64,000 nucleotides of DNA from an uncultured virus (IMG/VR IMGVR_UViG_3300006793_000020) (taxonomy: Duplodnaviria > Heunggongvirae > Uroviricota > Caudoviricetes). A program made the position numbers and the translations under genes. Positions within the stretch are counted from its first letter, which is position 1, and the number at the start of each line of letters is the position of its first letter. Shown here one piece after another: positions 1 through 64,000 of this stretch. The stretch lies in the IMG/VR virus record IMGVR_UViG_3300006793_000020. One strand, 5' to 3'. Below the pieces are notes generated by a model, which saw only the letters and a list, made by a program, of their open reading frames with translations, did no database searches and was not told the DNA's origin.

Positions 1-1134
1 ATCTTCTGGTCCAGTTGGTAGGTAACTGCTAGGCACACGCAATGCTCTAAGCATTTTGTTTGTAAAGTAACGTAAGTCATCAATCTGTCCTAAGTTTTCA
101 CCACCTGGTAAAACTTCAACTTTAGATCCACGTCCTTCTGCTGTTTGGGCAAAAAAGTAATCTTCCATGATTGACAGCGGGTTATACGCTGCATCCATAA
201 TACTACTACCACCGCCTGTTTTACTTGGAATACGTTTTTGATGTATTTCGTTTTTCACACGTTCAACAAAACCCATAGCTTTGTTTGGTGGCATATTACC
301 AACGTCTACATAAAACACACGGCGTTCAGGTGCACGTTGCACTCTATAGATAATAATACTATCTTCCAGTAGTTCTTTTTGTTTATAAGTTTTGAAGATA
401 GGATCTAGGATACTTGCACCAAATGGGAATTCGCTATCCATACCTTCTGTTAATGCGGCATGTACAATGTGTGTTGCATCAACGTTATATTCTTGAATGT
501 TTCCTAAACTGTTAGCATACTCTGCGCCACTTGCACCATAGCCGTTACGGTCAATAGTTTGTCCTCGCATCATACTGTTTACAGTAGTGTGAGAATCACT
601 GTGTCTAACTGGCTCGCTTACAGTTTTGTTTTGCATGTTTAAATCAATGTTCTTTAAAACATACTGCTCTGGTTCTTTACCCTTTGCTTCGTTAACAATA
701 ACTTTAGTAACATCAACTGGATTTACATAATACATTTCCCAAGTTTCTGGATCACGGATAAAAAATTGATCACCATACTTAACTGCATTACGGAATGTTC
801 TAAAAATTCGTTTATCCCAGTCTTGTAACTTACACCATTGTCGTAGTGTTTGCTCTAGAATCTTTGTTTCGCTTTCAGTAACATCACCAACATACTTTAA
901 ACTAAATTGTAGTTGTGTTGTTTCGTCCGTTTGTGTGCTAAACTCACTGATAATATCAAGTGCAGCATTTACCTCACTATCCATGTCCATTTGGTCATAT
1001 TGTGAATAACGTTCAACACGGTTAGGTTGACCGCTGTATACTTCAGGTAGCCAGCTTTGGAAACGACTAGACGTGCTAGGTTTCATTTCTTGACTTTGTC
1101 CTTGGTATACTGTAAAGTGCTTTTTCCAGCTCAT
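1..1134 (-). CDS. gp20: T4-like portal protein, 3' end outside window
   Basis: Not in the ORF track; translated by hand from ATG at 1134: MSWKKHF...YDQMDMDSEVNAALDII...LLEDSIIIYRVQRAPERRVFYVDVGNMP...MEDYFFAQTAEGRGSKVEVLPGGENLGQIDDLRYF, which are diagnostic gp20 motifs. Confidence 0.95.
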   Translation of the reverse strand, partial: MSWKKHFTVYQGQSQEMKPSTSSRFQSWLPEVYSGQPNRVERYSQYDQMDMDSEVNAALDIISEFSTQTDETTQLQFSLKYVGDVTESETKILEQTLRQWCKLQDWDKRIFRTFRNAVKYGDQFFIRDPETWEMYYVNPVDVTKVIVNEAKGKEPEQYVLKNIDLNMQNKTVSEPVRHSDSHTTVNSMMRGQTIDRNGYGASGAEYANSLGNIQEYNVDATHIVHAALTEGMDSEFPFGASILDPIFKTYKQKELLEDSIIIYRVQRAPERRVFYVDVGNMPPNKAMGFVERVKNEIHQKRIPSKTGGGSSIMDAAYNPLSIMEDYFFAQTAEGRGSKVEVLPGGENLGQIDDLRYFTNKMLRALRVPSSYLPTGPED

Positions 1135-1156
1135 TGATTTGTCCTATATTTCTTGT

Positions 1157-1185
1157 ATTGTAACATGTATTTATCCAGTTGTCAA
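1157..1185 (-). promoter_or_regulatory. sigma70-type promoter with nested late promoter, upstream of portal
   Basis: Minus strand TTGACA (1185-1180), 17 nt, TACAAT (1162-1157) with extended TG; GATAAATA (1175-1168) lies in the spacer. Confidence 0.7.
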
Positions 1186-1193
1186 GGTATCTA

Positions 1194-3134
1194 TTAATTA
1201 GAACTTGTTGTACTAGTTTTGATAGTTACCTGAGAAAATGCACCATTTTCAACTTTCATAATTGTTACTGGCATAGGGTTCTCAGGTCCGATTTCTTTAC
1301 CATCTGTTGTTTTCATTGCAACAGTAGCCGCAAGTGCGCCTCCAGTGGCGAATAAAGCATTGAGTCCGATACCGTTAAGAGTACTCGGATCCATCTGTCT
1401 ACGGGCTTGATCAGGTCCGGTTGCGCCACCTTTGCGTAATCCAGGAATAGCACCTGCAGCAACACCAGTAACGCCTAGTTGTTTTGCAATTGCCGCTACC
1501 AATAGTCCAATATTAAGACCACGTTCTAATTTACCCGAACCGTCCACGTCTAACAATGATAAGACACCTTGTGCACCACTTAATGCAGTAGTAAACTCAA
1601 TTAAACCGTTCATAAATGTTTGAAACTTTTCTGAGTCTGGCAACCGTTCTAGCTGATTAATAAAATTAGCAAACTTATTTGGATCGTTTGGATTAATATC
1701 AAACGCCTTTAAATAACCATCTAGTAAGTTGTCTTTGATTTTTTGTGATGTTACTGTAAGTTGGTTAGCGATACCAGATAGTACAGCTTCACCTCTTGCA
1801 AGTGATGAATTGAGTTTTTCCAAGTTATCATTAACTAATGTAGAGGATTCAGCTTGTGAGTCTGCATTTGATGCAAATACTTCCATTCTTGCTGTTAATA
1901 ATGCTATTGCACCCTCTTGCCCGGCGGCGGCTCGTGCTAAAATTCCGTCATCAACTTGTATGTTTTTAAATTGACCAGCTAATGCATCTGCGGCGGCGGC
2001 GATTTCAGTAGGATTAGCACCGGCCTGTACCATAGCTGCCATATCTTCAATACTACCACGTAAATTAATACCTTCAGCGCCAGCGGCGGCTGCTAATTGT
2101 GTAAATCCTTCGTTAAATTTATCTATTGGAACACCAGCCATTAAGTTTTTAACTGCTTGCATCATTAATGGCTGCGCTGTGGTACCCATTTGACTCATGC
2201 CTTCAGTAAGTGATTTAAGTGATTCTAGTTGGCCTTCATTCATTCTAGACATTGCGGCGGCATTAACAGCATCTTTTCTAAACTCGTTACGTGCTTTAAT
2301 TCGGTCTTGGACATCTTGGCCTGTTAGTCCAGCCATAACTTCATTTAGCTTCATGTTTTCTTTTATACTATCAATCATGCCAGATCTAGCACCTTCTTCC
2401 AAAAAGGCTTCATTTCTAGTAGCACGTCTGAGTTCAATTTCATCCACCAACAAAGCACTCATTTCTTTTGTGCCCATGCCAAAGAAGCCCATATCTCTTG
2501 ACGCTTCACGCAGAGAATGGTTTAATCGCAAAAATTCATTTGTGCCTTGTTTACTGTTTTCACCTAATGATCTGATTGCCGCACCATTCTCAACAGTAAG
2601 TTTACTAAGTGTTTGCATGTCAAGACCAACTGCGGCGGCGGCTCCACGGAGTTCAACCAAGTCAGCACCCAATCCAGCACCAGTTCTACGTAATGCGCCC
2701 AGTGCATCTCCAAACTCTTCCATGATACCAAACAGTGTACCAAGTTGTGCACCCATTGCGGCAAAACCCATATTGCCCAGCAATCCTTGTTTACCGATCA
2801 TGTCAGATAGTTTACCAGTATCACCGGCTTGTTGCATAGCATTAACTGTATTGCTTGCTCCACGTCCAAGTGTATCCAGTGACAACTCAAGCCTTCTATT
2901 TTGATTTTCTTGTTGTTTGGCGTTCTTTTGTATTTGGCTAGTTAACTGCTTGTTGCTTTTTATTTCATTCTGATCGTTTGATAGACTGATTCCCATTTTA
3001 GATGCAATTTGTTGAAGAGCATCTGTTTGTTTTTGTGATTGGATTAGTACATCTTGTTGTGTTGCTTCCATAGCAAAATCCGGTACTGTAACCGGAACAC
3101 TCTGCCCACCAAAAGGTATATTTACTATTGCCAT
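1194..3134 (-). CDS. Putative tape measure-like protein (646 aa)
   Basis: Ala/Gly/Gln/Met-rich, helical-looking sequence with a hydrophobic segment near the C-terminus; divergent from the gp26-like gene; late promoter upstream. Confidence 0.6.
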   Translation of the reverse strand: MAIVNIPFGGQSVPVTVPDFAMEATQQDVLIQSQKQTDALQQIASKMGISLSNDQNEIKSNKQLTSQIQKNAKQQENQNRRLELSLDTLGRGASNTVNAMQQAGDTGKLSDMIGKQGLLGNMGFAAMGAQLGTLFGIMEEFGDALGALRRTGAGLGADLVELRGAAAAVGLDMQTLSKLTVENGAAIRSLGENSKQGTNEFLRLNHSLREASRDMGFFGMGTKEMSALLVDEIELRRATRNEAFLEEGARSGMIDSIKENMKLNEVMAGLTGQDVQDRIKARNEFRKDAVNAAAMSRMNEGQLESLKSLTEGMSQMGTTAQPLMMQAVKNLMAGVPIDKFNEGFTQLAAAAGAEGINLRGSIEDMAAMVQAGANPTEIAAAADALAGQFKNIQVDDGILARAAAGQEGAIALLTARMEVFASNADSQAESSTLVNDNLEKLNSSLARGEAVLSGIANQLTVTSQKIKDNLLDGYLKAFDINPNDPNKFANFINQLERLPDSEKFQTFMNGLIEFTTALSGAQGVLSLLDVDGSGKLERGLNIGLLVAAIAKQLGVTGVAAGAIPGLRKGGATGPDQARRQMDPSTLNGIGLNALFATGGALAATVAMKTTDGKEIGPENPMPVTIMKVENGAFSQVTIKTSTTSSN

Positions 3135-3152
3135 TAACTACTCACTTTATTA

Positions 3153-3179
3153 GATAAATAACTTATATATGTATTTATA
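3153..3179. promoter_or_regulatory. Face-to-face T4-type late promoters
   Basis: GATAAATA on + (3153-3160) toward the gp26-like gene; TATAAATA on - (3179-3172) toward the tape-measure-like gene. Confidence 0.75.
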
Positions 3180-3187
3180 GGAAGATT

Positions 3188-4027
3188 ATGACAGACCCAC
3201 TACTAGACTTTTACAGACACAAAGAGATGTACATAAAACTGCCTACCGAGGGTAAATGGTACACATCTAACATTAAAATGTCCGATCAAAATGAGATTGG
3301 TGTTATGCCTTTGAGCTTCAAAGACGAAATGTTACTGAGTATTCCAGATAGTGTATATAACGGCGAAAGTTTATTTGAGATACTTAAAAGTATTGTACCT
3401 GACATGGAAAATCCATATGAGATCATGCTACCAGATGTAGACGTTATCTTATTGGCAAGCCGAATTAATAATAACGAAGAAGGTACACTCAGAACAGAAG
3501 CAAAATGCCCACACTGTGAATCAACTGAAGAATATGAGATAAAAATAATAAACATCCTCAATCAAATAAAACCAGTAAACGGTATTGAGATCGAACTTAG
3601 TAACGGACTAACTATTGTTTTTAAACCAAATAGTTTGAAATCTATAACAAGTAATCAGATCAGGATAACTGAAAATGCACAATTGCTACAACAGTTAGAA
3701 AACGAAACTGATCAATTAAAACAGCATGAAATCTTTCAGCAAAGTTTAGAGCGATCAACAGCAGCAAGTATGATGATCCTCGCAGACAGTATCGAAAAAA
3801 TTATCACACCATCCACTGAAGTTATTGACAATATAACATCAATACTTGCTTGGCTATCTAATAGTGACAGCGTAACAATCAAAAAACTACAAGAAATTAA
3901 CCAACAGATCAATGCCAATGGTATTGACAAGGAGTTTAAGTTTGAATGTAGTAATGAAGAATGTGGTAAAAAGTTTAAAAGTGCAGTGGAATTTAACCCA
4001 ACTTTTTTTTTCACAAACGACTCGTGA
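3188..4027 (+). CDS. gp26: Baseplate hub assembly protein, T4 gp26-like
   Basis: YIKLPTEG N-terminus, DVDVILLASR, CPHC and C-x4-C motifs, C-terminal NPTFFF; AGGA upstream. Confidence 0.75.
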   Translation: MTDPLLDFYRHKEMYIKLPTEGKWYTSNIKMSDQNEIGVMPLSFKDEMLLSIPDSVYNGESLFEILKSIVPDMENPYEIMLPDVDVILLASRINNNEEGTLRTEAKCPHCESTEEYEIKIINILNQIKPVNGIEIELSNGLTIVFKPNSLKSITSNQIRITENAQLLQQLENETDQLKQHEIFQQSLERSTAASMMILADSIEKIITPSTEVIDNITSILAWLSNSDSVTIKKLQEINQQINANGIDKEFKFECSNEECGKKFKSAVEFNPTFFFTNDS

Positions 4028-4260
4028 TTAGCCCAGAATCGGCGCAAAGTATGGTTGATAAAATGACCAAAGCAAATCGAGACCTACGAAAACAATTATA
4101 TGATATTGTATTGTACAGTGAAGGTGCATTTAGAGTAGACGAATTGTACCAGATGCCATTATCCCAACTAAGTGAAATTATGGACGCATTCACAGAGAAA
4201 AGGGAAAAAGAAAAAGAAGCAATAGACGCCATGCAAAGCAAAAACACTCGAAAATTTTAA
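4024..4260 (+). CDS. Small gp51-like baseplate assembly protein, possibly the -1 frameshift extension of gp26
   Basis: 78 aa with ELYQMPLSQL motif directly after gp26-like in the -1 frame; no clear RBS; frame open from 3997. Confidence 0.55.
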   Translation: MISPESAQSMVDKMTKANRDLRKQLYDIVLYSEGAFRVDELYQMPLSQLSEIMDAFTEKREKEKEAIDAMQSKNTRKF

Positions 4261-4299
4261 TCTGAAGTGTTCATTTATATCTATGTAAGTTTTATCTTT

Positions 4300-4687
4300 A
4301 TCTGATGTCTTACGACATCATCAATCTTCACTATCGTTCGATTGAATTATTTCATTCGATAACATTAGAAAACGTATATTATATCATGATTGATATAATT
4401 GATTATTACCATGATCTAAAGTCGCACTTAGCCTGATACGGCCAAGCACGACAAAAGATTCTGATATTACCAGTCACCTTGTACACCTTTATAGCAAAAC
4501 TAGTAAACTAGCAGAGGCGGTTGTGCTGTACCCCTTTACATGCTGCTTTCAACGCAAGCTACTGAGTCGCAATAAAGGCTACGTACTCAGAAATACTTCC
4601 AGGTTGTAATAGCTCAACAGAGCCTGGTCATTTGGTTTGTTCGCCCTCAAGTAAGATTCCGAGCTAGTGTTTCTCTAGCCCTCAATA
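4300..4687 (-). ncRNA. Candidate structured non-coding RNA downstream of GIY-YIG gene
   Basis: Largest gene-free gap in the window; several stems that close with G-U pairs only on the minus strand (4421-4452, 4661-4681), plus stems at 4562-4590, 4599-4627 and 4303-4320 (GUAA loop on minus strand). Confidence 0.55.
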
Positions 4688-5128
4688 CTATGGTTTCAAG
4701 GAGGGTATGTTATTTTTTAGTGATTCTTTGAGAGCCTGAGATCCGCCGATGCGGACATTTATTATGCCATTATAGTATTCATCAGTGAGTAAAACCTCTC
4801 TGTCGAATTGTTCTTTTGCCTCAAGGTAGGAAAGTTGACCACGTGTTGTACAAAAATATAAGATTTCTCTACTAAAGTTTTCTGGGCCTAATTCGTCTAC
4901 GTCTGCCTGTAGTTTGTCTGACGATCCCCAATAGTCTCGCCAATCACTTTCTACTAATGATTTTCTTTTTCTCTTTTTGCCTTTAAGTGGTGGCCTAGTT
5001 TTTTTGAACTTGGCTAATTTTTTGCCTATGTATTTTTTATCGTTAGTCAGATTTGTAATGATGTATACAAAACCAATATAATCATCTGGTATCTCTTCAA
5101 CAAGGATACCATGGTGTGTCCAATGCAT
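4688..5128 (-). CDS. GIY-YIG family endonuclease (EndoII/Seg-like, catalytic domain only)
   Basis: GFVYIIT...KYIGKK, basic insert, ESDWRDYWGSS, YLEAKEQF, YYNG. Confidence 0.8.
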   Translation of the reverse strand: MHWTHHGILVEEIPDDYIGFVYIITNLTNDKKYIGKKLAKFKKTRPPLKGKKRKRKSLVESDWRDYWGSSDKLQADVDELGPENFSREILYFCTTRGQLSYLEAKEQFDREVLLTDEYYNGIINVRIGGSQALKESLKNNIPSLKP

Positions 5129-5172
5129 ACGTACTATATATCATTTATCATCAAAATCTACTGATTATGGTA

Positions 5173-5904
5173 TTAAAAATGCCGTTTTATGTGCCTTTGA
5201 AGTATTTCGTGTGTTTCTTGCCAGTTAGTTACATTGTGCGAGGTGCCATTATCAAGTTCGTTAATTGCCATTGCTAGTGTGTAGTCGTTGCCATTGGGTG
5301 TAATTTTATCGCCAAAAAAGTGTATAATATCTGATGTTTCGAAGTATTGTAGTATTTGTGCCTTGTCTTTGCCTTTTTGTATTATGTCGATACTTACTTT
5401 GCCACCAACCACTGCAGATGATTTGTAGCCAAATAGATCGGTAAATTGTTTTACAATTGATTTACGTTCATTACGATCATTGTCCCAATTGTGATATGCT
5501 TGGCGGTCCATTAAGCTACTGTCTCTTGCAATAACACTAAAGTTTGCACAGCCAATTCGTTGTTCTATATTGTGATGTTGACTAACTGTCTTATCAAAAA
5601 ACTTACTATCTTCAGCTTTTTCCATCAAAAACCAATATTCTTCTCCTGATAACTTCCATGTACTTTTGTACTTGTCTTCACCATCTTGCATGACATGATT
5701 GCCACTACTTAAAAATAGTGTATCGAATTTATCAGTAAGTTCTTTTCCAAGTTGTTGTTCAACCTTTGCATAGTCACTGCCAGTACAGATACTGCACGAG
5801 TACTTGTCAGTAAACTCATGCATAAAATCTTTAAACTGTGTGTCAATATGCTCTCGAGCATTAGTTAGTGTGCCATCGAGATCAAAAATATAATTAGTCG
5901 TCAT
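5173..5904 (-). CDS. HAD-IIB hydrolase, eukaryote-type phosphomannomutase-like
   Basis: FDLDGTLT, TGSD, IEQRIGCANFS, GGKVSIDI, DKAQIL, FFGDK...GNDY. Confidence 0.8.
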   Translation of the reverse strand: MTTNYIFDLDGTLTNAREHIDTQFKDFMHEFTDKYSCSICTGSDYAKVEQQLGKELTDKFDTLFLSSGNHVMQDGEDKYKSTWKLSGEEYWFLMEKAEDSKFFDKTVSQHHNIEQRIGCANFSVIARDSSLMDRQAYHNWDNDRNERKSIVKQFTDLFGYKSSAVVGGKVSIDIIQKGKDKAQILQYFETSDIIHFFGDKITPNGNDYTLAMAINELDNGTSHNVTNWQETHEILQRHIKRHF

Positions 5905-6166
5905 CTATAACTCCATTATTATACATTTTGGCCCAAATGTCAATCGGTAATTCGCCTTCATCACGTAATTTTTTACGTGACGTATCTTCATATTCACCAA
6001 ATGTGATTCCTGACAGGTTTGAACCAATATAAGTCCCGGTTGATAACGTAGTAGTACTTGCACCAAGATCGGTGACATCAGACAAATCAATACTGTAATC
6101 GCCGCTAATATCGCTATCAGTAGTAATAGTGTAGGTTGATGATGTCCCTAAGTAGTCGTCTCCCAT
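5894..6166 (-). CDS. Hypothetical Ser/Thr/Asp-rich protein (~90 aa)
   Basis: Start placed at ATG 6166, overlapping the upstream TAA; C-terminal LPIDIW motif shared with neighbour. Confidence 0.65.
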   Translation of the reverse strand: MGDDYLGTSSTYTITTDSDISGDYSIDLSDVTDLGASTTTLSTGTYIGSNLSGITFGEYEDTSRKKLRDEGELPIDIWAKMYNNGVIDDD

Positions 6167-6348
6167 TATCCGTCTCCGTATATTTTGTACCAAATATCGA
6201 TTGGTAGTATTCCGTTAGAAAGTAGAAAGATTGGATGCTCAGGACTAGGTCTACTACGTATTGTTTTGCCTTTATCAGGAGACTCAAATATCATGCCTCC
6301 TAGGCTTTGTAGTAAATCTTTATCAATATCATCCAGCAATGTCGACAA
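6166..6348 (-). CDS. Hypothetical protein (60 aa)
   Basis: Fills the operon gap after gp46; IFESPDKGKTI motif; LPIDIW motif. Confidence 0.65.
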   Translation of the reverse strand: MSTLLDDIDKDLLQSLGGMIFESPDKGKTIRSRPSPEHPIFLLSNGILPIDIWYKIYGDG

Positions 6349-8104
6349 TCTCCGTGTCTACACTAAATGATGTAAAGCCATTTTCTTTAATAACTTGTAA
6401 GATAGTATTAACTCTACCTTGCAGTTCATCTCGATGTGAGATGAGGAAAATGTTTTTGCCTCTTTCTCTTTCCATTTTTTTAAGTACACTGAGTGCACTA
6501 TCAACACCATTAGTATCCATTCCACTATCAACAAGTTCATCAATAGCAAGGAAGTTAAGTGGCGTATTCATAGTTTCAAATACATCTCTAAAACTCCAAC
6601 TAAGTCCAAGTATTAGCCTATTACGTTCGCCTCTAGATAAGTTGTCAAAGTCTAGTTCACGACCAAGTTCTGTAATTTCTACAGCGAGATCTGGTTGAAA
6701 CGAAACTTCATGTGGAAGTCCCAGTTTAGTCAAATAGTATGCAAGTCTAGAATTTAGATACTGTAAGTTTTGCTCAATAATACGTTTACGTATAAAGCTA
6801 TCTTTGTTTGTTAACAGTTTGTACAGGAAGTCTTGGTGTTCCTTTATACGCACAAGTTCATTCATCTTATCCCAACTAACTTCTTGTAGTGCAGTTTCCT
6901 TTAGACTGTCAATTTGTTCTTGATATGTATCTGTTTCGGATTGTTTGTTTCCGTATTCTGTAAGTAATTTATCAACTTGGTTCTGGTGTTGAAACGCTTC
7001 TTGCTCTGTATTATAGAGTGTACTTGGTAGTTGACCTAGTTCGCCTATTTCAGTAATCACTTCTGAATGTTCTTGTTCTTGCGAACCGTTAGCTAAAATT
7101 TGCATACGTGCATCAGCTAGTTGGTCTTCTTTATTACGTAGCAATTCTTCATGACTGTTATCGTGTAACTCTTGTCCACATGCATGACATTTTTCATCTT
7201 TAAGTAGTACTATCTCTTTTTCTAGTTTGATAATTTGTTTATCTAGTTTTTTAGTATCAGCATCTATTCTGGAGATCCAGCGGTTAGCATCGTCTAGCCG
7301 ACTCTTCTTTGACAAGTACTCAGCTAGTTCTTTATGCTTTGCGATCTCTGCTTGAATATCAACTTTATCTAATACGTTGATAGCTATTTCTAGTTCTTGC
7401 AGGCTTTCTTGTTTTTTCGTTTGCCAGAGGGTTTGTCGACGCTCAAGGTCACTAATACTCTTCGCAATTGTTTGATTTGCATCTTCAACTGCCTTAATTC
7501 GATACTCTTCTTCTTTGATTGCATCTTTATTCAACCTTTGTTGTTCTTTAAGAGCCTCCGCTTTCTCACTTAACATAGTGATACCAAGTAGTTGTTCAAT
7601 GATCGCTCTTTGATCATTTGCTCTCATACTAAGGAAGGGCTCTGTATATGTATTTAAGGCGATAATATGTTTAAACATATCATGACTCATCCCGAACAGT
7701 TTATCCACTTGTTCTTGTGTTTGGCGGTTCTCACCTTGTGCCTCGTTGCCTTCGTCAGTATCGATATTGTCAACATAAAATTTAAAAAGGTTAGGTTTGC
7801 GACCTCGTTCGATACGATAGTTAACACCATCTTTTTCAAAGTCCAGTGTAACTATCATACCTTTACCATTTGTTTTGTTGATAAGGTTGTCTTTACGTAT
7901 GTTAGTAAGTGCATTACCATACATTGCATATGATAGTGCATTGATTATTGTTGTCTTACCAGTGCCATTACGGCTACCATCTCCGCCTAAGTCAACATTG
8001 TTGCCCAGTACAAGTGTAAGTCCATTGTCGTTAAATCGTACAGCCTGAGTAACATTACCCACACTCATGAAATTCTTGATTGTGATGTCTTTAATAATAA
8101 TCAT
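6329..8104 (-). CDS. gp46: Recombination endonuclease ATPase subunit (SbcC/Rad50-like)
   Basis: KNFMSVGN, Walker A NGTGKTT, coiled coil with CHAC zinc hook, LSRGE signature, LAIDE Walker B, ISH. Confidence 0.95.
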   Translation of the reverse strand: MIIIKDITIKNFMSVGNVTQAVRFNDNGLTLVLGNNVDLGGDGSRNGTGKTTIINALSYAMYGNALTNIRKDNLINKTNGKGMIVTLDFEKDGVNYRIERGRKPNLFKFYVDNIDTDEGNEAQGENRQTQEQVDKLFGMSHDMFKHIIALNTYTEPFLSMRANDQRAIIEQLLGITMLSEKAEALKEQQRLNKDAIKEEEYRIKAVEDANQTIAKSISDLERRQTLWQTKKQESLQELEIAINVLDKVDIQAEIAKHKELAEYLSKKSRLDDANRWISRIDADTKKLDKQIIKLEKEIVLLKDEKCHACGQELHDNSHEELLRNKEDQLADARMQILANGSQEQEHSEVITEIGELGQLPSTLYNTEQEAFQHQNQVDKLLTEYGNKQSETDTYQEQIDSLKETALQEVSWDKMNELVRIKEHQDFLYKLLTNKDSFIRKRIIEQNLQYLNSRLAYYLTKLGLPHEVSFQPDLAVEITELGRELDFDNLSRGERNRLILGLSWSFRDVFETMNTPLNFLAIDELVDSGMDTNGVDSALSVLKKMERERGKNIFLISHRDELQGRVNTILQVIKENGFTSFSVDTEIVDIAG

Positions 8105-9108
8105 AGGTTGTTGTATATATCCACTAATAACTTTTTGTCTATCATTTCACTGTCTACAGCATTTAAGCTATTATACACTATCTGGTCTACATTTTCAACC
8201 TCTAAATCGTCTACTTGCCGCCAATCTTGTGCATGTTCTTCTTTTTTACTGGGCATTAGTGTAATATCACGTAATTGATATTGTGCCGCAAACGTTTCCT
8301 TAATAAAGTTTGCTTCTTCATACGTAATATTCACATCTAGTACAGCACGACAGTATGTATTGTGATTTAAAATAGAGTCAGCATCGTCAATTAGCTTACT
8401 CAGTGGCACAGTTCGATATCTTGGACCATCAAAGTTTAAATGTTCTGGCTTACCGCCCCATTCTAACTTCATCATTCCTCTATCATCGTCCCATGCATCA
8501 GCATAGTTGTGCGGAAATGGTGACCCTAGATAATGAATGTTACCTTTGTGCTGACGCTTGTGGAAATGCCCACTGAATACATATTCAGGACCGTGCAAGT
8601 GGCTTTCATTAATACCACCATGATCAGGCATCTCTACCATTGCGTTCATCTTGAAGTGTGGCAACTCAAAGTGCCCAAACATATAACGTGCTTTTATTTT
8701 GTTGATGTGTTTCCACTCGTCTCCCACTAGCCAGGGTATTAATGCAACATCATCTTGTTGAAATACATCTTCAACTAAGGTAACGTTATCAAATAAGCCC
8801 GCATATGGCAAACTATTAAGTTCACGTTTCTCACGATAGTATAAATCATGGTTGCCCATAATCATATACACCTTTTCAAAGTTTTCGCTTAGTTTCCTTA
8901 CATTGTTTACACTATAATTCAGTGTACTAACGTTAACACCAGCTCTGTGGTGGTGCCAATCGCCTAAAAATATGCAAGTTTCACAGTCTTTGCTGTTCGC
9001 AATAAACCAATCTACGAAATCTTCGCAGTCTTTGTTATGCTGTTTACTATTATTCTTGTTTCCGAAGTGAATGTCAGTAAAACACGCCGCTTTATTAAAA
9101 AATGTCAT
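8101..9108 (-). CDS. gp47: Recombination endonuclease nuclease subunit (SbcD/Mre11-like)
   Basis: Metallophosphoesterase motifs TDIHFG, LGD, GNHD, GHFH; adjacent to gp46. Confidence 0.95.
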   Translation of the reverse strand: MTFFNKAACFTDIHFGNKNNSKQHNKDCEDFVDWFIANSKDCETCIFLGDWHHHRAGVNVSTLNYSVNNVRKLSENFEKVYMIMGNHDLYYREKRELNSLPYAGLFDNVTLVEDVFQQDDVALIPWLVGDEWKHINKIKARYMFGHFELPHFKMNAMVEMPDHGGINESHLHGPEYVFSGHFHKRQHKGNIHYLGSPFPHNYADAWDDDRGMMKLEWGGKPEHLNFDGPRYRTVPLSKLIDDADSILNHNTYCRAVLDVNITYEEANFIKETFAAQYQLRDITLMPSKKEEHAQDWRQVDDLEVENVDQIVYNSLNAVDSEMIDKKLLVDIYNNL

Positions 9109-9114
9109 GTAGTT

Positions 9115-9143
9115 AGAATATACTCTATGTTAGGATTTGTCAA
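9115..9143 (-). promoter_or_regulatory. sigma70-type promoter for gp47/gp46, probably leaderless
   Basis: TTGACA (9143-9138), 17 nt, TATTCT (9120-9115); ATG at 9108. Confidence 0.6.
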
Positions 9144-9149
9144 GTATAA

Positions 9150-10028
9150 CTAGAAATTTGTTCCAGTTGCCTCTTTGCGATCTTTTTCCATTTGTTCGTC
9201 CCATTTTGCTTTGGACGCTGCTTCATGGTCAAGTTGTCTACTAAAGCTAGGATTAAACCCGTTCTCTTGTAACAGATCATCACGTATATTTTGATTACGC
9301 TTTTCAAGATTAAGAACTCTTGTAAAACTATTTGTAACAACTGCTGTGTAGTACGCAAATGGGTTTTGACTCTTTGCTTCGTTAAATTTTAAACCTATCT
9401 GAGATAGTTGCATTAGTGCATGACTACGCATTTCATCTACATACGTGTATCCTCGCCAATTACTGCGCATACTATAACGCTCACATAGTTTAATATACAT
9501 CTTTGCTAATTCATTTGTTGTGTGTCCATGTGTTGTGCTAAATTTTCCGTTGTCGATCCCACCTTCCCAGTGGCTTCGTACTACTTCTTGTGTTTCACCA
9601 TCACGTTTTGCATAGTGTTTAAATGGTGGAAAGTTAACTTTAACGTGACGATCTGCTTCTGTTTTAGGGTTAGTCTTACGTTTTGAATCACCAGGTACAT
9701 GTTCAAATGTCATTAATCTAAAGATTAAGTCGTCTGGATCAATTTCTTCAGGTTGTACTCTTGTTTCAGCTTGCTTTGGTTTATCTTTTGTACGTCTGCC
9801 AGCGTCTTGCCATCTTTTGTATGATTCCTCATAACCTTGTGAACTTAATACACTAGCTCTGTTCTCTCTTGCTTGTTGGATAATATCTGGATCAAAAATA
9901 TCTTCGTAGTTGTCTACAATGATATCAAATCTACCATATTCGTCATCAACTGAGTGACAATAGGTTAGTTTACTTTTATGTATTTCCTTCAGCATATCCT
10001 TGTTGTTAAGATAATTCTGTTTTCTCAT
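9150..10028 (-). CDS. gp55: Late transcription sigma factor
   Basis: NYLNNKD, NWRGYTYVDEM, KFNEAKSQNPFAYYT; upstream of gp47/gp46 as in T4-like phages. Confidence 0.92.
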   Translation of the reverse strand: MRKQNYLNNKDMLKEIHKSKLTYCHSVDDEYGRFDIIVDNYEDIFDPDIIQQARENRASVLSSQGYEESYKRWQDAGRRTKDKPKQAETRVQPEEIDPDDLIFRLMTFEHVPGDSKRKTNPKTEADRHVKVNFPPFKHYAKRDGETQEVVRSHWEGGIDNGKFSTTHGHTTNELAKMYIKLCERYSMRSNWRGYTYVDEMRSHALMQLSQIGLKFNEAKSQNPFAYYTAVVTNSFTRVLNLEKRNQNIRDDLLQENGFNPSFSRQLDHEAASKAKWDEQMEKDRKEATGTNF

Positions 10029-10050
10029 AGTTTTTCCTTAAATTAGTGTT

Positions 10051-10078
10051 ATTATAACACATCTAGATATAATGTCAA
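10051..10078 (-). promoter_or_regulatory. sigma70-type promoter for gp55
   Basis: TTGACA (10078-10073), 16 nt, TATAAT (10056-10051) with extended TG; AAGGA RBS follows. Confidence 0.7.
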
Positions 10079-10111
10079 GTTCTTCTGGTTATAGTTGTAG
10101 TTTACTGGTGC

Positions 10112-10119
10112 TATAAATA
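10112..10119 (+). promoter_or_regulatory. T4-type late promoter
   Basis: Exact TATAAATA, followed by AGGAG and ATG 10139. Confidence 0.8.
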
Positions 10120-10138
10120 GTATGATAGGAGAATAGAC

Positions 10139-10729
10139 ATGAGATACTCACAACTTACAGAAGCTGAAGCAACTGATATTGCCGTTATGTACGGAGGTAG
10201 ATTTCAGCCTATGCACAGTGGTCATCATAAAGTTTACATGAACCTTGTTCGTAAGTTTGGTTCCTCTAATGTATTTATCGCTACTACAATTGCTAAAAAT
10301 GCGCAACCTGAAAAGGATCCGTTTAGTTATGAGGAAAAGACAGGCATTATGACAGACATGTTTGGTATACCTGCTGACAAAATTGTACGCACTAGTCCAT
10401 ATCAACCTGACATTAGCTTAACTAACAAAGATCCAAATAATACTGCGGTACTACTGGTGTTTAGTGAAAAGGATGCAGGACGTTTAAAAACTGGTGGATA
10501 TTTACGTATGTATCAAGACGGCAAACCATTAGTAAGTAGTGACGAAGCTGGATATATTTACACTGTTCCAGTAGAAGATGATGGACGTAGTGCTACTACG
10601 TTTAGAAATGTAATGCGGATGGATGGTATAGAAGAAAAGAAAAGACAAGAAGCATTTACAGATTTCTTTGGTACATTTAATCCACAAGTATATGAATTTA
10701 TAAAGGATAAACTAAATGGCAGTGTCTAA
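10139..10729 (+). CDS. Cytidylyltransferase-like (HxGH nucleotidyltransferase) protein
   Basis: GRFQPMHSGH motif, DPFSYEEK, SATTFR. Confidence 0.8.
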   Translation: MRYSQLTEAEATDIAVMYGGRFQPMHSGHHKVYMNLVRKFGSSNVFIATTIAKNAQPEKDPFSYEEKTGIMTDMFGIPADKIVRTSPYQPDISLTNKDPNNTAVLLVFSEKDAGRLKTGGYLRMYQDGKPLVSSDEAGYIYTVPVEDDGRSATTFRNVMRMDGIEEKKRQEAFTDFFGTFNPQVYEFIKDKLNGSV

Positions 10730-11324
10730 TGAAGCAAGAACAAAACTAACTGGTCCAGCAAGCTATTATAGTGGCCCTGCGGCGGAATTAAGTAATACTG
10801 ACGGTATAGTATTTGCTATTCAGCCGGATATTGTATATAACCAAGCAGTAAATTATACACCCTATAATTTAACTCATACAAATTATACAACATATGCATA
10901 CAGTGGAACCCCCAGTCCAACTATACAAGTAACAGCACAATTTAGTAATGTTACACAAGAAGAACATCTTTATACACAAGGAGTTATTCACTTCTTACGT
11001 AGTGTATCAAAAATGTATTATGGGTTTACAGATGCTAACCTATCACCAGTTGCAGGCACACCACCTCCTCTTTTACATTTTAGTAGTTTTGGAGAACAAA
11101 TGTTTAACAATATACCTGTGCTACTAGGAAATGTAAGTATACCGTTTCAAAGTGACACTGATTTAGTTGAAGTGATTGGCGCAAGCGGTAAACCGCAAGC
11201 ATTGCCAGCAGTACAAACTATTGCTCTAGACTTATTAGTTTCAGTTAACCCAGCAAAGCAAAAAAAGGATTTTAGCAAACACGATTTTATTAGTGGGTCA
11301 GCATACGGAAAAGGATTTATCTAA
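10716..11324 (+). CDS. Putative tail tube initiator/baseplate protein
   Basis: GTPPPLLHF...IPVLL pattern of contractile-tail tube initiators; precedes gp53-like and hub genes. Confidence 0.55.
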   Translation: MAVSNEARTKLTGPASYYSGPAAELSNTDGIVFAIQPDIVYNQAVNYTPYNLTHTNYTTYAYSGTPSPTIQVTAQFSNVTQEEHLYTQGVIHFLRSVSKMYYGFTDANLSPVAGTPPPLLHFSSFGEQMFNNIPVLLGNVSIPFQSDTDLVEVIGASGKPQALPAVQTIALDLLVSVNPAKQKKDFSKHDFISGSAYGKGFI

Positions 11325-11623
11325 TGGCAAATTATTCAAACTCTAGTAACTATGCGCAAACTACACAAAACAAAAAGTACTTGAACATATATAACCCAAA
11401 ATTAAAAAACGCCAACCTTAGTCAGCAAGTAAAACTGGTTAAAATTGACAATCGTTATCACAAACGACCTGACTTATTTGCATTTGAAATTTACGGCAAC
11501 TCGAGATACTGGTGGGTGTTTGTACACTATAATCGTGATAAGCTAAGAGATCCAATTAATGACTTTGTAGCAGGTTTAGAAATTAAAGTACCATCAAAGT
11601 CAACAGCATTCGGAGCAAGTTAA
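11324..11623 (+). CDS. gp53: Baseplate wedge protein, gp53/LysM-like
   Basis: RPDLFAFEIYGNSRYWWVF...N...GLEIKVP. Confidence 0.75.
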   Translation: MANYSNSSNYAQTTQNKKYLNIYNPKLKNANLSQQVKLVKIDNRYHKRPDLFAFEIYGNSRYWWVFVHYNRDKLRDPINDFVAGLEIKVPSKSTAFGAS

Positions 11624-14476
11624 ATGCCAATCAGAAATAACACCAATGGTGGTGAACTTAGTGCATTGGATCGAATAGCAGAAAGAAATTTTGCCGCCGC
11701 TCAAGAAGCCGCTAGAAATGCAAGTCTCGAAACTCGAGATGCTGTTAGAAGTAGTGCAAGTAAATATCAACCAAATGTTTTAAATCAATTCGATACCTAC
11801 ACTTATAATTGGGCAATCCATATGATTAGTCCACTCAAAGCCCAACAATTTGAAGAAAATCTTGACAATAAAGAATTTATTACACTTGCTGAAACAGGTG
11901 TTGAAAATGAGATTAGTATTGAAAATGTAATACAGCAAACACAGTTAGCATTTGCAAAAGAAAATAGAAATGCAGTAGCTAATAGTTTTGATATTACATT
12001 CACTGAAGTTCTTGGTATGACATTTTATAATCGTATAATACTAGCAGCCAAACAACTAAAACTTGAAAATCACTTAGAAGCAACATATTTGCTTGAGCTA
12101 AACTTCCGTGGGTGGAATCAAGACGGCAGTGCAATGGCAGACAAAGAGGTAGGACCGTTTTACTATGTTACTGACATTACAGACTTTCAAATAAAACATA
12201 CTGATAGTGCAACAAATTATCAAGTTACATTTATTGAAACTGAATATTCTGCATATAATCGTATGGACTTTCACTTGAAATCAGATATAAGTGTACGTGC
12301 TGCAACGTTTGGAGAATTTTTAGATAACTTTACAACAGAACTTAACAGAGAATGTGAGAAACATTGTGATACAACTATTGCTAGAATGTATCCAAGTATA
12401 TATGAGTTTGGAACGATAGATGAAACTGACCAGTGGCGTGACTGGGTGTTTGATGCTGTTACTGGTGAACATATTGAAGAAAGTCGCAACGTTAGTATGT
12501 CAGCGGCAGGTAATGTTATTGAATTTACGTTACACAAAGGAACAAGTATGACGGCAGCCGTTGCAGCGGCAGTACTACAAACAAAAGAATTTAAAAAGAT
12601 ACCAATTGTTGGAAGAAACCAATTTGCCAAAGCAAATGCCAATGACGGCATAGCAAAATCTACTAAATTGGCAGATATGTTAAAATGGTTTTCATTTAAA
12701 ACAGAAGTTGAGTATAAAAATAATTATGATCCAGTAGCTAAAAGCTATCAGCGTAAATTTATATACAACATTCAGGCTTATATTACACCAGAGGGTATAC
12801 ATGATCCTGTAAGTTTTGGTCAACTAACACAAGATTCTGAGTTACAACAGAAAAGATTAAACAATATACTTACCCATGGTCTACTAAAAAAACGTTATGA
12901 CTACACATACACTGGACTTAATAGTGAAGTACTGAATTTAGATTTAAGTTTTAACACTTTGTTTTTTGTTACGCAACCTATTGCTGGCGGATCACTTGGC
13001 ACAAATGCATCCTTTCCAGGACTGGATGCCGCAGAAGCAAGAAGTTACGAAGCAAAAGCACAATACGTTGATGCTGTTAATCGGGTTAAAAGTATAAAAC
13101 GTGAGATTGAACGATTAGAAGCGAAGACGGATATAGGAGTTAACGTTTCACCAAATGAAGATTTTTTTGTACAACAACAAATTCAAGACAATAAAAGCCA
13201 ACTAGAAGCCGCCAAAAAGGAGGTGATTTCGACTGAAAAAACAGCACAAGAAGCAGGGGCAGAACTACGTGAACGAACAGCCAATCCAGCGGAATTGAAA
13301 CTTAATCCTATAACAAATAGGTATATAACACAAAGTGATGTTTTTGCTGGATCACATCGAGAACGAAAAGTACAAAATGAACTTAACGAATCTATGCAAT
13401 TTGATTATCGTACAGTAGGAGATAGTTTAGCAGCTAGTGGTGCTGATACACTGGATGACCCTGGAACTGCAATGCTTGGTGCACTAGAGCTTAATCTTAA
13501 TGCAACTGGTGAAATGGTTGATCAAAGACTTGAAATACGTGGAGATCCATACTGGTTAGGTAAACCAAAAGGAGCCAGTATTTCAAATAGTAATCAAGCA
13601 GACTATGATGTTGGTGGTGTTGGATACTTTCTAAATGTACGTTTGCCAGTTTATGAAAATGAAGAAGGCTTTATGAATCAAGAGCTTACTAATTTTAGTA
13701 TAACTGCACTTTATCGTGTTATCACAGTAACTAGTACATACATGATGGGAGAGTTTAAACAAACACTTGAAAGTTTTAGAGATACAAATACAAATAATGA
13801 AGAGTTGCTGGACCAACTACTAGAAGGAAGAGTAATTGGACAACCAACTAGAACGTTGAAGCAAGGTTATCAAGGACCTAACCCAGACCCAGAGAATGAT
13901 GTACTACCAAATGAAGTTGCTAGTCAACAACAACCTGATACTAGCACAACACTTGATCCAAATGCAACTGGATCTGGCAATGGTACTATAACTGGTAGTA
14001 ATAATACGACAGGATCTACATCTAATATAGATCCTCGATTATTGAGTTCTATGGAAGCGGCGGCAGCAGCAACTGGGCTAACTGGTGTTATATCACCAAG
14101 AGGCGGAAATAGAGGACCTGGCGGAAGTGGCAGACATAATGGGTATGCAGCTGACATTAGTCTTTATGATGGTAATAGATTATTATCTGTGGAAAATCCT
14201 GCTGATCTTGCTCTTATACAAAACTATACACAAAACTTCTTAAATGACACTCGTGCAAACGGGTTAACACCAAGTGTTGGTATTGCCAATCCTAATGAAG
14301 GAACTGGAAGAGAACTGTATATGAGTGGTGTAGTACATCATTATGATATTGCGATGACACCAGGAATTGGTGCAAACCTAAGTTCAAATGCTGCACCCTA
14401 TTGGGGCGGATCTGGTGATACACGAGACCATAGCACACCAAGTTGGCTAGTAAATATGTATAATGCAACGAACTAA
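11624..14476 (+). CDS. Putative baseplate hub protein with C-terminal M15-like peptidase domain
   Basis: Lies between gp53-like and spike genes; LEIRGDPYWL motif; low-complexity linker then SGRHNGYAAD...HHYD. Confidence 0.6.
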   Translation: MPIRNNTNGGELSALDRIAERNFAAAQEAARNASLETRDAVRSSASKYQPNVLNQFDTYTYNWAIHMISPLKAQQFEENLDNKEFITLAETGVENEISIENVIQQTQLAFAKENRNAVANSFDITFTEVLGMTFYNRIILAAKQLKLENHLEATYLLELNFRGWNQDGSAMADKEVGPFYYVTDITDFQIKHTDSATNYQVTFIETEYSAYNRMDFHLKSDISVRAATFGEFLDNFTTELNRECEKHCDTTIARMYPSIYEFGTIDETDQWRDWVFDAVTGEHIEESRNVSMSAAGNVIEFTLHKGTSMTAAVAAAVLQTKEFKKIPIVGRNQFAKANANDGIAKSTKLADMLKWFSFKTEVEYKNNYDPVAKSYQRKFIYNIQAYITPEGIHDPVSFGQLTQDSELQQKRLNNILTHGLLKKRYDYTYTGLNSEVLNLDLSFNTLFFVTQPIAGGSLGTNASFPGLDAAEARSYEAKAQYVDAVNRVKSIKREIERLEAKTDIGVNVSPNEDFFVQQQIQDNKSQLEAAKKEVISTEKTAQEAGAELRERTANPAELKLNPITNRYITQSDVFAGSHRERKVQNELNESMQFDYRTVGDSLAASGADTLDDPGTAMLGALELNLNATGEMVDQRLEIRGDPYWLGKPKGASISNSNQADYDVGGVGYFLNVRLPVYENEEGFMNQELTNFSITALYRVITVTSTYMMGEFKQTLESFRDTNTNNEELLDQLLEGRVIGQPTRTLKQGYQGPNPDPENDVLPNEVASQQQPDTSTTLDPNATGSGNGTITGSNNTTGSTSNIDPRLLSSMEAAAAATGLTGVISPRGGNRGPGGSGRHNGYAADISLYDGNRLLSVENPADLALIQNYTQNFLNDTRANGLTPSVGIANPNEGTGRELYMSGVVHHYDIAMTPGIGANLSSNAAPYWGGSGDTRDHSTPSWLVNMYNATN

Positions 14477-14490
14477 GTAAAAGGATTAAA

Positions 14491-15972
14491 ATGTCAAAAG
14501 AGCAAAATAGATCAACAAATTTAAACCGTGAAAGTATCGGTGTTCCTGCAGCATATACAAGCGGGAACCGAAGCGGCATGGGTATGCCAAATGGTGTATA
14601 TAGTGCTAAGGTTATTGAAATTTCGGATGCAGATTATGGCGGTGCAATATATGTTCAAATTTTAGGATCACACAGATTTGGAGATACAGACACTCGAGAG
14701 CAAAGACAACTATTTCCAAAAGTAAGAACTGTTTCTCCTTTTGGTGGTTCAATTAGTATGCTAGATGCTACAGTTACATATGGTGCATCCTTCCCTCCAC
14801 CAGCACCAGGTACTGAGGTACTTGTTGCATTTACTGGTGATGATGTAACTGGGTTTTTACTTGGCGTTTTGCCAACTGTTGGCAAAAACAGTGCAGTACC
14901 AGGTTTACCAGCTAGCAAAATCGAAAACGAAGATACAATTGGTCCCAGTATTGATCCTGGACAAAAACAACAGCAAAATTCTAGACCAAGACATCCAGTT
15001 GCAAATGCAGTTGCCGGTCAGGGTACAGGATTAGACCCAATACGTGGTATTGGCAGTAGTGGTGGTAGACGAGAATCTCCAAGCAATGTAGCAGGATTTT
15101 TAACACCAGCAGGACACAGTTTTGTAATGGATGATGGCACAGTTGCATTTAAAGAAGGTGAAAACTATGTTCCAGACCAATCACGTGAAGAAGGAATGGA
15201 TAATTTAATTCGCTTACGCAGTGCAGGCGGTGCGCAAATGCTACTAAACGACAGTGCAGGTATTGTATACATAACAAACCAAAAAGGCACTAGTTGGATG
15301 CAATTGGACAGCGAGGGTAATGTAGATGTATATGCGGCAGGCAGTGTAAGTTATCATGCAGAAAAAGACTTTAACTTTTATGCTGGAGGTGACATTAATA
15401 TGGATGCTGATACATTCAATATTATGGCACGTGGTGCTGCTGGTATACAAGCGGAAACATCAACAGGTCCAATACAACTTAAAGCAAATAAAGATATACG
15501 TCTAACAACTGACTTAAACTTACAACTCAAGGCTGCAGGCTTTGGTAGAATTAGTACTGAAGGTATGTTAGACTTGAACGGTCCATCAGCATTTGGCGCA
15601 GTTGGTCCAACAGCTGGCAATATAGGTGTAAACCGTACCGTTAAAACTAGTATCAACCCAAGAGTGCCAGAACACGAACCTTGGGGAGGACACAGTGCAC
15701 AAGGAAGTAAAGTAGCCGCACAAGCACCATCAAGTGCACGAACAAGCACAAAAGATTATGATACATCTAATTTAACACAACCAAAGTCAGACAAAAAACT
15801 TCCTCAATATTATAGTGGTAATAGTAATGCTGAAGAAGATAAAACTGGTGAAATTGCAACACGGCGTAATCAAGTTGTGGATAAAAGAAATGGAAGTTCA
15901 ATGTCGTCTGGACAAGCTGGTGCAACAAATGCCACTGACCCTAGCTCTGTTGAACGGAGACAGCCGAGATGA
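14491..15972 (+). CDS. Baseplate central spike, gp5/VgrG/gpV-like, without a lysozyme domain
   Basis: PPAPGTEVLVAF OB-fold motif, TPAGHSFVMDDG, beta-helix-type repeats, RVPEHEPWGGH tip. Confidence 0.75.
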   Translation: MSKEQNRSTNLNRESIGVPAAYTSGNRSGMGMPNGVYSAKVIEISDADYGGAIYVQILGSHRFGDTDTREQRQLFPKVRTVSPFGGSISMLDATVTYGASFPPPAPGTEVLVAFTGDDVTGFLLGVLPTVGKNSAVPGLPASKIENEDTIGPSIDPGQKQQQNSRPRHPVANAVAGQGTGLDPIRGIGSSGGRRESPSNVAGFLTPAGHSFVMDDGTVAFKEGENYVPDQSREEGMDNLIRLRSAGGAQMLLNDSAGIVYITNQKGTSWMQLDSEGNVDVYAAGSVSYHAEKDFNFYAGGDINMDADTFNIMARGAAGIQAETSTGPIQLKANKDIRLTTDLNLQLKAAGFGRISTEGMLDLNGPSAFGAVGPTAGNIGVNRTVKTSINPRVPEHEPWGGHSAQGSKVAAQAPSSARTSTKDYDTSNLTQPKSDKKLPQYYSGNSNAEEDKTGEIATRRNQVVDKRNGSSMSSGQAGATNATDPSSVERRQPR

Positions 15973-16853
15973 TATTGGAAAAATTTAATACTGACTGGAA
16001 TGAATTTGTTCTTAAAGATCCAGACTGGAACACATTACTTGATATTGAAACCATATCTGCAAGTGACCGTGTACAGTTGGTCACTCTTAATATGTCACGG
16101 TATAATGGTTATAATCAAACTGGTTATGGTGTTGGTACAGTTAATCAGGGTATTACTGAACAACAAGCATATAATATTTGGATTACTGATTTTCAAAGTA
16201 ATCAAAGAACATTATTAAGACAACTTAAATCATTTGGCTTGACAAGTATACCACAATGCGTATATGATGGATTACTATTATATTACATCATTAACGGTGA
16301 TATTTTATATGTAGACTCGGATGAAGGTCTATATGAACTGCGTGATAGTATTGTAAATCAAGATTGGTCCACAGTTGCTAGTATGATTAAGCGTAGTAAT
16401 TTTAACAGGATTTTTTGTATTACAGCCGCAAGTATTATACGATTGAGTGACTATGGAAAATCAAAATCTCGTATCTGGATGCGCCAAAATGGTATATTTA
16501 ATATACGTGACAAAAACGAAGTTGGCTTATTAGATGAAGGAGAGTTACAAAGAGCACGTTTTGCATACTATGCAGAAACACTACGTTTCCTTCCTAAAAC
16601 ACCCGAAGGTATAAAAAGAACTATTGCAAAAGCATATCAGAACACAATAGTTGTTGAACAGTTTACATATAGTGACACTAATGTCTTTACAATAACAGAT
16701 ACCCCAAGTATGGAACCAGTTGAAAAATTACTAGTTGAGGTTAATGGACAAACAATCCAACACTTTTTTGACTTTACTTTACTTAATAACGTTATTACTA
16801 TAACAAAATCACTAAAAGCTGGTGATATCATACGTTTTACTACAAAAATCTAA
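15969..16853 (+). CDS. Baseplate-region protein with degenerate GH24 lysozyme-like segment
   Basis: TGYG...GITEQQA...QCVYDGL pattern resembles phage lysozyme; no obvious catalytic Glu. Confidence 0.45.
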   Translation: MILEKFNTDWNEFVLKDPDWNTLLDIETISASDRVQLVTLNMSRYNGYNQTGYGVGTVNQGITEQQAYNIWITDFQSNQRTLLRQLKSFGLTSIPQCVYDGLLLYYIINGDILYVDSDEGLYELRDSIVNQDWSTVASMIKRSNFNRIFCITAASIIRLSDYGKSKSRIWMRQNGIFNIRDKNEVGLLDEGELQRARFAYYAETLRFLPKTPEGIKRTIAKAYQNTIVVEQFTYSDTNVFTITDTPSMEPVEKLLVEVNGQTIQHFFDFTLLNNVITITKSLKAGDIIRFTTKI

Positions 16854-16873
16854 AACATAGTATTTAATTTTGC

Positions 16874-16881
16874 TATAAATA
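16874..16881 (+). promoter_or_regulatory. T4-type late promoter
   Basis: Exact TATAAATA 5 nt before the gp25 ATG; no RBS. Confidence 0.75.
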
Positions 16882-16886
16882 TCAGT

Positions 16887-17252
16887 ATGGTTACATACAT
16901 TGGATATAGCACAATAGATAGTACAGATATAAACTCAGTTCTTACTGACAAGGACTTGGCACTTCGTGACTTGATGAATCACTTTTACACTCGTAAAGGT
17001 GAACGGGTAATGAATCCAAACTTTGGATCTATACTACATGATTTAGTTTTTGATCCGTTAGACGCTGCTACTGAACGTCTAGCAGAAGAAGATGTACAAA
17101 ACATCGTTGACAGTGATCCGAGATGGATCTTTAGTGAAGTAAATTTAAGCAAACCGACTGATCATCAGTTAGACATACGAGTACGTGTTGTTTACGATGA
17201 TACAGGACTAGCTGAAGAATTATATCTAACATACACAAGTGAGACAGAATAA
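16887..17252 (+). CDS. gp25: Baseplate wedge subunit
   Basis: TRKGERVMNPNFGS...LVFDPL...DPR. Confidence 0.92.
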   Translation: MVTYIGYSTIDSTDINSVLTDKDLALRDLMNHFYTRKGERVMNPNFGSILHDLVFDPLDAATERLAEEDVQNIVDSDPRWIFSEVNLSKPTDHQLDIRVRVVYDDTGLAEELYLTYTSETE

Positions 17253-20200
17253 TGGCACAGGGCGCAAGACAAAGCAGTTTATTTGCAGCTGAAGATTTTA
17301 GTGTGATTTATGAGAGCTTTGCACAAGCAAACTTTCAAGCATATGACTTTGACACAATCAAAAATGCAATGGTGGAGTACATTGATACTAACTATCCAGA
17401 AAACTTTAACGACTGGATTAGTTCAAGTGAGTTTACTAGTTTATTAGAACTTATGGCATTTTTGGGACACAACTTAGCGTTCCGTAACGACCTTAACTCA
17501 CGTGAAAATTATTTAAGCACAGCAGAACGTAGAGATAGCGCCCTCCGTATTGCTGAGTTCTTGGGTTATAATCCAACACGTAATGTTGTAGCAAGCGGCT
17601 ACTTAAAAATTGATACCATCAAAACAAGTGAAACAGTATATGATGTAGACGGAAACAGTCTTGCAAATGTTGACTTGCAGTTTGAAGATGTAACAGATCC
17701 AGCGGCATACCAAAACTTTATTACAGTAATGAATGCAGTGTTTATAGGTAGTAACCAATTTGGTACACCATTTAGTAAAAGTTTACGTGACGGTATCACT
17801 AATGAAATTTATCGTACTACTAGTACAGGACAAAGTCCTTCATCAGAATTTAGTGCAACTATTACAGGTGCACGTAGTACATTTGGTGCGCACAGTTTAT
17901 ATTATGACAGCAATGCAAACCGTATACAAGAAAAAACTCCTGATCCCTACGGCGCCCTTGATATTCTATACCGTAATGACAATGGTGGATTTAGCTCACC
18001 AGACACTGGATTCTTTTTAGGATTCAAACAGGGTACACTACAATTTAGGGACTTTGAAATCACTGATGGACTTCCTAACCTTGTACTTGATATTGACGAT
18101 ATAAATGTTGCAAACGGAAACATTTGGGTACAAAACGTGGACGAACTTGGACAAGTAATAACTAATTGGAGCCAAGTTGATCGTATTTTTGGACTTAACT
18201 CAATATATAATAATCTCAACAATAACTTTAGAAACATCTATACTGTAAGTAGCAGAGAAGATGATAAAATTAGTATTGTGTTTGGTGACGGGCTATATGG
18301 TAATATTCCACGTGGTATTATTAGAGTTTGGTATCGTACAGGTCTTAACCGTAGTTACACACTAAACCCTGAAAGTTTTGGACAAACAACATACAACTTT
18401 AATTACACAGGCAATGATGGAAATACGTATCGTGCTGTGTTTACTGCAAGTTTAAAATCTAGAGTAAGCAATGCAAGTGAACGTGAAAGTTTACAAAGTA
18501 TTAAAGACAACGCAGGCCGGTTCTTTAGTACACAGGATAGACTAGTAACAGCAGAAGATTACAGTATCTTCCCATTAACTGTTAGTGAAAATATCCGCAA
18601 AATTAAAAGCGTGAACCGTGTACATAGTGGACACAGTAGATTTAGAGATTTCAATGATCCAACTGGAAGTTATAGCGATGCTATGCAGTTCTTGGATGAT
18701 GGTTATCTATATAGACAAGACATTGCGGCACGTAATGTAGTTAGTTTGCCTACAAATTTAAACAGTGAGCAAACTTACAGCAGGTACATTAAGCCACTAT
18801 TAGACAACCCAGAAGTTAAAAACTTCTTTTATGATAGACAGTATTATGGTCCAGACGGAGCCTATGCACCAGCAACACAATATACTAATACAACTGCTAA
18901 CATTGTTTACTACAATGCTAATGGTAGTGCAACAGATGCATTTCGTTGGAACCAAGTTACCAAAGGTGCTGATACAAGCACTGGCTATCTTACTGATGAT
19001 ACAAGTACTATACAACGAGTTAAGTCAAATGGTATTGCACCAATGGACAAAATTGATATAAACTCAATTATTGAGTTTGTTACTCCACCTTATAAAATTG
19101 GATATATCAACAGTATTAAAATTGTAGATGGTAGCACAGGTTATACTAGTGCACCAACAGTTACTATTACTGGTGCAGGAACAGGCGCAACTGGTACTGC
19201 AAATATTGACGGAAGCGGCAGTGTAATTAGTATAACCATTACTAATGCAGGATTAGGTTACGATAGTGCAACTAGTATTACACTTAGCGGCGGTGGAGCA
19301 AGTGTACAAGCAACAGCAACAGCCGTAGTTAAAAGTGCAAACACACAATGGGTAAGAGTAACTGGCATTTACAATGATGGACTGGGTATTGATAATAACA
19401 CTGGTACACCAACTGGTATTGATATGTTGGGAAGAGGCAGTATTACACTTAGTGGTGTTATTCCTAGTGGTGCACGTATTAAACGTATTATTCCAAGTTG
19501 GAGTAACGATTTAACAAGCGCAGTAAAAACAAATGTCCTAACATTATTAACAAACAATAACAGTTTTGGATTACGTTACGATGCAACAACACAGGAATGG
19601 GCAATAGTTGATGGTAGTGACTTAGTTACTAGTAGTTTAACTAACAATGATCCAAGTAGTTGGAATCGAACATACGAAGGCGACACTAATGGTACTGGAC
19701 TTGATAACAGTTGGATTATAAGACTTAACTACACTGCATCACAATGGGAAATTGTAACACGTAAAACACGTTATGTATTTGGTAGTGATGAACAAATTAC
19801 TTTTGCAAACTTAAATTTTGCTGAAACATTTAGTAGCGAAACACTTAAACCAAGTCAAGACAATATTAAAGTATTGGGCATTAACACAAAAAGTACATCC
19901 AATAGTTTGCCACTTGGCACAGATTATACAATGAATGCATTTGGATACTTTACATATCCAGACGGCTACACAGATCCTAATAAAATTAGGTTGACACTGT
20001 CGAGTCCTACTAATGATGGATACCCAATTAATCCAAGCGCCTTCCATGACATTGTTGGAGACGAAAATATTAACTTAGGTACAAAAACTGTTGACGGATT
20101 TACATATGAAGTACGTGACGACAGTGGCAGTAATACTGTACCAGGCCGAGGCAACTTGTCAAGCAAATACAGTCGTATTGCTGATGTAAACCAAGTTATT

Positions 20201-20794
20201 GACCCAGCTACAACTAATATTATTGATACATACGTACTATTAACAAGCTATGAGAACTTATTTAGATCGTGGGCAAAATATGACGGACGTGGTTATACTA
20301 AACCACAAACGCCTACTATCAGTAGTTTAAACGACTTGTTTAAGCGTTTAGACAACAAAAAATCAATCAGTGATCAAGTTATATACAGACCAGTCAAATA
20401 TAAAATATTATTTGGAAACTTGGCAAGTAGTGAACTACAAGCTAAATTTAACATAACCAAAACTACCAACTGTACACTAAGTGATACTGAAATTAAACAA
20501 GAAATAATACGTTTGATCGATCAATATTTTAATGTTGATAATTGGGACTTTGGAGAAACTTTTTACTTTACTGAATTAGCAGCATATATACACAACAACA
20601 CAGTTGGACAAGTTGCACAAGTTGGTATTGAGAGTGTTGATAACCAAGCAAGTACTAATGCATTATTTGAGATAATTAGTGACAGTGATGAACTGTTCCT
20701 ACCAGTAATAACAATAGGCGATATAACTGTAAACAAGAGTACAGCATATAATCCTACATCAATTGCAGCAAACAGTGGAGTTAACATTAAATGA
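17252..20794 (+). CDS. gp6: Baseplate wedge protein, gp6-like (1180 aa)
   Basis: DFDTIK, RENYLSTA, LGYNP, IVFGDGLYG, ESLQSIKDNA, QDRLVTAEDY; follows gp25. Confidence 0.88.
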   Translation: MAQGARQSSLFAAEDFSVIYESFAQANFQAYDFDTIKNAMVEYIDTNYPENFNDWISSSEFTSLLELMAFLGHNLAFRNDLNSRENYLSTAERRDSALRIAEFLGYNPTRNVVASGYLKIDTIKTSETVYDVDGNSLANVDLQFEDVTDPAAYQNFITVMNAVFIGSNQFGTPFSKSLRDGITNEIYRTTSTGQSPSSEFSATITGARSTFGAHSLYYDSNANRIQEKTPDPYGALDILYRNDNGGFSSPDTGFFLGFKQGTLQFRDFEITDGLPNLVLDIDDINVANGNIWVQNVDELGQVITNWSQVDRIFGLNSIYNNLNNNFRNIYTVSSREDDKISIVFGDGLYGNIPRGIIRVWYRTGLNRSYTLNPESFGQTTYNFNYTGNDGNTYRAVFTASLKSRVSNASERESLQSIKDNAGRFFSTQDRLVTAEDYSIFPLTVSENIRKIKSVNRVHSGHSRFRDFNDPTGSYSDAMQFLDDGYLYRQDIAARNVVSLPTNLNSEQTYSRYIKPLLDNPEVKNFFYDRQYYGPDGAYAPATQYTNTTANIVYYNANGSATDAFRWNQVTKGADTSTGYLTDDTSTIQRVKSNGIAPMDKIDINSIIEFVTPPYKIGYINSIKIVDGSTGYTSAPTVTITGAGTGATGTANIDGSGSVISITITNAGLGYDSATSITLSGGGASVQATATAVVKSANTQWVRVTGIYNDGLGIDNNTGTPTGIDMLGRGSITLSGVIPSGARIKRIIPSWSNDLTSAVKTNVLTLLTNNNSFGLRYDATTQEWAIVDGSDLVTSSLTNNDPSSWNRTYEGDTNGTGLDNSWIIRLNYTASQWEIVTRKTRYVFGSDEQITFANLNFAETFSSETLKPSQDNIKVLGINTKSTSNSLPLGTDYTMNAFGYFTYPDGYTDPNKIRLTLSSPTNDGYPINPSAFHDIVGDENINLGTKTVDGFTYEVRDDSGSNTVPGRGNLSSKYSRIADVNQVIDPATTNIIDTYVLLTSYENLFRSWAKYDGRGYTKPQTPTISSLNDLFKRLDNKKSISDQVIYRPVKYKILFGNLASSELQAKFNITKTTNCTLSDTEIKQEIIRLIDQYFNVDNWDFGETFYFTELAAYIHNNTVGQVAQVGIESVDNQASTNALFEIISDSDELFLPVITIGDITVNKSTAYNPTSIAANSGVNIK

Positions 20795-23700
20795 GTAAGT
20801 TTCATGCTAAACCGATAGTAGCTAAAAAATCTACTAGACCAGGTGAAAGTTCTGAATATGTCGGAACACGTAATACTGTAGATTTATTACCAGCAATCTT
20901 TCAAACAAGCGTTAACAAAAAGTTTTTAAACAGCACACTTGAACAGTTAATGTCAAGTGGTAGTATGGAAGCGGTTAATTACTATGTAGGTGATCGCAAA
21001 AATAAAGATGTTACTAGTGACAGATTTTTAACAGACGGCCGTAGTGCAGACCAACATCAGGTTGTACCAGGGGGAGTTGTTCGTGACAATCAAGATAATA
21101 TTATAGAAGCAATTTCATATGATGACTTGATTGATATGTTAAAGTTTAATGAAGTAGATACTACAAATGTAAACCGCATATTAAACGAACCAGGCTACAC
21201 ACTTGATTTGCCAATTAACTATGACATGTTTATCAACCATCATCACTACTTTTGGTTAGTAGACTTTTTACCAGTATGTACAATTCCAGTAACCGCAGCT
21301 GATCCTATTCATATTCCTGATATCATTGGCTTACCATATTATAAAACACCTACACTGTCAAATGGAAAACAGTTGGCATTCCAAAACGGAATGCGTGTAC
21401 GATTTACTGGTGCAGATGCAAGTGGTAGTTCAGAGTATAACAAAGACCACACTTATATTGTAGACGGTGTTGGCACTGGTATCTCACTAACAAAGCAGTT
21501 TGAAGGTCCTGGAACATATGGTTTTGGAAAACGTGTTTGGTTTAACGACACAGTATATGGTGCACAAGAGCCTAGCCAATGGGATACTGATGATTATGAT
21601 TTTACTTACCCAACATATGACTTCACATCTTATGATGTATTAAGTAGAGATTATGTAGTAGAGGAAAGAAACAGTCCAGATCAAAGTGTTTGGAGTAGAC
21701 GTAATCTCTGGATACATGAAGATGTAGTTAAAATTATTGCAGACTACACTGACTATCAACATCCTGGTGTTACAGCATCGACATACTTACAAGACAATTT
21801 CCGTGGTGTTCGTCCTATTATTGAATTCAAAGCTGGTATTGAAAAGTATAACTTTGCAACTAGTAGTTTAGGTAGTGTAACACACATTGTTGATAATGTT
21901 GCTGATCCTTTTGGTGAGATTATAGGACAAACAAACTGGAACTTAGCAGTACAAACTATTACAGCATCTTGGACTAGCCAGGGCTTTGAATATGGATCAA
22001 GTGTAAAGCTCACAAGTAATGGTGTAGATAGTTTTTGGAACTGTATTAAAACACACACTACATCTAAAAACCCAAGCTATGTTGAAAATGCACAATATTG
22101 GAGCAAAGTTGAAGCACGTAACTTGGCGGATGGCGATACTATACTGTTTTTAAATTCATCAGTTGGATTTAACAACAACATTTATAGTGTACAAGTAAAC
22201 AGCGGCGGCACAGTTACCGGGCTAACACAAATTTATGGACCAAGTGCAACCACTGTACCGGTTAAAGCAGGTATTAATGTACGTATAGGTTACAACAACG
22301 TATTAGGCGAAACATATCCAAACAACATTTACAGTGGCAGTGAATGGTACTGGGACGGTAACGAGTGGATTTATGCACAACAAAAATCATATCGCAGTCA
22401 AGGTATCAAGTTTAACTTATATGATACAACACTAACACCTTTGGACAATAGTACAAAATATCCAAATAGTACGTTTGCAGGCGATAATATTTTTAACTAC
22501 GGTACTAGTAATACAAAACAAGATATTGCACTAGGATTTAGCCCACGTTATGTAGATTACGGCAACACACCAGGACTAGGTTTTGATATAGATCTTGGAA
22601 GTAAACGTTATAACTATGTTGAGTTTAACTCAGTTGATAGCCCAACAAATAACGATGCAAGTAACACTAACGAAATAACAGGATTTTACTACTACAAAAA
22701 AGATGATGAGTATTACAATGGCTGGAGCGAAGTTAGAGACCAACAACCAGTCAAGCAACATATACAACACGTAGCAACTAATGTAAGTAAACCACTTGTT
22801 ATTGATATTGGCACTACAGACATTGAGTCATACGATACCTTTAAATGGTCAGAGCGCAAAAACAAGTTGCAAGTGCATCAGTATAACAAAACACATACAC
22901 GTTCTGATTCTATACGTGTTAATGGACTTAATCCAAGATTGTTTATTGATAGAAACAAGACATATAATATTGTTACAAATTTTGATATATACGATCTAGA
23001 GTTTTTAAATCCAGACGGAACAGCATTTACAGTTGCACAAAATATATCGTTAAGCACACCATCTAATAACGAGCGCACACTATTGGTTCCAGATACATTT
23101 TTTAATGCTGTTATCTTATATCGTCGTGTTAGTGATGTAAACGTATATGGATACATTTATGTAAACAGTAATAGCATTGCAGACAACCTAACCATTACAA
23201 AAAATGGTGAACCATTTACTGCATTTACATTAGCTAATAACAAAGTAACTATTTCAAATGGTATACTTGCTACTGACGACTTAATTGATATTGAATGGCA
23301 TACATTGGATAACACACTGGGATCTGATACACCTGCTGATACACATATACTAAATCCACAAAATGAAGTTCTATCACAAGTTAGTTTTGGTGACATACTA
23401 AATCACATGAAACAGCAAATAACTGGTATACCTGGTCTAATTGGTGATTTTTATGGTATTAACAATTATAGAAACTTACCAAGAGTACATGAGTTTGGCG
23501 GTACTATTAGAAAACAAGCATACTCAACAGAACTTTTAACACAGACATCTATGTTTACAGACACAAATCTGTTTAGTAGTTTAAACTTTGCAACAAAAAG
23601 TTATAGTAATTTTAAGCGACAGTTTATACAAAAATGTAAGCAATTACACAACACATTAAACAGTTCTGCTAGTGTTATTACGCTAGTAGACGAAGCACTA

Positions 23701-26700
23701 AAGAGTATGAATATTGGTAAATCACGTGTTGATTTATTTGCCAATAGTCAAATGTTAAAATTTAAAGAGTTTGAAGAACTTAACAGTAGTTGGACAGCAA
23801 GTGACACACCTGTTTTTGATTTACCACAAACTGTTAACACATATGATGATACAAAAAATCATATACAAGTGTTTATACGTGAAGATGACGGATCCGGTAA
23901 TACAATCTGGCGTCCACTTATTAAAGACCAAGAATATACTGTTACACAAAACAAATTAACTATTACTACTAGTGTTACATATGACAGTAATGGTCAAGTT
24001 TTACTTAATGTCAGATGGTTTTCAGTTACTAGTCCAAGTTGGGTTCCACCAAGTGCAGTTAAATTAGGGCTAATGAAACCAACTGCAATTGAAGCTACTT
24101 CAACTGAAATTGTGGGGCATGATGGATCAAGAACACTACGTTTAGGTAATGAACTTTACAATCGTAATGTAGCTGGCTTTAACATTCAAGATGCAGTATT
24201 ATTTGAAATTGAAACTCGTATATACAATAACTTAACTGATATTGATATTGTTGATTACAAAGAAATAATGCCGTCAGCAAGTCTTCCAAATAGAAATACT
24301 TGGGAAGATTTAAACAATGCACTTCATACTAGCTTTAACAAATGGAAAATACGTAATAACGTTACTGTATTACATGATGCAACAGAATACTCAGCAAGTG
24401 ACCCGTTTACTTGGAACTACAGTAGTATGGCACCAGGCATTGGCGGCTGGAGAGGCTTATACACATATTACTTCAATACATATCGTCCAGATACACATCC
24501 TTGGGAGATGTTGGGATACAATAAAAAACCAACTTGGTGGGATGCGTCTTACAGTTGGACAGATGCTGCAAAACGTGCCGCACTTATTGGAGCGTTAAAA
24601 ACAGGACAGTATAGTGACCCTACAATTAGTCCTAAAAAGTATAATATAACATATGCATACAGTGCATATAATTGGGATATAGACACACTTGTAACAAATG
24701 CAGGAGTACTTAACGATCCAGATACTGCCAATGTAGTAGGAGGAACACCATTATATACAACAACTAACGATTTTGTATATGGTGATTGGGGAACTATAGA
24801 AAACACTTGGAGAGAATCAAGTGATTATAAAATAGCATTATTTCATGCATTACTTAAACTAAGACCGCTACGTATAACAAATGATTACTTCCGTAGTAAC
24901 ACAAGAACTAAACTTGATAATGTTAATACTGTACAGGTGTTGTTTAGTGATACAAATGATCTTGGAAACAACAAGTTAACTAAATTAACAAACAAAGAAT
25001 ACGATGAAAATATTGTTGAACTTGTAAATGTTGTTGACGGTGGTACTGGATATTCATCAGCACCACAACTTAATGTGTTTAGCAACTTCGGTAGCGGTGT
25101 AAAATTACAAGCAACAGTTGATAGTGGCAGTATTACAAGTGTAGCAGTAGTTGACCCAGGTGGCAATTATCAAACAACACCTTCAATCATACCTGCTGAT
25201 CTTGGTACTACAAAATTTACAGTTATCCTAGCATCAGATGTTAAGAGTTATATTGATGGACTAAACAATGCACTTGTTAACTTTGCAGAGCACAATTCAA
25301 CTAAAGTTGACACTATTGAAACACGTTTTAAAAATTATAGTACTAATCCTATTATCAAAGCAGGTGGGTTTGTTAACAACAACCAAGAGATTATCTTAGA
25401 AAGTAGTCAAGACAAGGGCCGTGTTAACATACCAGAAGAGAATATTAGCACTGTTCTTTATACAAGTCAACCAAAAGAAGAACTATTCCTTGGTGCAGTT
25501 AAAGTAACAAAAGTAGCAACTGGATATAAAGTATCTGGTTATGATACAACTAAAGAATATTTTACATACTTCAAACCACAAAAAGATGATGGATTTGTAA
25601 TAACAATTGCTGGTAGTCAACAACTTAACAAATACAAGTACCATAGTAATAGTGATAGTATATTAGATTACAATACTATTTTTGGTGATATTCAATCCTT
25701 GTACGATTTTATTATTGGTTATGGAGAATATCTACAAAGCAAAGGATGGAAAGATAGTTGGGCTAGTACCGCCGCACAAACAGTTATTTGGTCACAAACT
25801 GCTGAACTAACAGATATACATTATACTATACCAAACACAACAAAAATAGAGATCCTTGAAAACAACAACGGATACTTTAGTAATATTAACAATAAGTTTG
25901 ACGGACAGTATAATATAATTAGCAAAGCTGGCTTACAAATTTTAAATAACAAACTTACTATTACTCGTGACGTTATTGGTGAGGATGACGGTGTTACTGT
26001 TATTGAAGCTAAAAATGGTACAGAGATATATGGTATACGATTGTATCGTGTGGAAATTGAACACATGTTAATTATTGACAATCAGTCAAATTTTGATGAT
26101 TTAATTTATGATCCAGCACTTGGGCTACGCCACAAAAGAGTTATTTGGAGAGGTAGCCGTACTAAAAATTGGAACGGTAAATTATTTGCACCAGGTTATA
26201 TTGTAAATTCTAGCTCAGTTGTTCCAAACTTTGATACAGTTGCAAACGAAATAGATCAGTATTATGGTGCAGGTAATACACTAAGCAATCAACAGCAAGT
26301 GGACGCCGCAAGATTTAATACTGGATACAACAAGCCAATTTGGAACGAAGTTGTTGGTTTAGACGACGACACATTGTTTAACTTTGTTAAAGGTTCACGC
26401 AAATATCGTGGTACAAGACACGCTCTTAACGCATTTATGCGCAACACTGGACTATTTGGTACCCTAAGTACGGCAACTGTTCATGAAGAATGGGCAATAC
26501 GTACAGCAGACTATGGTGACACCCGTAGTAGAAACACACTAGAGTTTGAACTAACAACAGATTTACTTAAAACTAATCCACAACCAGTTCGCTTTAGCTC
26601 CACGGAGCTAAATGACGTTCTAAGTGACATTGTTATTGATGTAGATTTTAATAGCCCACTATTGGTTAACGGAATACCAGGCAATAACTTTACAACTAGA

Positions 26701-29700
26701 CCTCCTAAAACGTTTAACTACACAACTATTGAACAAGAAAATATATATGCAAATGACTTTGTTACAGCAGGATTACCATTATTAACTGAGACAGATTATC
26801 GTGTACTAAACAAAGAAGATTTTGCTAAGTTTCCACAAGAAGTAAAGCCAGCATACAAGTTTGATGGTAACTGGAAAACTATTAAGCAATGGGATAATAA
26901 GACAGCATACAAATATAAAGACCGTGTTATATATGCAGGGCGTGTATGGGAAATGCTTGATCCAGATGGAACAAGTGGATTAACTAAACCAAACGACCCT
27001 ATTGAAATAACTGCAACTGTAACATTACCATCTATACGAGCTAATGAAGAAACTAAAATCATTACAATTGATGGTATCGATGTAGAGCTAGAACAAACAA
27101 CTGATACAACCACGTTTGGTATTATCAATGTTACTGGTTCAAATAATATTGGTGATAGTAATGTTGTTCCTGATAACTCTACACTTATATTAGGATCAAG
27201 TAGTACAAACGCACGTACAGTTACTTTTGATAGTACAGTTACTACAACAACATATAATGATGTTAGTATTGTTGGTAATACTAGTAACCCGTCAATCACT
27301 GGTAGTTCTACTAAAGAGCTTATTATTGAAAGTCAAAGTATACTATTCAATGAATTAGAATCTACTACAACTAATATTTCTGCACTAAGTGTTTGGGAAG
27401 ATGCACTAACAATTGCTGGTGCTGGCGGAAGCATTCCTTCATTAGCTAGTGCTAGAATTACAGCAACTAGTAATCTTAGAACTGAGTTTTTACTTGTTGA
27501 CAGTGAAGCAAACTGGAATACTTGGTGGACTTCATATACAAGTAGTGCCGCAGGATTTAACCTTACATTTGCATTGTCAGAATACGGTGCTGGTCATGCT
27601 TATAGTAGTGCAGTTGGAAATCTAATTACTAGCGATGTAAACATTATCAATGCAGTACGTGGAACAAGTTATGTTCCAGCTGACGTTCTTGCTGGAACAG
27701 AAGTAGTTACAACACCTGATATTACTGCAACACAGAGTGCAGTTGGTGGCGGTACATATATAGCAGCTTGGAACACATATGTAAAAGGTACGTTTTCACC
27801 AAGTGTAATTTCAAATTCAACTATTATTGATACAATTAGCACATCTGGATTTAAAATATATAATGTAGCTGAAATTATTAACAAAATCAATGATCAAAGT
27901 ATTCCAAATGTATTAGCAACTGCAACGGCACAAAATCGTATTGCAATTACAAAAACAACAAATACACCAAGCAATCCATTTACACTAACAATTAGTGTTG
28001 CATCTGCAAATGCAGATGTTGGGTTTAGTACAATTGGTTCACAAACTGAGACAAGTAGTGGTTCTATTAACCTAAGTAGTCCAAATTTAACTATAACACA
28101 AGTTGTAAATCAAATCAACAATGCAAACATCAGTGGTGTTACAGCACAAGCAGGCGGTGTTAACCTTAATGTATTACAAATTAACAGTAACAATGAAACA
28201 CTTTATATTGGCAGTGGTACTGCTAATAGTATAATTGGACTAGGCAGTGGTGTTACAAATGCACCAATTACAACTACTACTGTTAGTAGTAGTGTTGACT
28301 TAAACTCAATCATTAATATTATTAATGATGCAGCAATTAGTGGCATTGGTGCTAGTAACAGTAACAATCGTTTAAAACTAACAAGTACCAACAGTACACT
28401 TGTTATTGGTGGCGGCACTGCTAATAGTATAGTAGGACTAACAGCAGGAACAATTAGTGCTACACAAACACAAACAAGTAACGTGTTTAATGCTTTTGTT
28501 GGTAGTGACGGCAACCAAGTATTCCAACAAATGGAAAATGACCCGCATGTGTTTAGTATTTGGGTCGCAGACAATGTTGGAGATGATGACAGTAGTACAA
28601 GTGGGTATGGTGTTTATCAAACTATGGACTTTGGTATGCACATTCAGAAAGCATGTGCTGGTAATAATGATGCAGATGATGCACTAATTAATATTAAAGT
28701 TGAAGATCACTTTGTAAATACACATAACTTTACTGCTGGAGACTATGTATTAATTGCAGGTAGTAACACAGTACCAAATATTGATGGTATTCATCTTGTA
28801 ACAGATGTAAGCTCTGCAAATACTGCTAGTTTCTTTATCGACGAATATATCCAAGAAGAAGGAAACGCAGGTAATGTTTATCCAATACGCAATGTTCGAT
28901 TCCCTGATTTTAATACACTTAATAGTCAAACAAACGCAACTGTAAACGGGTTATTCAAATACAACTTCCAGCGTGTTAGACAAGATAATTTACAATCACC
29001 AATATATGCATTTGTTGATGATGATGGAACTGGTGCGCCAGGCGTTTATACGTGGAATGGTTCGTTTACTAATAGTACAGGACACACTGGCGGAAATTGG
29101 GTCAAGGTTAGAACTAGTACTGCACAAGCACGTAATGACTTAGTTGAAAGTGTTAAACTATATGATGCATATACACGCAGTACAATTGCACAGCTTGAAG
29201 TATTTGATCCAGCAAAAGGAATTATACCTGGATTCATTGATGAAGAAATAGACTTTACACTAACAGCAGATATTGCAGTATATAATTACAATTCAATTGA
29301 TGGCTTTACTGAAAATACCAAATCTTGGACAAGTAATGAAGTAGGTGTGCGCTGGTGGGATATCAATACCGCAATCTATGTAGACTATGAACAAAGTAGT
29401 ATTGATTATAAACAAGCATATTGGGCAAGATTATTTGATGGTGCAAGTATTGATGTATACGAATGGACCAGAAGTAGTGTACCACCAGAAGAGTGGCAAG
29501 AACTTGTACTTCGCAAGGGCGTTGTTGACGGAAGCCCAGCAACTGGTGTACCATTATCATCAATTATTGACAATGAAGTTGTTTACAACTGGACAGAAGA
29601 AATATTCTATAACAGTAAAACTAAACGTACTGAAAAAAGCTACTACTTTTGGGTTAAAGATAAACAAAACAACACAGGGTCAAATCGTAATTACAACACT

Positions 29701-32172
29701 TATCAGTTAGCTAGATTACTAGAAAATCCAAGTGCATTTGATATTAGTTGGGCGGCTGCGGCAGGCAATAATGAATTGCTTATGACAAACATTGACTCGT
29801 TTATCACAAACAACACTGTTGTACAAGTTAATCAACGTGTTGACAGTAATGCGTTGCCACTTAGTGAATGGACACTATTATCAGAGAATGATCCAGCAAG
29901 TATTATTCCTGAACAGTTACATATTAAAATGCGTGATAGTTTAACAGGTTATAATAGACATACTGTAAGATATACATATACAGATTGGAACAATAGTGCA
30001 GTGTATCCGCTAAATGCAGTTGTAAAAGAAGGCAACTTATTTTACATTTGTTTAGTAGAAGGAAATACTGGTAACCAGCCTAGTTTAGACACAGGCATGG
30101 AGTTGTGGGCTAGAATTTATGATTACTCATTACCAGAAGGCACACCAGAATCTGATATTGACGTACTGCGTCCACATGCATTGCCTGACTTAAACTTACA
30201 CGAATATGCTCGTTATGGTCATCTTATACGTCCAAGACAGAGCTTGTTTAGAAATATACTAATCGCAAGACAAAACTTTGTTGAAACTGCTAACAATTTA
30301 CTAGCTGACATTCCATTAGCTGGAAGTCCTATAGACAATTGGGAAACAGTTATGAATAAGACATATGTTGAAGGCGAAGTGACATATGATGTGTCGCCTT
30401 ACTGGGGGTACACTGACTATGTACGTCGAACATATGATAATAATGACAGCCTAACATACGAATACAATACAGCAATTGAACCAAAGTACGTTGCAAATGA
30501 TCGTACAGAGTTAATGGGAGAGTTGGGTGTTCCGTTTATATATAAAAATGGCGATACATTAAAAATAAACACAGTTATACACAATGATGGTGTTAATAGA
30601 CCAGAAATTTATTCACGTATCAATAATGAGTGGGTACTAGAATACAAAGTTAAAGGTGCTATACGTTTAAGCGAAGAACTTTGGAACAATGAAAAGTTTG
30701 GATTAGGATTTGATCTAGGTGGATTTGATACTGACGGATTTGATAACGCTGTTGATGGAATACTAAGTAACATATTTGATGGTTTACGTAATCGCATTTT
30801 TGTAGGTAAACACAAAGTTAAATATAACAAACTATGGTTTAAGTGTTTGTATCAGTCAATTGCAGATAATGCTGCTGATGACTTTGCATTTAAAACTACG
30901 TTTGTAAAATTAAATGTAGATCATCCGCTACTAACAGCTAAAAAACGATATGGAAACTATAGTGTAAATGTTATTGAAGACTTCTTTAATACAATCAAGC
31001 CTTTCCATACCAAGTTACACAGTACAGCAGACCGTAATACGTTTGCAGAATCTTGGACGACCGAAATAGATGATAATGATCGTAAGACAGATATCACAAT
31101 GAAGTATGAAGATCATCGTAGCACAAGAATATGGGCAGGAGACACTGTACTTGAAGGTGGTACATTTACTACTGCACCTGACAATGTTGATGCAATAACA
31201 TTTACTACAGTTGATGGCGACATTGAGTACATATACGATGCCAATATATTCCAACAGTCAACTGAAGAAGGTTGGGGAGCAGAATTTTTACCAATGGACG
31301 TTCACGAGAACATCAGCATACTAGTACAAACTGACAAAGTACGTACAGCCGCTTATACAACTGGAACAACAAGTAATGCTCTAGTACGCCGATTTGTTGA
31401 TTTAGAAACAATGATGGGTGGAGTGCCTGATAATGCAAGTCTTACGAAGTGTGAATTCAGAGGCGATTTTGCAACCAATGCCGAATATATCGACATTAGC
31501 TTTGACGATGGATCAACATTTAGAGTTGGCGAATTTGGTGGTGCTGACAGTCCAAACTACGCAACTAGTACAGTACTAACATCGAAAGATCTTACTCCGT
31601 TGCTGGTAGTAGACGGCGGTAAAACAGGTGTATTTGTTGAATATGATGCAAGTACGGCAGTTAACTTCTCACCAAATGGAATGTCCAACTACTGGGACGT
31701 AAGACTTTCGTTTGCTTCAAACTGGGGTGTTGGTAGCGATACACGCTCGTTCCGTATGAATATTTGGGAAACATATCGCTTGTACGAGAGTTCAGTTATT
31801 GTTGATGCAACTAAAACATTCTTAGCTCAAGGGTGTACTGCAACTGATACTACAATTTCGCTAAATCAAATTTTTGCAAATATGCCAGCAGGCGGCGGAG
31901 TTGTTTGGATAGGAACTGAAAGAATAGAATATGGTGCATACGAGGGCGGCAACTTGAGATATTGCACAAGAGGAACAAGAGGCACGAGTGCACAAGCACA
32001 TGCCATAAATGCCGTAGTTAATTACGAACCACGTGTACCAATACTAGATAATTTTGGTCATTATGGTGATAATTTAAGACTAGCCTATAACGATAGTGGT
32101 GTAAGCCTTGCCGATGCAGGTACTTCTACAGAACATGCTTTCATTAGAAATGCGGGTTCAGGATCGATATAA
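20791..32172 (+). CDS. Giant virion structural/baseplate protein (3793 aa; gp7 position)
   Basis: Uninterrupted 11.4-kb ORF coupled to gp6; Thr/Ser/Asn-rich repeats, Trp-anchored CBM-like modules, C-terminal KPFHTK and RGTRGT motifs. Confidence 0.8.
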   Translation: MSKFHAKPIVAKKSTRPGESSEYVGTRNTVDLLPAIFQTSVNKKFLNSTLEQLMSSGSMEAVNYYVGDRKNKDVTSDRFLTDGRSADQHQVVPGGVVRDNQDNIIEAISYDDLIDMLKFNEVDTTNVNRILNEPGYTLDLPINYDMFINHHHYFWLVDFLPVCTIPVTAADPIHIPDIIGLPYYKTPTLSNGKQLAFQNGMRVRFTGADASGSSEYNKDHTYIVDGVGTGISLTKQFEGPGTYGFGKRVWFNDTVYGAQEPSQWDTDDYDFTYPTYDFTSYDVLSRDYVVEERNSPDQSVWSRRNLWIHEDVVKIIADYTDYQHPGVTASTYLQDNFRGVRPIIEFKAGIEKYNFATSSLGSVTHIVDNVADPFGEIIGQTNWNLAVQTITASWTSQGFEYGSSVKLTSNGVDSFWNCIKTHTTSKNPSYVENAQYWSKVEARNLADGDTILFLNSSVGFNNNIYSVQVNSGGTVTGLTQIYGPSATTVPVKAGINVRIGYNNVLGETYPNNIYSGSEWYWDGNEWIYAQQKSYRSQGIKFNLYDTTLTPLDNSTKYPNSTFAGDNIFNYGTSNTKQDIALGFSPRYVDYGNTPGLGFDIDLGSKRYNYVEFNSVDSPTNNDASNTNEITGFYYYKKDDEYYNGWSEVRDQQPVKQHIQHVATNVSKPLVIDIGTTDIESYDTFKWSERKNKLQVHQYNKTHTRSDSIRVNGLNPRLFIDRNKTYNIVTNFDIYDLEFLNPDGTAFTVAQNISLSTPSNNERTLLVPDTFFNAVILYRRVSDVNVYGYIYVNSNSIADNLTITKNGEPFTAFTLANNKVTISNGILATDDLIDIEWHTLDNTLGSDTPADTHILNPQNEVLSQVSFGDILNHMKQQITGIPGLIGDFYGINNYRNLPRVHEFGGTIRKQAYSTELLTQTSMFTDTNLFSSLNFATKSYSNFKRQFIQKCKQLHNTLNSSASVITLVDEALKSMNIGKSRVDLFANSQMLKFKEFEELNSSWTASDTPVFDLPQTVNTYDDTKNHIQVFIREDDGSGNTIWRPLIKDQEYTVTQNKLTITTSVTYDSNGQVLLNVRWFSVTSPSWVPPSAVKLGLMKPTAIEATSTEIVGHDGSRTLRLGNELYNRNVAGFNIQDAVLFEIETRIYNNLTDIDIVDYKEIMPSASLPNRNTWEDLNNALHTSFNKWKIRNNVTVLHDATEYSASDPFTWNYSSMAPGIGGWRGLYTYYFNTYRPDTHPWEMLGYNKKPTWWDASYSWTDAAKRAALIGALKTGQYSDPTISPKKYNITYAYSAYNWDIDTLVTNAGVLNDPDTANVVGGTPLYTTTNDFVYGDWGTIENTWRESSDYKIALFHALLKLRPLRITNDYFRSNTRTKLDNVNTVQVLFSDTNDLGNNKLTKLTNKEYDENIVELVNVVDGGTGYSSAPQLNVFSNFGSGVKLQATVDSGSITSVAVVDPGGNYQTTPSIIPADLGTTKFTVILASDVKSYIDGLNNALVNFAEHNSTKVDTIETRFKNYSTNPIIKAGGFVNNNQEIILESSQDKGRVNIPEENISTVLYTSQPKEELFLGAVKVTKVATGYKVSGYDTTKEYFTYFKPQKDDGFVITIAGSQQLNKYKYHSNSDSILDYNTIFGDIQSLYDFIIGYGEYLQSKGWKDSWASTAAQTVIWSQTAELTDIHYTIPNTTKIEILENNNGYFSNINNKFDGQYNIISKAGLQILNNKLTITRDVIGEDDGVTVIEAKNGTEIYGIRLYRVEIEHMLIIDNQSNFDDLIYDPALGLRHKRVIWRGSRTKNWNGKLFAPGYIVNSSSVVPNFDTVANEIDQYYGAGNTLSNQQQVDAARFNTGYNKPIWNEVVGLDDDTLFNFVKGSRKYRGTRHALNAFMRNTGLFGTLSTATVHEEWAIRTADYGDTRSRNTLEFELTTDLLKTNPQPVRFSSTELNDVLSDIVIDVDFNSPLLVNGIPGNNFTTRPPKTFNYTTIEQENIYANDFVTAGLPLLTETDYRVLNKEDFAKFPQEVKPAYKFDGNWKTIKQWDNKTAYKYKDRVIYAGRVWEMLDPDGTSGLTKPNDPIEITATVTLPSIRANEETKIITIDGIDVELEQTTDTTTFGIINVTGSNNIGDSNVVPDNSTLILGSSSTNARTVTFDSTVTTTTYNDVSIVGNTSNPSITGSSTKELIIESQSILFNELESTTTNISALSVWEDALTIAGAGGSIPSLASARITATSNLRTEFLLVDSEANWNTWWTSYTSSAAGFNLTFALSEYGAGHAYSSAVGNLITSDVNIINAVRGTSYVPADVLAGTEVVTTPDITATQSAVGGGTYIAAWNTYVKGTFSPSVISNSTIIDTISTSGFKIYNVAEIINKINDQSIPNVLATATAQNRIAITKTTNTPSNPFTLTISVASANADVGFSTIGSQTETSSGSINLSSPNLTITQVVNQINNANISGVTAQAGGVNLNVLQINSNNETLYIGSGTANSIIGLGSGVTNAPITTTTVSSSVDLNSIINIINDAAISGIGASNSNNRLKLTSTNSTLVIGGGTANSIVGLTAGTISATQTQTSNVFNAFVGSDGNQVFQQMENDPHVFSIWVADNVGDDDSSTSGYGVYQTMDFGMHIQKACAGNNDADDALINIKVEDHFVNTHNFTAGDYVLIAGSNTVPNIDGIHLVTDVSSANTASFFIDEYIQEEGNAGNVYPIRNVRFPDFNTLNSQTNATVNGLFKYNFQRVRQDNLQSPIYAFVDDDGTGAPGVYTWNGSFTNSTGHTGGNWVKVRTSTAQARNDLVESVKLYDAYTRSTIAQLEVFDPAKGIIPGFIDEEIDFTLTADIAVYNYNSIDGFTENTKSWTSNEVGVRWWDINTAIYVDYEQSSIDYKQAYWARLFDGASIDVYEWTRSSVPPEEWQELVLRKGVVDGSPATGVPLSSIIDNEVVYNWTEEIFYNSKTKRTEKSYYFWVKDKQNNTGSNRNYNTYQLARLLENPSAFDISWAAAAGNNELLMTNIDSFITNNTVVQVNQRVDSNALPLSEWTLLSENDPASIIPEQLHIKMRDSLTGYNRHTVRYTYTDWNNSAVYPLNAVVKEGNLFYICLVEGNTGNQPSLDTGMELWARIYDYSLPEGTPESDIDVLRPHALPDLNLHEYARYGHLIRPRQSLFRNILIARQNFVETANNLLADIPLAGSPIDNWETVMNKTYVEGEVTYDVSPYWGYTDYVRRTYDNNDSLTYEYNTAIEPKYVANDRTELMGELGVPFIYKNGDTLKINTVIHNDGVNRPEIYSRINNEWVLEYKVKGAIRLSEELWNNEKFGLGFDLGGFDTDGFDNAVDGILSNIFDGLRNRIFVGKHKVKYNKLWFKCLYQSIADNAADDFAFKTTFVKLNVDHPLLTAKKRYGNYSVNVIEDFFNTIKPFHTKLHSTADRNTFAESWTTEIDDNDRKTDITMKYEDHRSTRIWAGDTVLEGGTFTTAPDNVDAITFTTVDGDIEYIYDANIFQQSTEEGWGAEFLPMDVHENISILVQTDKVRTAAYTTGTTSNALVRRFVDLETMMGGVPDNASLTKCEFRGDFATNAEYIDISFDDGSTFRVGEFGGADSPNYATSTVLTSKDLTPLLVVDGGKTGVFVEYDASTAVNFSPNGMSNYWDVRLSFASNWGVGSDTRSFRMNIWETYRLYESSVIVDATKTFLAQGCTATDTTISLNQIFANMPAGGGVVWIGTERIEYGAYEGGNLRYCTRGTRGTSAQAHAINAVVNYEPRVPILDNFGHYGDNLRLAYNDSGVSLADAGTSTEHAFIRNAGSGSI

Positions 32173-32175
32173 ATA
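32168..32175 (+). promoter_or_regulatory. T4-type late promoter
   Basis: Exact TATAAATA overlapping the giant gene's stop codon. Confidence 0.7.
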
Positions 32176-32194
32176 TTATAAATGGAAAAGAATC

Positions 32195-32794
32195 ATGAGT
32201 GTTAATAAAATTGAAAAAACAATGATAGGCGTAGAAGGTCACATTACAATATGGGATCCCGAAAACGGCGATGTATTTACTCGCCGCCGCAATGCTATCA
32301 ACTTTGAAAATATGAGCGTAGCTCTTGCTAATCTATTAGCAAACGAAGCTGGTGCAACTGGATCTCATCACATTGGTACGATGAAGTTTGGTAATGCTGG
32401 TACAACAATTGACGGAGTAGGTGCAGTAACATACAAAGCTACTAATACAACGTTGTCAACTGGTGCACTATACAACCAAACGTTTAGCAAGGCAGTAGAT
32501 GAAGCAGTTACAGGATCAGCATTAAATAGTGTAGAAGTATCACATACTGCTACAAATTTGTTTAGCGATGTAATTGTAACATGTACATTAGACTATGGTG
32601 AACCTAGTGGACAAGATGCTACAGACACTGCAACCAACATGGACGGAACATATGTATTTGACGAACTAGCACTGTACAGTGCTAATGATGATTTGTTAAC
32701 ACATGTAATTTTCCATCCAGTACAAAAAAGTGCCAATAGAAAAATACAAGTTATATATACGCTCAGACTACGAACATCGTATAGTGACGTTTAA
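32195..32794 (+). CDS. Baseplate/tail structural protein
   Basis: Start moved to ATG 32195 after the late promoter; LDYGEPSGQ, VFDELAL, LLTHVIFHPVQKS. Confidence 0.65.
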   Translation: MSVNKIEKTMIGVEGHITIWDPENGDVFTRRRNAINFENMSVALANLLANEAGATGSHHIGTMKFGNAGTTIDGVGAVTYKATNTTLSTGALYNQTFSKAVDEAVTGSALNSVEVSHTATNLFSDVIVTCTLDYGEPSGQDATDTATNMDGTYVFDELALYSANDDLLTHVIFHPVQKSANRKIQVIYTLRLRTSYSDV

Positions 32795-32803
32795 GGAAAA
32801 GAC

Positions 32804-33721
32804 ATGCCATATACAGTAAATTATTCAGAGACTGGTAAGACACCAATAGTAGTAAATGACGCTACTGTTGATACAAGTACTAGTTTAAAACTAATAGGTA
32901 AGAACTATAATAGGTTTGGTGAGTATCTTAATGAAGACTTATTACACTTATTAGAAAATTTTGCAGGAACAACTGCACCAGAAAACCCAACTGAGGGACA
33001 ACTTTGGTACGACACAAGTGAAAGCTACTTAAAAATATACGAGAGTGGCAAGTGGTATACCATTGGATCACCAGCTGGTAATACTAGAATGGAAGTAAGA
33101 GTAAGGCTTGACACCAATGGAGTTTCGCACTATACTATAGAAAATATTGTTGATAGTGTTATTGTTACTATACTTGTAGATGACACTGTCGCTTGGACAC
33201 CTGCGTCAACAGAATATTTGGAAGATGGTGTAACTGAATTAAGTACACAATTTCCAGTTATCCAGTCTGGCGTAAACATGAATACAACAACTAATTTTAA
33301 GTTTAGAGGCATTGCCACAAGTGCTGAATATGCTGACCTTGCAGAGCGTTATGAATCAGACGAAGTATATGAACCAGGTACAGTAGTAAGAATTGGTGGA
33401 ATGAAAGAAATTACACAAACTTATAACCATGGTGATCCTGAAGTATTTGGTATTATATCTACAGCACCAGGATTTGAAATGAATAGTGCAGCTGGTAGTG
33501 ATGATACACATCCGTTTGTGGCATTAGCAGGGCGTGTACCTTGTAAAGTAGTTGGAATTATTAAAAAGGGCGATAGAATGGTTACTAGTTTAGTCGCCGG
33601 ACATGCTGAAGCAGCGCATATGACGGATATATTAGATTATAGAATTATTATTGGGAGAGCTCTTGCAGATAAAACCGATGACGGTGAAGGTTTAATCGAA
33701 GTAGTAGTAGGAGCAAAGTAA
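32804..33721 (+). CDS. Tail fibre/baseplate protein with C-terminal intramolecular chaperone (peptidase G2-like) domain
   Basis: LLENFA...PTEGQLWYD N-terminus; YADLAERY...PGTVV...VALAGRVPCKV...IIGRAL C-terminus. Confidence 0.75.
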   Translation: MPYTVNYSETGKTPIVVNDATVDTSTSLKLIGKNYNRFGEYLNEDLLHLLENFAGTTAPENPTEGQLWYDTSESYLKIYESGKWYTIGSPAGNTRMEVRVRLDTNGVSHYTIENIVDSVIVTILVDDTVAWTPASTEYLEDGVTELSTQFPVIQSGVNMNTTTNFKFRGIATSAEYADLAERYESDEVYEPGTVVRIGGMKEITQTYNHGDPEVFGIISTAPGFEMNSAAGSDDTHPFVALAGRVPCKVVGIIKKGDRMVTSLVAGHAEAAHMTDILDYRIIIGRALADKTDDGEGLIEVVVGAK

Positions 33722-33722
33722 C

Positions 33723-34847
33723 ATGGCGGTATCAGCAGGTACAGTAGTACTAGCCAGTGAATATAACACAGTTGCAGAACTTGTCAACAAAATTTTTGGT
33801 GACAAATATTCCGCAGTGCTTGTCACTGATGCTGACAGATCTGACCATAAATTTGGTTGGGGAGCTGTTAATATAGAAGATGCACTTGTTAATGGTACAC
33901 TGATTACTGCTGAACGACTACAAAGTATGATTAACCGCACTAACGTTATGGTGGATCATGTTAATATTAACGATACTATTTTAGTTTTTAGTGTTCCGTC
34001 TAATCGTACAGACGTACTAGCTAGAACACTAATACGTGCAGAAGACCTTAACATTGTTGAATCAAAATTATTAAACAGTATAATAAATGCTGGAACACAC
34101 CTTACTATTGATCCAACAAATGCTAACTCATATATTGCAAACCCAGCTCAGCCATATGAGCGTACTGCATTATGGCAAGACCAGATAATTGGCGAACACA
34201 AATGGACATTTGATAGCTATAACCATGCTCGTTACTTTTTTAATAGTGGTGGGCAATTACGCTTAAACATGGAAATGTCTGGAGGTAGTACTGCTGGTTA
34301 TTACAACTGGGCAGACATTATTAATGAAATTGGTGTATTGAGCTTTACATGGGATAATACATTTCAGAGTAGTAGTATTACACAAGGTACTAGTGAAGGC
34401 AAAGGTTTTTATGATTTAACCAACACATATCAACTATTGTTTACTAGTAGTGGTGTTACTGCACCGCCAACTGGTTATGGATATGGTTACGGGTATCAAC
34501 AAGCAGGCTTGTATGTACATGAAAATGCATTTGAAAGCCAACTTCCACTGGGAGATGCAGGTAGTGCATATGGATATGGATATGGATACGGCTACGGGTA
34601 CGGATATGGCGGTTACGCTAACCGTTATATGAAATTGTATGGAAAATGGGCAGATAACGGTAAAGATGTAGATTTTAAAATTACATTAGACGACACAGCA
34701 TTTGCTCAAGTTACTGATGGACAACTAGAAGCAACATGTAGTTATCTAATGCCAGATGTTATCACAAAAAACGATGCGACCTTTGATGTCACCCCTGATC
34801 CAGTGTTTTCAATAGTGAATAATCTGCAAACCGCAGATGATGGCTAA
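33723..34847 (+). CDS. Putative virion structural protein with (YG)n tracts
   Basis: ARYFFNSGGQ motif; last gene of the structural block; two Tyr-Gly tracts. Confidence 0.65.
   Translation: MAVSAGTVVLASEYNTVAELVNKIFGDKYSAVLVTDADRSDHKFGWGAVNIEDALVNGTLITAERLQSMINRTNVMVDHVNINDTILVFSVPSNRTDVLARTLIRAEDLNIVESKLLNSIINAGTHLTIDPTNANSYIANPAQPYERTALWQDQIIGEHKWTFDSYNHARYFFNSGGQLRLNMEMSGGSTAGYYNWADIINEIGVLSFTWDNTFQSSSITQGTSEGKGFYDLTNTYQLLFTSSGVTAPPTGYGYGYGYQQAGLYVHENAFESQLPLGDAGSAYGYGYGYGYGYGYGGYANRYMKLYGKWADNGKDVDFKITLDDTAFAQVTDGQLEATCSYLMPDVITKNDATFDVTPDPVFSIVNNLQTADDG
34473..34616 (+). repeat. Coding Tyr-Gly dipeptide repeats (34473-34496 and 34569-34616)
   Basis: GYGYGYGY and (YG)7GY, encoded with mixed TAT/TAC and all four Gly codons. 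Confidence 0.95.
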
Positions 34848-34855
34848 AAAAACAC

Positions 34856-34884
34856 TTGACTTTTTACCGATAAATAATTATACT
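34856..34884 (+). promoter_or_regulatory. sigma70-type promoter with nested late promoter
   Basis: TTGACT (34856-61), 17 nt, TATACT (34879-84); GATAAATA at 34869-76; AGGAG RBS follows. Confidence 0.7.
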
Positions 34885-34910
34885 AGCATATAACTATAGG
34901 AGAAACTCAT

Positions 34911-35258
34911 ATGGATGAGAGACTTGAAAGAGCGCTGGAATTCGGAAACTATCGCACAACGTTAAGTAATCAAAAGAAAAACATTATTGCACGTATGCAA
35001 ACACTGCAACTTGTGCATCATGAAGGAGGTTCCTTCAAAGCTAATCCAGTAACTATTAGCTTTGTACAGGCGTTAATACAACAAGGAAAAGCAAAGGGTG
35101 TTATTCTTGATACTAAAGAAAACCCTATTGAAATACCTAACTTAGACGAGTTTATGGAATTACTTATTAGTGCCTACAGCGAGGGTGTTAATGAATACAA
35201 AGTACAAATGGATAAGCTAAAAAAAGCAAGAAACATTAAGAAACTTATGGATTGGTAA
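34911..35258 (+). CDS. Hypothetical protein (115 aa)
   Basis: Strong RBS, first gene after promoter, coupled to next gene. Confidence 0.8.
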   Translation: MDERLERALEFGNYRTTLSNQKKNIIARMQTLQLVHHEGGSFKANPVTISFVQALIQQGKAKGVILDTKENPIEIPNLDEFMELLISAYSEGVNEYKVQMDKLKKARNIKKLMDW

Positions 35259-36160
35259 TGAGCGAAGAAGAAAAAGGCACATGCTTCTTTGCATATAACA
35301 ACAACAAGATTGATTATGTTAAATTAGCACACTTTGCAGCCGCACACGTAAAACGAAATATGAAAAACAATAGTACCTGTCTCATTACTGATTCGGGTAC
35401 GTTTGCATATCTTAAAGACAGTATTGATTCCAAGATGCATGAATACTGTTTTGATACTGTTGTTATCAGTGACGTTGCACACGAATCTAATCCACGTAGA
35501 CACTTTGATAGTCCGTGGACAGAATTCAGTGTACAATTTAGTAATAGTAACAAGCATGATATTTTTACACTAAGTCCGTTTGAAAAAACAATGTTGGTTG
35601 ATACTGACTACTTTATTATGAACGACTTTTATGACTATGTTTTTGATAGTGACATACCGCTTGCTATGCACAAATATGCAAGATATTTAGAACACCAAGC
35701 ACCTTATATGAATGAACAACAGCTTAGTGAAGCTGGCATACATCACTGGTGGAGTACCGCTGTGTACTTTGATAAAAGTGATGAAGCACAGATTTTCTTT
35801 GACACATGGGAGCATGTAAAAGATAATTGGGACTATTATCATTTACTATACCAATTCCCCCCTGGACTTTTCCGTACAGATTTTTGTGTTAGTATAGCAG
35901 CACACATACTTAACGGATTTAACGAAAATAATTTTGTACATGATTTTGGTGGTGAACCTTTAATTAGTATGGACCAAAAAGATGACCTTGTTGAAGTTAA
36001 AGACTGGAATGATTTAGTCTTACTATCTCATAATCGAAAAGAGCAATGGAAAAACATTCTAACAAGACAAATTAATACAAATTTACATATGATGAACAAA
36101 CTTGCAATAACAAGACAAACTGATAGGTTTGAACAGTTAATTATGGAGAGTATAACATGA
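35258..36160 (+). CDS. GT-A glycosyltransferase-like protein
   Basis: ATG overlaps upstream TAA; SPFEKTMLVDTD DxD motif. Confidence 0.6.
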   Translation: MSEEEKGTCFFAYNNNKIDYVKLAHFAAAHVKRNMKNNSTCLITDSGTFAYLKDSIDSKMHEYCFDTVVISDVAHESNPRRHFDSPWTEFSVQFSNSNKHDIFTLSPFEKTMLVDTDYFIMNDFYDYVFDSDIPLAMHKYARYLEHQAPYMNEQQLSEAGIHHWWSTAVYFDKSDEAQIFFDTWEHVKDNWDYYHLLYQFPPGLFRTDFCVSIAAHILNGFNENNFVHDFGGEPLISMDQKDDLVEVKDWNDLVLLSHNRKEQWKNILTRQINTNLHMMNKLAITRQTDRFEQLIMESIT

Positions 36161-37041
36161 GTCGTGGATTTGTTATTATTGGTATCAATACTGACGTTGA
36201 TAAAATTAAGTATGCTTATGCTACTGCATTAAGTATTAAAACCTGTGATCCTGATGCAAGTGTAACTATAATATATGACGGTGCAAATAGTGAAACAGAA
36301 GCCAGTTTAGGAAAATACGAAGCAGCATTTGATTATGCTGTGGAACTTCCATTTGGCAACAGTGGACATCTTGACGGATTTCATGGTTCAAACTTGTGGC
36401 AATTACATCATTCAACACCATATGACGAGACAATTTATGTTGACTATGATACAATATTTGTTAACGTTGATCTTGACTTACTGTGGGATACATTTTCACC
36501 TTATGACTTAGCAATGAGCAAAAGAGCAATGACATATAGAAATATGTTAAGTAATGATAGATTCCAGTTTGAGTATGAAAATATGTATGGACTACCAAAG
36601 CTATACAACAGTATGATTTATTTTAAGAAAGAATCACAACTTGCTATTGATTGGTTTAAGATGGCTGATCCGATCTTCCAAAATTGGAGAGATACATATA
36701 ATAGTGTCTTTAAAGATAAGAAACCAGAATCATTTAACAAGAATGTACTTTGCAATATTGTAACTGGTATGCTCGATGTTGAAAAGCAAATTGAAGTAGA
36801 GATAATTAATCTATATGACCTAGATGCAAGAAGCCAATATCTATGGAACAATGATGTTTCAAATCAATGGACTGAAAACCTTAACTACTGGTTTCCTAAA
36901 AACAAACAGTTACTTATTGAAAACAGTGCAATCACAAATGGAATCGTACATTACAAAGACGAGAACTTTTTAACGAATGAAATTTTAAATGAATACAGAG
37001 CCCAAGTTAATATCAATAGTAGGCGAAAAGCCGCTTCCTAA
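36157..37041 (+). CDS. GT-A glycosyltransferase-like protein (paralog of preceding gene)
   Basis: TPYDETIYVDYD DxD motif, YNSMIYFKK, VHYK. Confidence 0.6.
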   Translation: MSRGFVIIGINTDVDKIKYAYATALSIKTCDPDASVTIIYDGANSETEASLGKYEAAFDYAVELPFGNSGHLDGFHGSNLWQLHHSTPYDETIYVDYDTIFVNVDLDLLWDTFSPYDLAMSKRAMTYRNMLSNDRFQFEYENMYGLPKLYNSMIYFKKESQLAIDWFKMADPIFQNWRDTYNSVFKDKKPESFNKNVLCNIVTGMLDVEKQIEVEIINLYDLDARSQYLWNNDVSNQWTENLNYWFPKNKQLLIENSAITNGIVHYKDENFLTNEILNEYRAQVNINSRRKAAS

Positions 37042-37969
37042 GTACTATGTATTCTATGACGAATGGTCAGGAGAAATATACAGCGTAGGAAATAAATTTA
37101 AGGACGGTGGGTACAGCGTTTTACTCACTGAGGATAATACTGCGGCTGAAATTTTGATGGGGCATCTAAATCCACGCAAGTATATTGTTAACGATACGCC
37201 AAGTGGTACGTTTATTATGGCTAAGTCGGATAGTTTACGTATCAAAGCTGAAGAAGATCAACTTAGTAAAATTGTAGAAGTACCAAATACTGTTGATAGA
37301 GAAATCAATATCATTACATATATTGAAAGCATGATGCTAGAAATTAATATTAGTAGTGATACTGTACTTAAAATGGTTGGTAGGAATGTTAACAAAAAGT
37401 TTAGCCAAGCGCATAACGAAAACAATACTACACTATATTTTTATATCGTTGCAAAGGATAACCCATCATATCTATACAAAACAATTGAGATTGACCCTAT
37501 TGATTTAATCAATGATGGTGTTGCTACGTTTGATTTATATGACCTTTCAACTAAAGTAGCACTGGGTGACATTGATGTGTTAACCCGTCGAGTATTTAAA
37601 AGTTATGGCTTGAAAAAGAAAACAACCTATGTTACACTAGACTACAACAGGCGTAAAGTTACTAAGCGTAATATGGTTAAAATTAGAGACGACAAAGATG
37701 CCGTGTTTACACTTAGTGAAGCAAACAGTGGTTGGATTGTGCGTAGTAATTTCCAAGATCCTGAAGAAGTAAAAATTTATAGTGATCTTACTTTTTATAT
37801 TGTTGGAGATTCACCACATGAACTACTGGGCAGTTTTACATTGCCAAAGACTGAACTAGGATGGGGTAGAGAAACAACTATCAAGACCAACGCAGATCTA
37901 AAAACGTCTCAAATGCTTGTTGGAGAAGCGGGCAGAAATATTACATTTAACTATGAGGAAATAAAATAA
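36989..37969 (+). CDS. Hypothetical protein (326 aa)
   Basis: Long ORF in operon; internal repeated L-x-FYIV...P...L motif. Confidence 0.75.
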   Translation: MNTEPKLISIVGEKPLPKYYVFYDEWSGEIYSVGNKFKDGGYSVLLTEDNTAAEILMGHLNPRKYIVNDTPSGTFIMAKSDSLRIKAEEDQLSKIVEVPNTVDREINIITYIESMMLEINISSDTVLKMVGRNVNKKFSQAHNENNTTLYFYIVAKDNPSYLYKTIEIDPIDLINDGVATFDLYDLSTKVALGDIDVLTRRVFKSYGLKKKTTYVTLDYNRRKVTKRNMVKIRDDKDAVFTLSEANSGWIVRSNFQDPEEVKIYSDLTFYIVGDSPHELLGSFTLPKTELGWGRETTIKTNADLKTSQMLVGEAGRNITFNYEEIK

Positions 37970-38949
37970 TGTCAAATATGGTTAGTATTAATGAGTTTGA
38001 TATAATTTACATCAGTTACGACGAACCAAATGCTGATGAAAATTATGCAGACTTGTTGGATAAATGTCCATGGGCTAAACGAAGCCATGGTGTATGGGGT
38101 AGTGATGCCGCACACAAAGCAGCAGCCGCAATGAGTGAAACAGAACGTTTTATTACCATTGATGCTGATAATATAGTAAACGATGATTTTTTTAATGTTG
38201 AGTTAGACATGGATAAAATTGAACAAAATCATGTTATTAGCTTTGCTGCAAAAAATAAAGTTAACGGATTAGTATATGGTAATGGTGGCATCAAAATGTG
38301 GCCAGTTGACGTTGTTAATCGTATGCGTACACATGAAGCGGCACCAGCAACAGACAAAAGAGCACAAGTAGACTTTTGTTGGAATATCCAATACATTCAA
38401 ATGAATAACTGGCATAGTTGGGTATATAATAATGGTAGCCCACTACAAGCCTGGCGTGCTGGATTTAGAGAAGGTGTTAAGATGGGACTAGAGAACGGTG
38501 ACGTTGTTGATCCTGCTAAAATTAAAAACATCTATCGTGAAAATTATCGTCGTTTAATGGTATGGATGACCATTGGTGAAGATGCACCCAACGGTCTTTG
38601 GGCAATTTATGGTGCACGACTTGGTTGTCATATGACAAATGTGTTACGGCATGAATGGGATTGGAAAAATGTTAGGGACTTTGATTGGTTAACAAAATAC
38701 TTTGAAGATGAACTAGCACCACAGTTTGCTGATGGTGTAGAGCTATGTCCACGTACTGGATACAGTTGGGATAAAGATAAACTAAAAGCAAAAACTATAG
38801 AACTGGGTAAAGAGTTACGTAGTACACTTGATTTAGAGATAGCAGATGTTGGTGCTGAAGGTTCACGTTTCTGGAAAACAGTTTATCGTAACCCAAGTAG
38901 ACTTGGTGCAATGGTACGTGAAGACCAAGTACAAGATACTATTGACTGA
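37969..38949 (+). CDS. Glycosyltransferase-like protein
   Basis: ISYDEPNAD, FITIDAD DxD, YGNGGIK, AWRAGFREGVKM. Confidence 0.6.
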   Translation: MSNMVSINEFDIIYISYDEPNADENYADLLDKCPWAKRSHGVWGSDAAHKAAAAMSETERFITIDADNIVNDDFFNVELDMDKIEQNHVISFAAKNKVNGLVYGNGGIKMWPVDVVNRMRTHEAAPATDKRAQVDFCWNIQYIQMNNWHSWVYNNGSPLQAWRAGFREGVKMGLENGDVVDPAKIKNIYRENYRRLMVWMTIGEDAPNGLWAIYGARLGCHMTNVLRHEWDWKNVRDFDWLTKYFEDELAPQFADGVELCPRTGYSWDKDKLKAKTIELGKELRSTLDLEIADVGAEGSRFWKTVYRNPSRLGAMVREDQVQDTID

Positions 38950-38970
38950 AGATAGAGAGTGTGTTATAAT
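38942..38970 (+). promoter_or_regulatory. Near-consensus sigma70 promoter heading the radical SAM run
   Basis: TTGACT (38942-47), 17 nt, TATAAT (38965-70) with extended TG; ATG at 38976, no RBS. Confidence 0.8.
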
Positions 38971-38975
38971 AATAT

Positions 38976-40445
38976 ATGAGCGATGACGTAGAAATTGTAA
39001 ACTATGAGCTTGATCCAGATCCGGAAACAGCAGCAGAGTTAGTAAAACCAAAACTAGATAAAATTAGCCCTACCATGTGTATGGCTAAGTGGTTGTGGAC
39101 TAGTGTTCACTTAACCAACGGAACAACTAATAGTTGTTTCCTTCCTCCTATTCACAAAATTGAAGTTGAAAATATTACAGATAACCCAAAAGGGTTACAC
39201 AATACTCCACAGAAAAAAGAACAACGGCAGATGATGCTAGACGGCGAACAGCCTGATGGGTGTAGCTACTGTTGGAATATTGAAAAGATGGATAGATCCT
39301 TTAACAGTGATAGACATTATCGCAGTAGTGAGCCTTGGGCACAAGCTGGATGGGATGATGTATTGGAAAAAGGTGCTGATGGCGACATTGAACCTCGCTT
39401 CATGGAAGTTAACTTTAACCACGCTTGTAACTTAGCATGTAGTTATTGTAGTCCACATTTAAGTAGTAAGTGGGCAGAAGATATTGAGCAGAATGGTCCT
39501 TATGATACTATTGTTCCTCATAATAGTATTGACTATTTCAAGCAAATTGGACAGTATCCTATTCCAAACCGTGAACATAATCCATATGTAGAAGCGTTTT
39601 GGGAATGGTGGCCTGAACTATACCCTAAACTTCAGAACTTCCGTATGACAGGCGGTGAGCCGCTTATGGATAAAAATACATTCCGTGTACTTGACTATGT
39701 AATTGATAACGGTCGTCCAGACCTTGAAATGGCTGTCACTACAAACGCTAGTGTACCTGATAAGTTATGGGACAAGTTTGTAGACAAAGTAAGTTTTATC
39801 AGCGAGTACAACAAACTGAAACGCTTTAGAGCATTTGTTAGTGTAGACGGTTGGGGCGATCAAGCAGAGTATATGCGGCACGGACTAGATTTTGACCGTA
39901 TGTGGAATAACGTAAATAATTATCTAACCAGAGTAGATGAAGGACTTGTTACGTTTATTGTCACATTCAACATGCTTAGTTTGCCAAGTATTAAAAAGTT
40001 ACTTGAAGGCATACTAGAACTACAGCGTATACATAATGTAACTAAAAGTAGACGAGATGCTGACGGAAACATTGTAGTGTATGGACACCACAAAGTGTTT
40101 ATTGATACACCAATGTTGCGTTATCCGCTTTGGCAGAGTTTACAACTAACACCAGAAAGCCATTGGCATTATGCAGATGAGGCACTTGAATTTATGAAAG
40201 CAAATATTGACAAGCATCGTGATAGCCGTTGGGTAGGGTTTAAACCACACCAGATTGAGCGATTTGATCGCAGTATTGAATTTATGAAACAAGGATTTGA
40301 TACTGATGAGCAACGTGAAGAAGCTGAAGAAAACTTTGTAAGATTTTTTGATGATCACGATAGACGAAGAGATACTAGTATATTAGATACCTTCCCTGAG
40401 TTTAGTGAACAATACCACGAATGGAAAGACAAATACAATGTATAA
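38976..40445 (+). CDS. Radical SAM protein with N-terminal Twitch-like domain
   Basis: CNLACSYC, TGGEP; N-terminal CMAKW...SC...CSYCW. Confidence 0.92.
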   Translation: MSDDVEIVNYELDPDPETAAELVKPKLDKISPTMCMAKWLWTSVHLTNGTTNSCFLPPIHKIEVENITDNPKGLHNTPQKKEQRQMMLDGEQPDGCSYCWNIEKMDRSFNSDRHYRSSEPWAQAGWDDVLEKGADGDIEPRFMEVNFNHACNLACSYCSPHLSSKWAEDIEQNGPYDTIVPHNSIDYFKQIGQYPIPNREHNPYVEAFWEWWPELYPKLQNFRMTGGEPLMDKNTFRVLDYVIDNGRPDLEMAVTTNASVPDKLWDKFVDKVSFISEYNKLKRFRAFVSVDGWGDQAEYMRHGLDFDRMWNNVNNYLTRVDEGLVTFIVTFNMLSLPSIKKLLEGILELQRIHNVTKSRRDADGNIVVYGHHKVFIDTPMLRYPLWQSLQLTPESHWHYADEALEFMKANIDKHRDSRWVGFKPHQIERFDRSIEFMKQGFDTDEQREEAEENFVRFFDDHDRRRDTSILDTFPEFSEQYHEWKDKYNV

Positions 40446-42126
40446 GAATATAGATTACCTAGACGAACGAGAAAATATGAAAAAAGTATACGGCTGTGAT
40501 AGCATGTGTACTGCAAAATTTCTTACAAGTACGTTGTATCTACAAAGCGGCCACACACACAGTTGTTATCATCCGCTACCACATAAAATACCACTAGAAG
40601 AAATTAAAGACAATCCAAGTGCATTGCACAATACAAAACATAAGATTGCTAGACGTAAACAAATGCTTAACGGCGAACGTCCTGATGAGTGTAATTATTG
40701 TTGGCGTGTTGAAGATATTGACGACAATCAAATTAGTGACCGTGTTATCAAAAGTAAAAACGAACTGTTACTTACACCAGATGCACATGAAATGATCTTG
40801 GAAAACGGATGGGATCATAACTATAGACCAACATACTTGGAAATTAGTTTTGGTAACGAATGTAACATGAAGTGTGCCTATTGTCATCCTAAAGCAAGTA
40901 GTGCATGGAAAAAAGAGATGGACAAGGAAGGGCTTTTCCCTGAAGCACCACACTTACAAGTACAGCACGAAAAAATCTATGCAGAGGATGATAACCCGTA
41001 TGTTGACGCTTTTTGGAAATGGTGGCCTTACTTACGTAAAACACTTAAGGTAATTCGCATTACAGGCGGCGAGCCATTACTACAACAAAACGTTTGGAAG
41101 TTTTTAAAGAAACTACAACAAACAGGCGAGTGTAGTGAAATGGTTTTGCAAATTAATACCAACTTAAATATCAAAACTAAACTAGTAGAGAGAATGTGTG
41201 ACCAGGTTAATGAGCTGTTGCACGATGAGAAAATTAAACGTTTCCAGATTTTTAGTAGTATTGAAAGTTGGGGCGATAGAGCATCATATACACGTAGTGG
41301 TTTAGACTTGGGATTGTTTGAAGCAAACATTAATGCAATTATGGACAAGATGGGTCACCATCATGTTGATGACTTTAATGGAATCCAGATTATGAACACA
41401 TATAACATTATGTGTGTAACAAGCTACATCAGCTTCCTTGAGAAAATACTGGAATGGCGCCGTAAGTTTCAGAGACCTGGTATGGAATATCCAAAGATTA
41501 TGTTTGATATTCCTCATTGTACTGAGCCTAACCATTGGACACTAGTTGGACTTCCTGACGCATTTAATGAGTATATTGACTTAACAACAGATTTTATGGA
41601 TCGATGGAAGTGGAAAGCAAACTGGCATAAGTATCCAAAAGAGGATCACAACAAACAATATCATATGTACTTTAGCGATGAAGAAGTACGTGCATGGTCT
41701 AGAGTACAAGCAATGTGGAAAACTATTTGTGACAAACGTAACCGTGTACAAACAGATGCATATCTTGAACCAAGAGAAATTGATGATGCTAGACGTAACT
41801 GGTACTTGTTTATTAAATCAACTGATGCAAGACGTAATACAGACTTCAAGGAGATTTTTCCTGAGATGGTTGAATATTATGATATGTGTGCTACACTATA
41901 TGATATTTCTGAGATGGAATATAATCGTAAATGCAAGGAAGAACTATTAAAAGATGAACCAGTTGATTTTCATTGGGATGATGATTTTGTTTGGCATCAT
42001 CCTGGACTAGCAAAGAGCTTGATTAACTATAGAAAGATTAGGAATATACCTACCAGAATGTACAGTGAAGATAATTTAGTAGGTGCATTTGGAAAATTTG
42101 ATGAAGAAGAAACCGCTGATGAATGA
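40438..42126 (+). CDS. Radical SAM protein with N-terminal Twitch-like domain
   Basis: CNMKCAYC, TGGEP; CTAKF...SC...CNYCW; start placed at ATG 40438. Confidence 0.92.
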   Translation: MYKNIDYLDERENMKKVYGCDSMCTAKFLTSTLYLQSGHTHSCYHPLPHKIPLEEIKDNPSALHNTKHKIARRKQMLNGERPDECNYCWRVEDIDDNQISDRVIKSKNELLLTPDAHEMILENGWDHNYRPTYLEISFGNECNMKCAYCHPKASSAWKKEMDKEGLFPEAPHLQVQHEKIYAEDDNPYVDAFWKWWPYLRKTLKVIRITGGEPLLQQNVWKFLKKLQQTGECSEMVLQINTNLNIKTKLVERMCDQVNELLHDEKIKRFQIFSSIESWGDRASYTRSGLDLGLFEANINAIMDKMGHHHVDDFNGIQIMNTYNIMCVTSYISFLEKILEWRRKFQRPGMEYPKIMFDIPHCTEPNHWTLVGLPDAFNEYIDLTTDFMDRWKWKANWHKYPKEDHNKQYHMYFSDEEVRAWSRVQAMWKTICDKRNRVQTDAYLEPREIDDARRNWYLFIKSTDARRNTDFKEIFPEMVEYYDMCATLYDISEMEYNRKCKEELLKDEPVDFHWDDDFVWHHPGLAKSLINYRKIRNIPTRMYSEDNLVGAFGKFDEEETADE

Positions 42127-43405
42127 AGACCATTTACTAAACGATAGTAAGTTTTTTTGTATGGCGCCTTGGGTCACTATGCATTTTTGGCCAAGTGGAC
42201 AGGCGTTTCCTTGTTGCGTAATACTTCCTGAAAGCAATAATCTTTCCGACGAATTTATGGGAAATTTAAACGACAATAGCATTGGTGAACTTTGGAACAC
42301 TGAACAAATGCGAGAGTTGCGCCGTAATATGATGGCAGATAAACCCAGCCGGGCATGTAGACGTTGCTATCAACAGGAAAAAGATGCAGATATTAGAACA
42401 CTACGTATAAGTCTAAATGAAGACTTTGGCGATATGTTTGATCGTGTTAAAGACACACATGCAGATGGATCGCATGATGACCCACGCTTTTACTACTGGG
42501 ACGTAAGATTTAATAACTTGTGTAACCTACGCTGTTTAAGTTGTGGTCCACAGTTTAGTAGTAGTTGGATTAACGATGCTAAAAAGGCATGGAACTACAA
42601 AGAGCCTGCACTATTAGAGTTACCTAAAACATTCTGGGACGATGCACTGCCTGCAATTCAGGAAGTACGCCACGCATACTTTGCTGGAGGCGAACCATTA
42701 ATTACAGCAGAGCATTATAAAATGTTAGATACTTGGTTAGAGTGGGGCAACACTGATGTAAATATTAGTTATACAACCAACTTTACTAAAACACATTTGG
42801 GTAAAAAGCGAGTGTTTGACTACTGGAATAAGTTTACAAATGTTAACGTTGGTGCCAGTTTGGATGATAATTGGGAACGTGCAGAATACTTGCGTAAAGA
42901 TACTATCTGGACAGATGTTGTAAAGAATCGGCGTGAAATGATAGCTGAGTGTCCTGATACTAGGTTCTTTATTAGTAGTACTATTAGTGCTTACAATGTA
43001 CTGCATTGGCCAGACTTTCATCGTGAATGGATTGAAGAAGGACTAGTTAGTGTTAACAGTTTAAACTTAACTATCTTAACACATCCTGAACGTTTAAGTA
43101 TACAAATCTTGCCAGAAGATTATAAAAGACAAGTAGCCAAAAAGTGGGAAAAACATATTGAATGGATTGAAGATCTACGCAAAAAACAAAACCCAGACTG
43201 GCAACATGATTCAAATAACCTACAGGGTATTATTAAGTTTATGTATGCTGACAATACCTTTGATACAAAATTTAACGAGTTTCTGTGGAACACAAAAGAA
43301 TTTGATACGATTAGAAACAATGATGCATATAAAGCATACCCAGAGTTAGAACAATTAAAAAAATATGAGATAATGCCAGATGACCCAAGATATAGAATCG
43401 CCTAA
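42119..43405 (+). CDS. Radical SAM protein with N-terminal Twitch-like domain
   Basis: CNLRCLSC, AGGEP; CMAPW...PCC...CRRCY; start placed at ATG 42119. Confidence 0.92.
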   Translation: MNEDHLLNDSKFFCMAPWVTMHFWPSGQAFPCCVILPESNNLSDEFMGNLNDNSIGELWNTEQMRELRRNMMADKPSRACRRCYQQEKDADIRTLRISLNEDFGDMFDRVKDTHADGSHDDPRFYYWDVRFNNLCNLRCLSCGPQFSSSWINDAKKAWNYKEPALLELPKTFWDDALPAIQEVRHAYFAGGEPLITAEHYKMLDTWLEWGNTDVNISYTTNFTKTHLGKKRVFDYWNKFTNVNVGASLDDNWERAEYLRKDTIWTDVVKNRREMIAECPDTRFFISSTISAYNVLHWPDFHREWIEEGLVSVNSLNLTILTHPERLSIQILPEDYKRQVAKKWEKHIEWIEDLRKKQNPDWQHDSNNLQGIIKFMYADNTFDTKFNEFLWNTKEFDTIRNNDAYKAYPELEQLKKYEIMPDDPRYRIA

Positions 43406-44675
43406 TCCACTATTAACTGACAGTAAAGTATTCTGCATGGCACCATGGATACATATGCATGTATGGCCAAATGGTAGAACTTTCCCTTGTTGTTTAGCTG
43501 AACATAATGACGGTAACGATTATGGAAATACTAATACACATACTCTTGAAGAGTTGTGGAACAGTGACCTAGCTAAAAAGCTTCGTACAAACATGCTAAA
43601 TGGTAAAGCTAGTAATGCATGTAACCGTTGTTATGAACTTGAAAACGATAGTAACGCATATACACTTCGTAAAAATATGAACAATCGTTTTGCACATCAG
43701 TTCTGGCGTACAAAAGATACACATGCGGACGGGCAATATGATGATATCAATCTTACATACATGGACTTCCGTTTTAGTAACTTGTGTAATATGAGTTGCC
43801 GTAGTTGTAGCCCAACATTTAGTACCAGTTGGTTTGATGATTTTGTTAAAGAGTTTGGCGCTGTGCCTAAAGATGTTGCAGAGCAAAAATTTATACAACT
43901 TAAAAATAAACCAGGCTTCCTAGAAGAACTACGCCCGTATTTGGATACAGTAGAAGAAGTATACTGGGCAGGTGGAGAACCACTAATAACAGACATGCAC
44001 TGGGAAATTATGAACCACTGGGTTGAAACTGGTCATGCACAAAATGTTAGTGTGTTATATACTACAAACTTTAGCCAGCTTACATATAAAAAACAACATG
44101 TATTTGATTTGTGGAAACAATTTAAGCAAGTTAAAGTAAGTGCTAGCTTAGACGCAATGGGAACACATGGTGAGTATATACGCAAAGGTACTATTTGGTC
44201 AGACATTGAAGCAAATAGACAAGCAATGCTAGATGATCCAGAACTTACACATATTGAGTTTGATTTGTGCCCTACACTTAGTTTAATGAACGTACTACAT
44301 TTCCCAGACTTTCATGAAGATTGGGTAAGAAAAGGATTTATTCCGCCAGGTGAGATAAGGTTAAATAACTTGCTGGACCCAAAGTTCTTGAGTATGCAAG
44401 CATTGCCAAATGATTACAAAATAAAAGTAACCCAACGATGGGAGGAACATCTTGCATGGTTAGACAAACAGGAAAACTTTATTCCTGATCATTGGCCTGC
44501 TAATCAGTTTGTTAGTAGCGCAGAGGGACTATTAAACTTTATGAATACAACAGACCGCACCAGTGAGTTGCCAGATACGATTAAAGAATTTGAACGTTGG
44601 GACCGTATTAGAAATGAAAATTGGCAGGAAGCACTGCCAGAATTATTGTGTATAGGAGAATATCGTGAGCAGTAA
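43380..44675 (+). CDS. Radical SAM protein with N-terminal Twitch-like domain
   Basis: CNMSCRSC, AGGEP; CMAPW...PCC...CNRCY. Confidence 0.92.
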   Translation: MTQDIESPNPLLTDSKVFCMAPWIHMHVWPNGRTFPCCLAEHNDGNDYGNTNTHTLEELWNSDLAKKLRTNMLNGKASNACNRCYELENDSNAYTLRKNMNNRFAHQFWRTKDTHADGQYDDINLTYMDFRFSNLCNMSCRSCSPTFSTSWFDDFVKEFGAVPKDVAEQKFIQLKNKPGFLEELRPYLDTVEEVYWAGGEPLITDMHWEIMNHWVETGHAQNVSVLYTTNFSQLTYKKQHVFDLWKQFKQVKVSASLDAMGTHGEYIRKGTIWSDIEANRQAMLDDPELTHIEFDLCPTLSLMNVLHFPDFHEDWVRKGFIPPGEIRLNNLLDPKFLSMQALPNDYKIKVTQRWEEHLAWLDKQENFIPDHWPANQFVSSAEGLLNFMNTTDRTSELPDTIKEFERWDRIRNENWQEALPELLCIGEYREQ

Positions 44676-45948
44676 TACATATTGTTTATACCCGTTTACT
44701 AACTTAAACAGTAACACTGAAGGCAGTGTTAAGTTGTGTTGTAGTATTAATGAAAATATCCACGCAACTGGCGGTGATGGACAAGAACTAAACTTTGGTA
44801 CTCATAGTGTTGAAGAGATTTGGAATAGTGACTACATGGTGAACGTTCGTAAACAAATGCTCAAGGGGGAAAGACCGTCAGCATGTGATGTATGTTGGAA
44901 ACTAGAAGATAGTGGTATCCAAAGCTCAAGACAAAGTGCATTTGGTGAGCTTAAAGATTGGGCTGTGCCTAAAGAATATCAAACTAGCAACCCCCCATTG
45001 CCACAGAGCTTAGAACTTCGTTTGGGAAATTTTTGTAACCTACGTTGTAATAGTTGCTGGGCACTTAGTAGTGATAGAGTTGCAGATGAAAGACGTCTTA
45101 TACAGCGTAAAGATGATAATATGCCGTTCTGGTTACGTAAAGAATGGGATCATGAGTTAAAGCTAGATGAACAAGCTAACTGGCGTTGGTGGGAAAGTGA
45201 TGAGTTTGTTAAGAGTATTAAAAAACTTGCACCCAAACTTAAACGACTATACCTAACTGGAGGCGAACCAACTCTAATCAAACGTAATATTGAAATCATG
45301 CAAATGATACTTGACAGTGGCAACACAGACTGTTATATTGCACTTACAACAAACCTAACACAGTGGAACGAGATATTTTATAATACAATGTCACGCTTTA
45401 AAAATGGCGAGATACAGATTAGTATTGATCATATTTACGATAAAAACGAATATATTAGGTACCCAACTAAATGGGAAAACATTGAAAGAAATATTTTAAA
45501 AATATACGATGCATTTCCTCAAAGTTGGAAGATCAAACATTACACAGTGTTTCAAACTTATAACTACGATGCTATACCACAAGTACTTGATTGGGTACAC
45601 AATCACCGTAGCTGGTATGATAGTAAAGAAAAGAACAGACTTTACATTTGGAGCCCAATTATGTTAGATAGTCCTAGTTATTTGGATGTCAGGATCGTAC
45701 AACCTGAGATACGTGCAAAAGCAGTTGCGGCATTAAAGTCATACGAGCCTAGTCACAATGTACCAAATATCTGGTATCAACATGGGATAGAACAAGCAAT
45801 TAAAAGACTAGAAGATAATTCACTAAGTGAAGAATATTGTGCTGAAAAACGACAGCATTTTAGAGAGTTTAGTGACACTATGGACCGTCATCGTGGCACC
45901 AAATGGTATGATACTTTCCACAATATTGCGTTTGAGGTTCTAACGTAA
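44665..45948 (+). CDS. Radical SAM protein with N-terminal Twitch-like domain
   Basis: CNLRCNSC, TGGEP; CLYPF...LCC...CDVCW; GTG start with AGGAG. Confidence 0.92.
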   Translation: MSSNTYCLYPFTNLNSNTEGSVKLCCSINENIHATGGDGQELNFGTHSVEEIWNSDYMVNVRKQMLKGERPSACDVCWKLEDSGIQSSRQSAFGELKDWAVPKEYQTSNPPLPQSLELRLGNFCNLRCNSCWALSSDRVADERRLIQRKDDNMPFWLRKEWDHELKLDEQANWRWWESDEFVKSIKKLAPKLKRLYLTGGEPTLIKRNIEIMQMILDSGNTDCYIALTTNLTQWNEIFYNTMSRFKNGEIQISIDHIYDKNEYIRYPTKWENIERNILKIYDAFPQSWKIKHYTVFQTYNYDAIPQVLDWVHNHRSWYDSKEKNRLYIWSPIMLDSPSYLDVRIVQPEIRAKAVAALKSYEPSHNVPNIWYQHGIEQAIKRLEDNSLSEEYCAEKRQHFREFSDTMDRHRGTKWYDTFHNIAFEVLT

Positions 45949-48161
45949 TGAGTCAAGAAGATCAAGGTATTGCATGGTACAGACTACAGCAGAAAAAACG
46001 AAGAGACCCGCCTACTAGGGAAGAGGGTACTTATTTAGAAGACCGCAGCACTGCTACACAGAAGATTATGGAAAAATGGAGTAAAGGACCACAAAAAGGT
46101 CTGGCTCCTGTTGAGATTGAGTATAATATCAGTCGACAAACTAAGTTATGTCTGCTTATGTGTCCGGAATGGGATCCAGGTTTTCCGCATTATGGTATTG
46201 CTAAACTTGCAGGTGTAACCAATACAGCAGGGTTTGAAACAAAGTGTTTTGACTTAAATGTAGAAGCATACAGGGCATTTTGGGACGTTTTTGGCGGAGA
46301 TGATGCCTGGGATATTCATTATGACCCTTGGGACGGCCCACGTGATTGGCACTGGATAGGCGAACAATACTGGAACGAGTTACATGAATATGTAAAGCCA
46401 ATACTTGATAAGGCAGTAGATCAAATGGTAGAGTTTGCGCCAGACTTTTTGGGTGTAAGCCTTTACTACTGTAATGAAGAGCCTACTGATTATATTATTA
46501 AAGCAATTAAAGAACGGTTACCTAACATTAAAATTATTGTAGGTGGTCCTAGTACACACTATAGTTATTTTAAGCCAAAAGACATTTATGATTATGTTGT
46601 TAACGGTGAGGGAGAACGCCCACTGTTAAACATCTTGATGCAACACGAAAAGAAACTAGAAGTTGAAGGCGAAAAATCTGACAACGGAAAAACACTAATA
46701 TTACGTCAAGCAGAAAATGAACGTGTTAGTTTAGATGAACTTCCTTATCCTGATTACAGCAACATGCCCATGGACAAATACAGTTTTCCAAATGGAGCAT
46801 TACTTGCTATTAGTAGAGGATGCATTGCTAAATGTACATTCTGTGAGGAAACACACTATTACAAATACAGACAGCGTACAAGTGTTAGTACACTGGATGA
46901 AGTAATTCATATGCATAATACATATGGAACAAATGTTTTTTACTTTGTTGACAGTTTAGTAAATGGTAATCTAAATGAGCTACGTGCCTTTGCTGAAGGT
47001 GTAATTGCCAGTGGTATAAAAATACACTGGAGTGGTTATTCCAGATGTGACGGACGCATGGATTTAGAATATATGCAAATACTTCGTGACAGTGGATGTG
47101 AAGCTCTTAACTATGGTACAGAAAGTGGTGCACAAGAAGTATTAGATGCCATGGATAAAAAAGTTACAGTGCCAGAAATGGAAGCCAACTTCCGTGATGG
47201 TAAAAAAGTTGGTATTGCTTCAATGACTAACTGGATTGTTGGCTATCCAAATGAAACATATCGTATGTTTGAAGATAGTATGACATTCTTATGGCGGCAA
47301 CGTAATCAAGGATTACTTAATATTGGTCAAGGCACAGGCTTTAGTGTTGGTGTTGATACTATTGTAGGTCAAAACTTTGATAGATTTAATTTAAAACAAT
47401 GGTATTATTATGATCACTGGATTACCAAAGACGACAAAATGAGTATCGCACACAAACTAATACGTATGAAAACGTTTAGTATGTTTACTGACTTCTTACT
47501 GAGCGAATCAGAGATTGGCCGACCTACTCGTCATAATCTACGTGAACGCCATTACACTATTGAATGGAATGATCCACTAAAGCAAATAGAAATCGAATAT
47601 CCTAATGATGATTTTGATTATGACATAATCAAGCCAGGCATAAGTAATTTTGCAGATAGTTTAGTAAACGAAGTATGGCCACTACTGCACATAATGTGGA
47701 GGACCAGAGGCGGTTATAAACTAAACTTAAAATTTAACTATGAATGGGAATTGGAAGAATGGGGTGCCAGAAATGCAGCACCATTATATGCCAACTATGA
47801 TTTTGAAATTACAGACGATGGACATTGGAAAGCTGACTTTGCTTGGGATTATAGACAAACAGATACAGATTACGAATACAATGACCATGTTTGGCAGGAC
47901 CAAGATGGTAACACCATAATAGATCCAGATACAGTTGGACCAGTGTATACAGTAATGAACTTTTTTGGTGATAACAGCAATGCTGCTACTCGTGCTAGGA
48001 AACTAGCATGGAAAGGCGATCCTAACTTTAAAGGTAAGGATCCGTGGAATGCGTTTGACGCAGAATGGTTTTGGAAAGTTAAACAAGACTTTGCAACGGC
48101 ACGTTATCACGATTATAGTTTTAAATATGACTGGCAAGGCGAAGGAAAATGGGATGAGTGA
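45948..48161 (+). CDS. Cobalamin-binding radical SAM protein (class B methyltransferase-like)
   Basis: B12-binding region (IIVGGP, NGEGE), SRGCIAKCTFC, YGTESG, IVGYPNET. Confidence 0.88.
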   Translation: MSQEDQGIAWYRLQQKKRRDPPTREEGTYLEDRSTATQKIMEKWSKGPQKGLAPVEIEYNISRQTKLCLLMCPEWDPGFPHYGIAKLAGVTNTAGFETKCFDLNVEAYRAFWDVFGGDDAWDIHYDPWDGPRDWHWIGEQYWNELHEYVKPILDKAVDQMVEFAPDFLGVSLYYCNEEPTDYIIKAIKERLPNIKIIVGGPSTHYSYFKPKDIYDYVVNGEGERPLLNILMQHEKKLEVEGEKSDNGKTLILRQAENERVSLDELPYPDYSNMPMDKYSFPNGALLAISRGCIAKCTFCEETHYYKYRQRTSVSTLDEVIHMHNTYGTNVFYFVDSLVNGNLNELRAFAEGVIASGIKIHWSGYSRCDGRMDLEYMQILRDSGCEALNYGTESGAQEVLDAMDKKVTVPEMEANFRDGKKVGIASMTNWIVGYPNETYRMFEDSMTFLWRQRNQGLLNIGQGTGFSVGVDTIVGQNFDRFNLKQWYYYDHWITKDDKMSIAHKLIRMKTFSMFTDFLLSESEIGRPTRHNLRERHYTIEWNDPLKQIEIEYPNDDFDYDIIKPGISNFADSLVNEVWPLLHIMWRTRGGYKLNLKFNYEWELEEWGARNAAPLYANYDFEITDDGHWKADFAWDYRQTDTDYEYNDHVWQDQDGNTIIDPDTVGPVYTVMNFFGDNSNAATRARKLAWKGDPNFKGKDPWNAFDAEWFWKVKQDFATARYHDYSFKYDWQGEGKWDE

Positions 48162-49161
48162 ATTAATAAGAATTGAACAAGGCGGTGAACCGTTTGTAAA
48201 CATCACTTGGCAAGTTAGTAACTTGTGTAACTTTCGTTGTACATACTGTAATGAGTCTAATTGGAACGGAAGTAATCTTAACTTAGATATTGAAGCTATC
48301 AAAGCAGGACTAACTAAACTAATTGACTATGAACTTAGTAGAGGTTATACTAGACTTAAAGTATTCTTTAGCGGCGGCGAGCCTTGTTACTGGAAGCCAC
48401 TAGTGCCTGTAATGGAACATATACTAGCAAGCGGAATGACTGAAGTCAAGTTTGCTGTTAATACCAACCTTAGTAGTAAACGAGCATGGTGGGAAAAGAA
48501 TGTACATTACTTTGATGATGTTGTTGCCAGTTACCATCCTGAATTTGTTGACAGCGACCATTACTTGGAAATTTACAAGTTTTTAAGTGACCGTGTTAAC
48601 TACTTGTGTGGGCGTATGATGATGCATGAGCCCACATGGGACGAAGTTATTGACTTTAGTAAACGAATAAAAACAGAAATGAATGAGCACAATTGGCGTA
48701 TTGAATACGTGCCAATATTTGAAGAGCTTAGTCATACAACACGCCCGTTTAATTATAAAAATCCAGAGCACAAAGAGTTTTTAGAGAAAACTAACTTAGA
48801 GCAAGATATTAAATATAATGTGCCAGCCAAAGCACTTGGTATGGGTAGTATGGAAGTGTACAGTGACGGAACCGAACAGCCTATTAATTGTAATAGATTA
48901 GTAGCAGAAAGTAAAAACTTCTTCAAGGGTTGGAAATGTTTAATACCCATGGAGAGTATCTTTATTAACTGTGAAGGACATATTGATATGGGTAGCTGTG
49001 GTGTTATGCCACGAGTAGGTAACTTGTATGATCCAGAACTAGAGTTAGACTTACCAACAAGCGTAATTTGTCCTAAGACACATTGTCATTGTGGTACAGA
49101 CATTTACATTACAAAATATAAGGATAGAAATTATGAACCATCTAATCAATTTAGCACATGA
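48154..49161 (+). CDS. Radical SAM protein with C-terminal Cys-rich (Twitch/SPASM-like) domain
   Basis: CNFRCTYC, SGGEP; C-terminal WKC...SCG...CPKTHCHC; start placed at ATG 48154. Confidence 0.9.
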   Translation: MSELIRIEQGGEPFVNITWQVSNLCNFRCTYCNESNWNGSNLNLDIEAIKAGLTKLIDYELSRGYTRLKVFFSGGEPCYWKPLVPVMEHILASGMTEVKFAVNTNLSSKRAWWEKNVHYFDDVVASYHPEFVDSDHYLEIYKFLSDRVNYLCGRMMMHEPTWDEVIDFSKRIKTEMNEHNWRIEYVPIFEELSHTTRPFNYKNPEHKEFLEKTNLEQDIKYNVPAKALGMGSMEVYSDGTEQPINCNRLVAESKNFFKGWKCLIPMESIFINCEGHIDMGSCGVMPRVGNLYDPELELDLPTSVICPKTHCHCGTDIYITKYKDRNYEPSNQFST

Positions 49162-49465
49162 ATATTTCAACGCATGGAATATTAATGATGTAGAACAACT
49201 AAAGCCATTATTTCACGAAGACATTGAGCTCACTGATTGGGACGTTAGTGTTAAGGGATTTGATCAGGTTATTAAAACCAATGATAACATCTTTAAAGGT
49301 GCACCAGGAATAAGAGCTGAAATACTTGGTATGACAAATAACGAACACACAGTCAGCGCACAGTTACGTATACATATTCCTGAGAAGGAAGAAGCAATTG
49401 ATGTAGTAGATGTTATAACATTTACTAATAACAAAGTAAGTTCTATCAGGGCATACAAGGGCTAA
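49133..49465 (+). CDS. SnoaL/NTF2-like protein
   Basis: YFNAWN...LFHEDIEL...VVDVITF...IRAY; AAGGA before ATG 49133. Confidence 0.8.
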   Translation: MNHLINLAHEYFNAWNINDVEQLKPLFHEDIELTDWDVSVKGFDQVIKTNDNIFKGAPGIRAEILGMTNNEHTVSAQLRIHIPEKEEAIDVVDVITFTNNKVSSIRAYKG

Positions 49466-49466
49466 C

Positions 49467-50687
49467 ATGGACACCAAAACATACTGCATCTTACCGTACA
49501 ATCATTTAAGTATAGACCCAACTGGACAAATTCGTCCATGTTGTAACTATAACTTCCATTCCAAGAACTATCCAGGAAAAGAAGCTGGATGGACATTCAA
49601 AAATATTATGGATTGTGAAGATGGGTTACTTGATGCAGTGCCTCATCGTGAGTTACGCAAAGATATTGAAAGTGGTAAAAAACATGACTTTTGTAATCGT
49701 TGCTGGGTAGTAGAAGATAATGGTGGCTTTAGTTATAGACAAAGTTGGAACCAATGGTTTGACACTGAAGAGCAACACAAGTTACACAATAATATTAATA
49801 TCGAATATCTAGAGCTTACACTAGGAAACAAATGTAATATTCAGTGTAGAATGTGCAATCCTTGGTCAAGCAGTATGTGGGCTGACGATATTACTAAAAA
49901 TCCCGAAGTTAATTTTTGGAGAGCAGATGTATCAAAAATTAACTTTGAATGGTATAACCATCCAAACTTTGACCGTGTATTTGAAGAGATTATTCCAACA
50001 ATAAAACACATTAATATGTTGGGTGGCGAACCACTATTTGTTCCCAAGTATTATGAACTCTTGCAACGTGTTGTTGATAGTGGGCGAGCATCAGAAGTCA
50101 GTTTACAGTTTAACACTAATATGTTAGCAGTACAAAACAAAGTATTTGACTTGTGGAAACACTTCAAAGGACTTAATATAAACATGAGTTGTGACGGTGT
50201 CAATGAAGTAAACGAATATGTTAGATGGCCTGGTAAATGGAGTAAGTGGGAACGCAACTTACAAAAAGTAATTGACTGGTCAAAGCAAATGAAACCAGGA
50301 CAGTGGACACTACAAGTACACAGTACAATGAGTAGTTTAACCTGGCTGGACTTGGCTAATTTATATGAATACACACAAACACTGGATATGGATATTAGCC
50401 TTCCCTATCTTATTCAAGTAAACCAACCTGCACACATGGACGCAATACATTTGCCTGAAGCAATCAAACAAAAAGGTTATGATGCTGCATGTAGCGTATT
50501 AAACAACAGTACAGCACCAGAATGGGAAAAAGCAAACAATCAAGCCTTGCTTGATCATGTTATGCAAAATGAACGTGATCCAGCAATGTGGGATCAATTT
50601 ATTGATGAAACAAATAGACTCGACATTTTGAGAAAACAAAGTATACTGGATGTAATACCTGAGTACGCTGAATACTGGAAAAAATAA
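49467..50687 (+). CDS. Radical SAM protein with N-terminal Twitch-like domain
   Basis: CNIQCRMC, LGGEP; CILPY...PCC...CNRCW. Confidence 0.92.
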   Translation: MDTKTYCILPYNHLSIDPTGQIRPCCNYNFHSKNYPGKEAGWTFKNIMDCEDGLLDAVPHRELRKDIESGKKHDFCNRCWVVEDNGGFSYRQSWNQWFDTEEQHKLHNNINIEYLELTLGNKCNIQCRMCNPWSSSMWADDITKNPEVNFWRADVSKINFEWYNHPNFDRVFEEIIPTIKHINMLGGEPLFVPKYYELLQRVVDSGRASEVSLQFNTNMLAVQNKVFDLWKHFKGLNINMSCDGVNEVNEYVRWPGKWSKWERNLQKVIDWSKQMKPGQWTLQVHSTMSSLTWLDLANLYEYTQTLDMDISLPYLIQVNQPAHMDAIHLPEAIKQKGYDAACSVLNNSTAPEWEKANNQALLDHVMQNERDPAMWDQFIDETNRLDILRKQSILDVIPEYAEYWKK

Positions 50688-51844
50688 TGGCAACACTGCA
50701 CCCTGACTCTATTGCAATACAGTACTTGTTACGACATGATGTTGTAGAGCTTTTTAAACAAAGTCCAAGAAAACAAATACTATTGATAGGCACGCCTTAT
50801 CATGTACCAAGCAAGCAATTTAACGATCATAATATACCATTTAATCAAATTGAGTATTTTGGAAACTTTGATAAAGAGTATGGACACTTGTTACCTGAAA
50901 TACGTTGTGGTGATATAAAAGTAGTATTCATAATGAGCGATGCATGGAACACATGTAACCGACATGAAACTCATTTAACCTATAACGGTAACTTCCTTAC
51001 ACTTGACATATACAATTTGTTATATCGTAAAGTTACTGAACTTGGTATAAAAGAACACAGTGTGTTTAGTACTCCTAGTAGTACAACTGATCTAGAGCAA
51101 CACGATGATTGGCCAGCCATTCCGTTTACTGAACCATTTAATCGATACTTTGATTTTCAAAAGTTTTCTCCGTTTACTCCCAAAAGTGGTAATTTTAAAT
51201 ATCGTTACCTTTGGTTGAACAGACGCAGTCGTGCACATCGTATATATGCATTGCATCAGGCATTTCGTTTAAAAATGATGGATAAAGCAAAATATACCTT
51301 TCACAACTTTAACGAGGTTGAGCTTGGATGGGAACATTTTAAAAGTGAACTTAATGTATTTTTAGAAGATGATGAGATTGATTTAACCTTTCTTAAATAT
51401 CAGACTGATGCAGTAGATCCACAATACCGTGTTAAGAATGATGATCAGGATATTCCAGAGCTAGTACAGCTTGGTATTACATCAGAACAATGTGCACTTG
51501 AAATAGTAAGTGAATTTAATTGCAGCAATAACAAAAGTTTCTTGACAGAGAAAGTGAGCCGTAGTATAGTAATGGGTAACCCTTTTATTATTCTAGGAGA
51601 TGCTAACTCACTAAGTGAGTTACATAGGATGGGATTTAAAACATTTGATAAATGGATTGATGAATCCTATGATAGTATACTAAACGCAAAGGATAGAATG
51701 GATGCTGGACTGTTAGCAGCCAGGGAATTTACTCTAGAGTATTATGATGATGAGTTAAACGATGTACTTGAATACAACTACAATCATTATTTTGGTGGGT
51801 ATAAAAGGCAACAGATTGCTCTCGCACAAGGAATTTTTAAATGA
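50687..51844 (+). CDS. Hypothetical, GT10-like glycosyltransferase motif
   Basis: FLTEK...GNPFIILG...GFKTFDKWIDESYD resembles the fucosyltransferase-type TEK motif. Confidence 0.45.
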   Translation: MATLHPDSIAIQYLLRHDVVELFKQSPRKQILLIGTPYHVPSKQFNDHNIPFNQIEYFGNFDKEYGHLLPEIRCGDIKVVFIMSDAWNTCNRHETHLTYNGNFLTLDIYNLLYRKVTELGIKEHSVFSTPSSTTDLEQHDDWPAIPFTEPFNRYFDFQKFSPFTPKSGNFKYRYLWLNRRSRAHRIYALHQAFRLKMMDKAKYTFHNFNEVELGWEHFKSELNVFLEDDEIDLTFLKYQTDAVDPQYRVKNDDQDIPELVQLGITSEQCALEIVSEFNCSNNKSFLTEKVSRSIVMGNPFIILGDANSLSELHRMGFKTFDKWIDESYDSILNAKDRMDAGLLAAREFTLEYYDDELNDVLEYNYNHYFGGYKRQQIALAQGIFK

Positions 51845-53505
51845 CCGTATATGATGCACAGTATGTTATAGATCATTGGACTGATATGGATATGTGGGAA
51901 GACCGCATATGGGTTAATCATAAGTGGAAGCTATTCTTTGTGCCAATTTGGCGCAATGCCAATACGTCATTTATGTATCAAGCTAAAGAGTGGGGATACT
52001 CGTTAGAAAAACATGATACTTCCACAATGACGGGTTACCGAGGATTTACGTTTATACGACATCCTAAAAATCGGTTTAATGGTCAAATGGAGCGAGCAGT
52101 TGAAAATAATAAAGATACATCAGTGGACTACTGGATTGACACACTGAGACCAAATAGTTTTAATGAGACTGATATGCATTTCACTCGTCAAGAACATTTT
52201 TTATTCAATCATGATATTGAATGGTATATTGATTTAGATAACCTTAAATGGATACACGGAGATCCACATGATGATGTAGTAAATCATATTAACAGTATTA
52301 TTAGTCATTATGGAAGTTCAATAGCAGAAAATAGATCTGACAAGAAATACACTGATCTTAGTCCTGAAGATATACGTGTAGTACAAAAATATTACTACAA
52401 TGATATTGAGCTTTATCATCGTGCTATTGGTAATCATAAGTTTGATGTTGGTATCGTGGGCACAGGTAATATTGGGAGTGCATTAGAAACAATATTACAA
52501 AATAACGGTATAAGAACATGCAGTTATGATACACATAAAATTTCTGACACATATAGCATGGTAGCTGAAGCAGATACTATTTGGATTTGTGTTGACACTC
52601 CCACAAAAAATTGGGGCAATAGTCTTGAAGATGTGCCAAGCGATTATGATTATACTAATTTAAGATCTGCACTTGATTTATTTGCAGTGCCTGATAAGAC
52701 TATTATTATTGGTTGTACAGTTTCTCCCGGCACAATACGTAAACTTAGTAAAGAGTATCCAAATTGTAATTTATACTATTGCCCATTTTTAATAAGTCAG
52801 GGAAATGTACTTGCTGGATTGCGACAACCAGACTGTTGGTTCCTGGGTCATAATCCAGGAAATAGTATGCAATTAAATCAGCTAAAGGAAAAAATTAAAC
52901 GGTTTAGTCCAAGTCCAATTTATTCAGGTACTTGGGAAGAAGCTGAATTGGCAAAAGTAATGTATAACAGTTGGATCATACAAAAAATTAACTTTGCTAA
53001 CTGGGTCTCAGACATTACTGACAGATTGGCGCCTAATACTAATGCAGATCGTATAATGACTTGGCTTAAAAAGTGTGATAACTTAATCACTAGTCCAGCA
53101 TATATGACTCCAGGTTGGGGCGATGGTGGACCTTGTCATCCACGGGATAATTTAATGATGAGTTGGCTAACGCAACAACTTGAATTACCATATGATCCAG
53201 CTATGCATAATCATAATGTAAGATTACAACAAGCAACACTGCTTGCACAAAAGGCAGTAAATACAGGTCTACCAGTAATTATACTGGGCAAAAGCTACAA
53301 GCCTGGTGTAGATAGCACAGCAGGCAGTTATGGATTAATAGTAGCACAACTCATACAACAACTTGGCGGCGAGGTATATTTTGAAGATCATGATGTACCG
53401 GGAGATTACTGTTATATATTAGCACATGCTGATTGGTATGGACATACACCAAGTGAACAAAGTAGGACAATAACTATATGGAAAAACAATTTAGAGAAAC
53501 ATTAG
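51841..53505 (+). CDS. Fusion of sulfotransferase-like domain and UDP-glucose/GDP-mannose dehydrogenase family domain
   Basis: N-half FVPIWRNANTS, FIRHPKNR, HFTRQ; C-half GIVGTGNIG, ICVDTP, EAELAK, GGPCHPRD, GKSYKP. Confidence 0.8.
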   Translation: MTVYDAQYVIDHWTDMDMWEDRIWVNHKWKLFFVPIWRNANTSFMYQAKEWGYSLEKHDTSTMTGYRGFTFIRHPKNRFNGQMERAVENNKDTSVDYWIDTLRPNSFNETDMHFTRQEHFLFNHDIEWYIDLDNLKWIHGDPHDDVVNHINSIISHYGSSIAENRSDKKYTDLSPEDIRVVQKYYYNDIELYHRAIGNHKFDVGIVGTGNIGSALETILQNNGIRTCSYDTHKISDTYSMVAEADTIWICVDTPTKNWGNSLEDVPSDYDYTNLRSALDLFAVPDKTIIIGCTVSPGTIRKLSKEYPNCNLYYCPFLISQGNVLAGLRQPDCWFLGHNPGNSMQLNQLKEKIKRFSPSPIYSGTWEEAELAKVMYNSWIIQKINFANWVSDITDRLAPNTNADRIMTWLKKCDNLITSPAYMTPGWGDGGPCHPRDNLMMSWLTQQLELPYDPAMHNHNVRLQQATLLAQKAVNTGLPVIILGKSYKPGVDSTAGSYGLIVAQLIQQLGGEVYFEDHDVPGDYCYILAHADWYGHTPSEQSRTITIWKNNLEKH

Positions 53506-54155
53506 GTGCTATTGACTGGGGACCAGCATATTATATAAACCCAGTTGGCTATCTATTTGAAAGTACAGATCCAACTATTGGTTGGTGGGATACTGCGACT
53601 AGACACATGCCAGAGCTTGATAAATCAGCTGACATACTTGATGTTGGTACATGGTTTGGCATTATGCCAAGAGTACTAAAAGAGATGGGATATACAAATG
53701 TTGAGTGTACTGAATGTGCGGCACACAATACTGGTGTACGAGATAAGTTAACAGCGTTACATGAACTGTTTGATATTCAACCATATGAACTAGAAGTATT
53801 TCCTGGCAAAGAATTAACTTTACCCAAACAGTATGATTTAATACTGATACTACACACTAACATGCACTGGAAAATACATGACCTTTATTGCTTAACAAGA
53901 ACTCCAGAACAAACTAAATTAACTAAAGAATGGCAAATTGCTAAAGGAGAAGGCACACATACGTTTTTTGTGCCGTGGAATTTATCTGAATGGCAAACAT
54001 TTATTACCAGTATTAAGAAGTATCTAAAACCAGGTGGGCAGTGTATTATACAACCACATCCTTGGCCATACGATGACCAACCAGAAGTTTTAGAATTTTT
54101 GCAACCTTATATACTTGAAAGTAGCATGGAGCAAGCTACTTTGTGTATAAAATAG
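53478..54155 (+). CDS. Class I SAM-dependent methyltransferase
   Basis: ILDVGTWFG, QYDLI, LKPGG. Confidence 0.8.
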   Translation: MEKQFRETLGAIDWGPAYYINPVGYLFESTDPTIGWWDTATRHMPELDKSADILDVGTWFGIMPRVLKEMGYTNVECTECAAHNTGVRDKLTALHELFDIQPYELEVFPGKELTLPKQYDLILILHTNMHWKIHDLYCLTRTPEQTKLTKEWQIAKGEGTHTFFVPWNLSEWQTFITSIKKYLKPGGQCIIQPHPWPYDDQPEVLEFLQPYILESSMEQATLCIK

Positions 54156-54167
54156 AGAGAAGTAAAT

Positions 54168-55361
54168 TTGATTATTAATGAAGCAAAAAAATGTCGTGTA
54201 TGCGATAGTAAAATTATAAGAGTTGCTAACTTTGGTGAGATATATATCAATGACTTCCCAAAACACGCTGGAGAACATAAAGGTCGTGCGCCTATGATAT
54301 TAGATAAATGTGAAAGTTGTGGACTAGTACAATTGAGACATACAGTTGATCCAGATATACTATACGGAGATCATTATTGGTATGAAAGTGCACTTAATCC
54401 AAAACTAAAACAAAATTTGTTAGACATTGCTGAGTATGCAAACGAGCATACTGAACCAGGAGACACTGTACTAGATATTGGAGCAAATGACGGCACGTTA
54501 CTGAGTGGTGTTAAATCAGATCGTATACGTATTGGTTGTGAGCCCGCAAGTAACTTGTGGAGTAAGTGTGCCCGACATTGTGATGTATTATTACCAGACA
54601 TGTGGGACAGTACAAAACTAGACCGCAAGTGTAAGTTTGTAACAGCAATTGGTATGTTTTATGATATGGACGATCCCAATGACTTTATTCGGGGAGTATC
54701 AGATGTACTAAGTGAAGATGGTGTGTTTGTAGCACAGCTAATGACACTCAAGCCTATGTTGGAACAAAGTGATTTGGGCAATGTATGTCACGAGCACTTG
54801 GAATACTATAGTTACAAAAGTTTGGTTAAACTATATGAACAAAATGGTTTACAAATTACTGATATACGTACAAACGATATACAAGGCGGCAGCTACCAAG
54901 TTTGGGCTACCCCATATCACAGCGGTAGCATTGACCATTGGGAAAACACCGACGAATTGTTGGAAGAGTTTTTTGGTAAAGTACAAAATAATGGACGATT
55001 GCTTAAAGCAATGATAAAAGATCGAGTAAAACAAGGTAAAAAAGCATACGTGTACGGGGCAAGTACCAAAGGTAATACTATGTTACAAATCTGGGGATTG
55101 GATAACACATTATTCGCAGGTGCTGCAGAAATACATCCTGACAAGATTGGACGTTATACTGTTGGTAGTAATATTCCTATTGTAAGTGAAGATGATGCAC
55201 TGGCAGATGCTGATATCTTGTTTGCTCCAAACTTTGGATTTCGAGACTTATTTGTTAAAAATTTACAACCTTGGCTCAAAGCTGGAGGACAATTGGTATT
55301 TGCAATGCCGGAAGTAGAGGTAATTAAGTATGAAGAAAATAGTACTAGCGACACCACGTAG
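54168..55361 (+). CDS. NDP-sugar C-methyltransferase-like protein
   Basis: Zn ligands CRVC/CESC-GLVQL, LDIGANDG, HEHLEYYS, YGASTKG. Confidence 0.88.
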   Translation: MIINEAKKCRVCDSKIIRVANFGEIYINDFPKHAGEHKGRAPMILDKCESCGLVQLRHTVDPDILYGDHYWYESALNPKLKQNLLDIAEYANEHTEPGDTVLDIGANDGTLLSGVKSDRIRIGCEPASNLWSKCARHCDVLLPDMWDSTKLDRKCKFVTAIGMFYDMDDPNDFIRGVSDVLSEDGVFVAQLMTLKPMLEQSDLGNVCHEHLEYYSYKSLVKLYEQNGLQITDIRTNDIQGGSYQVWATPYHSGSIDHWENTDELLEEFFGKVQNNGRLLKAMIKDRVKQGKKAYVYGASTKGNTMLQIWGLDNTLFAGAAEIHPDKIGRYTVGSNIPIVSEDDALADADILFAPNFGFRDLFVKNLQPWLKAGGQLVFAMPEVEVIKYEENSTSDTT

Positions 55362-56043
55362 CGGCAGTCATGCTTATTGTGACTTACAGGAAAACAATCT
55401 TAGTGAGTGCATGAATATAGAAGATATGATGTTGCCGAGATTGGCTGATGAAAATATTGACTTTAGTATTTGTGATCAATCATTTTTAGATGCACTTAAT
55501 AATTTAAACTTTAGTACTGCATGGTGTCATCGACCTAAAATTACTCACCAACATTGTATGTACACATTTGATGATAGCATGAACAAGATTAGTATTAATG
55601 AACACCCTACTCTTGACGTAGTTCTTAATGAACATTATAAGCGTTGGCGTGCTATAAAAAATATGGATAGTTGGTGTGTTAAACTAATTAAGTATCAGGG
55701 AACACCACAAAACGTTGTTGATCAAATGCTACATCAGGCTGATGAAGTTGTAATACTAAAAAGACGAGACCGTTTAGCACAAGCACTTAGCATGACTAAA
55801 GCAACACAATCACAGTTGTGGCATGGTAATAATTTAACTGGCGATGCTGGTGATATTGATTATGAAGTATTTAAAAACGCTGTGGTTGATATTGTAGACA
55901 ACGAACAGTGGGTTGACCAATATGATGGCACTGAACTATACTATGAAGATTTAGATTTAACTGGTAGTTCATTTAACAAAAACAATGTTAACTTAAACTA
56001 TGACCCAGTGCGTTGTCAAGAAATAATTGAGGCAGTAGTATGA
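55330..56043 (+). CDS. Sulfotransferase-like (Stf0-type) protein
   Basis: TPRSGS 5'-PSB loop, RRDRLAQALS 3'-PB motif, YEDL. Confidence 0.7.
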   Translation: MKKIVLATPRSGSHAYCDLQENNLSECMNIEDMMLPRLADENIDFSICDQSFLDALNNLNFSTAWCHRPKITHQHCMYTFDDSMNKISINEHPTLDVVLNEHYKRWRAIKNMDSWCVKLIKYQGTPQNVVDQMLHQADEVVILKRRDRLAQALSMTKATQSQLWHGNNLTGDAGDIDYEVFKNAVVDIVDNEQWVDQYDGTELYYEDLDLTGSSFNKNNVNLNYDPVRCQEIIEAVV

Positions 56044-56930
56044 AATATTATATGGCAGGAAACCGTGGATTAGTTGGGCGTAATTATAGTGATTACATTA
56101 ACACACGAATTGGCGGCAACACTGATACTATCGATTACACCAATCGTGGAGATACTATAGCAGATATCAAACGTGAGCTTCCTAGTCATGTAGTAATTAA
56201 TGCAGCAACAGTTGGTGGCTTACAAGAAGATTTAGATAGAAGTTTTGAATTGATGTTGCGTAATCTAAATATACAAAACAATTTGTTTGAAGCATGTGCA
56301 GAAGCTGGCGTTGAACGTGTGTTACTACAAGGCAGTACGTGCAGTTATCCACAACATGGTCCACAGCCATTTATGGAACAACAACTACTGGATGGTAAAC
56401 CTTTTGATGGGTATTTAACAACTGCATTGCCCAAACTGGTAGGAATGTATCAGTGTCGTGCTAGTAATGACAAACGTGGTACAGCATGGCGTACTGCTAT
56501 ATGTACAAACATGTTTGGTCCTGGTGACCGTACTGGAGAACATGCACACGTAGTTGGTGCACTTATGCAAAAGTTTGTAACCGCAGTACGGGAAGATCAC
56601 AGTGAGATAGAAATTTGGGGCAGCGGTAATCAGAGTAGAGACTTACTGTATATTAAAGATGCAGTATGTGCTATGGATTTAACATTAAACAACGATACGT
56701 TTGATACAGTTAACATTGCAAGCGGTGTTGAAACAACTATACGTGAACTAGCTGAAACACTCAAACGCATTAGTGGATTTCGAGGTAAACTATTTTACAA
56801 TACAGACCGTCCAGAAGGTATTAGTAATCGTGCAATTAGTAATGAGCGTTTAAAAGCATTGGGATGGAAGCCACTTTATAGTTTGGAAGATGCACTAGCA
56901 GAAACATATGATTGGTATAATAATTTATGA
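56040..56930 (+). CDS. GDP-L-fucose synthase-like NAD(P)-dependent epimerase
   Basis: AGNRGLVG, AATVGG, GSTCSYP, NMFGPGD, HVVGAL, IWGSG..RDLLY. Confidence 0.85.
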   Translation: MKYYMAGNRGLVGRNYSDYINTRIGGNTDTIDYTNRGDTIADIKRELPSHVVINAATVGGLQEDLDRSFELMLRNLNIQNNLFEACAEAGVERVLLQGSTCSYPQHGPQPFMEQQLLDGKPFDGYLTTALPKLVGMYQCRASNDKRGTAWRTAICTNMFGPGDRTGEHAHVVGALMQKFVTAVREDHSEIEIWGSGNQSRDLLYIKDAVCAMDLTLNNDTFDTVNIASGVETTIRELAETLKRISGFRGKLFYNTDRPEGISNRAISNERLKALGWKPLYSLEDALAETYDWYNNL

Positions 56931-57823
56931 TTTGGTTTTTTGGTACAAGTCATACTGATGGTTTTGCTGATGGTGTGAAACATCAAGACACTGCTAGTTA
57001 CCCAGAGTTAGTTGGTAACCAAACAGGTCAGCCTGTTATTAACTTTGGTACTAGCGGTGCACAAAATTTACAAATATTTGACTTTATAAAGATAGTTGCT
57101 AGTGATAAAACTATACAACGGCCTGATGCTATTATCATTGAACCACGTTTGTTTTATGACCACGTATCGTTTCCTAGATTAACTTTGGAAGGAGATATGA
57201 CACACGAAACAATTACTTGGAGATCAGATAGTGACGCTTATTATTCTGGCTGGTGGAACGACTTCTTAAAAATGTATGCATGTTGGCAAAAAACAACATC
57301 CACAAGAAAACGACAACAACAGCATCATGACCATTTACGTTTTTGGAGTACCAATGATGGTACAGATACAATTTTGCAAAAGCGAACACTGGCAAATAAA
57401 TTAAAATGGGTTGAGCGAGAACCGTTTGACTATACTGAATGGTGTGGTGAATGGTATGACTCAAAGCAACAGTTAGTAACTCAAGTAGAAGAACAATCAC
57501 ACCCTTATGCGTTATTAAAGCTAGAGCAAGAATTAATGTCCATGATATTTGCCGCACAAACAGTAACAGATTGTGTTGGTATATTCTTTTGGGGCAATGA
57601 CATTGATAATAAAAAAGAGATTACTAATAAGTTTAAAGGAATACAAACTTTAAAACCATATAATATACTTGGAGATCAAACTGTACACCAAGTCTTGGCA
57701 AAAAATCATCGTAAACAATACCTCAAGAGTCAAAAAACTTATATTGATGCCCACCTAGGACCAGAAGCACATGATGCATTAGCGCCTTACATAAGCAATT
57801 GGATTAAAAATTGGAAAAAGTAA
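56927..57823 (+). CDS. SGNH/GDSL-like protein
   Basis: FGTSHT block I, NFGTSG block II, C-terminal DAH...H. Confidence 0.6.
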   Translation: MIWFFGTSHTDGFADGVKHQDTASYPELVGNQTGQPVINFGTSGAQNLQIFDFIKIVASDKTIQRPDAIIIEPRLFYDHVSFPRLTLEGDMTHETITWRSDSDAYYSGWWNDFLKMYACWQKTTSTRKRQQQHHDHLRFWSTNDGTDTILQKRTLANKLKWVEREPFDYTEWCGEWYDSKQQLVTQVEEQSHPYALLKLEQELMSMIFAAQTVTDCVGIFFWGNDIDNKKEITNKFKGIQTLKPYNILGDQTVHQVLAKNHRKQYLKSQKTYIDAHLGPEAHDALAPYISNWIKNWKK

Positions 57824-58833
57824 ATTTCCAAACTGACGTTGACCGTTACTGTATTATACTTGTGGGTCGTCCTAGCTTTGTGGGTACAAAATTGTGGGAA
57901 GAAAAGTTTGTAAATCAACTAAAATCATCTGATGCGCCTATAGACGTTATTGCCCTAGTATGGGATCATGACGTATATGGTACTGGTAATAGTAAAACAG
58001 CATGTTCAGGGTTCTTTGATATTAATACTCATGATGACGATGATAGTGCTCTTTGGGATTTAAAAAAATATATAACTGACCAGGTTGTTGACGATAATGG
58101 TAATGGAAAAGTACCGCTTAAAACTCAGTTTACTGACTACATAAAATCACAATTTAGTTTTGCTAGTACGGTTACAGTTTGTACTGTAAGTTATTACGAC
58201 TTGCTTAAACGTTTAAGACAACGACACCCGTATAATAACCATGACCAAGTAGGTTGGCAAGCACAGCATTACCAATTGAGTCAGGCATATCTCGAGCAAC
58301 CAGAATTATTCAATAGTTATACCAACAAGAGTGTAATTTTAAGAACTAGATATGATTTAAATTTGAAAATATTTGAGTTAGCAAAGGTTGCGAATCAAAT
58401 TCAGATATTCCAACATAAGTATGATAAAGAACGACTAGATCCGTATATTAAAAGACCCAACGTGTTGTTACAATATGCGGGTTGGGAACAGCAACATCCT
58501 AGTATACTTGGTAATCAGTTTTGGTCTCACGACACAATGTATGCACTGGACGGACTAGGACTAAAACAATTGTGTACTATGTATGAGGATTGGGTAGCTG
58601 ATGACCTTGATAAACGTTTTTGTGGAAATAGTAACAGACCAACAGCCCATATGCATCTTAGTGAGTTCTTTTTAACCCAAAATTATAATATACACTTTTC
58701 TGATCAACTAGGAAATGTAACACTAAGGATGTGGAAAGAATATCATAATCATGATGATTTTGATGATCACAGGCTAAGATGGTATAATTATACAATAGAA
58801 CAACAACAATCAATATTAGGATTTAAAATATGA
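57811..58833 (+). CDS. Hypothetical, possible glycosyltransferase-like protein
   Basis: LVGRP N-terminal motif and ILRTRYDL; paralog of the ORF at 62875. Confidence 0.5.
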   Translation: MEKVNFQTDVDRYCIILVGRPSFVGTKLWEEKFVNQLKSSDAPIDVIALVWDHDVYGTGNSKTACSGFFDINTHDDDDSALWDLKKYITDQVVDDNGNGKVPLKTQFTDYIKSQFSFASTVTVCTVSYYDLLKRLRQRHPYNNHDQVGWQAQHYQLSQAYLEQPELFNSYTNKSVILRTRYDLNLKIFELAKVANQIQIFQHKYDKERLDPYIKRPNVLLQYAGWEQQHPSILGNQFWSHDTMYALDGLGLKQLCTMYEDWVADDLDKRFCGNSNRPTAHMHLSEFFLTQNYNIHFSDQLGNVTLRMWKEYHNHDDFDDHRLRWYNYTIEQQQSILGFKI

Positions 58834-59894
58834 TAACACCAAATAGTCACATGAACCCAGTATACGAACTGGAAGAACGTAATAGTGTTAAACAGTACAT
58901 AGACAGCGGCGGCTGGATTATGGAGCATACTAAAACTAGAGAACTAGAACAAATGATTTGTGACTATACTGGTGCAAAACATGCTCATATGGTACCAAGT
59001 GCTACTATGGGTCTGTTGCTTTGTAGTATGCTCAGCGACATCAAGCCAGGTGAGGTGTTTGACTGCCCAGCCTACACACAAGCCGCTACAGCAAATGGTA
59101 GTATACTTATGGGTGCTACTCCAAACTTTATTGATGTTGACCCCGATACATATACTTTAGATTTTAATAAAGTTACAAACCGTGTTGTTTATATAGCAAG
59201 TATTAATGGCAGAACACCACAAAACTATCAACATCAAATACGAAAACTACGCAATAGTGGACACTTCGTTATTGAAGATGCCGCTCAAGCATTGAGTAGT
59301 TGGCATGGCAATAAACATATTGGAACAATGGGTGATGTTGGTGTGTTTAGTTTTGGTGCACCTAAAATTATTACAACAGGACAGGGCGGGTGTATCATTA
59401 CAAACAATGCCGAACTTAGTGAGCGTATACACGCTATAAAAAACTTTGGACGTACAGTAGGAGTGGGCGAAGTATATAATATAATGGGTATGAACTTTAA
59501 GTTTACTGATTTACAATCTAGCTTTGGCGTAGAGCAAATGCGTAAACTACCTGAAATTGTAGAACGCAAGAAAGAAATTTATAATTTATACCGTCGTGAA
59601 TTAGATAATGTGGTTGAATTTGTAGAAACTAACTTGTCATGGTGTACACCAACATATCCAGAAATACTAGTAGAAAATCGTGATGAACTTGCTAAACATT
59701 TACGTAGTTATCATATAGGATGTAGAGCAGTATACTATAGCTTATGCGAACAGCCCTTCCACAAACAATGGAAAACAGAAAGTCCAGTAACAGACTATAT
59801 TGGTGCTCGTGGATTACAATTGCCAGGGCAAGCAGATTTGTTGGATTATGATATTAAAGAAATTTGTCAAGTTATACGAGACTTTTATGAATAA
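58830..59894 (+). CDS. DegT/DnrJ/EryC1/StrS PLP-dependent sugar aminotransferase
   Basis: IEDAAQA, FSFGAPKIITTGQGG with catalytic Lys, GMNFK. Confidence 0.93.
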   Translation: MITPNSHMNPVYELEERNSVKQYIDSGGWIMEHTKTRELEQMICDYTGAKHAHMVPSATMGLLLCSMLSDIKPGEVFDCPAYTQAATANGSILMGATPNFIDVDPDTYTLDFNKVTNRVVYIASINGRTPQNYQHQIRKLRNSGHFVIEDAAQALSSWHGNKHIGTMGDVGVFSFGAPKIITTGQGGCIITNNAELSERIHAIKNFGRTVGVGEVYNIMGMNFKFTDLQSSFGVEQMRKLPEIVERKKEIYNLYRRELDNVVEFVETNLSWCTPTYPEILVENRDELAKHLRSYHIGCRAVYYSLCEQPFHKQWKTESPVTDYIGARGLQLPGQADLLDYDIKEICQVIRDFYE

Positions 59895-60775
59895 ACTTTA
59901 ATTAAGTTTTGTATTCCTTGATCCAAACTTTCAGTAGCAGTATATCCCAGTTCACGTATCTTGGTATAGTCAACAAAGTAGTTGCGTCCGTCTTGGTCGT
60001 GTGCTAGTGTAGTATTGTTTTCATATGTCCAGTCTGGTAAGTGACGTTTAATTGTTTCGCATATTTCTAACTTAGTGTGATTTAATGTTTCATCACCTAC
60101 ATTCCAAATTTCGCCCTTCATATCGTCAAAGCGTTCGATGCTCCAAGCAAAGCTGCGCACCAGGTCATTAATACTAATAAATGTTCGTTTAAAATGGCCT
60201 TCAAACAGTGTCATGTGTTCGCCCTGACACGCCTTGTTTACAAAGTCATTAATTAATAAGTCGTTACGCAATCGGTTACTAACACCAAATGCGGTTGCTG
60301 GACGTAGTATAACAGCATCAGTACCATCTAAATATTCCTCACCTACAAGTTTGTAAACGCTATATGTGCTAATAGGATTGGGCTCTACTAGCTCGGTACA
60401 CACACTATCTAGTGCTCCGTACACACTACCAGTACTTGCATACACGAACGGTTTATTTGCACTTGCATCAATAACCCTTTTGGTACCATCTACATTAATA
60501 CGATATGCTTCACTGGGATCTGCGTTACATGCTGGAAAGCCGATAATACCTGCCAAGTGTACAACGGCATCTGCACCAGCCAGCACAGGCTCTACTTGTG
60601 GAGTACAAATGTCCAGCTTGTGTAAATGGAAATTAGGGTGGTCTATAATGTTTAGTACAGGCTCAATACCCCATTTTAACCAGTCAATACAATCAACTGT
60701 GTGTCCTTGGCGTAAAAAATATTCACTCAGTCTACATCCTATGTATCCTGCTCCGCCTGTTATTGCTATTCTCAT
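59885..60775 (-). CDS. NAD-dependent epimerase/dehydratase (extended SDR)
   Basis: TGGAGYIG, HLAG, STGSVYG, YSVYK. Confidence 0.92.
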   Translation of the reverse strand: MRIAITGGAGYIGCRLSEYFLRQGHTVDCIDWLKWGIEPVLNIIDHPNFHLHKLDICTPQVEPVLAGADAVVHLAGIIGFPACNADPSEAYRINVDGTKRVIDASANKPFVYASTGSVYGALDSVCTELVEPNPISTYSVYKLVGEEYLDGTDAVILRPATAFGVSNRLRNDLLINDFVNKACQGEHMTLFEGHFKRTFISINDLVRSFAWSIERFDDMKGEIWNVGDETLNHTKLEICETIKRHLPDWTYENNTTLAHDQDGRNYFVDYTKIRELGYTATESLDQGIQNLIKVYS

Positions 60776-61560
60776 TTATATATCTCCATAAATTTTTCTG
60801 CAAATATGTTGTTGTGGTATCCGTCAACATGCATTCTATCTCTCGCACGGTTTAAGTGCTCAGTATCATATACTGTTTTATTACGTAAATCATTATCTAG
60901 ATCAACCCATAATAGTCTACTGTGGCTTGCACTGCATATTCTTTGTATACAATATTTCATCATTGTGATCTTGGCTTCATGATATCTATGATTATCATCA
61001 AGCCATTCGTACCAATGATCTAGTTTATCTACAGCATTATCTCCAAGTGCCTCTAAAATTTCTGGGTTTTTTGCATTGCCAGGAAACAGTGTTACAATCC
61101 TATTATTATTATTCATTATTATTGATCTCTCACTATGCGGTGCTAATATAGCTACTACTTTTGGCTGATGTCGCATGATAACACTACTAGCTATCATTAA
61201 TACATTTTCCATACTGGCACCACACATACCCAAGTTAGCATAACGATCTGTATTCATATTTAATTTTTTAGTAAGTTGATATCCCCAAGTATGTTCTAGT
61301 GGAATACCCACACCAAATGTATGGCTACAGCCCAGTGTCATTATATCAATATATTGGTAATCTGCACGAGCTCTAAACCCATAATTAAGATCATACGTTA
61401 CATTGTCGGCTGTATAATCAGTTGTAACATTTTTAACTAATTGGAAATGGTCTCCTGTTTGATAAAAACTATCATGCTCTAATTTACTGTAAAACTTATC
61501 ATTATAACATTTTAAAGCAATGTCAAATGGCCATAAATTATGATCTGGTAATAGGTTCAT
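60772..61560 (-). CDS. SGNH/GDSL-like protein
   Basis: LGCSHTFG, NLGMCGAS, ARDRMH; start ATG 61560 or GTG 61563. Confidence 0.65.
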   Translation of the reverse strand: MNLLPDHNLWPFDIALKCYNDKFYSKLEHDSFYQTGDHFQLVKNVTTDYTADNVTYDLNYGFRARADYQYIDIMTLGCSHTFGVGIPLEHTWGYQLTKKLNMNTDRYANLGMCGASMENVLMIASSVIMRHQPKVVAILAPHSERSIIMNNNNRIVTLFPGNAKNPEILEALGDNAVDKLDHWYEWLDDNHRYHEAKITMMKYCIQRICSASHSRLLWVDLDNDLRNKTVYDTEHLNRARDRMHVDGYHNNIFAEKFMEIYK

Positions 61561-61909
61561 CACAGTCGTTCCACCGTTTGGTAATCATTGCAATCATTTT
61601 ACAGTCAGCAGTGGGGTAAAATGTATGCGGTACTAACATAGGCAAGTATATACAATCTCCTGCACTTACTGGAGTTACTATCTCTTGACCATCTGTTAGT
61701 TCAGTGTACACACCTTCACCCTCAACAAACATAATATATTCGTCGAACTCTTTGTGATAGTGATGTCCACGCACAGCACCTTTGAGTGTTACAATATAAT
61801 TCCACTCCACTATGTTGTACTGTTCAGGGTAAAATGTTTGTATAATGCCCCTGCCATCTTTGAACGTGATTGGGTTAATTTCCGGATCTAGCTTCTTTAT
61901 TTGTTTCAT
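61538..61909 (-). CDS. Cupin, NDP-sugar epimerase/isomerase-like
   Basis: DGRG, RGHHYH...E, VPHTF. Confidence 0.8.
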   Translation of the reverse strand: MKQIKKLDPEINPITFKDGRGIIQTFYPEQYNIVEWNYIVTLKGAVRGHHYHKEFDEYIMFVEGEGVYTELTDGQEIVTPVSAGDCIYLPMLVPHTFYPTADCKMIAMITKRWNDCDEPITRS

Positions 61910-61923
61910 AAATACTATTTATA
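61907..61923. promoter_or_regulatory. Palindromic pair of late promoters
   Basis: CATAAATA on + (61907-14) and TATAAATA on - (61923-16) between divergent genes. Confidence 0.7.
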
Positions 61924-61943
61924 TTATGTAGGTACTTAATTAT

Positions 61944-62885
61944 ATGAAACTTTACCGCACAGTAAATGACATCGAGACAGCAATACTCGATGGACTAGGC
62001 GACCATCTAGAACAAATACAATTTAATAATAGCCAAGCTGATAGCCATCCATATGGTACTCGGGGTAAAGAGCCTGTGGCTAATGAAATAATTGTACCAA
62101 ATGAATATTTTGATCGAGCACGTAATGGTGAAGATATGACTAATTATCATGCTAATACATTATGGCAATATTATACTGACAGTATGATAGGCATTATTAA
62201 TAATGAGCAATTCGAGTTCTATAATCATATTAGTTATGTTAACGACTTAAAAAGTTATGACCAATTTGAAAGCATTTGGTGTACTAGACCCCAATCTCAG
62301 TTTTATGGAATAGGTATGTTATATGACCCAGTTGGATATTTTTTAAGACATTTAAAATATGATCGTGGTGACTTGCGTATTAATATTACAGGACATTATC
62401 GTGGTACATTTATGGTAGGTCGAGAGTACTTGTTGGACTTGTTAAAAAATTGCACAGAGTGGTGGATGGAGTCACAAACACAACGCTTCAAACGTTGGCA
62501 ACCAGATGCACTATGGCACGAAGACCTACAACATCAAGTAACACAACAGGAAATTACAGAGATGCTTCCTGAAATAGAGTGGCCATATGGGATCAAGTGC
62601 ATACTTAACAGTATTAGAAAAGTTGGTGTGATTACAGATCATAATTTAGAACGTCACCACCTATGGGGAAAACTGCGCCGTCGTGATAAGTTTAATGTTT
62701 GGCTAGAAAGGCATGTTAACTTAGAAGAAAGCAGTTGGTATTTTTTACAAGATCCTGAAGTGTGGGAGGCATTTACACAACGATATAGTGAAGATTTTGC
62801 ACTAGGCGGATTTAGTACTGAACCACGTACTGGTGATTGGATAGACTATTGGAAAAAAAGAGTAGGCAGTGATTATGGTCAGTAA
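61944..62885 (+). CDS. Hypothetical protein, weak sulfotransferase-like C-terminus
   Basis: 313-aa ORF; YDPV and RYSEDFALGGF resemble sulfotransferase family motifs, but no clear 5'-PSB loop. Confidence 0.5.
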   Translation: MKLYRTVNDIETAILDGLGDHLEQIQFNNSQADSHPYGTRGKEPVANEIIVPNEYFDRARNGEDMTNYHANTLWQYYTDSMIGIINNEQFEFYNHISYVNDLKSYDQFESIWCTRPQSQFYGIGMLYDPVGYFLRHLKYDRGDLRINITGHYRGTFMVGREYLLDLLKNCTEWWMESQTQRFKRWQPDALWHEDLQHQVTQQEITEMLPEIEWPYGIKCILNSIRKVGVITDHNLERHHLWGKLRRRDKFNVWLERHVNLEESSWYFLQDPEVWEAFTQRYSEDFALGGFSTEPRTGDWIDYWKKRVGSDYGQ

Positions 62886-64000
62886 ACTAGATTTTGAATC
62901 GGAATTAGAATATTCTATTGATAGAGTGCGTGAAGTAACTGATCGTATTGTAGTAGTGCTTGTTGGGCAACCACGTGGTACTACATTAAAGACTTGGAAA
63001 CGTTATTTAAGTGATGTAATGAAATCCACCATTTATCCATACCCTGAAGATGATCACTGTAACGATCCTAATGCAAAACTAACTGGGGAAAATTGGGCAA
63101 AGGGTTGTCCTGTTAAACACAAACCTATAATTGATATAGTGTGTGTTGTTAGCGAATACGACACACCTGATCGTTATATGCAAGGCGAAGATCCACGTTT
63201 AGCTGGATTAGATGTGGATCCCTACTATGATCCACTGGCTATTATTAATAAACACAGTGCCAATGATTATGTAATGGATCTTTACAATTCCAAAAAGTTT
63301 CCAATTAATAAAGACAAATGGGAAAAATATCAGCGAGAAGTATGGGATTGGGCAGACAGCGTTAACTTTGTATACTGGACTGATGACAAAATATTAAATC
63401 GCATGGAAGAAAAGTTTGATTATCGTCCTTGGCATACCCGATGGATCAATCAATTTTTACATTTTAGTTCAGCAGTACAAGAATTACCAGAAATATTTGA
63501 CAATCTTACTAAAAATAGTGTAGTAATAAGACAGCGTTATGATACAGCATTAGCATCAGACTATAGTCTTTGGCATTATGCCAAAGAGTTGTTTAGTGTG
63601 TGGTGGACACCACATGGTGATGCTGACCAACACTACACACATCACGCAGGTTTTGATTTATCACCCATAGTTAGTTTACATGATATGCATATCTTACGTG
63701 GACATTTAAATGCAGGAGATGTTTTAAATACTTTTGATGGACCAGGTGCACAAATATTTGGTGCTGGGTTAGAAGACTGGCTGTTAGAACAAGATAATCG
63801 AGTATACGGCGGAACTATAGATCCTATTGATAAGTGGAGTATACCTGAAATGGTAGTACCCAAGTTTTGTGTGGATAATGGATATACATTTAATATGGGA
63901 TCAAAATTGCCGCCAATGTTACTGAGCTTAAACGATCCACCAATTGCTGACCAATGGCGTTACCATTGGTATGATGATTGGACACCAGAATTAGTCGAGG
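62875..64000 (+). CDS. Hypothetical protein, partial; paralog of 57811-58833
   Basis: Not in ORF track; manual translation MVSKLDFESE...VLVGQPRG...PEIFDNLTKNSVVIRQRYDT, apparently open to the window end. Confidence 0.75.
   Translation, partial: MVSKLDFESELEYSIDRVREVTDRIVVVLVGQPRGTTLKTWKRYLSDVMKSTIYPYPEDDHCNDPNAKLTGENWAKGCPVKHKPIIDIVCVVSEYDTPDRYMQGEDPRLAGLDVDPYYDPLAIINKHSANDYVMDLYNSKKFPINKDKWEKYQREVWDWADSVNFVYWTDDKILNRMEEKFDYRPWHTRWINQFLHFSSAVQELPEIFDNLTKNSVVIRQRYDTALASDYSLWHYAKELFSVWWTPHGDADQHYTHHAGFDLSPIVSLHDMHILRGHLNAGDVLNTFDGPGAQIFGAGLEDWLLEQDNRVYGGTIDPIDKWSIPEMVVPKFCVDNGYTFNMGSKLPPMLLSLNDPPIADQWRYHWYDDWTPELVE

Follow-up and report, generated by a model that had tools for sequence, protein, structure and literature searches.

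The window analysed here, a stretch of 64,000 nt from an uncultured virus (IMG/VR record IMGVR_UViG_3300006793_000020), is a segment of a T4-like jumbo phage. Its genes include a portal-like one (1-1134), nuclease genes resembling gp46/gp47 (6329-9108) and one for a late sigma factor (9150-10028); no DNA match was found among cultured phages. At a convergent operon end lies a gene-free gap, 4261-4687, which an earlier note on this DNA had singled out and which is the largest in the window when GTG and TTG count as start codons. The gap and the nuclease gene beside it contain the following features.

4688..5128, minus strand: SegE-type GIY-YIG nuclease gene, 146 aa (PF19835, phrog_447), whose last codons overlap the 5' end of the RNA
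4405..4705, minus strand: structured non-coding RNA of ~300 nt, its ends placed by conservation
4644..4705, minus strand: 5' domain, with P1 (4705-4701/4648-4644), P2 (4689-4686/4653-4650) and the variable hairpin P3 (4681-4661)
4556..4627, minus strand: P4 hairpin (4627-4599) and P5 (4598-4556), the loop of P5 (4578-4573) making pseudoknot 1
4486..4578, minus strand: core, with pseudoknot 1 (4578-4573/4491-4486), pseudoknot 2 (4554-4550/4523-4518, one bulged C), P7 (4544-4541/4496-4493), P8 and P9
4466..4472, minus strand: box 1 (UGGUAAU), which would base-pair with the DNA template strand across box 2
4421..4452, minus strand: P10, the 13-bp terminal hairpin between the boxes, 94.6% paired
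4405..4411, minus strand: box 2 (TGGTAAT), a direct repeat of box 1 and the putative start site of a persistent hybrid
4345..4404, no strand assigned: A+T-rich tract with a palindrome at 4399-4378, a candidate DNA unwinding element
4303..4345, minus strand: two DNA-type hairpins, one with tandem G.A and a GATA loop (4345-4321), the other a 7-bp stem with a GTAA loop (4320-4303)

The minus strand of 4400-4687 folded better than its shuffled versions (z -2.32), while the plus strand gave a z of 0.20. A search with a 24-nt pattern drawn from the RNA only returned 70 viral loci, and the window was aligned with 42 of the 48 distinct loci of sufficient length (n=43). Across these 43 homologues a structure of 69 pairs was formed in 91.1% of cells, compared to only 34-45% for slid controls, and two-sided changes were found at 27 of the 69 pairs. 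P1 was paired in 98.6% of cells, with two-sided changes at three of its five pairs, and the two pseudoknots were paired in 98.4% (PK1) and 100% (PK2). RNAalifold independently recovered P1, P4, the first pseudoknot helix, P8 and P10. The core combines nested pseudoknots with invariant unpaired bases. The structured minus-strand RNA proposed in the earlier note is thus borne out by the one-strand folding bias and the covariation; as judged from sequence comparison, the gap 3' of the nuclease gene encodes a real structured RNA of ~300 nt with two pseudoknots.

All of the minus-strand motifs named previously were located at their positions, and most are parts of this fold. The CCAGG/CCUGG stem shows two-sided changes at 3/5 pairs in the 43 homologues. 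The CUGAGU/ACUCAG stem lies within an 11-pair helix that is 72% paired, with two-sided changes at seven pairs, and the 13-bp stem is 95% paired, its changes being mostly G-U/G-C swaps. The GGGG/CCUC stem is invariant, but it formed part of the search pattern. The first hairpin (GGGCUAG/CUAGCUC) is present; its length varies among homologues and it was left out of the pair scoring. Three details were not retained. The proposed pseudoknot UGAGCUAU/GUAGCUUG is paired in 43.7% of cells with zero two-sided changes, and GCUU pairs instead with AAGU at 4598-4595. The RNA does not begin right after the stop codon, since P1 at 4705-4701 begins within the last codons of the gene. The direct repeat UUGAGGGC occurs in one of the 43 homologues, the window itself, and can thus be ascribed to chance. 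By contrast, the GGUAAU repeat proved to be a key conserved feature. The stem with the GUAA loop at 4320-4303 is present as described, but it lies beyond box 2, among hairpins that resemble single-stranded DNA.

Evidence for a transcript of the RNA is weak. In four metatranscriptome runs, examined as contigs only, one 216-nt contig (depth 2.7) spans 4525-4740; in the other three runs, contigs fall in the nuclease gene but not in the RNA, an absence from which nothing can be concluded. An origin of the T4 oriF/oriG type would have a middle-mode promoter within ~100 bp; here sigma-70-like sites occur at chance level and the minus strand has none ahead of the RNA, and sigma-70 may not be the promoter type of this phage.

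No match to group I or II introns, RNase P, tmRNA or known ribozymes was obtained with Rfam or ARAGORN. Whether the RNA belongs to a known Rfam family, a check that the earlier note had suggested, has a two-part answer: the window itself has no Rfam match, and relatives carry RF01718 (Polynucleobacter-1) as their 5' domain. Among 80 loci retrieved with the nuclease protein, most have a conserved gene-free stretch behind the gene, and an Rfam scan of 20 such loci gave a Polynucleobacter-1 match in the first 140 nt of two. In many full-length homologues the first 140 nt correspond to RF01718. The 5' domain in the window is of another kind and shorter, and RF01718 did not match the window at the gathering threshold (37 bits) or at E values up to 10. 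A link between the two groups is nonetheless provided by model R1, which was built from the window's subfamily alone and matched 11 of the 33 loci chosen for it, with scores of 53-108 bits; the 11 all belong to the Polynucleobacter-1 type and include four island copies (see below). The RF01718-positive loci L289, L278, L298, L286, L281 and L305 were matched at E values of 3e-14 or better. R1 gave weak or no matches on more distant subfamilies, and none at five nuclease loci without the RNA. The RNA of the window is homologous to the RF01718-carrying RNAs. Of 109 RNAs from the various families, 105 can form a pairing of the PK2 type, compared to 52 after shuffling, and together with the R1 matches this suggests that RF01718 is only the 5' domain of some members.

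The Polynucleobacter-1 motif was tabulated as a possible cis-regulator by Weinberg et al. (2010, PMC2864571). Its Rfam model contains neither the boxes nor the pseudoknot core or DNA tail found here, and the literature searched, which took in few subscription papers, nowhere describes the full RNA, its boxes or the islands. Three RNAs of family B (L016, L012 and L054) have clusters of mini-hairpins with GNA/GNNA loops in a variable stem inside the RNA, resembling the DNA-type tail.

Two same-sense 7-mers, the twin boxes, flank the last hairpin, usually 47-68 nt apart, and take many forms across subfamilies. Both anchors were found in 144 RNAs; in the 77 that remained after dereplication, boxes 1 and 2 were identical in 67, compared to 12% for shuffled pairs. 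The identity also holds within families: 32/37 in the Polynucleobacter-1 family (12.5% when shuffled) and 28/31 in another (47%). Each box stands behind a GUG-GAC-like motif; position -5 co-varies as well, and positions -3 to -1 differ between the boxes in a fixed way (CTC vs TCT). The box hardly varies within the window's subfamily, with position 1 matching in 26 of 43 (17.4 expected), and its lone internal change (L147) is present in both copies. Parsimony on a tree of 63 GIY-YIG proteins whose boxes match requires 33 or more changes of the 7-mer. In a 58-sequence alignment no RNA column varies as the complement of the boxes, and no column of the GIY-YIG protein explains more than 47% of the entropy at any box position.

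Same-sense co-variation is what pairing of an RNA to the DNA template strand predicts, so box 1 is read as pairing opposite box 2. We infer from these sequences that box 1 pairs with the DNA strand complementary to box 2. A protein that binds both boxes could also make them co-vary, the GIY-YIG protein being the one compared here. No recurring third copy of the box was found in the genomes G002, G004 and G005 or in the window; the exact 12-mer occurs elsewhere once in G002 and not in G004, G005 or the window, and G002 has no inverted repeat of the box. An alternative arrangement in which the segments upstream of the boxes form a helix (two-strand guiding) was rejected: the longest run in family D was 3.53 compared to 3.17 when shuffled, and the helix is absent in family B.

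Behind box 2 the character of the sequence changes. The AT-rich tract previously noted at about 4345-4410 is real, with 80% A+T; only 6 of 5813 sampled segments are equally rich. At 118 of the 119 loci A+T content increases once box 2 is passed; the G.A-hairpin motif then follows in 107. When hairpin loops were counted in 110 dereplicated loci, the RNA part contained 43 GNRA, 12 GNYA and 11 GNA loops, whereas the 170 nt behind box 2 contained 75 GNA, 61 GNYA and 39 GNRA loops, plus 50 GNA loops on the other strand. Tandem-G.A hairpins lie behind box 2 in 82 of the 110. GNA triloops and tandem-G.A hairpins are typical of single-stranded DNA. Two tandem-G.A patterns found the element and no more than one other site per sequence, although the stricter of them missed the element of G005.

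Matches to the RNA in bacterial genomes (n=20) include 14 full elements, mostly from Polynucleobacter, with identical boxes in 11 of the 14. They lie in low-GC islands (L436-L455; L515-L520), found in Polynucleobacter and other records and present in two copies in some genomes. Repeats of tRNA-Phe 9.5-11 kb apart bound three of five island regions checked. The islands encode an integrase, a second tyrosine recombinase (188 aa), a DUF6641 protein, a clamp-loader-like ATPase and small Pro/Lys-rich proteins. Neither a GIY-YIG nuclease nor a PD-(D/E)XK resolvase was found among 26 island proteins scanned, no co-oriented gene lies upstream of the RNA, and the DNA-type tail accompanies the RNA. The island RNA had no match in PLSDB plasmids. 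The islands are candidate satellites of these jumbo phages. An N-terminal motif common to island and phage proteins was considered and dropped as weak (9/709 phage ORFs).

The RNA, the boxes, the A+T tract and the DNA hairpins always travel together, which argues for action in cis. The earlier note had offered, as one possibility, that the RNA primes replication or forms an R-loop next to the AT-rich tract; this fits the evidence best, with origin activity as its inferred part. Our main reading, to which we assign a probability of roughly 55%, is that the element is a cis-acting replication-origin module with a pre-primer of the ColE1 RNA II / T4 oriF type. The RNA would be the tail of the gp47-gp46-nuclease transcript and would fold during synthesis; island copies would require a promoter of their own. 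Once RNA polymerase had passed box 2, the folded RNA would present box 1, which would pair with the open template strand at box 2. This pairing would start a persistent RNA-DNA hybrid extending into the A+T tract, and the displaced DNA could fold into the G.A and GNA hairpins, a possible loading site for a helicase or primase. The hybrid would finally be cut or ended to yield a primer. On the same mechanism, the tRNA-Phe islands would be satellites whose own copy of the origin lets them borrow the phage replisome. Counting against the origin reading, the hybrid would be short (7 nt, or at most 12 nt and interrupted), and in the phages the linkage to the nuclease gene described below is very tight. 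The weak transcript evidence, the incomplete match at box position 1 in the window's subfamily and the negative results for RNase H and for R1 at L522, given below, also count against it. GC skew is uninformative around the element: in a 99%-complete relative it follows the coding strand, with no switch at the element.

Two known systems offer parallels. In ColE1 (PMC4412123, PMC5043065), a folded transcript forms a persistent hybrid, for which base pairing between an rG stretch of the RNA and a dC stretch on the template strand is required. The element here likewise has a long folded RNA ending at a candidate origin, an RNase H gene is adjacent in one lineage, and an RNA stretch pairing with the template strand would start the hybrid. 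It differs from RNA II, in which the rG stretch lies far upstream, in the lack of an Rfam match in the window or of a PLSDB plasmid match for the island RNA, a length of 300-500 nt with two pseudoknots, and variable 7-nt boxes in place of a G/C run. To our knowledge, folded pre-primers of the ColE1 type are known only from plasmids, whereas the present element occurs in phages and islands. T4 oriF and oriG, as outlined in PMC3016281, consist of a promoter and a downstream A+T unwinding element that holds the R-loop primer; the resemblance is that here, too, the phage is T4-like and the transcript would run into an A+T-rich unwinding element. The R-loops of T4 depend neither on a particular sequence nor on RNA structure, and ~100 bp suffice for a minimal origin, whereas the element here has a conserved folded RNA and DNA hairpins. 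By analogy the element may work like ColE1 RNA II or T4 oriF, whether or not it belongs to either class.

An RNA that acts in trans could also account for paired boxes. It would serve as a scaffold or decoy in which each box binds one copy of some other protein, from the phage or the host, and the DNA hairpins would be a separate element. The similar context of the boxes, each behind its GUG-GAC-like motif, would suit this, and large ornate phage RNAs of unknown role exist. Four box positions change often and freely, however, which is hard to reconcile with read-out by a protein; the DNA-type tail moves with the RNA into the bacterial islands; and the RNA is not abundant in the four metatranscriptome runs. 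We consider such a role unlikely.

Co-varying direct repeats around a short template within a pseudoknotted scaffold are also reminiscent of the template-jumping mechanisms of DRT2 and DRT10. In a substrate of this kind (DRT2/DRT10/telomerase type), a polymerase would copy box 2 to box 1 and realign, generating tandem units of the 50-70 nt hairpin. A PF00078 reverse transcriptase was found in none of five long contigs (one 99% complete, four incomplete) and is absent from the 26 island proteins. Genome G002 contains no tandem copy of the box pair elsewhere. This explanation appears very improbable.

We regard as slighter still the chance that the RNA, as a ribozyme or self-processing 3' element, is cleaved at the two boxes in order to end or stabilise the gp46-nuclease mRNA. 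The compact core with its nested pseudoknots and invariant unpaired bases has the look of a ribozyme, and the convergent operon end is a suitable position; yet Rfam gave no ribozyme or intron match, the island copies lack a co-oriented upstream gene, and the DNA-type tail would be left unexplained.

The association of the RNA with the nuclease gene requires separate consideration. At the 70 loci found with the RNA pattern, the GIY-YIG stop codon lies 153-177 nt upstream on the same strand in 68, and contig ends cut the other two. With patterns from two other subfamilies, GIY-YIG was upstream at 90 of one set of 120 loci, the remaining 30 being too short for a decision, and at 104 of a second set of 120, in which 9 were too short and 7 lacked it. 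A box-2 pattern returned 51 matches, of which 35 are real elements, every one with GIY-YIG, 15 are chance and one is too short. There is one element per genome in G002, G004 and G005. L317, a complete genome without a SegE gene, had appeared to hold the RNA without the nuclease and proved to be a chance motif match in a coding region. An unnamed structured RNA co-oriented with a GIY-YIG gene, as originally described, is thus supported by linkage as well as covariation.

The nuclease is compact, a single catalytic domain with a basic hairpin and no DNA-binding domain, in agreement with the earlier description. Residues Y22, Y33, G35, E103 and N120 are invariant in 100 sequences and K37 is nearly so; there is no invariant Arg. 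The predicted model (pLDDT 95.5) has the I-TevI catalytic domain as its best structural match (Z 8.5, rmsd 2.6, 82 residues aligned), although Foldseek linked it to I-TevI at an E value of only 0.16, and no PDB sequence match was found. The phrog_447 family is labelled 'NAD synthetase' in PHROGs and in many phage records, yet its fold is GIY-YIG. The likeness to I-TevI/td, a GIY-YIG homing endonuclease in a group I intron, is confined to the structure of the catalytic domain: here there is no DNA-binding domain, interrupted host gene or Rfam intron match, and at 71 of 80 loci the gene stands, in single copy, at its conserved place behind gp46.

The same position can be held by another enzyme. 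Seven motif loci lack GIY-YIG. The four that were translated have a PD-(D/E)XK gene (PF24608) directly before the RNA, identified at one tested locus as phrog_244, a RusA-like resolvase; the remaining three are a near copy of a PD-(D/E)XK locus, a chance match, and a divergent element behind a DUF6812 gene. When 28 loci were retrieved with the resolvase, the twin-box RNA lay directly behind it in 15, and none had GIY-YIG within 2.5 kb. Both genes use the slot behind gp46. PF24608 was absent from five long contigs, four of them known bearers of GIY-YIG (a positive control was run), PF19835 was absent from five partial resolvase contigs, and T4 endonuclease VII was absent from two near-complete GIY-YIG genomes. 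The shared slot, the failure to find the two together and the lack of endonuclease VII suggest that GIY-YIG is probably a junction resolvase. The most likely interpretation is that the SegE-type GIY-YIG protein is a phage junction resolvase, exchangeable with a RusA-like enzyme and without a fixed RNA partner. If so, a common gene often carried under the 'NAD synthetase' label is a junction resolvase.

An RNase H gene lies directly behind the resolvase gene in 9 of the 28 resolvase loci (RNase HI; L522-L529 and L531). The three inspected have an RNA-like stretch, a divergent form of the element, then an A+T tract and a G.A hairpin after it, and R1 did not match the element of this lineage in L522. 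Searches of G002, G004, G005 and the window yielded no RNase H homologue.

These results bear on a nuclease-RNA particle, which the earlier note had entertained: GIY-YIG or the resolvase would bind the RNA, and box 1 would guide nicking of its own DNA at box 2. OMEGA systems (TnpB/IscB-HEARO RNA) have a small nuclease gene overlapping a pseudoknotted RNA, as here, and TnpB guide RNAs overlap the 3' end of their gene. The position of GIY-YIG directly upstream at nearly all motif-found loci long enough to tell, the overlap of the RNA with the 3' end of the gene, the single catalytic domain with its basic hairpin, and the fixed difference between the box flanks would all be accommodated. On the other side, two unrelated nuclease folds alternate before the same RNA, and the islands have the RNA and neither nuclease. 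Melnitz-like GIY-YIG homologues, ~70% identical, keep the basic insert and have no RNA behind the gene, and no residue co-varies with the boxes. In L031, L282 and L287 an extra gene of 250-900 nt separates the GIY-YIG gene from the RNA, indicating that direct overlap is not required. Compared with OMEGA there is no RuvC or HNH domain and no variable guide with a recurring target elsewhere in three long contigs and the window, and in contrast to systems in which one nuclease family is always linked to its RNA, either of the two can occur by itself here. The particle is weakened by the RusA-like resolvase in the same slot, the nuclease-free islands and the RNA-free homologues, and we think it distinctly improbable.

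A more far-reaching form of the origin reading is possible but less likely than not. Under it, a widespread clade of jumbo phages would start replication by a double-pseudoknotted RNA that recognises downstream DNA via a freely re-programmable box of 7-12 nt, with no initiator protein and possibly with a small resolvase-type nuclease cutting there, and a hitherto undescribed family of satellites, integrated at tRNA-Phe in freshwater betaproteobacteria, would have copied this origin to hijack the replisome. Should the origin reading be correct, it would bear on the start of replication in T4-like jumbo phages besides T4, would assign a role to an Rfam motif that has been an orphan for 15 years while extending that motif to ~3x its length, and would point to a new satellite family. 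The cassette is defined (~450 bp), and island copies exist in cultured Polynucleobacter.

Some further features of these genomes were recorded. A run of nine T lies within 4000-4030 of the window, where a baseplate-hub gene (3188-4027) meets a 78-aa gene (4024-4260), and the same run is present in L001, L003, L045 and L072. Eight radical SAM/SPASM genes are clustered at 38976-50687 of the window, followed by sugar-modifying and methyltransferase genes to ~62000. The 345-kb relative G002 carries 28 tRNA genes and a permuted tmRNA at 287900-308000.

Follow-up and report, generated by a model that had tools for sequence, protein, structure and literature searches.

The run of eight radical SAM genes at positions 38976-50687 (plus strand) of the window, the 64,000-nucleotide stretch of viral DNA analysed here, is probably devoted to the radical tailoring of a sugar or glycan that the phage itself makes, a reading to which we give a probability of roughly 60%. 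The array would supply the radical chemistry at the heart of a block of genes for soluble sugar-building and sugar-tailoring proteins in an uncultured marine jumbo T4-like phage. In six of the eight proteins, the radical SAM core is preceded by a Twitch domain of the BtrN type, in which four Cys residues are conserved. The link to sugars is one of guilt by association: it is gene context, namely the genes for glycosyltransferase-like proteins and nucleotide-sugar enzymes that flank the array, both here and in relatives, that supports the glycan suggested as a target in an earlier note.

Eight radical SAM genes and one SnoaL_2 gene

An ORF scan finds eight frames with CxxxCxxC in this interval, and all eight proteins match Pfam Radical_SAM at E <= 0.01 (5/8 reach the Pfam gathering score). 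The sole other gene within the run encodes a small SnoaL_2 (NTF2-like) protein (49133-49465, ORF open from 49091; PF12680, E 5e-12). With the chosen start codons, intergenic spacing inside the array is -44 to +1 bases, and a gap of 26 bases precedes the first gene. The eight genes, their single interruption and the mostly overlapping start and stop codons are as the earlier note had described them.

Six of the proteins score 256-377 bits against NCBIfam NF033640 (N_Twi_rSAM, "twitch domain-containing radical SAM protein"; curated cut-off 170 bits), and the alignment spans model position 1-2 to 394-398 in every case. Given these scores, the shared pattern is not due to chance, and the architecture, with its twitch domain at the N-terminus, is genuine although it had been catalogued before. 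Of the expanded and permuted family that had been proposed, the N-terminal position of the twitch domain stands, but the family is not new, being already curated as NF033640. The NCBIfam entry gives a generic name without a function, and literature searches returned neither a paper on the family nor biochemical data for any member, in agreement with the earlier statement that no function is assigned. With 7,997 representatives at E <= 1e-30, the family is a very large one, and it is also present in bacteria. The array proteins share the four-Cys N-terminal domain, core and tail of NF033640 with no architectural difference; what sets the phage block apart from the family in general is that it holds together six deeply diverged members (21-41% identity; 41% between the 42119-43405 and 43380 proteins).

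The alignment of the six (numbering of the 43380 protein) shows a common N-terminal set of C19, G32, C37, C81 and C84 (Cx12Gx4C...CxxC), followed by C136, C140 and C143. The core contains the CxxxCxxC cluster motif and a GGE SAM-binding motif, and is followed by a helical C-terminal part of roughly 130 residues that ends in D-x2-R...PE. D408 and R411 of this tail are invariant, and in the 44665 protein PE has degenerated to HN. The shared Cys domain and tail, including this degeneracy, had been noticed earlier, as had the replacement of the aromatic residue before the third Cys of CxxxCxxC in four proteins, which is borne out: this residue is Ser in the 42083, 43380 and 44665 frames, Met in 49467 and Tyr or Phe in the other four.

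Two subtypes are distinguished by the residues after the hairpin. Subtype A, with C-F, comprises 38976-40445 (CNLACSYC; NF033640 339.5 bits; Pfam Radical_SAM) and 40438-42126 (CNMKCAYC; 256 bits; ORF open from GTG 40405), the latter with a C-terminal extension of roughly 80 aa; the Cys residues of both are aligned. Subtype B, with CC, comprises 42119-43405 (CNLRCLSC; 353.6 bits; ORF open from GTG 42083), 43380-44675 (CNMSCRSC; 377.1 bits), 44665-45948 (CNLRCNSC; 300.2 bits; Pfam Radical_SAM) and 49467-50687 (CNIQCRMC; 306 bits). Residue 38 thereby splits the copies of the family into those with and those without an additional Cys. Of 419 full-length copies drawn from the window and 112 loci, 416 keep all seven Cys residues. 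Additionally, the indels listed in the radical SAM genes in three other metagenomes occur as compensating pairs, save one low-depth single deletion, and both the kept Cys residues and the compensating indels are counted as evidence of selection on these genes.

The remaining two radical SAM proteins are of different types. The 737-aa product of 45948-48161 (CIAKCTFC) contains Pfam B12-binding (38.3 bits) and Radical_SAM (52 bits) domains, both above cut-off, as in the cobalamin-dependent class B radical SAM methyltransferases, from which it differs by about 150 extra N-terminal and about 290 extra C-terminal residues. Its best NCBIfam matches are BchE (110.7 bits vs a cut-off of 481), PhpK and other B12-dependent radical SAM families, and every named one is far below its cut-off. 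The 335-aa product of 48154-49161 (CNFRCTYC; ORF open from 48049) has a C-terminal Cys-rich domain, a Pfam Radical_SAM match below cut-off and a weak NCBIfam match to STM4011; C25, C29, C32, C262, C282, C306 and C311 are invariant among 19 homologues.

An N-terminal Twitch domain of the BtrN type

The assignment of the N-terminal domain, which the earlier note had proposed to be Twitch-like and placed before the core, agrees across the full-length NF033640 alignment, domain matches, profiles and structure prediction. Pfam SPASM matches the N-terminus in four of the six proteins (residues 26-96 of the 42119-43405 protein, E 2.6e-11; 19-85 of 43380; 7-78 of 44665; 7-80 of 49467). A profile of the domain built from 94 sequences matches BtrN residues 163-246 with the four cluster Cys aligned (E 2.5e-7), and the whole-protein profile likewise has the BtrN Twitch domain as its best PDB match (E 6.5e-9). 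The AlphaFold2 model of the 43380-44675 protein has a pLDDT of 92.7, and a model of the N-domain reaches 95.9. Among known structures, BtrN (4m7s) is closest to the N-domain model both by Foldseek (E 0.052, TMq 0.58) and by VIA-align (Z 4.4, rmsd 3.5 A over 83 aligned residues; next match Z 2.3), these structural matches being weak in absolute terms.

BtrN is the 2-deoxy-scyllo-inosamine dehydrogenase of butirosin biosynthesis (PDB 4M7S/4M7T) and the archetypal Twitch radical SAM enzyme. Its core belongs to the same broad group as that of the array proteins, and the subtype A copies share with it C-F/Y after the hairpin and the aromatic residue in CxxxCxYC. However, the Twitch domain of BtrN is C-terminal, whereas the array proteins have the permuted order, about 20-22% domain identity with BtrN, and an extra helical region of ~130 residues with the D-x2-R...PE tail. 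The array proteins are not BtrN orthologues.

The auxiliary cluster of BtrN is described as ligated by four Cys residues, with a proposed role in electron transfer. By analogy, in the array enzymes the core cluster would cleave SAM to generate a 5'-deoxyadenosyl radical, which would abstract a hydrogen atom from one of the C-H bonds in a sugar unit, and the fully Cys-ligated N-terminal cluster would accept an electron. The net outcome in copies without the extra Cys would be oxidation of a carbinol to a ketone, while in copies with the extra adjacent Cys the hydrogen atom may be returned, which would lead to epimerisation. The closest parallels for the latter are NeoN and HygY of the aminoglycoside pathways, sugar-acting epimerases of the twitch radical SAM type whose twitch domain is C-terminal. 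Mutating one Cys of HygY is said, in the title of a paper on the enzyme, to unmask dehydrogenase activity. Cys249 of NeoN is described as returning the hydrogen atom (PMC10991966). This Cys theme parallels the split at residue 38, although the role of Cys38 is conjectural. Each of the six paralogues would handle a different position or sugar, and the cobalamin-type enzyme would methylate at carbon. The product would most likely be a sugar or glycan of unusual and extensively edited structure, synthesised in the cytoplasm and perhaps attached to a virion protein.

The structural neighbours of the core are tied within about one Z unit and include both the sugar-acting BlsE (Z 11.2) and DesII (Z 9.2) and the peptide maturases CteB (Z 11.0), anSME (10.8), SkfB (9.8) and SuiB (9.8). 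The maturases, together with weak NCBIfam matches of the N-domain to SPASM peptide maturases and the baseplate and virion genes just upstream of the array, would also fit enzymes that modify a protein or peptide, for example by cross-linking it, epimerising residues or oxidising side chains. A virion protein might then be the target, for instance the structural protein of 3793 aa whose gene lies upstream. Protein or peptide modification is the activity of most SPASM/twitch radical SAM enzymes. Nevertheless, we regard it as unlikely here. The N-domain is nearest to that of BtrN, which acts on an aminocyclitol. Unlike the SPASM maturases, whose likeness is in the core fold (Z 9.8-11.0) and in the Pfam SPASM matches, the array proteins have their Cys domain at the N-terminus and only four Cys residues in it (CxxC rather than CX2CX5CX3C), so that one auxiliary cluster is expected instead of two. 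An RRE/PqqD-type domain is found in none of the nine array proteins (Pfam, E <= 0.01). There is likewise no room for a precursor peptide gene, with gaps of at most 1 base inside the array and 26 bases before it, and the surrounding genes in phages and bacteria are sugar genes.

Sugar genes around the array and in related loci

The array lies just downstream of the baseplate and virion genes, in the same direction, with glycosyltransferase-like genes directly in front of it. Two paralogous GT8-like glycosyltransferase candidates are encoded at 35252-36160 and 36157-37041 (both +), each with a homologue in 36 of 79 related viral loci. The profile of the second (A6) matches glycogenin-1 (GT8) chains over positions 3-107 (E 1.3e-5), and that of the first (A5), whose protein has an invariant DxD at D117/D119 and no match in Pfam and PHROG searches, aligns to A6 with an hhalign probability of 99.6% (E 5e-25). 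The protein of 36989-37969 (+; homologue in 13/79 loci) has no match in Pfam, PHROGs or NCBIfam. A possible GT2-like glycosyltransferase, a lead only, is encoded at 37969-38949 (+; 37/79 loci): its PDB sequence search gave no match, and in the ESM Atlas it falls nearest to a cluster with the automatic name "Glycosyltransferase 2-like domain-containing protein" (score 0.99), which may be the protein's own.

Downstream, after a protein without an assigned function (50687-51844, +; homologue in 15/79 loci; no family match in Pfam, PHROG and NCBIfam searches), lies a nucleotide-sugar dehydrogenase gene (51841-53505, +) with Pfam UDPG_MGDP_dh N-terminal and central domains, a match to PHROG 9148 (UDP-glucose dehydrogenase), about 200-230 additional N-terminal aa and a TIGR03026 score of 92 bits, below the cut-off of 189.8. 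It is followed on the same strand by candidates for a methyltransferase (53478-54155; Pfam Methyltransf_23), a methyltransferase of the NDP-hexose C-methyltransferase type (54168-55361; Pfam Methyltransf_13/14/23) and a Stf0-like sulfotransferase (55330-56043; Pfam Sulphotransf over a short stretch), and by genes for a GDP-fucose-synthase-like SDR nucleotide-sugar epimerase/reductase (56040-56930; Pfam Epimerase; NF047922 206 bits, cut-off 500) and a DegT/PseC/LegC-type sugar aminotransferase (58830-59894; PF01041, E 4e-63). Every equivalog-level NCBIfam match of these flanking enzymes, including all those of the aminotransferase, is below cut-off. The ORFs between 32 and 64 kb contain no TM-like segment except one weak window in an SDR, and no carrier, flippase, polymerase or acceptor was identified.

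The related loci were gathered via homologues of the 43380 protein and reach 10 kb to either side, so that the co-occurrence counts are biased towards window-like arrays. Within this sample, 74 of the 79 viral loci hold 3-7 full-length N_Twi copies, and eight further loci repeat the gene order of the window, one of which matches the window at 100% identity. The most constant partner is the small radical SAM protein of 48154-49161 (73/79); a homologue of the B12-type protein is present in 42 loci (at >= 50% identity in 34 of them), and one of the SnoaL_2 protein in just 8. Viral loci carry GT7, Anp1-like, UDP-glucose dehydrogenase, DegT and epimerase genes, and bacterial loci carry GT2, GT1, YdjC, UbiA, DXD-type GT, epimerase and carbamoyltransferase genes.

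T4-like phages glycosylate their DNA, and the block might instead make and edit a sugar for DNA bases or nucleotides, as a hypermodification against host nucleases. This would suit the solubility of all block proteins and the nucleotide-acting Viperin and QueE among the weak matches of the core. Additionally, a sigma-70-like promoter match (38942-38970, +; TTGACT, 17 nt with TG, TATAAT; 11/12 positions) lies in the sole gap preceding the array, stops 5 bases short of the first ATG (38976) and would permit early expression; it is a consensus match only, and the region shows no enrichment of promoter-like sites (89 vs 78.7 expected). However, the block runs in the direction of the structural genes, behind perfect T4-type late motifs at 16874 and 32168, which leaves the predicted timing of expression ambiguous. 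Pfam and PHROG searches of the window find no base-modifying enzyme, and the bacterial homologues lie beside genes of the polysaccharide type (GT2, GT1, YdjC and UbiA), so a DNA target appears improbable.

We find it equally hard to favour a role in which the block feeds unusual nucleotide sugars to the envelope machinery of the host and alters its surface polysaccharide, for example to block superinfection: the dehydrogenase, epimerases and aminotransferase would serve it, and export would have to use host components since the phage has no membrane component of its own, but the block is joined to virion genes, and the three soluble glycosyltransferase-like genes directly before the array suggest that the phage assembles the glycan itself.

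An N-terminal Twitch-type domain in six radical SAM proteins

The array at 38976-50687 consists of eight ORFs on the + strand that encode CxxxCxxC radical SAM proteins, with one SnoaL_2 gene (49133-49465, +) among them, as is visible in the sequence itself; the genes are named here by their start coordinates. Successive genes overlap or abut, with spacings of -44 to +1 bases, and a gap of 26 bases lies ahead of the first gene. All of the details described in the earlier note are present: six of the proteins (38976, 40438, 42119, 43380, 44665 and 49467, referred to as the N_Twi proteins) carry an N-terminal set of cysteines and end in the D-x2-R-x8-PE tail, which is degenerate in 44665, and the aromatic residue of the cluster motif is replaced by Ser or Met in four of them.

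A comparison with NCBIfam assigns all six proteins to NF033640 (N_Twi_rSAM, "twitch domain-containing radical SAM protein"), a whole-protein HMM with a curated cut-off of 170 bits. The scores in gene order are 339.5, 256.0, 353.6, 377.1, 300.2 and 306.0 bits, and each alignment spans the model from end to end, which indicates that the permuted architecture is real and already belongs to a curated family. The small radical SAM protein (48154, ORF open from 48049) reaches 35.4 bits, below the cut-off, and the 45948 protein gives no match. The family name gives no function, and a reaction assigned to NF033640 was not found. In the literature searched, we found neither a paper on the N-terminal twitch radical SAM family nor a jumbo-phage radical SAM enzyme reported with a glycosyltransferase, and work on twitch radical SAM sugar epimerases yielded nothing on N_Twi proteins; judged by titles and the beginnings of abstracts, none of the papers naming twitch domain-containing radical SAM proteins is apparently about the N-terminal family. 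The name anaerobic sulfatase maturase (AslB), which homologues bear in some sources, was rejected because the proteins lack the second SPASM cluster motif and no gene for a sulfatase lies close by.

In an alignment numbered by the 43380 protein, C19, C37, C81 and C84 come before C136, C140 and C143 of the core in all six proteins, and both this order and the full set of seven cysteines are kept in 416 of 419 full-length copies (112 loci and the window). CxxxCxxC is present in all eight radical SAM proteins. G198, G199 and E200, the GGE SAM-binding motif, are invariant in the six and kept in 418-419 of the 419 relatives; across the larger set G198, G199, N230, S256 and R268 are invariant, and R69 and E200 are each kept in 418. 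Selection on the cluster cysteines of the N_Twi copies is strong. Pfam SPASM matches the N-terminus of four of the six, and no match is obtained for the 38976 and 40405 proteins (the latter being the 40438 gene read from its full ORF), although their cysteines align.

To our knowledge, the Twitch domain lies C-terminal to the radical SAM core in all characterised members, whereas in the N_Twi proteins it occupies residues ~15-100, ahead of a core that starts near residue 123. When a profile of the N-terminal domain (94 sequences) was compared with all PDB chains, only BtrN was convincing (residues 163-246, E 2.5e-7), with the four cluster cysteines in register. The same BtrN segment is the top PDB match of the full-length profile, query residues 9-82 aligning with BtrN 184-259 at E 6.5e-9. 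The AlphaFold2 model of the domain alone (pLDDT 95.9) agrees with the sequence result: its best Foldseek match is BtrN (4m7s, E 0.052, TMq 0.58), the rest of the top ten also being SPASM/twitch enzymes, and VIA-align again ranks BtrN first (Z 4.4, rmsd 3.5 A over 83 of 105 residues; next Z 2.3). These absolute structural scores are weak, as would be expected of a small cluster-binding domain whose model lacks the cluster. The N-terminal twitch family proposed in the earlier note is therefore real by the HMM and by the BtrN profile and structure tests, and these comparisons place a Twitch-type domain at the N-terminus, but the family is not new, as it is already catalogued as NF033640.

In the whole-protein model of 43380 (AlphaFold2, pLDDT 92.7), the core resembles BlsE, CteB, anSME, SkfB, SuiB, MoaA and DesII with Z values of 9.2-11.2, which are tied within about two units, and no close solved structure for the core is found among the structural matches. 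Foldseek returns only weak radical SAM matches for the whole model (best E 4.5e-4, TM ~0.3), as is expected if the domain order is permuted.

Only four cysteines of the N-terminal domain are conserved, and a fifth, Cys38, adjoins the second cluster cysteine in 328 of the 419 copies. A non-aromatic residue precedes the third core cysteine in 327 of these 328. Of the 75 copies with Tyr at that position, 74 have Tyr, Phe or His as residue 38. Because the two positions change together along the tree, the coupling marks subtypes and is not independent evidence of contact. The window holds two "aromatic" copies (38976 and 40438) and four "CC" copies; with the window counted, both subtypes occur in 50 of 80 viral loci, and the aromatic subtype occurs alone in none. 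BtrN has Phe after the equivalent cysteine in the profile alignment and a cluster motif ending in Tyr-Cys, so that it resembles the aromatic subtype.

The two other radical SAM proteins of the array differ in their domains. In the 45948 protein (737 aa), a B12-binding domain (PF02310, 38.3 bits, cut-off 32.1) at residues 154-228 is followed by the radical SAM core (PF04055, 52 bits) at residues 288-448. Against the named B12-radical SAM equivalogs (BchE, PhpK, HpnJ and others) this protein falls far below every cut-off, the best being BchE with 110.7 bits against 481.35. In the 48154 protein (335 aa), the homologue alignment shows conserved C-terminal cysteines at 262, 282, 306 and 311, and nearly always at 313, which constitute an auxiliary-cluster-like domain in the usual position.

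The phage and its sugar genes

The genes of the window mark it as part of the genome of a jumbo T4-like myovirus. Pfam recognises a T4-type portal (PF07230, E 2e-84), gp46/47-like nuclease subunits and a baseplate wedge protein of the gp25 type; PHROG adds a gp55-like late sigma factor (9150-10028, -), a baseplate hub and a wedge subunit of 1180 aa. The portal is 52-55% identical to those of the jumbo phages Sinorhizobium phage Phosso, Pseudomonas phage PA5oct and Agrobacterium phage Atu_ph07. Between 10139 and 59894, nearly all genes lie on the + strand and are densely packed, and no tRNA genes are present within the 64 kb. A single ORF of 3793 aa (20791-32172, +) matches PHROG 10938, "virion structural protein", at E 1e-235 and has no Pfam match; it is a candidate fibre or acceptor protein. 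No tandem DNA repeats were detected in 20000-33000, which spans this ORF. At the other end of the window, a SegE-type GIY-YIG homing endonuclease gene (4688-5128, -; PF19835, E 1e-35) adjoins a 660-base stretch (4028-4687) that is free of ORFs of at least 100 aa.

Genes for sugar metabolism surround the array. Upstream, 35252 and 36157 encode paralogues (hhalign 99.6%) without a Pfam match; the 36157 profile matches glycogenin (GT8) at E 1.3e-5, only over its first 105 positions, and the 35252 protein has an invariant DxD. The profiles of 35252 and 37969 match nothing meaningful in the PDB, and the nearest Atlas cluster of the 37969 protein carries the automatic name GT2-like, which serves as a lead only. 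Downstream of the array lie a nucleotide-sugar dehydrogenase and two methyltransferases, one of the NDP-hexose C-methyltransferase type, followed by a Stf0-like sulfotransferase, a GDP-fucose-synthase-like SDR and a DegT/PseC-type aminotransferase, with another SDR and a cupin on the opposite strand. The equivalog-level matches of these flanking enzymes are all below their cut-offs, so that the exact sugars cannot be named. The dehydrogenase (51841-53505, +) has an N-terminal extension of ~200-230 residues, for which no family match was obtained in Pfam, PHROG or NCBIfam. Among the ORFs of 32-64 kb, no membrane-like segment is found except one weak window in an SDR; this region thus has no flippase, polymerase or polyprenyl-phosphate transferase, and any product of the block is made by soluble proteins in the cytoplasm.

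A motif scan located five exact copies of TATAAATA, the T4 late-promoter consensus, at 3172-3179 (-), 10112-10119 (+), 16874-16881 (+), 32168-32175 (+) and 61916-61923 (-). Each copy lies a short distance upstream of a gene start, and four are intergenic; the one at 32168, which is the nearest to the array, runs across the stop codon of the 3793-aa ORF. With 5 found against 10.6 expected, the window shows no enrichment of the motif, and only its placement is notable. A near-consensus sigma-70-type site with an extended -10 (38942-38970, +; TTGACT, 17 nt with TG, TATAAT) fills the 26-base gap that separates the array from the gene upstream. The site ends 5 bases before the ATG, and a transcript from it would thus be nearly leaderless. 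A similar site (10/12) is present at 34856-34884, ahead of the 34911 gene.

Candidate substrates and chemistry

By analogy with BtrN and the sugar enzymes nearby, the substrate of the N_Twi enzymes is probably a carbohydrate, with a rough probability of 60%; any particular reaction deserves much less credence. The glycan tailoring proposed in the earlier note is accordingly plausible, and the argument for it is one of gene context. Six old paralogues in conserved order, together with a C-methylase-type enzyme, are consistent with a single product being modified in several non-redundant steps.

SPASM/twitch enzymes usually modify proteins or peptides, and the fold neighbors of the N_Twi core would permit this here too; even so, we regard a protein or peptide substrate in place of a sugar as unlikely. 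SPASM peptide maturases combine a seven- or eight-cysteine domain for two auxiliary clusters with an RRE or a neighboring precursor gene, whereas the N_Twi domain has four conserved cysteines only. Like the BtrN-type Twitch, it holds one auxiliary-cluster cysteine set and lacks the second, CX2CX5CX3C set of SPASM, and its nearest relative, BtrN, is a sugar-type enzyme. No PqqD/RRE domain is found at E <= 0.01 (Pfam) in the array proteins, although an unrecognised peptide-binding element could be present, and the array contains no precursor gene and has no intergenic room for one.

More doubtful still is a use of the sugars of this block for DNA hypermodification, and we would give just as little credence to their supply to the host envelope. 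The promoter-type motifs, both late and sigma-70, give no help on timing in choosing among these rivals.

With a carbohydrate as the substrate, each N_Twi enzyme would take a hydrogen atom from a sugar carbon, and the resulting sugar radical would be either oxidised through the N-terminal cluster or quenched from the opposite face. One cysteine reportedly decides between epimerase and dehydrogenase outcomes in HygY, as the title of a paper on that enzyme has it. In NeoN, the hydrogen atom is returned by a cysteine (PMC10991966). These cysteine roles suggest that the two N_Twi subtypes may differ likewise, and we conjecture that they divide into dehydrogenases and epimerases. Subtype A (aromatic residue 38, CxxxCxYC, BtrN-like) would be a radical dehydrogenase, and subtype B (Cys38, non-aromatic motif residue) would be a radical epimerase in which the cysteine returns the hydrogen atom. 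The two subtypes, the cobalamin methylase and the small radical SAM enzyme could then edit the stereocentres and oxidation states of an assembled glycan. That a matched A/B toolkit carries out such post-assembly radical editing on a virion-protein glycan is a speculative proposal with a low probability; we know of no virus in which radical editing of a viral glycoprotein after its assembly is established.

Distribution of the N_Twi family

The family is rare among isolated phages. Against 50,697 phage records, megablast with the 11.7-kb region gives no match, although near-identical records may be missing from that set, and tblastn with the 43380 protein gives four records at 22-25% identity. 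In IMG/VR the family is common: relatives are encoded in 357 stretches, of which the best 80, forming 79 loci, were analysed. Three to seven full-length copies are present in 74 of the 79 loci from these best 80 stretches. In a tree of the 419 copies, each of the six genes of the window falls in its own clade (FastTree support 57 to 100), and the gene order of the window recurs in 8 other loci. One of these, with 100% identity to the window across the query protein, probably represents the same phage. The nearest record to the window is a 46-kb fragment with five of the copies. Elsewhere, the commonest layout is two copies related to 42119 and 43380, followed by homologues of 44665 and 49467. 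Of the 79 viral loci, 73 also carry the small radical SAM gene, 42 the gene for the B12 enzyme, 36-37 the GT-like genes and only 8 the SnoaL gene. Since a locus extends no more than 10 kb in each direction, these numbers are minimum values, and the use of homologues of a single N_Twi protein to collect the loci makes them biased.

The family extends to 7,997 representatives of 50%-identity clusters in a profile search (E <= 1e-30), and the substrate, once found, would provide a function for thousands of genes. Among the 150 best representatives, 30 are at least 700 aa long, and ~26 of these 30 contain two or three complete N_Twi modules in one polypeptide; such fused proteins suggest that the paralogues may work together as physical assemblies. 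A complex prediction for the 43380 and 42119 proteins scored 0.00 against a mark of 0.32, which speaks neither for nor against binding. Bacterial N_Twi genes are found in Chitinophagales, Bacteriovoracaceae and Acidobacteriota, with three or more copies in 12 of 35 loci, a few of which, on short "MAG" contigs, may be phage. Their neighbors include genes for GT2, GT1, YdjC, a DXD-type glycosyltransferase, an SDR epimerase, a carbamoyltransferase, a UbiA prenyltransferase and an asparagine synthase. Radical SAM genes of the N-terminal-SPASM kind form clusters of about six to eight on MAG contigs of Chitinophagales and Chryseobacterium, together with genes for a UbiA prenyltransferase, carbamoyltransferase, amine oxidase, asparagine synthase and methyltransferase; by this gene content, the clusters look like a natural-product or glycolipid pathway.

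Near-identical DNA was detected in 19 sequencing runs that contain at least half of the sampled words. The 20 matching rows represent 13 studies, are nearly all labelled marine or seawater, and include three that may be the source sample; the N_Twi chemistry is thus probably widespread in the sea. In three other metagenomes, contigs cover the array region at ~98-99% identity, and the indels listed in their radical SAM genes are compensating pairs a few bases apart, bar one low-depth single-base deletion, which fits intact, selected genes. One metatranscriptome run has short contigs in 16 of 30 bins of the region and none in the other 14; because an RNA library can contain DNA, the contigs are not taken as transcription, nor the gaps as its absence.

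Identification of the substrate could show a new virus-made sugar modification, with a bearing on how phage particles get recognised, and small versions of the array in cultured phages make the question testable. Some giant T4-like phages are rich in N_Twi copies. Four of the five longest virus records encode a T4-type portal, among them a complete phage genome of 518,643 bases with terminal repeats; its 16 N_Twi genes above the cut-off are spread over several clusters, and genes for a ferredoxin, an Fe/Mn superoxide dismutase and a sigma-70 factor lie beside one of its arrays. Among cultured phages, a single locus of Vibrio phage K566 contains four N_Twi-like ORFs, and the locus retrieved from Ralstonia phage RsoM2USA contains one. 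The K566 locus also contains genes annotated as a PagP-like lipid A acylation protein (21993-22442) and a nicotinamide phosphoribosyltransferase (23320-24879).
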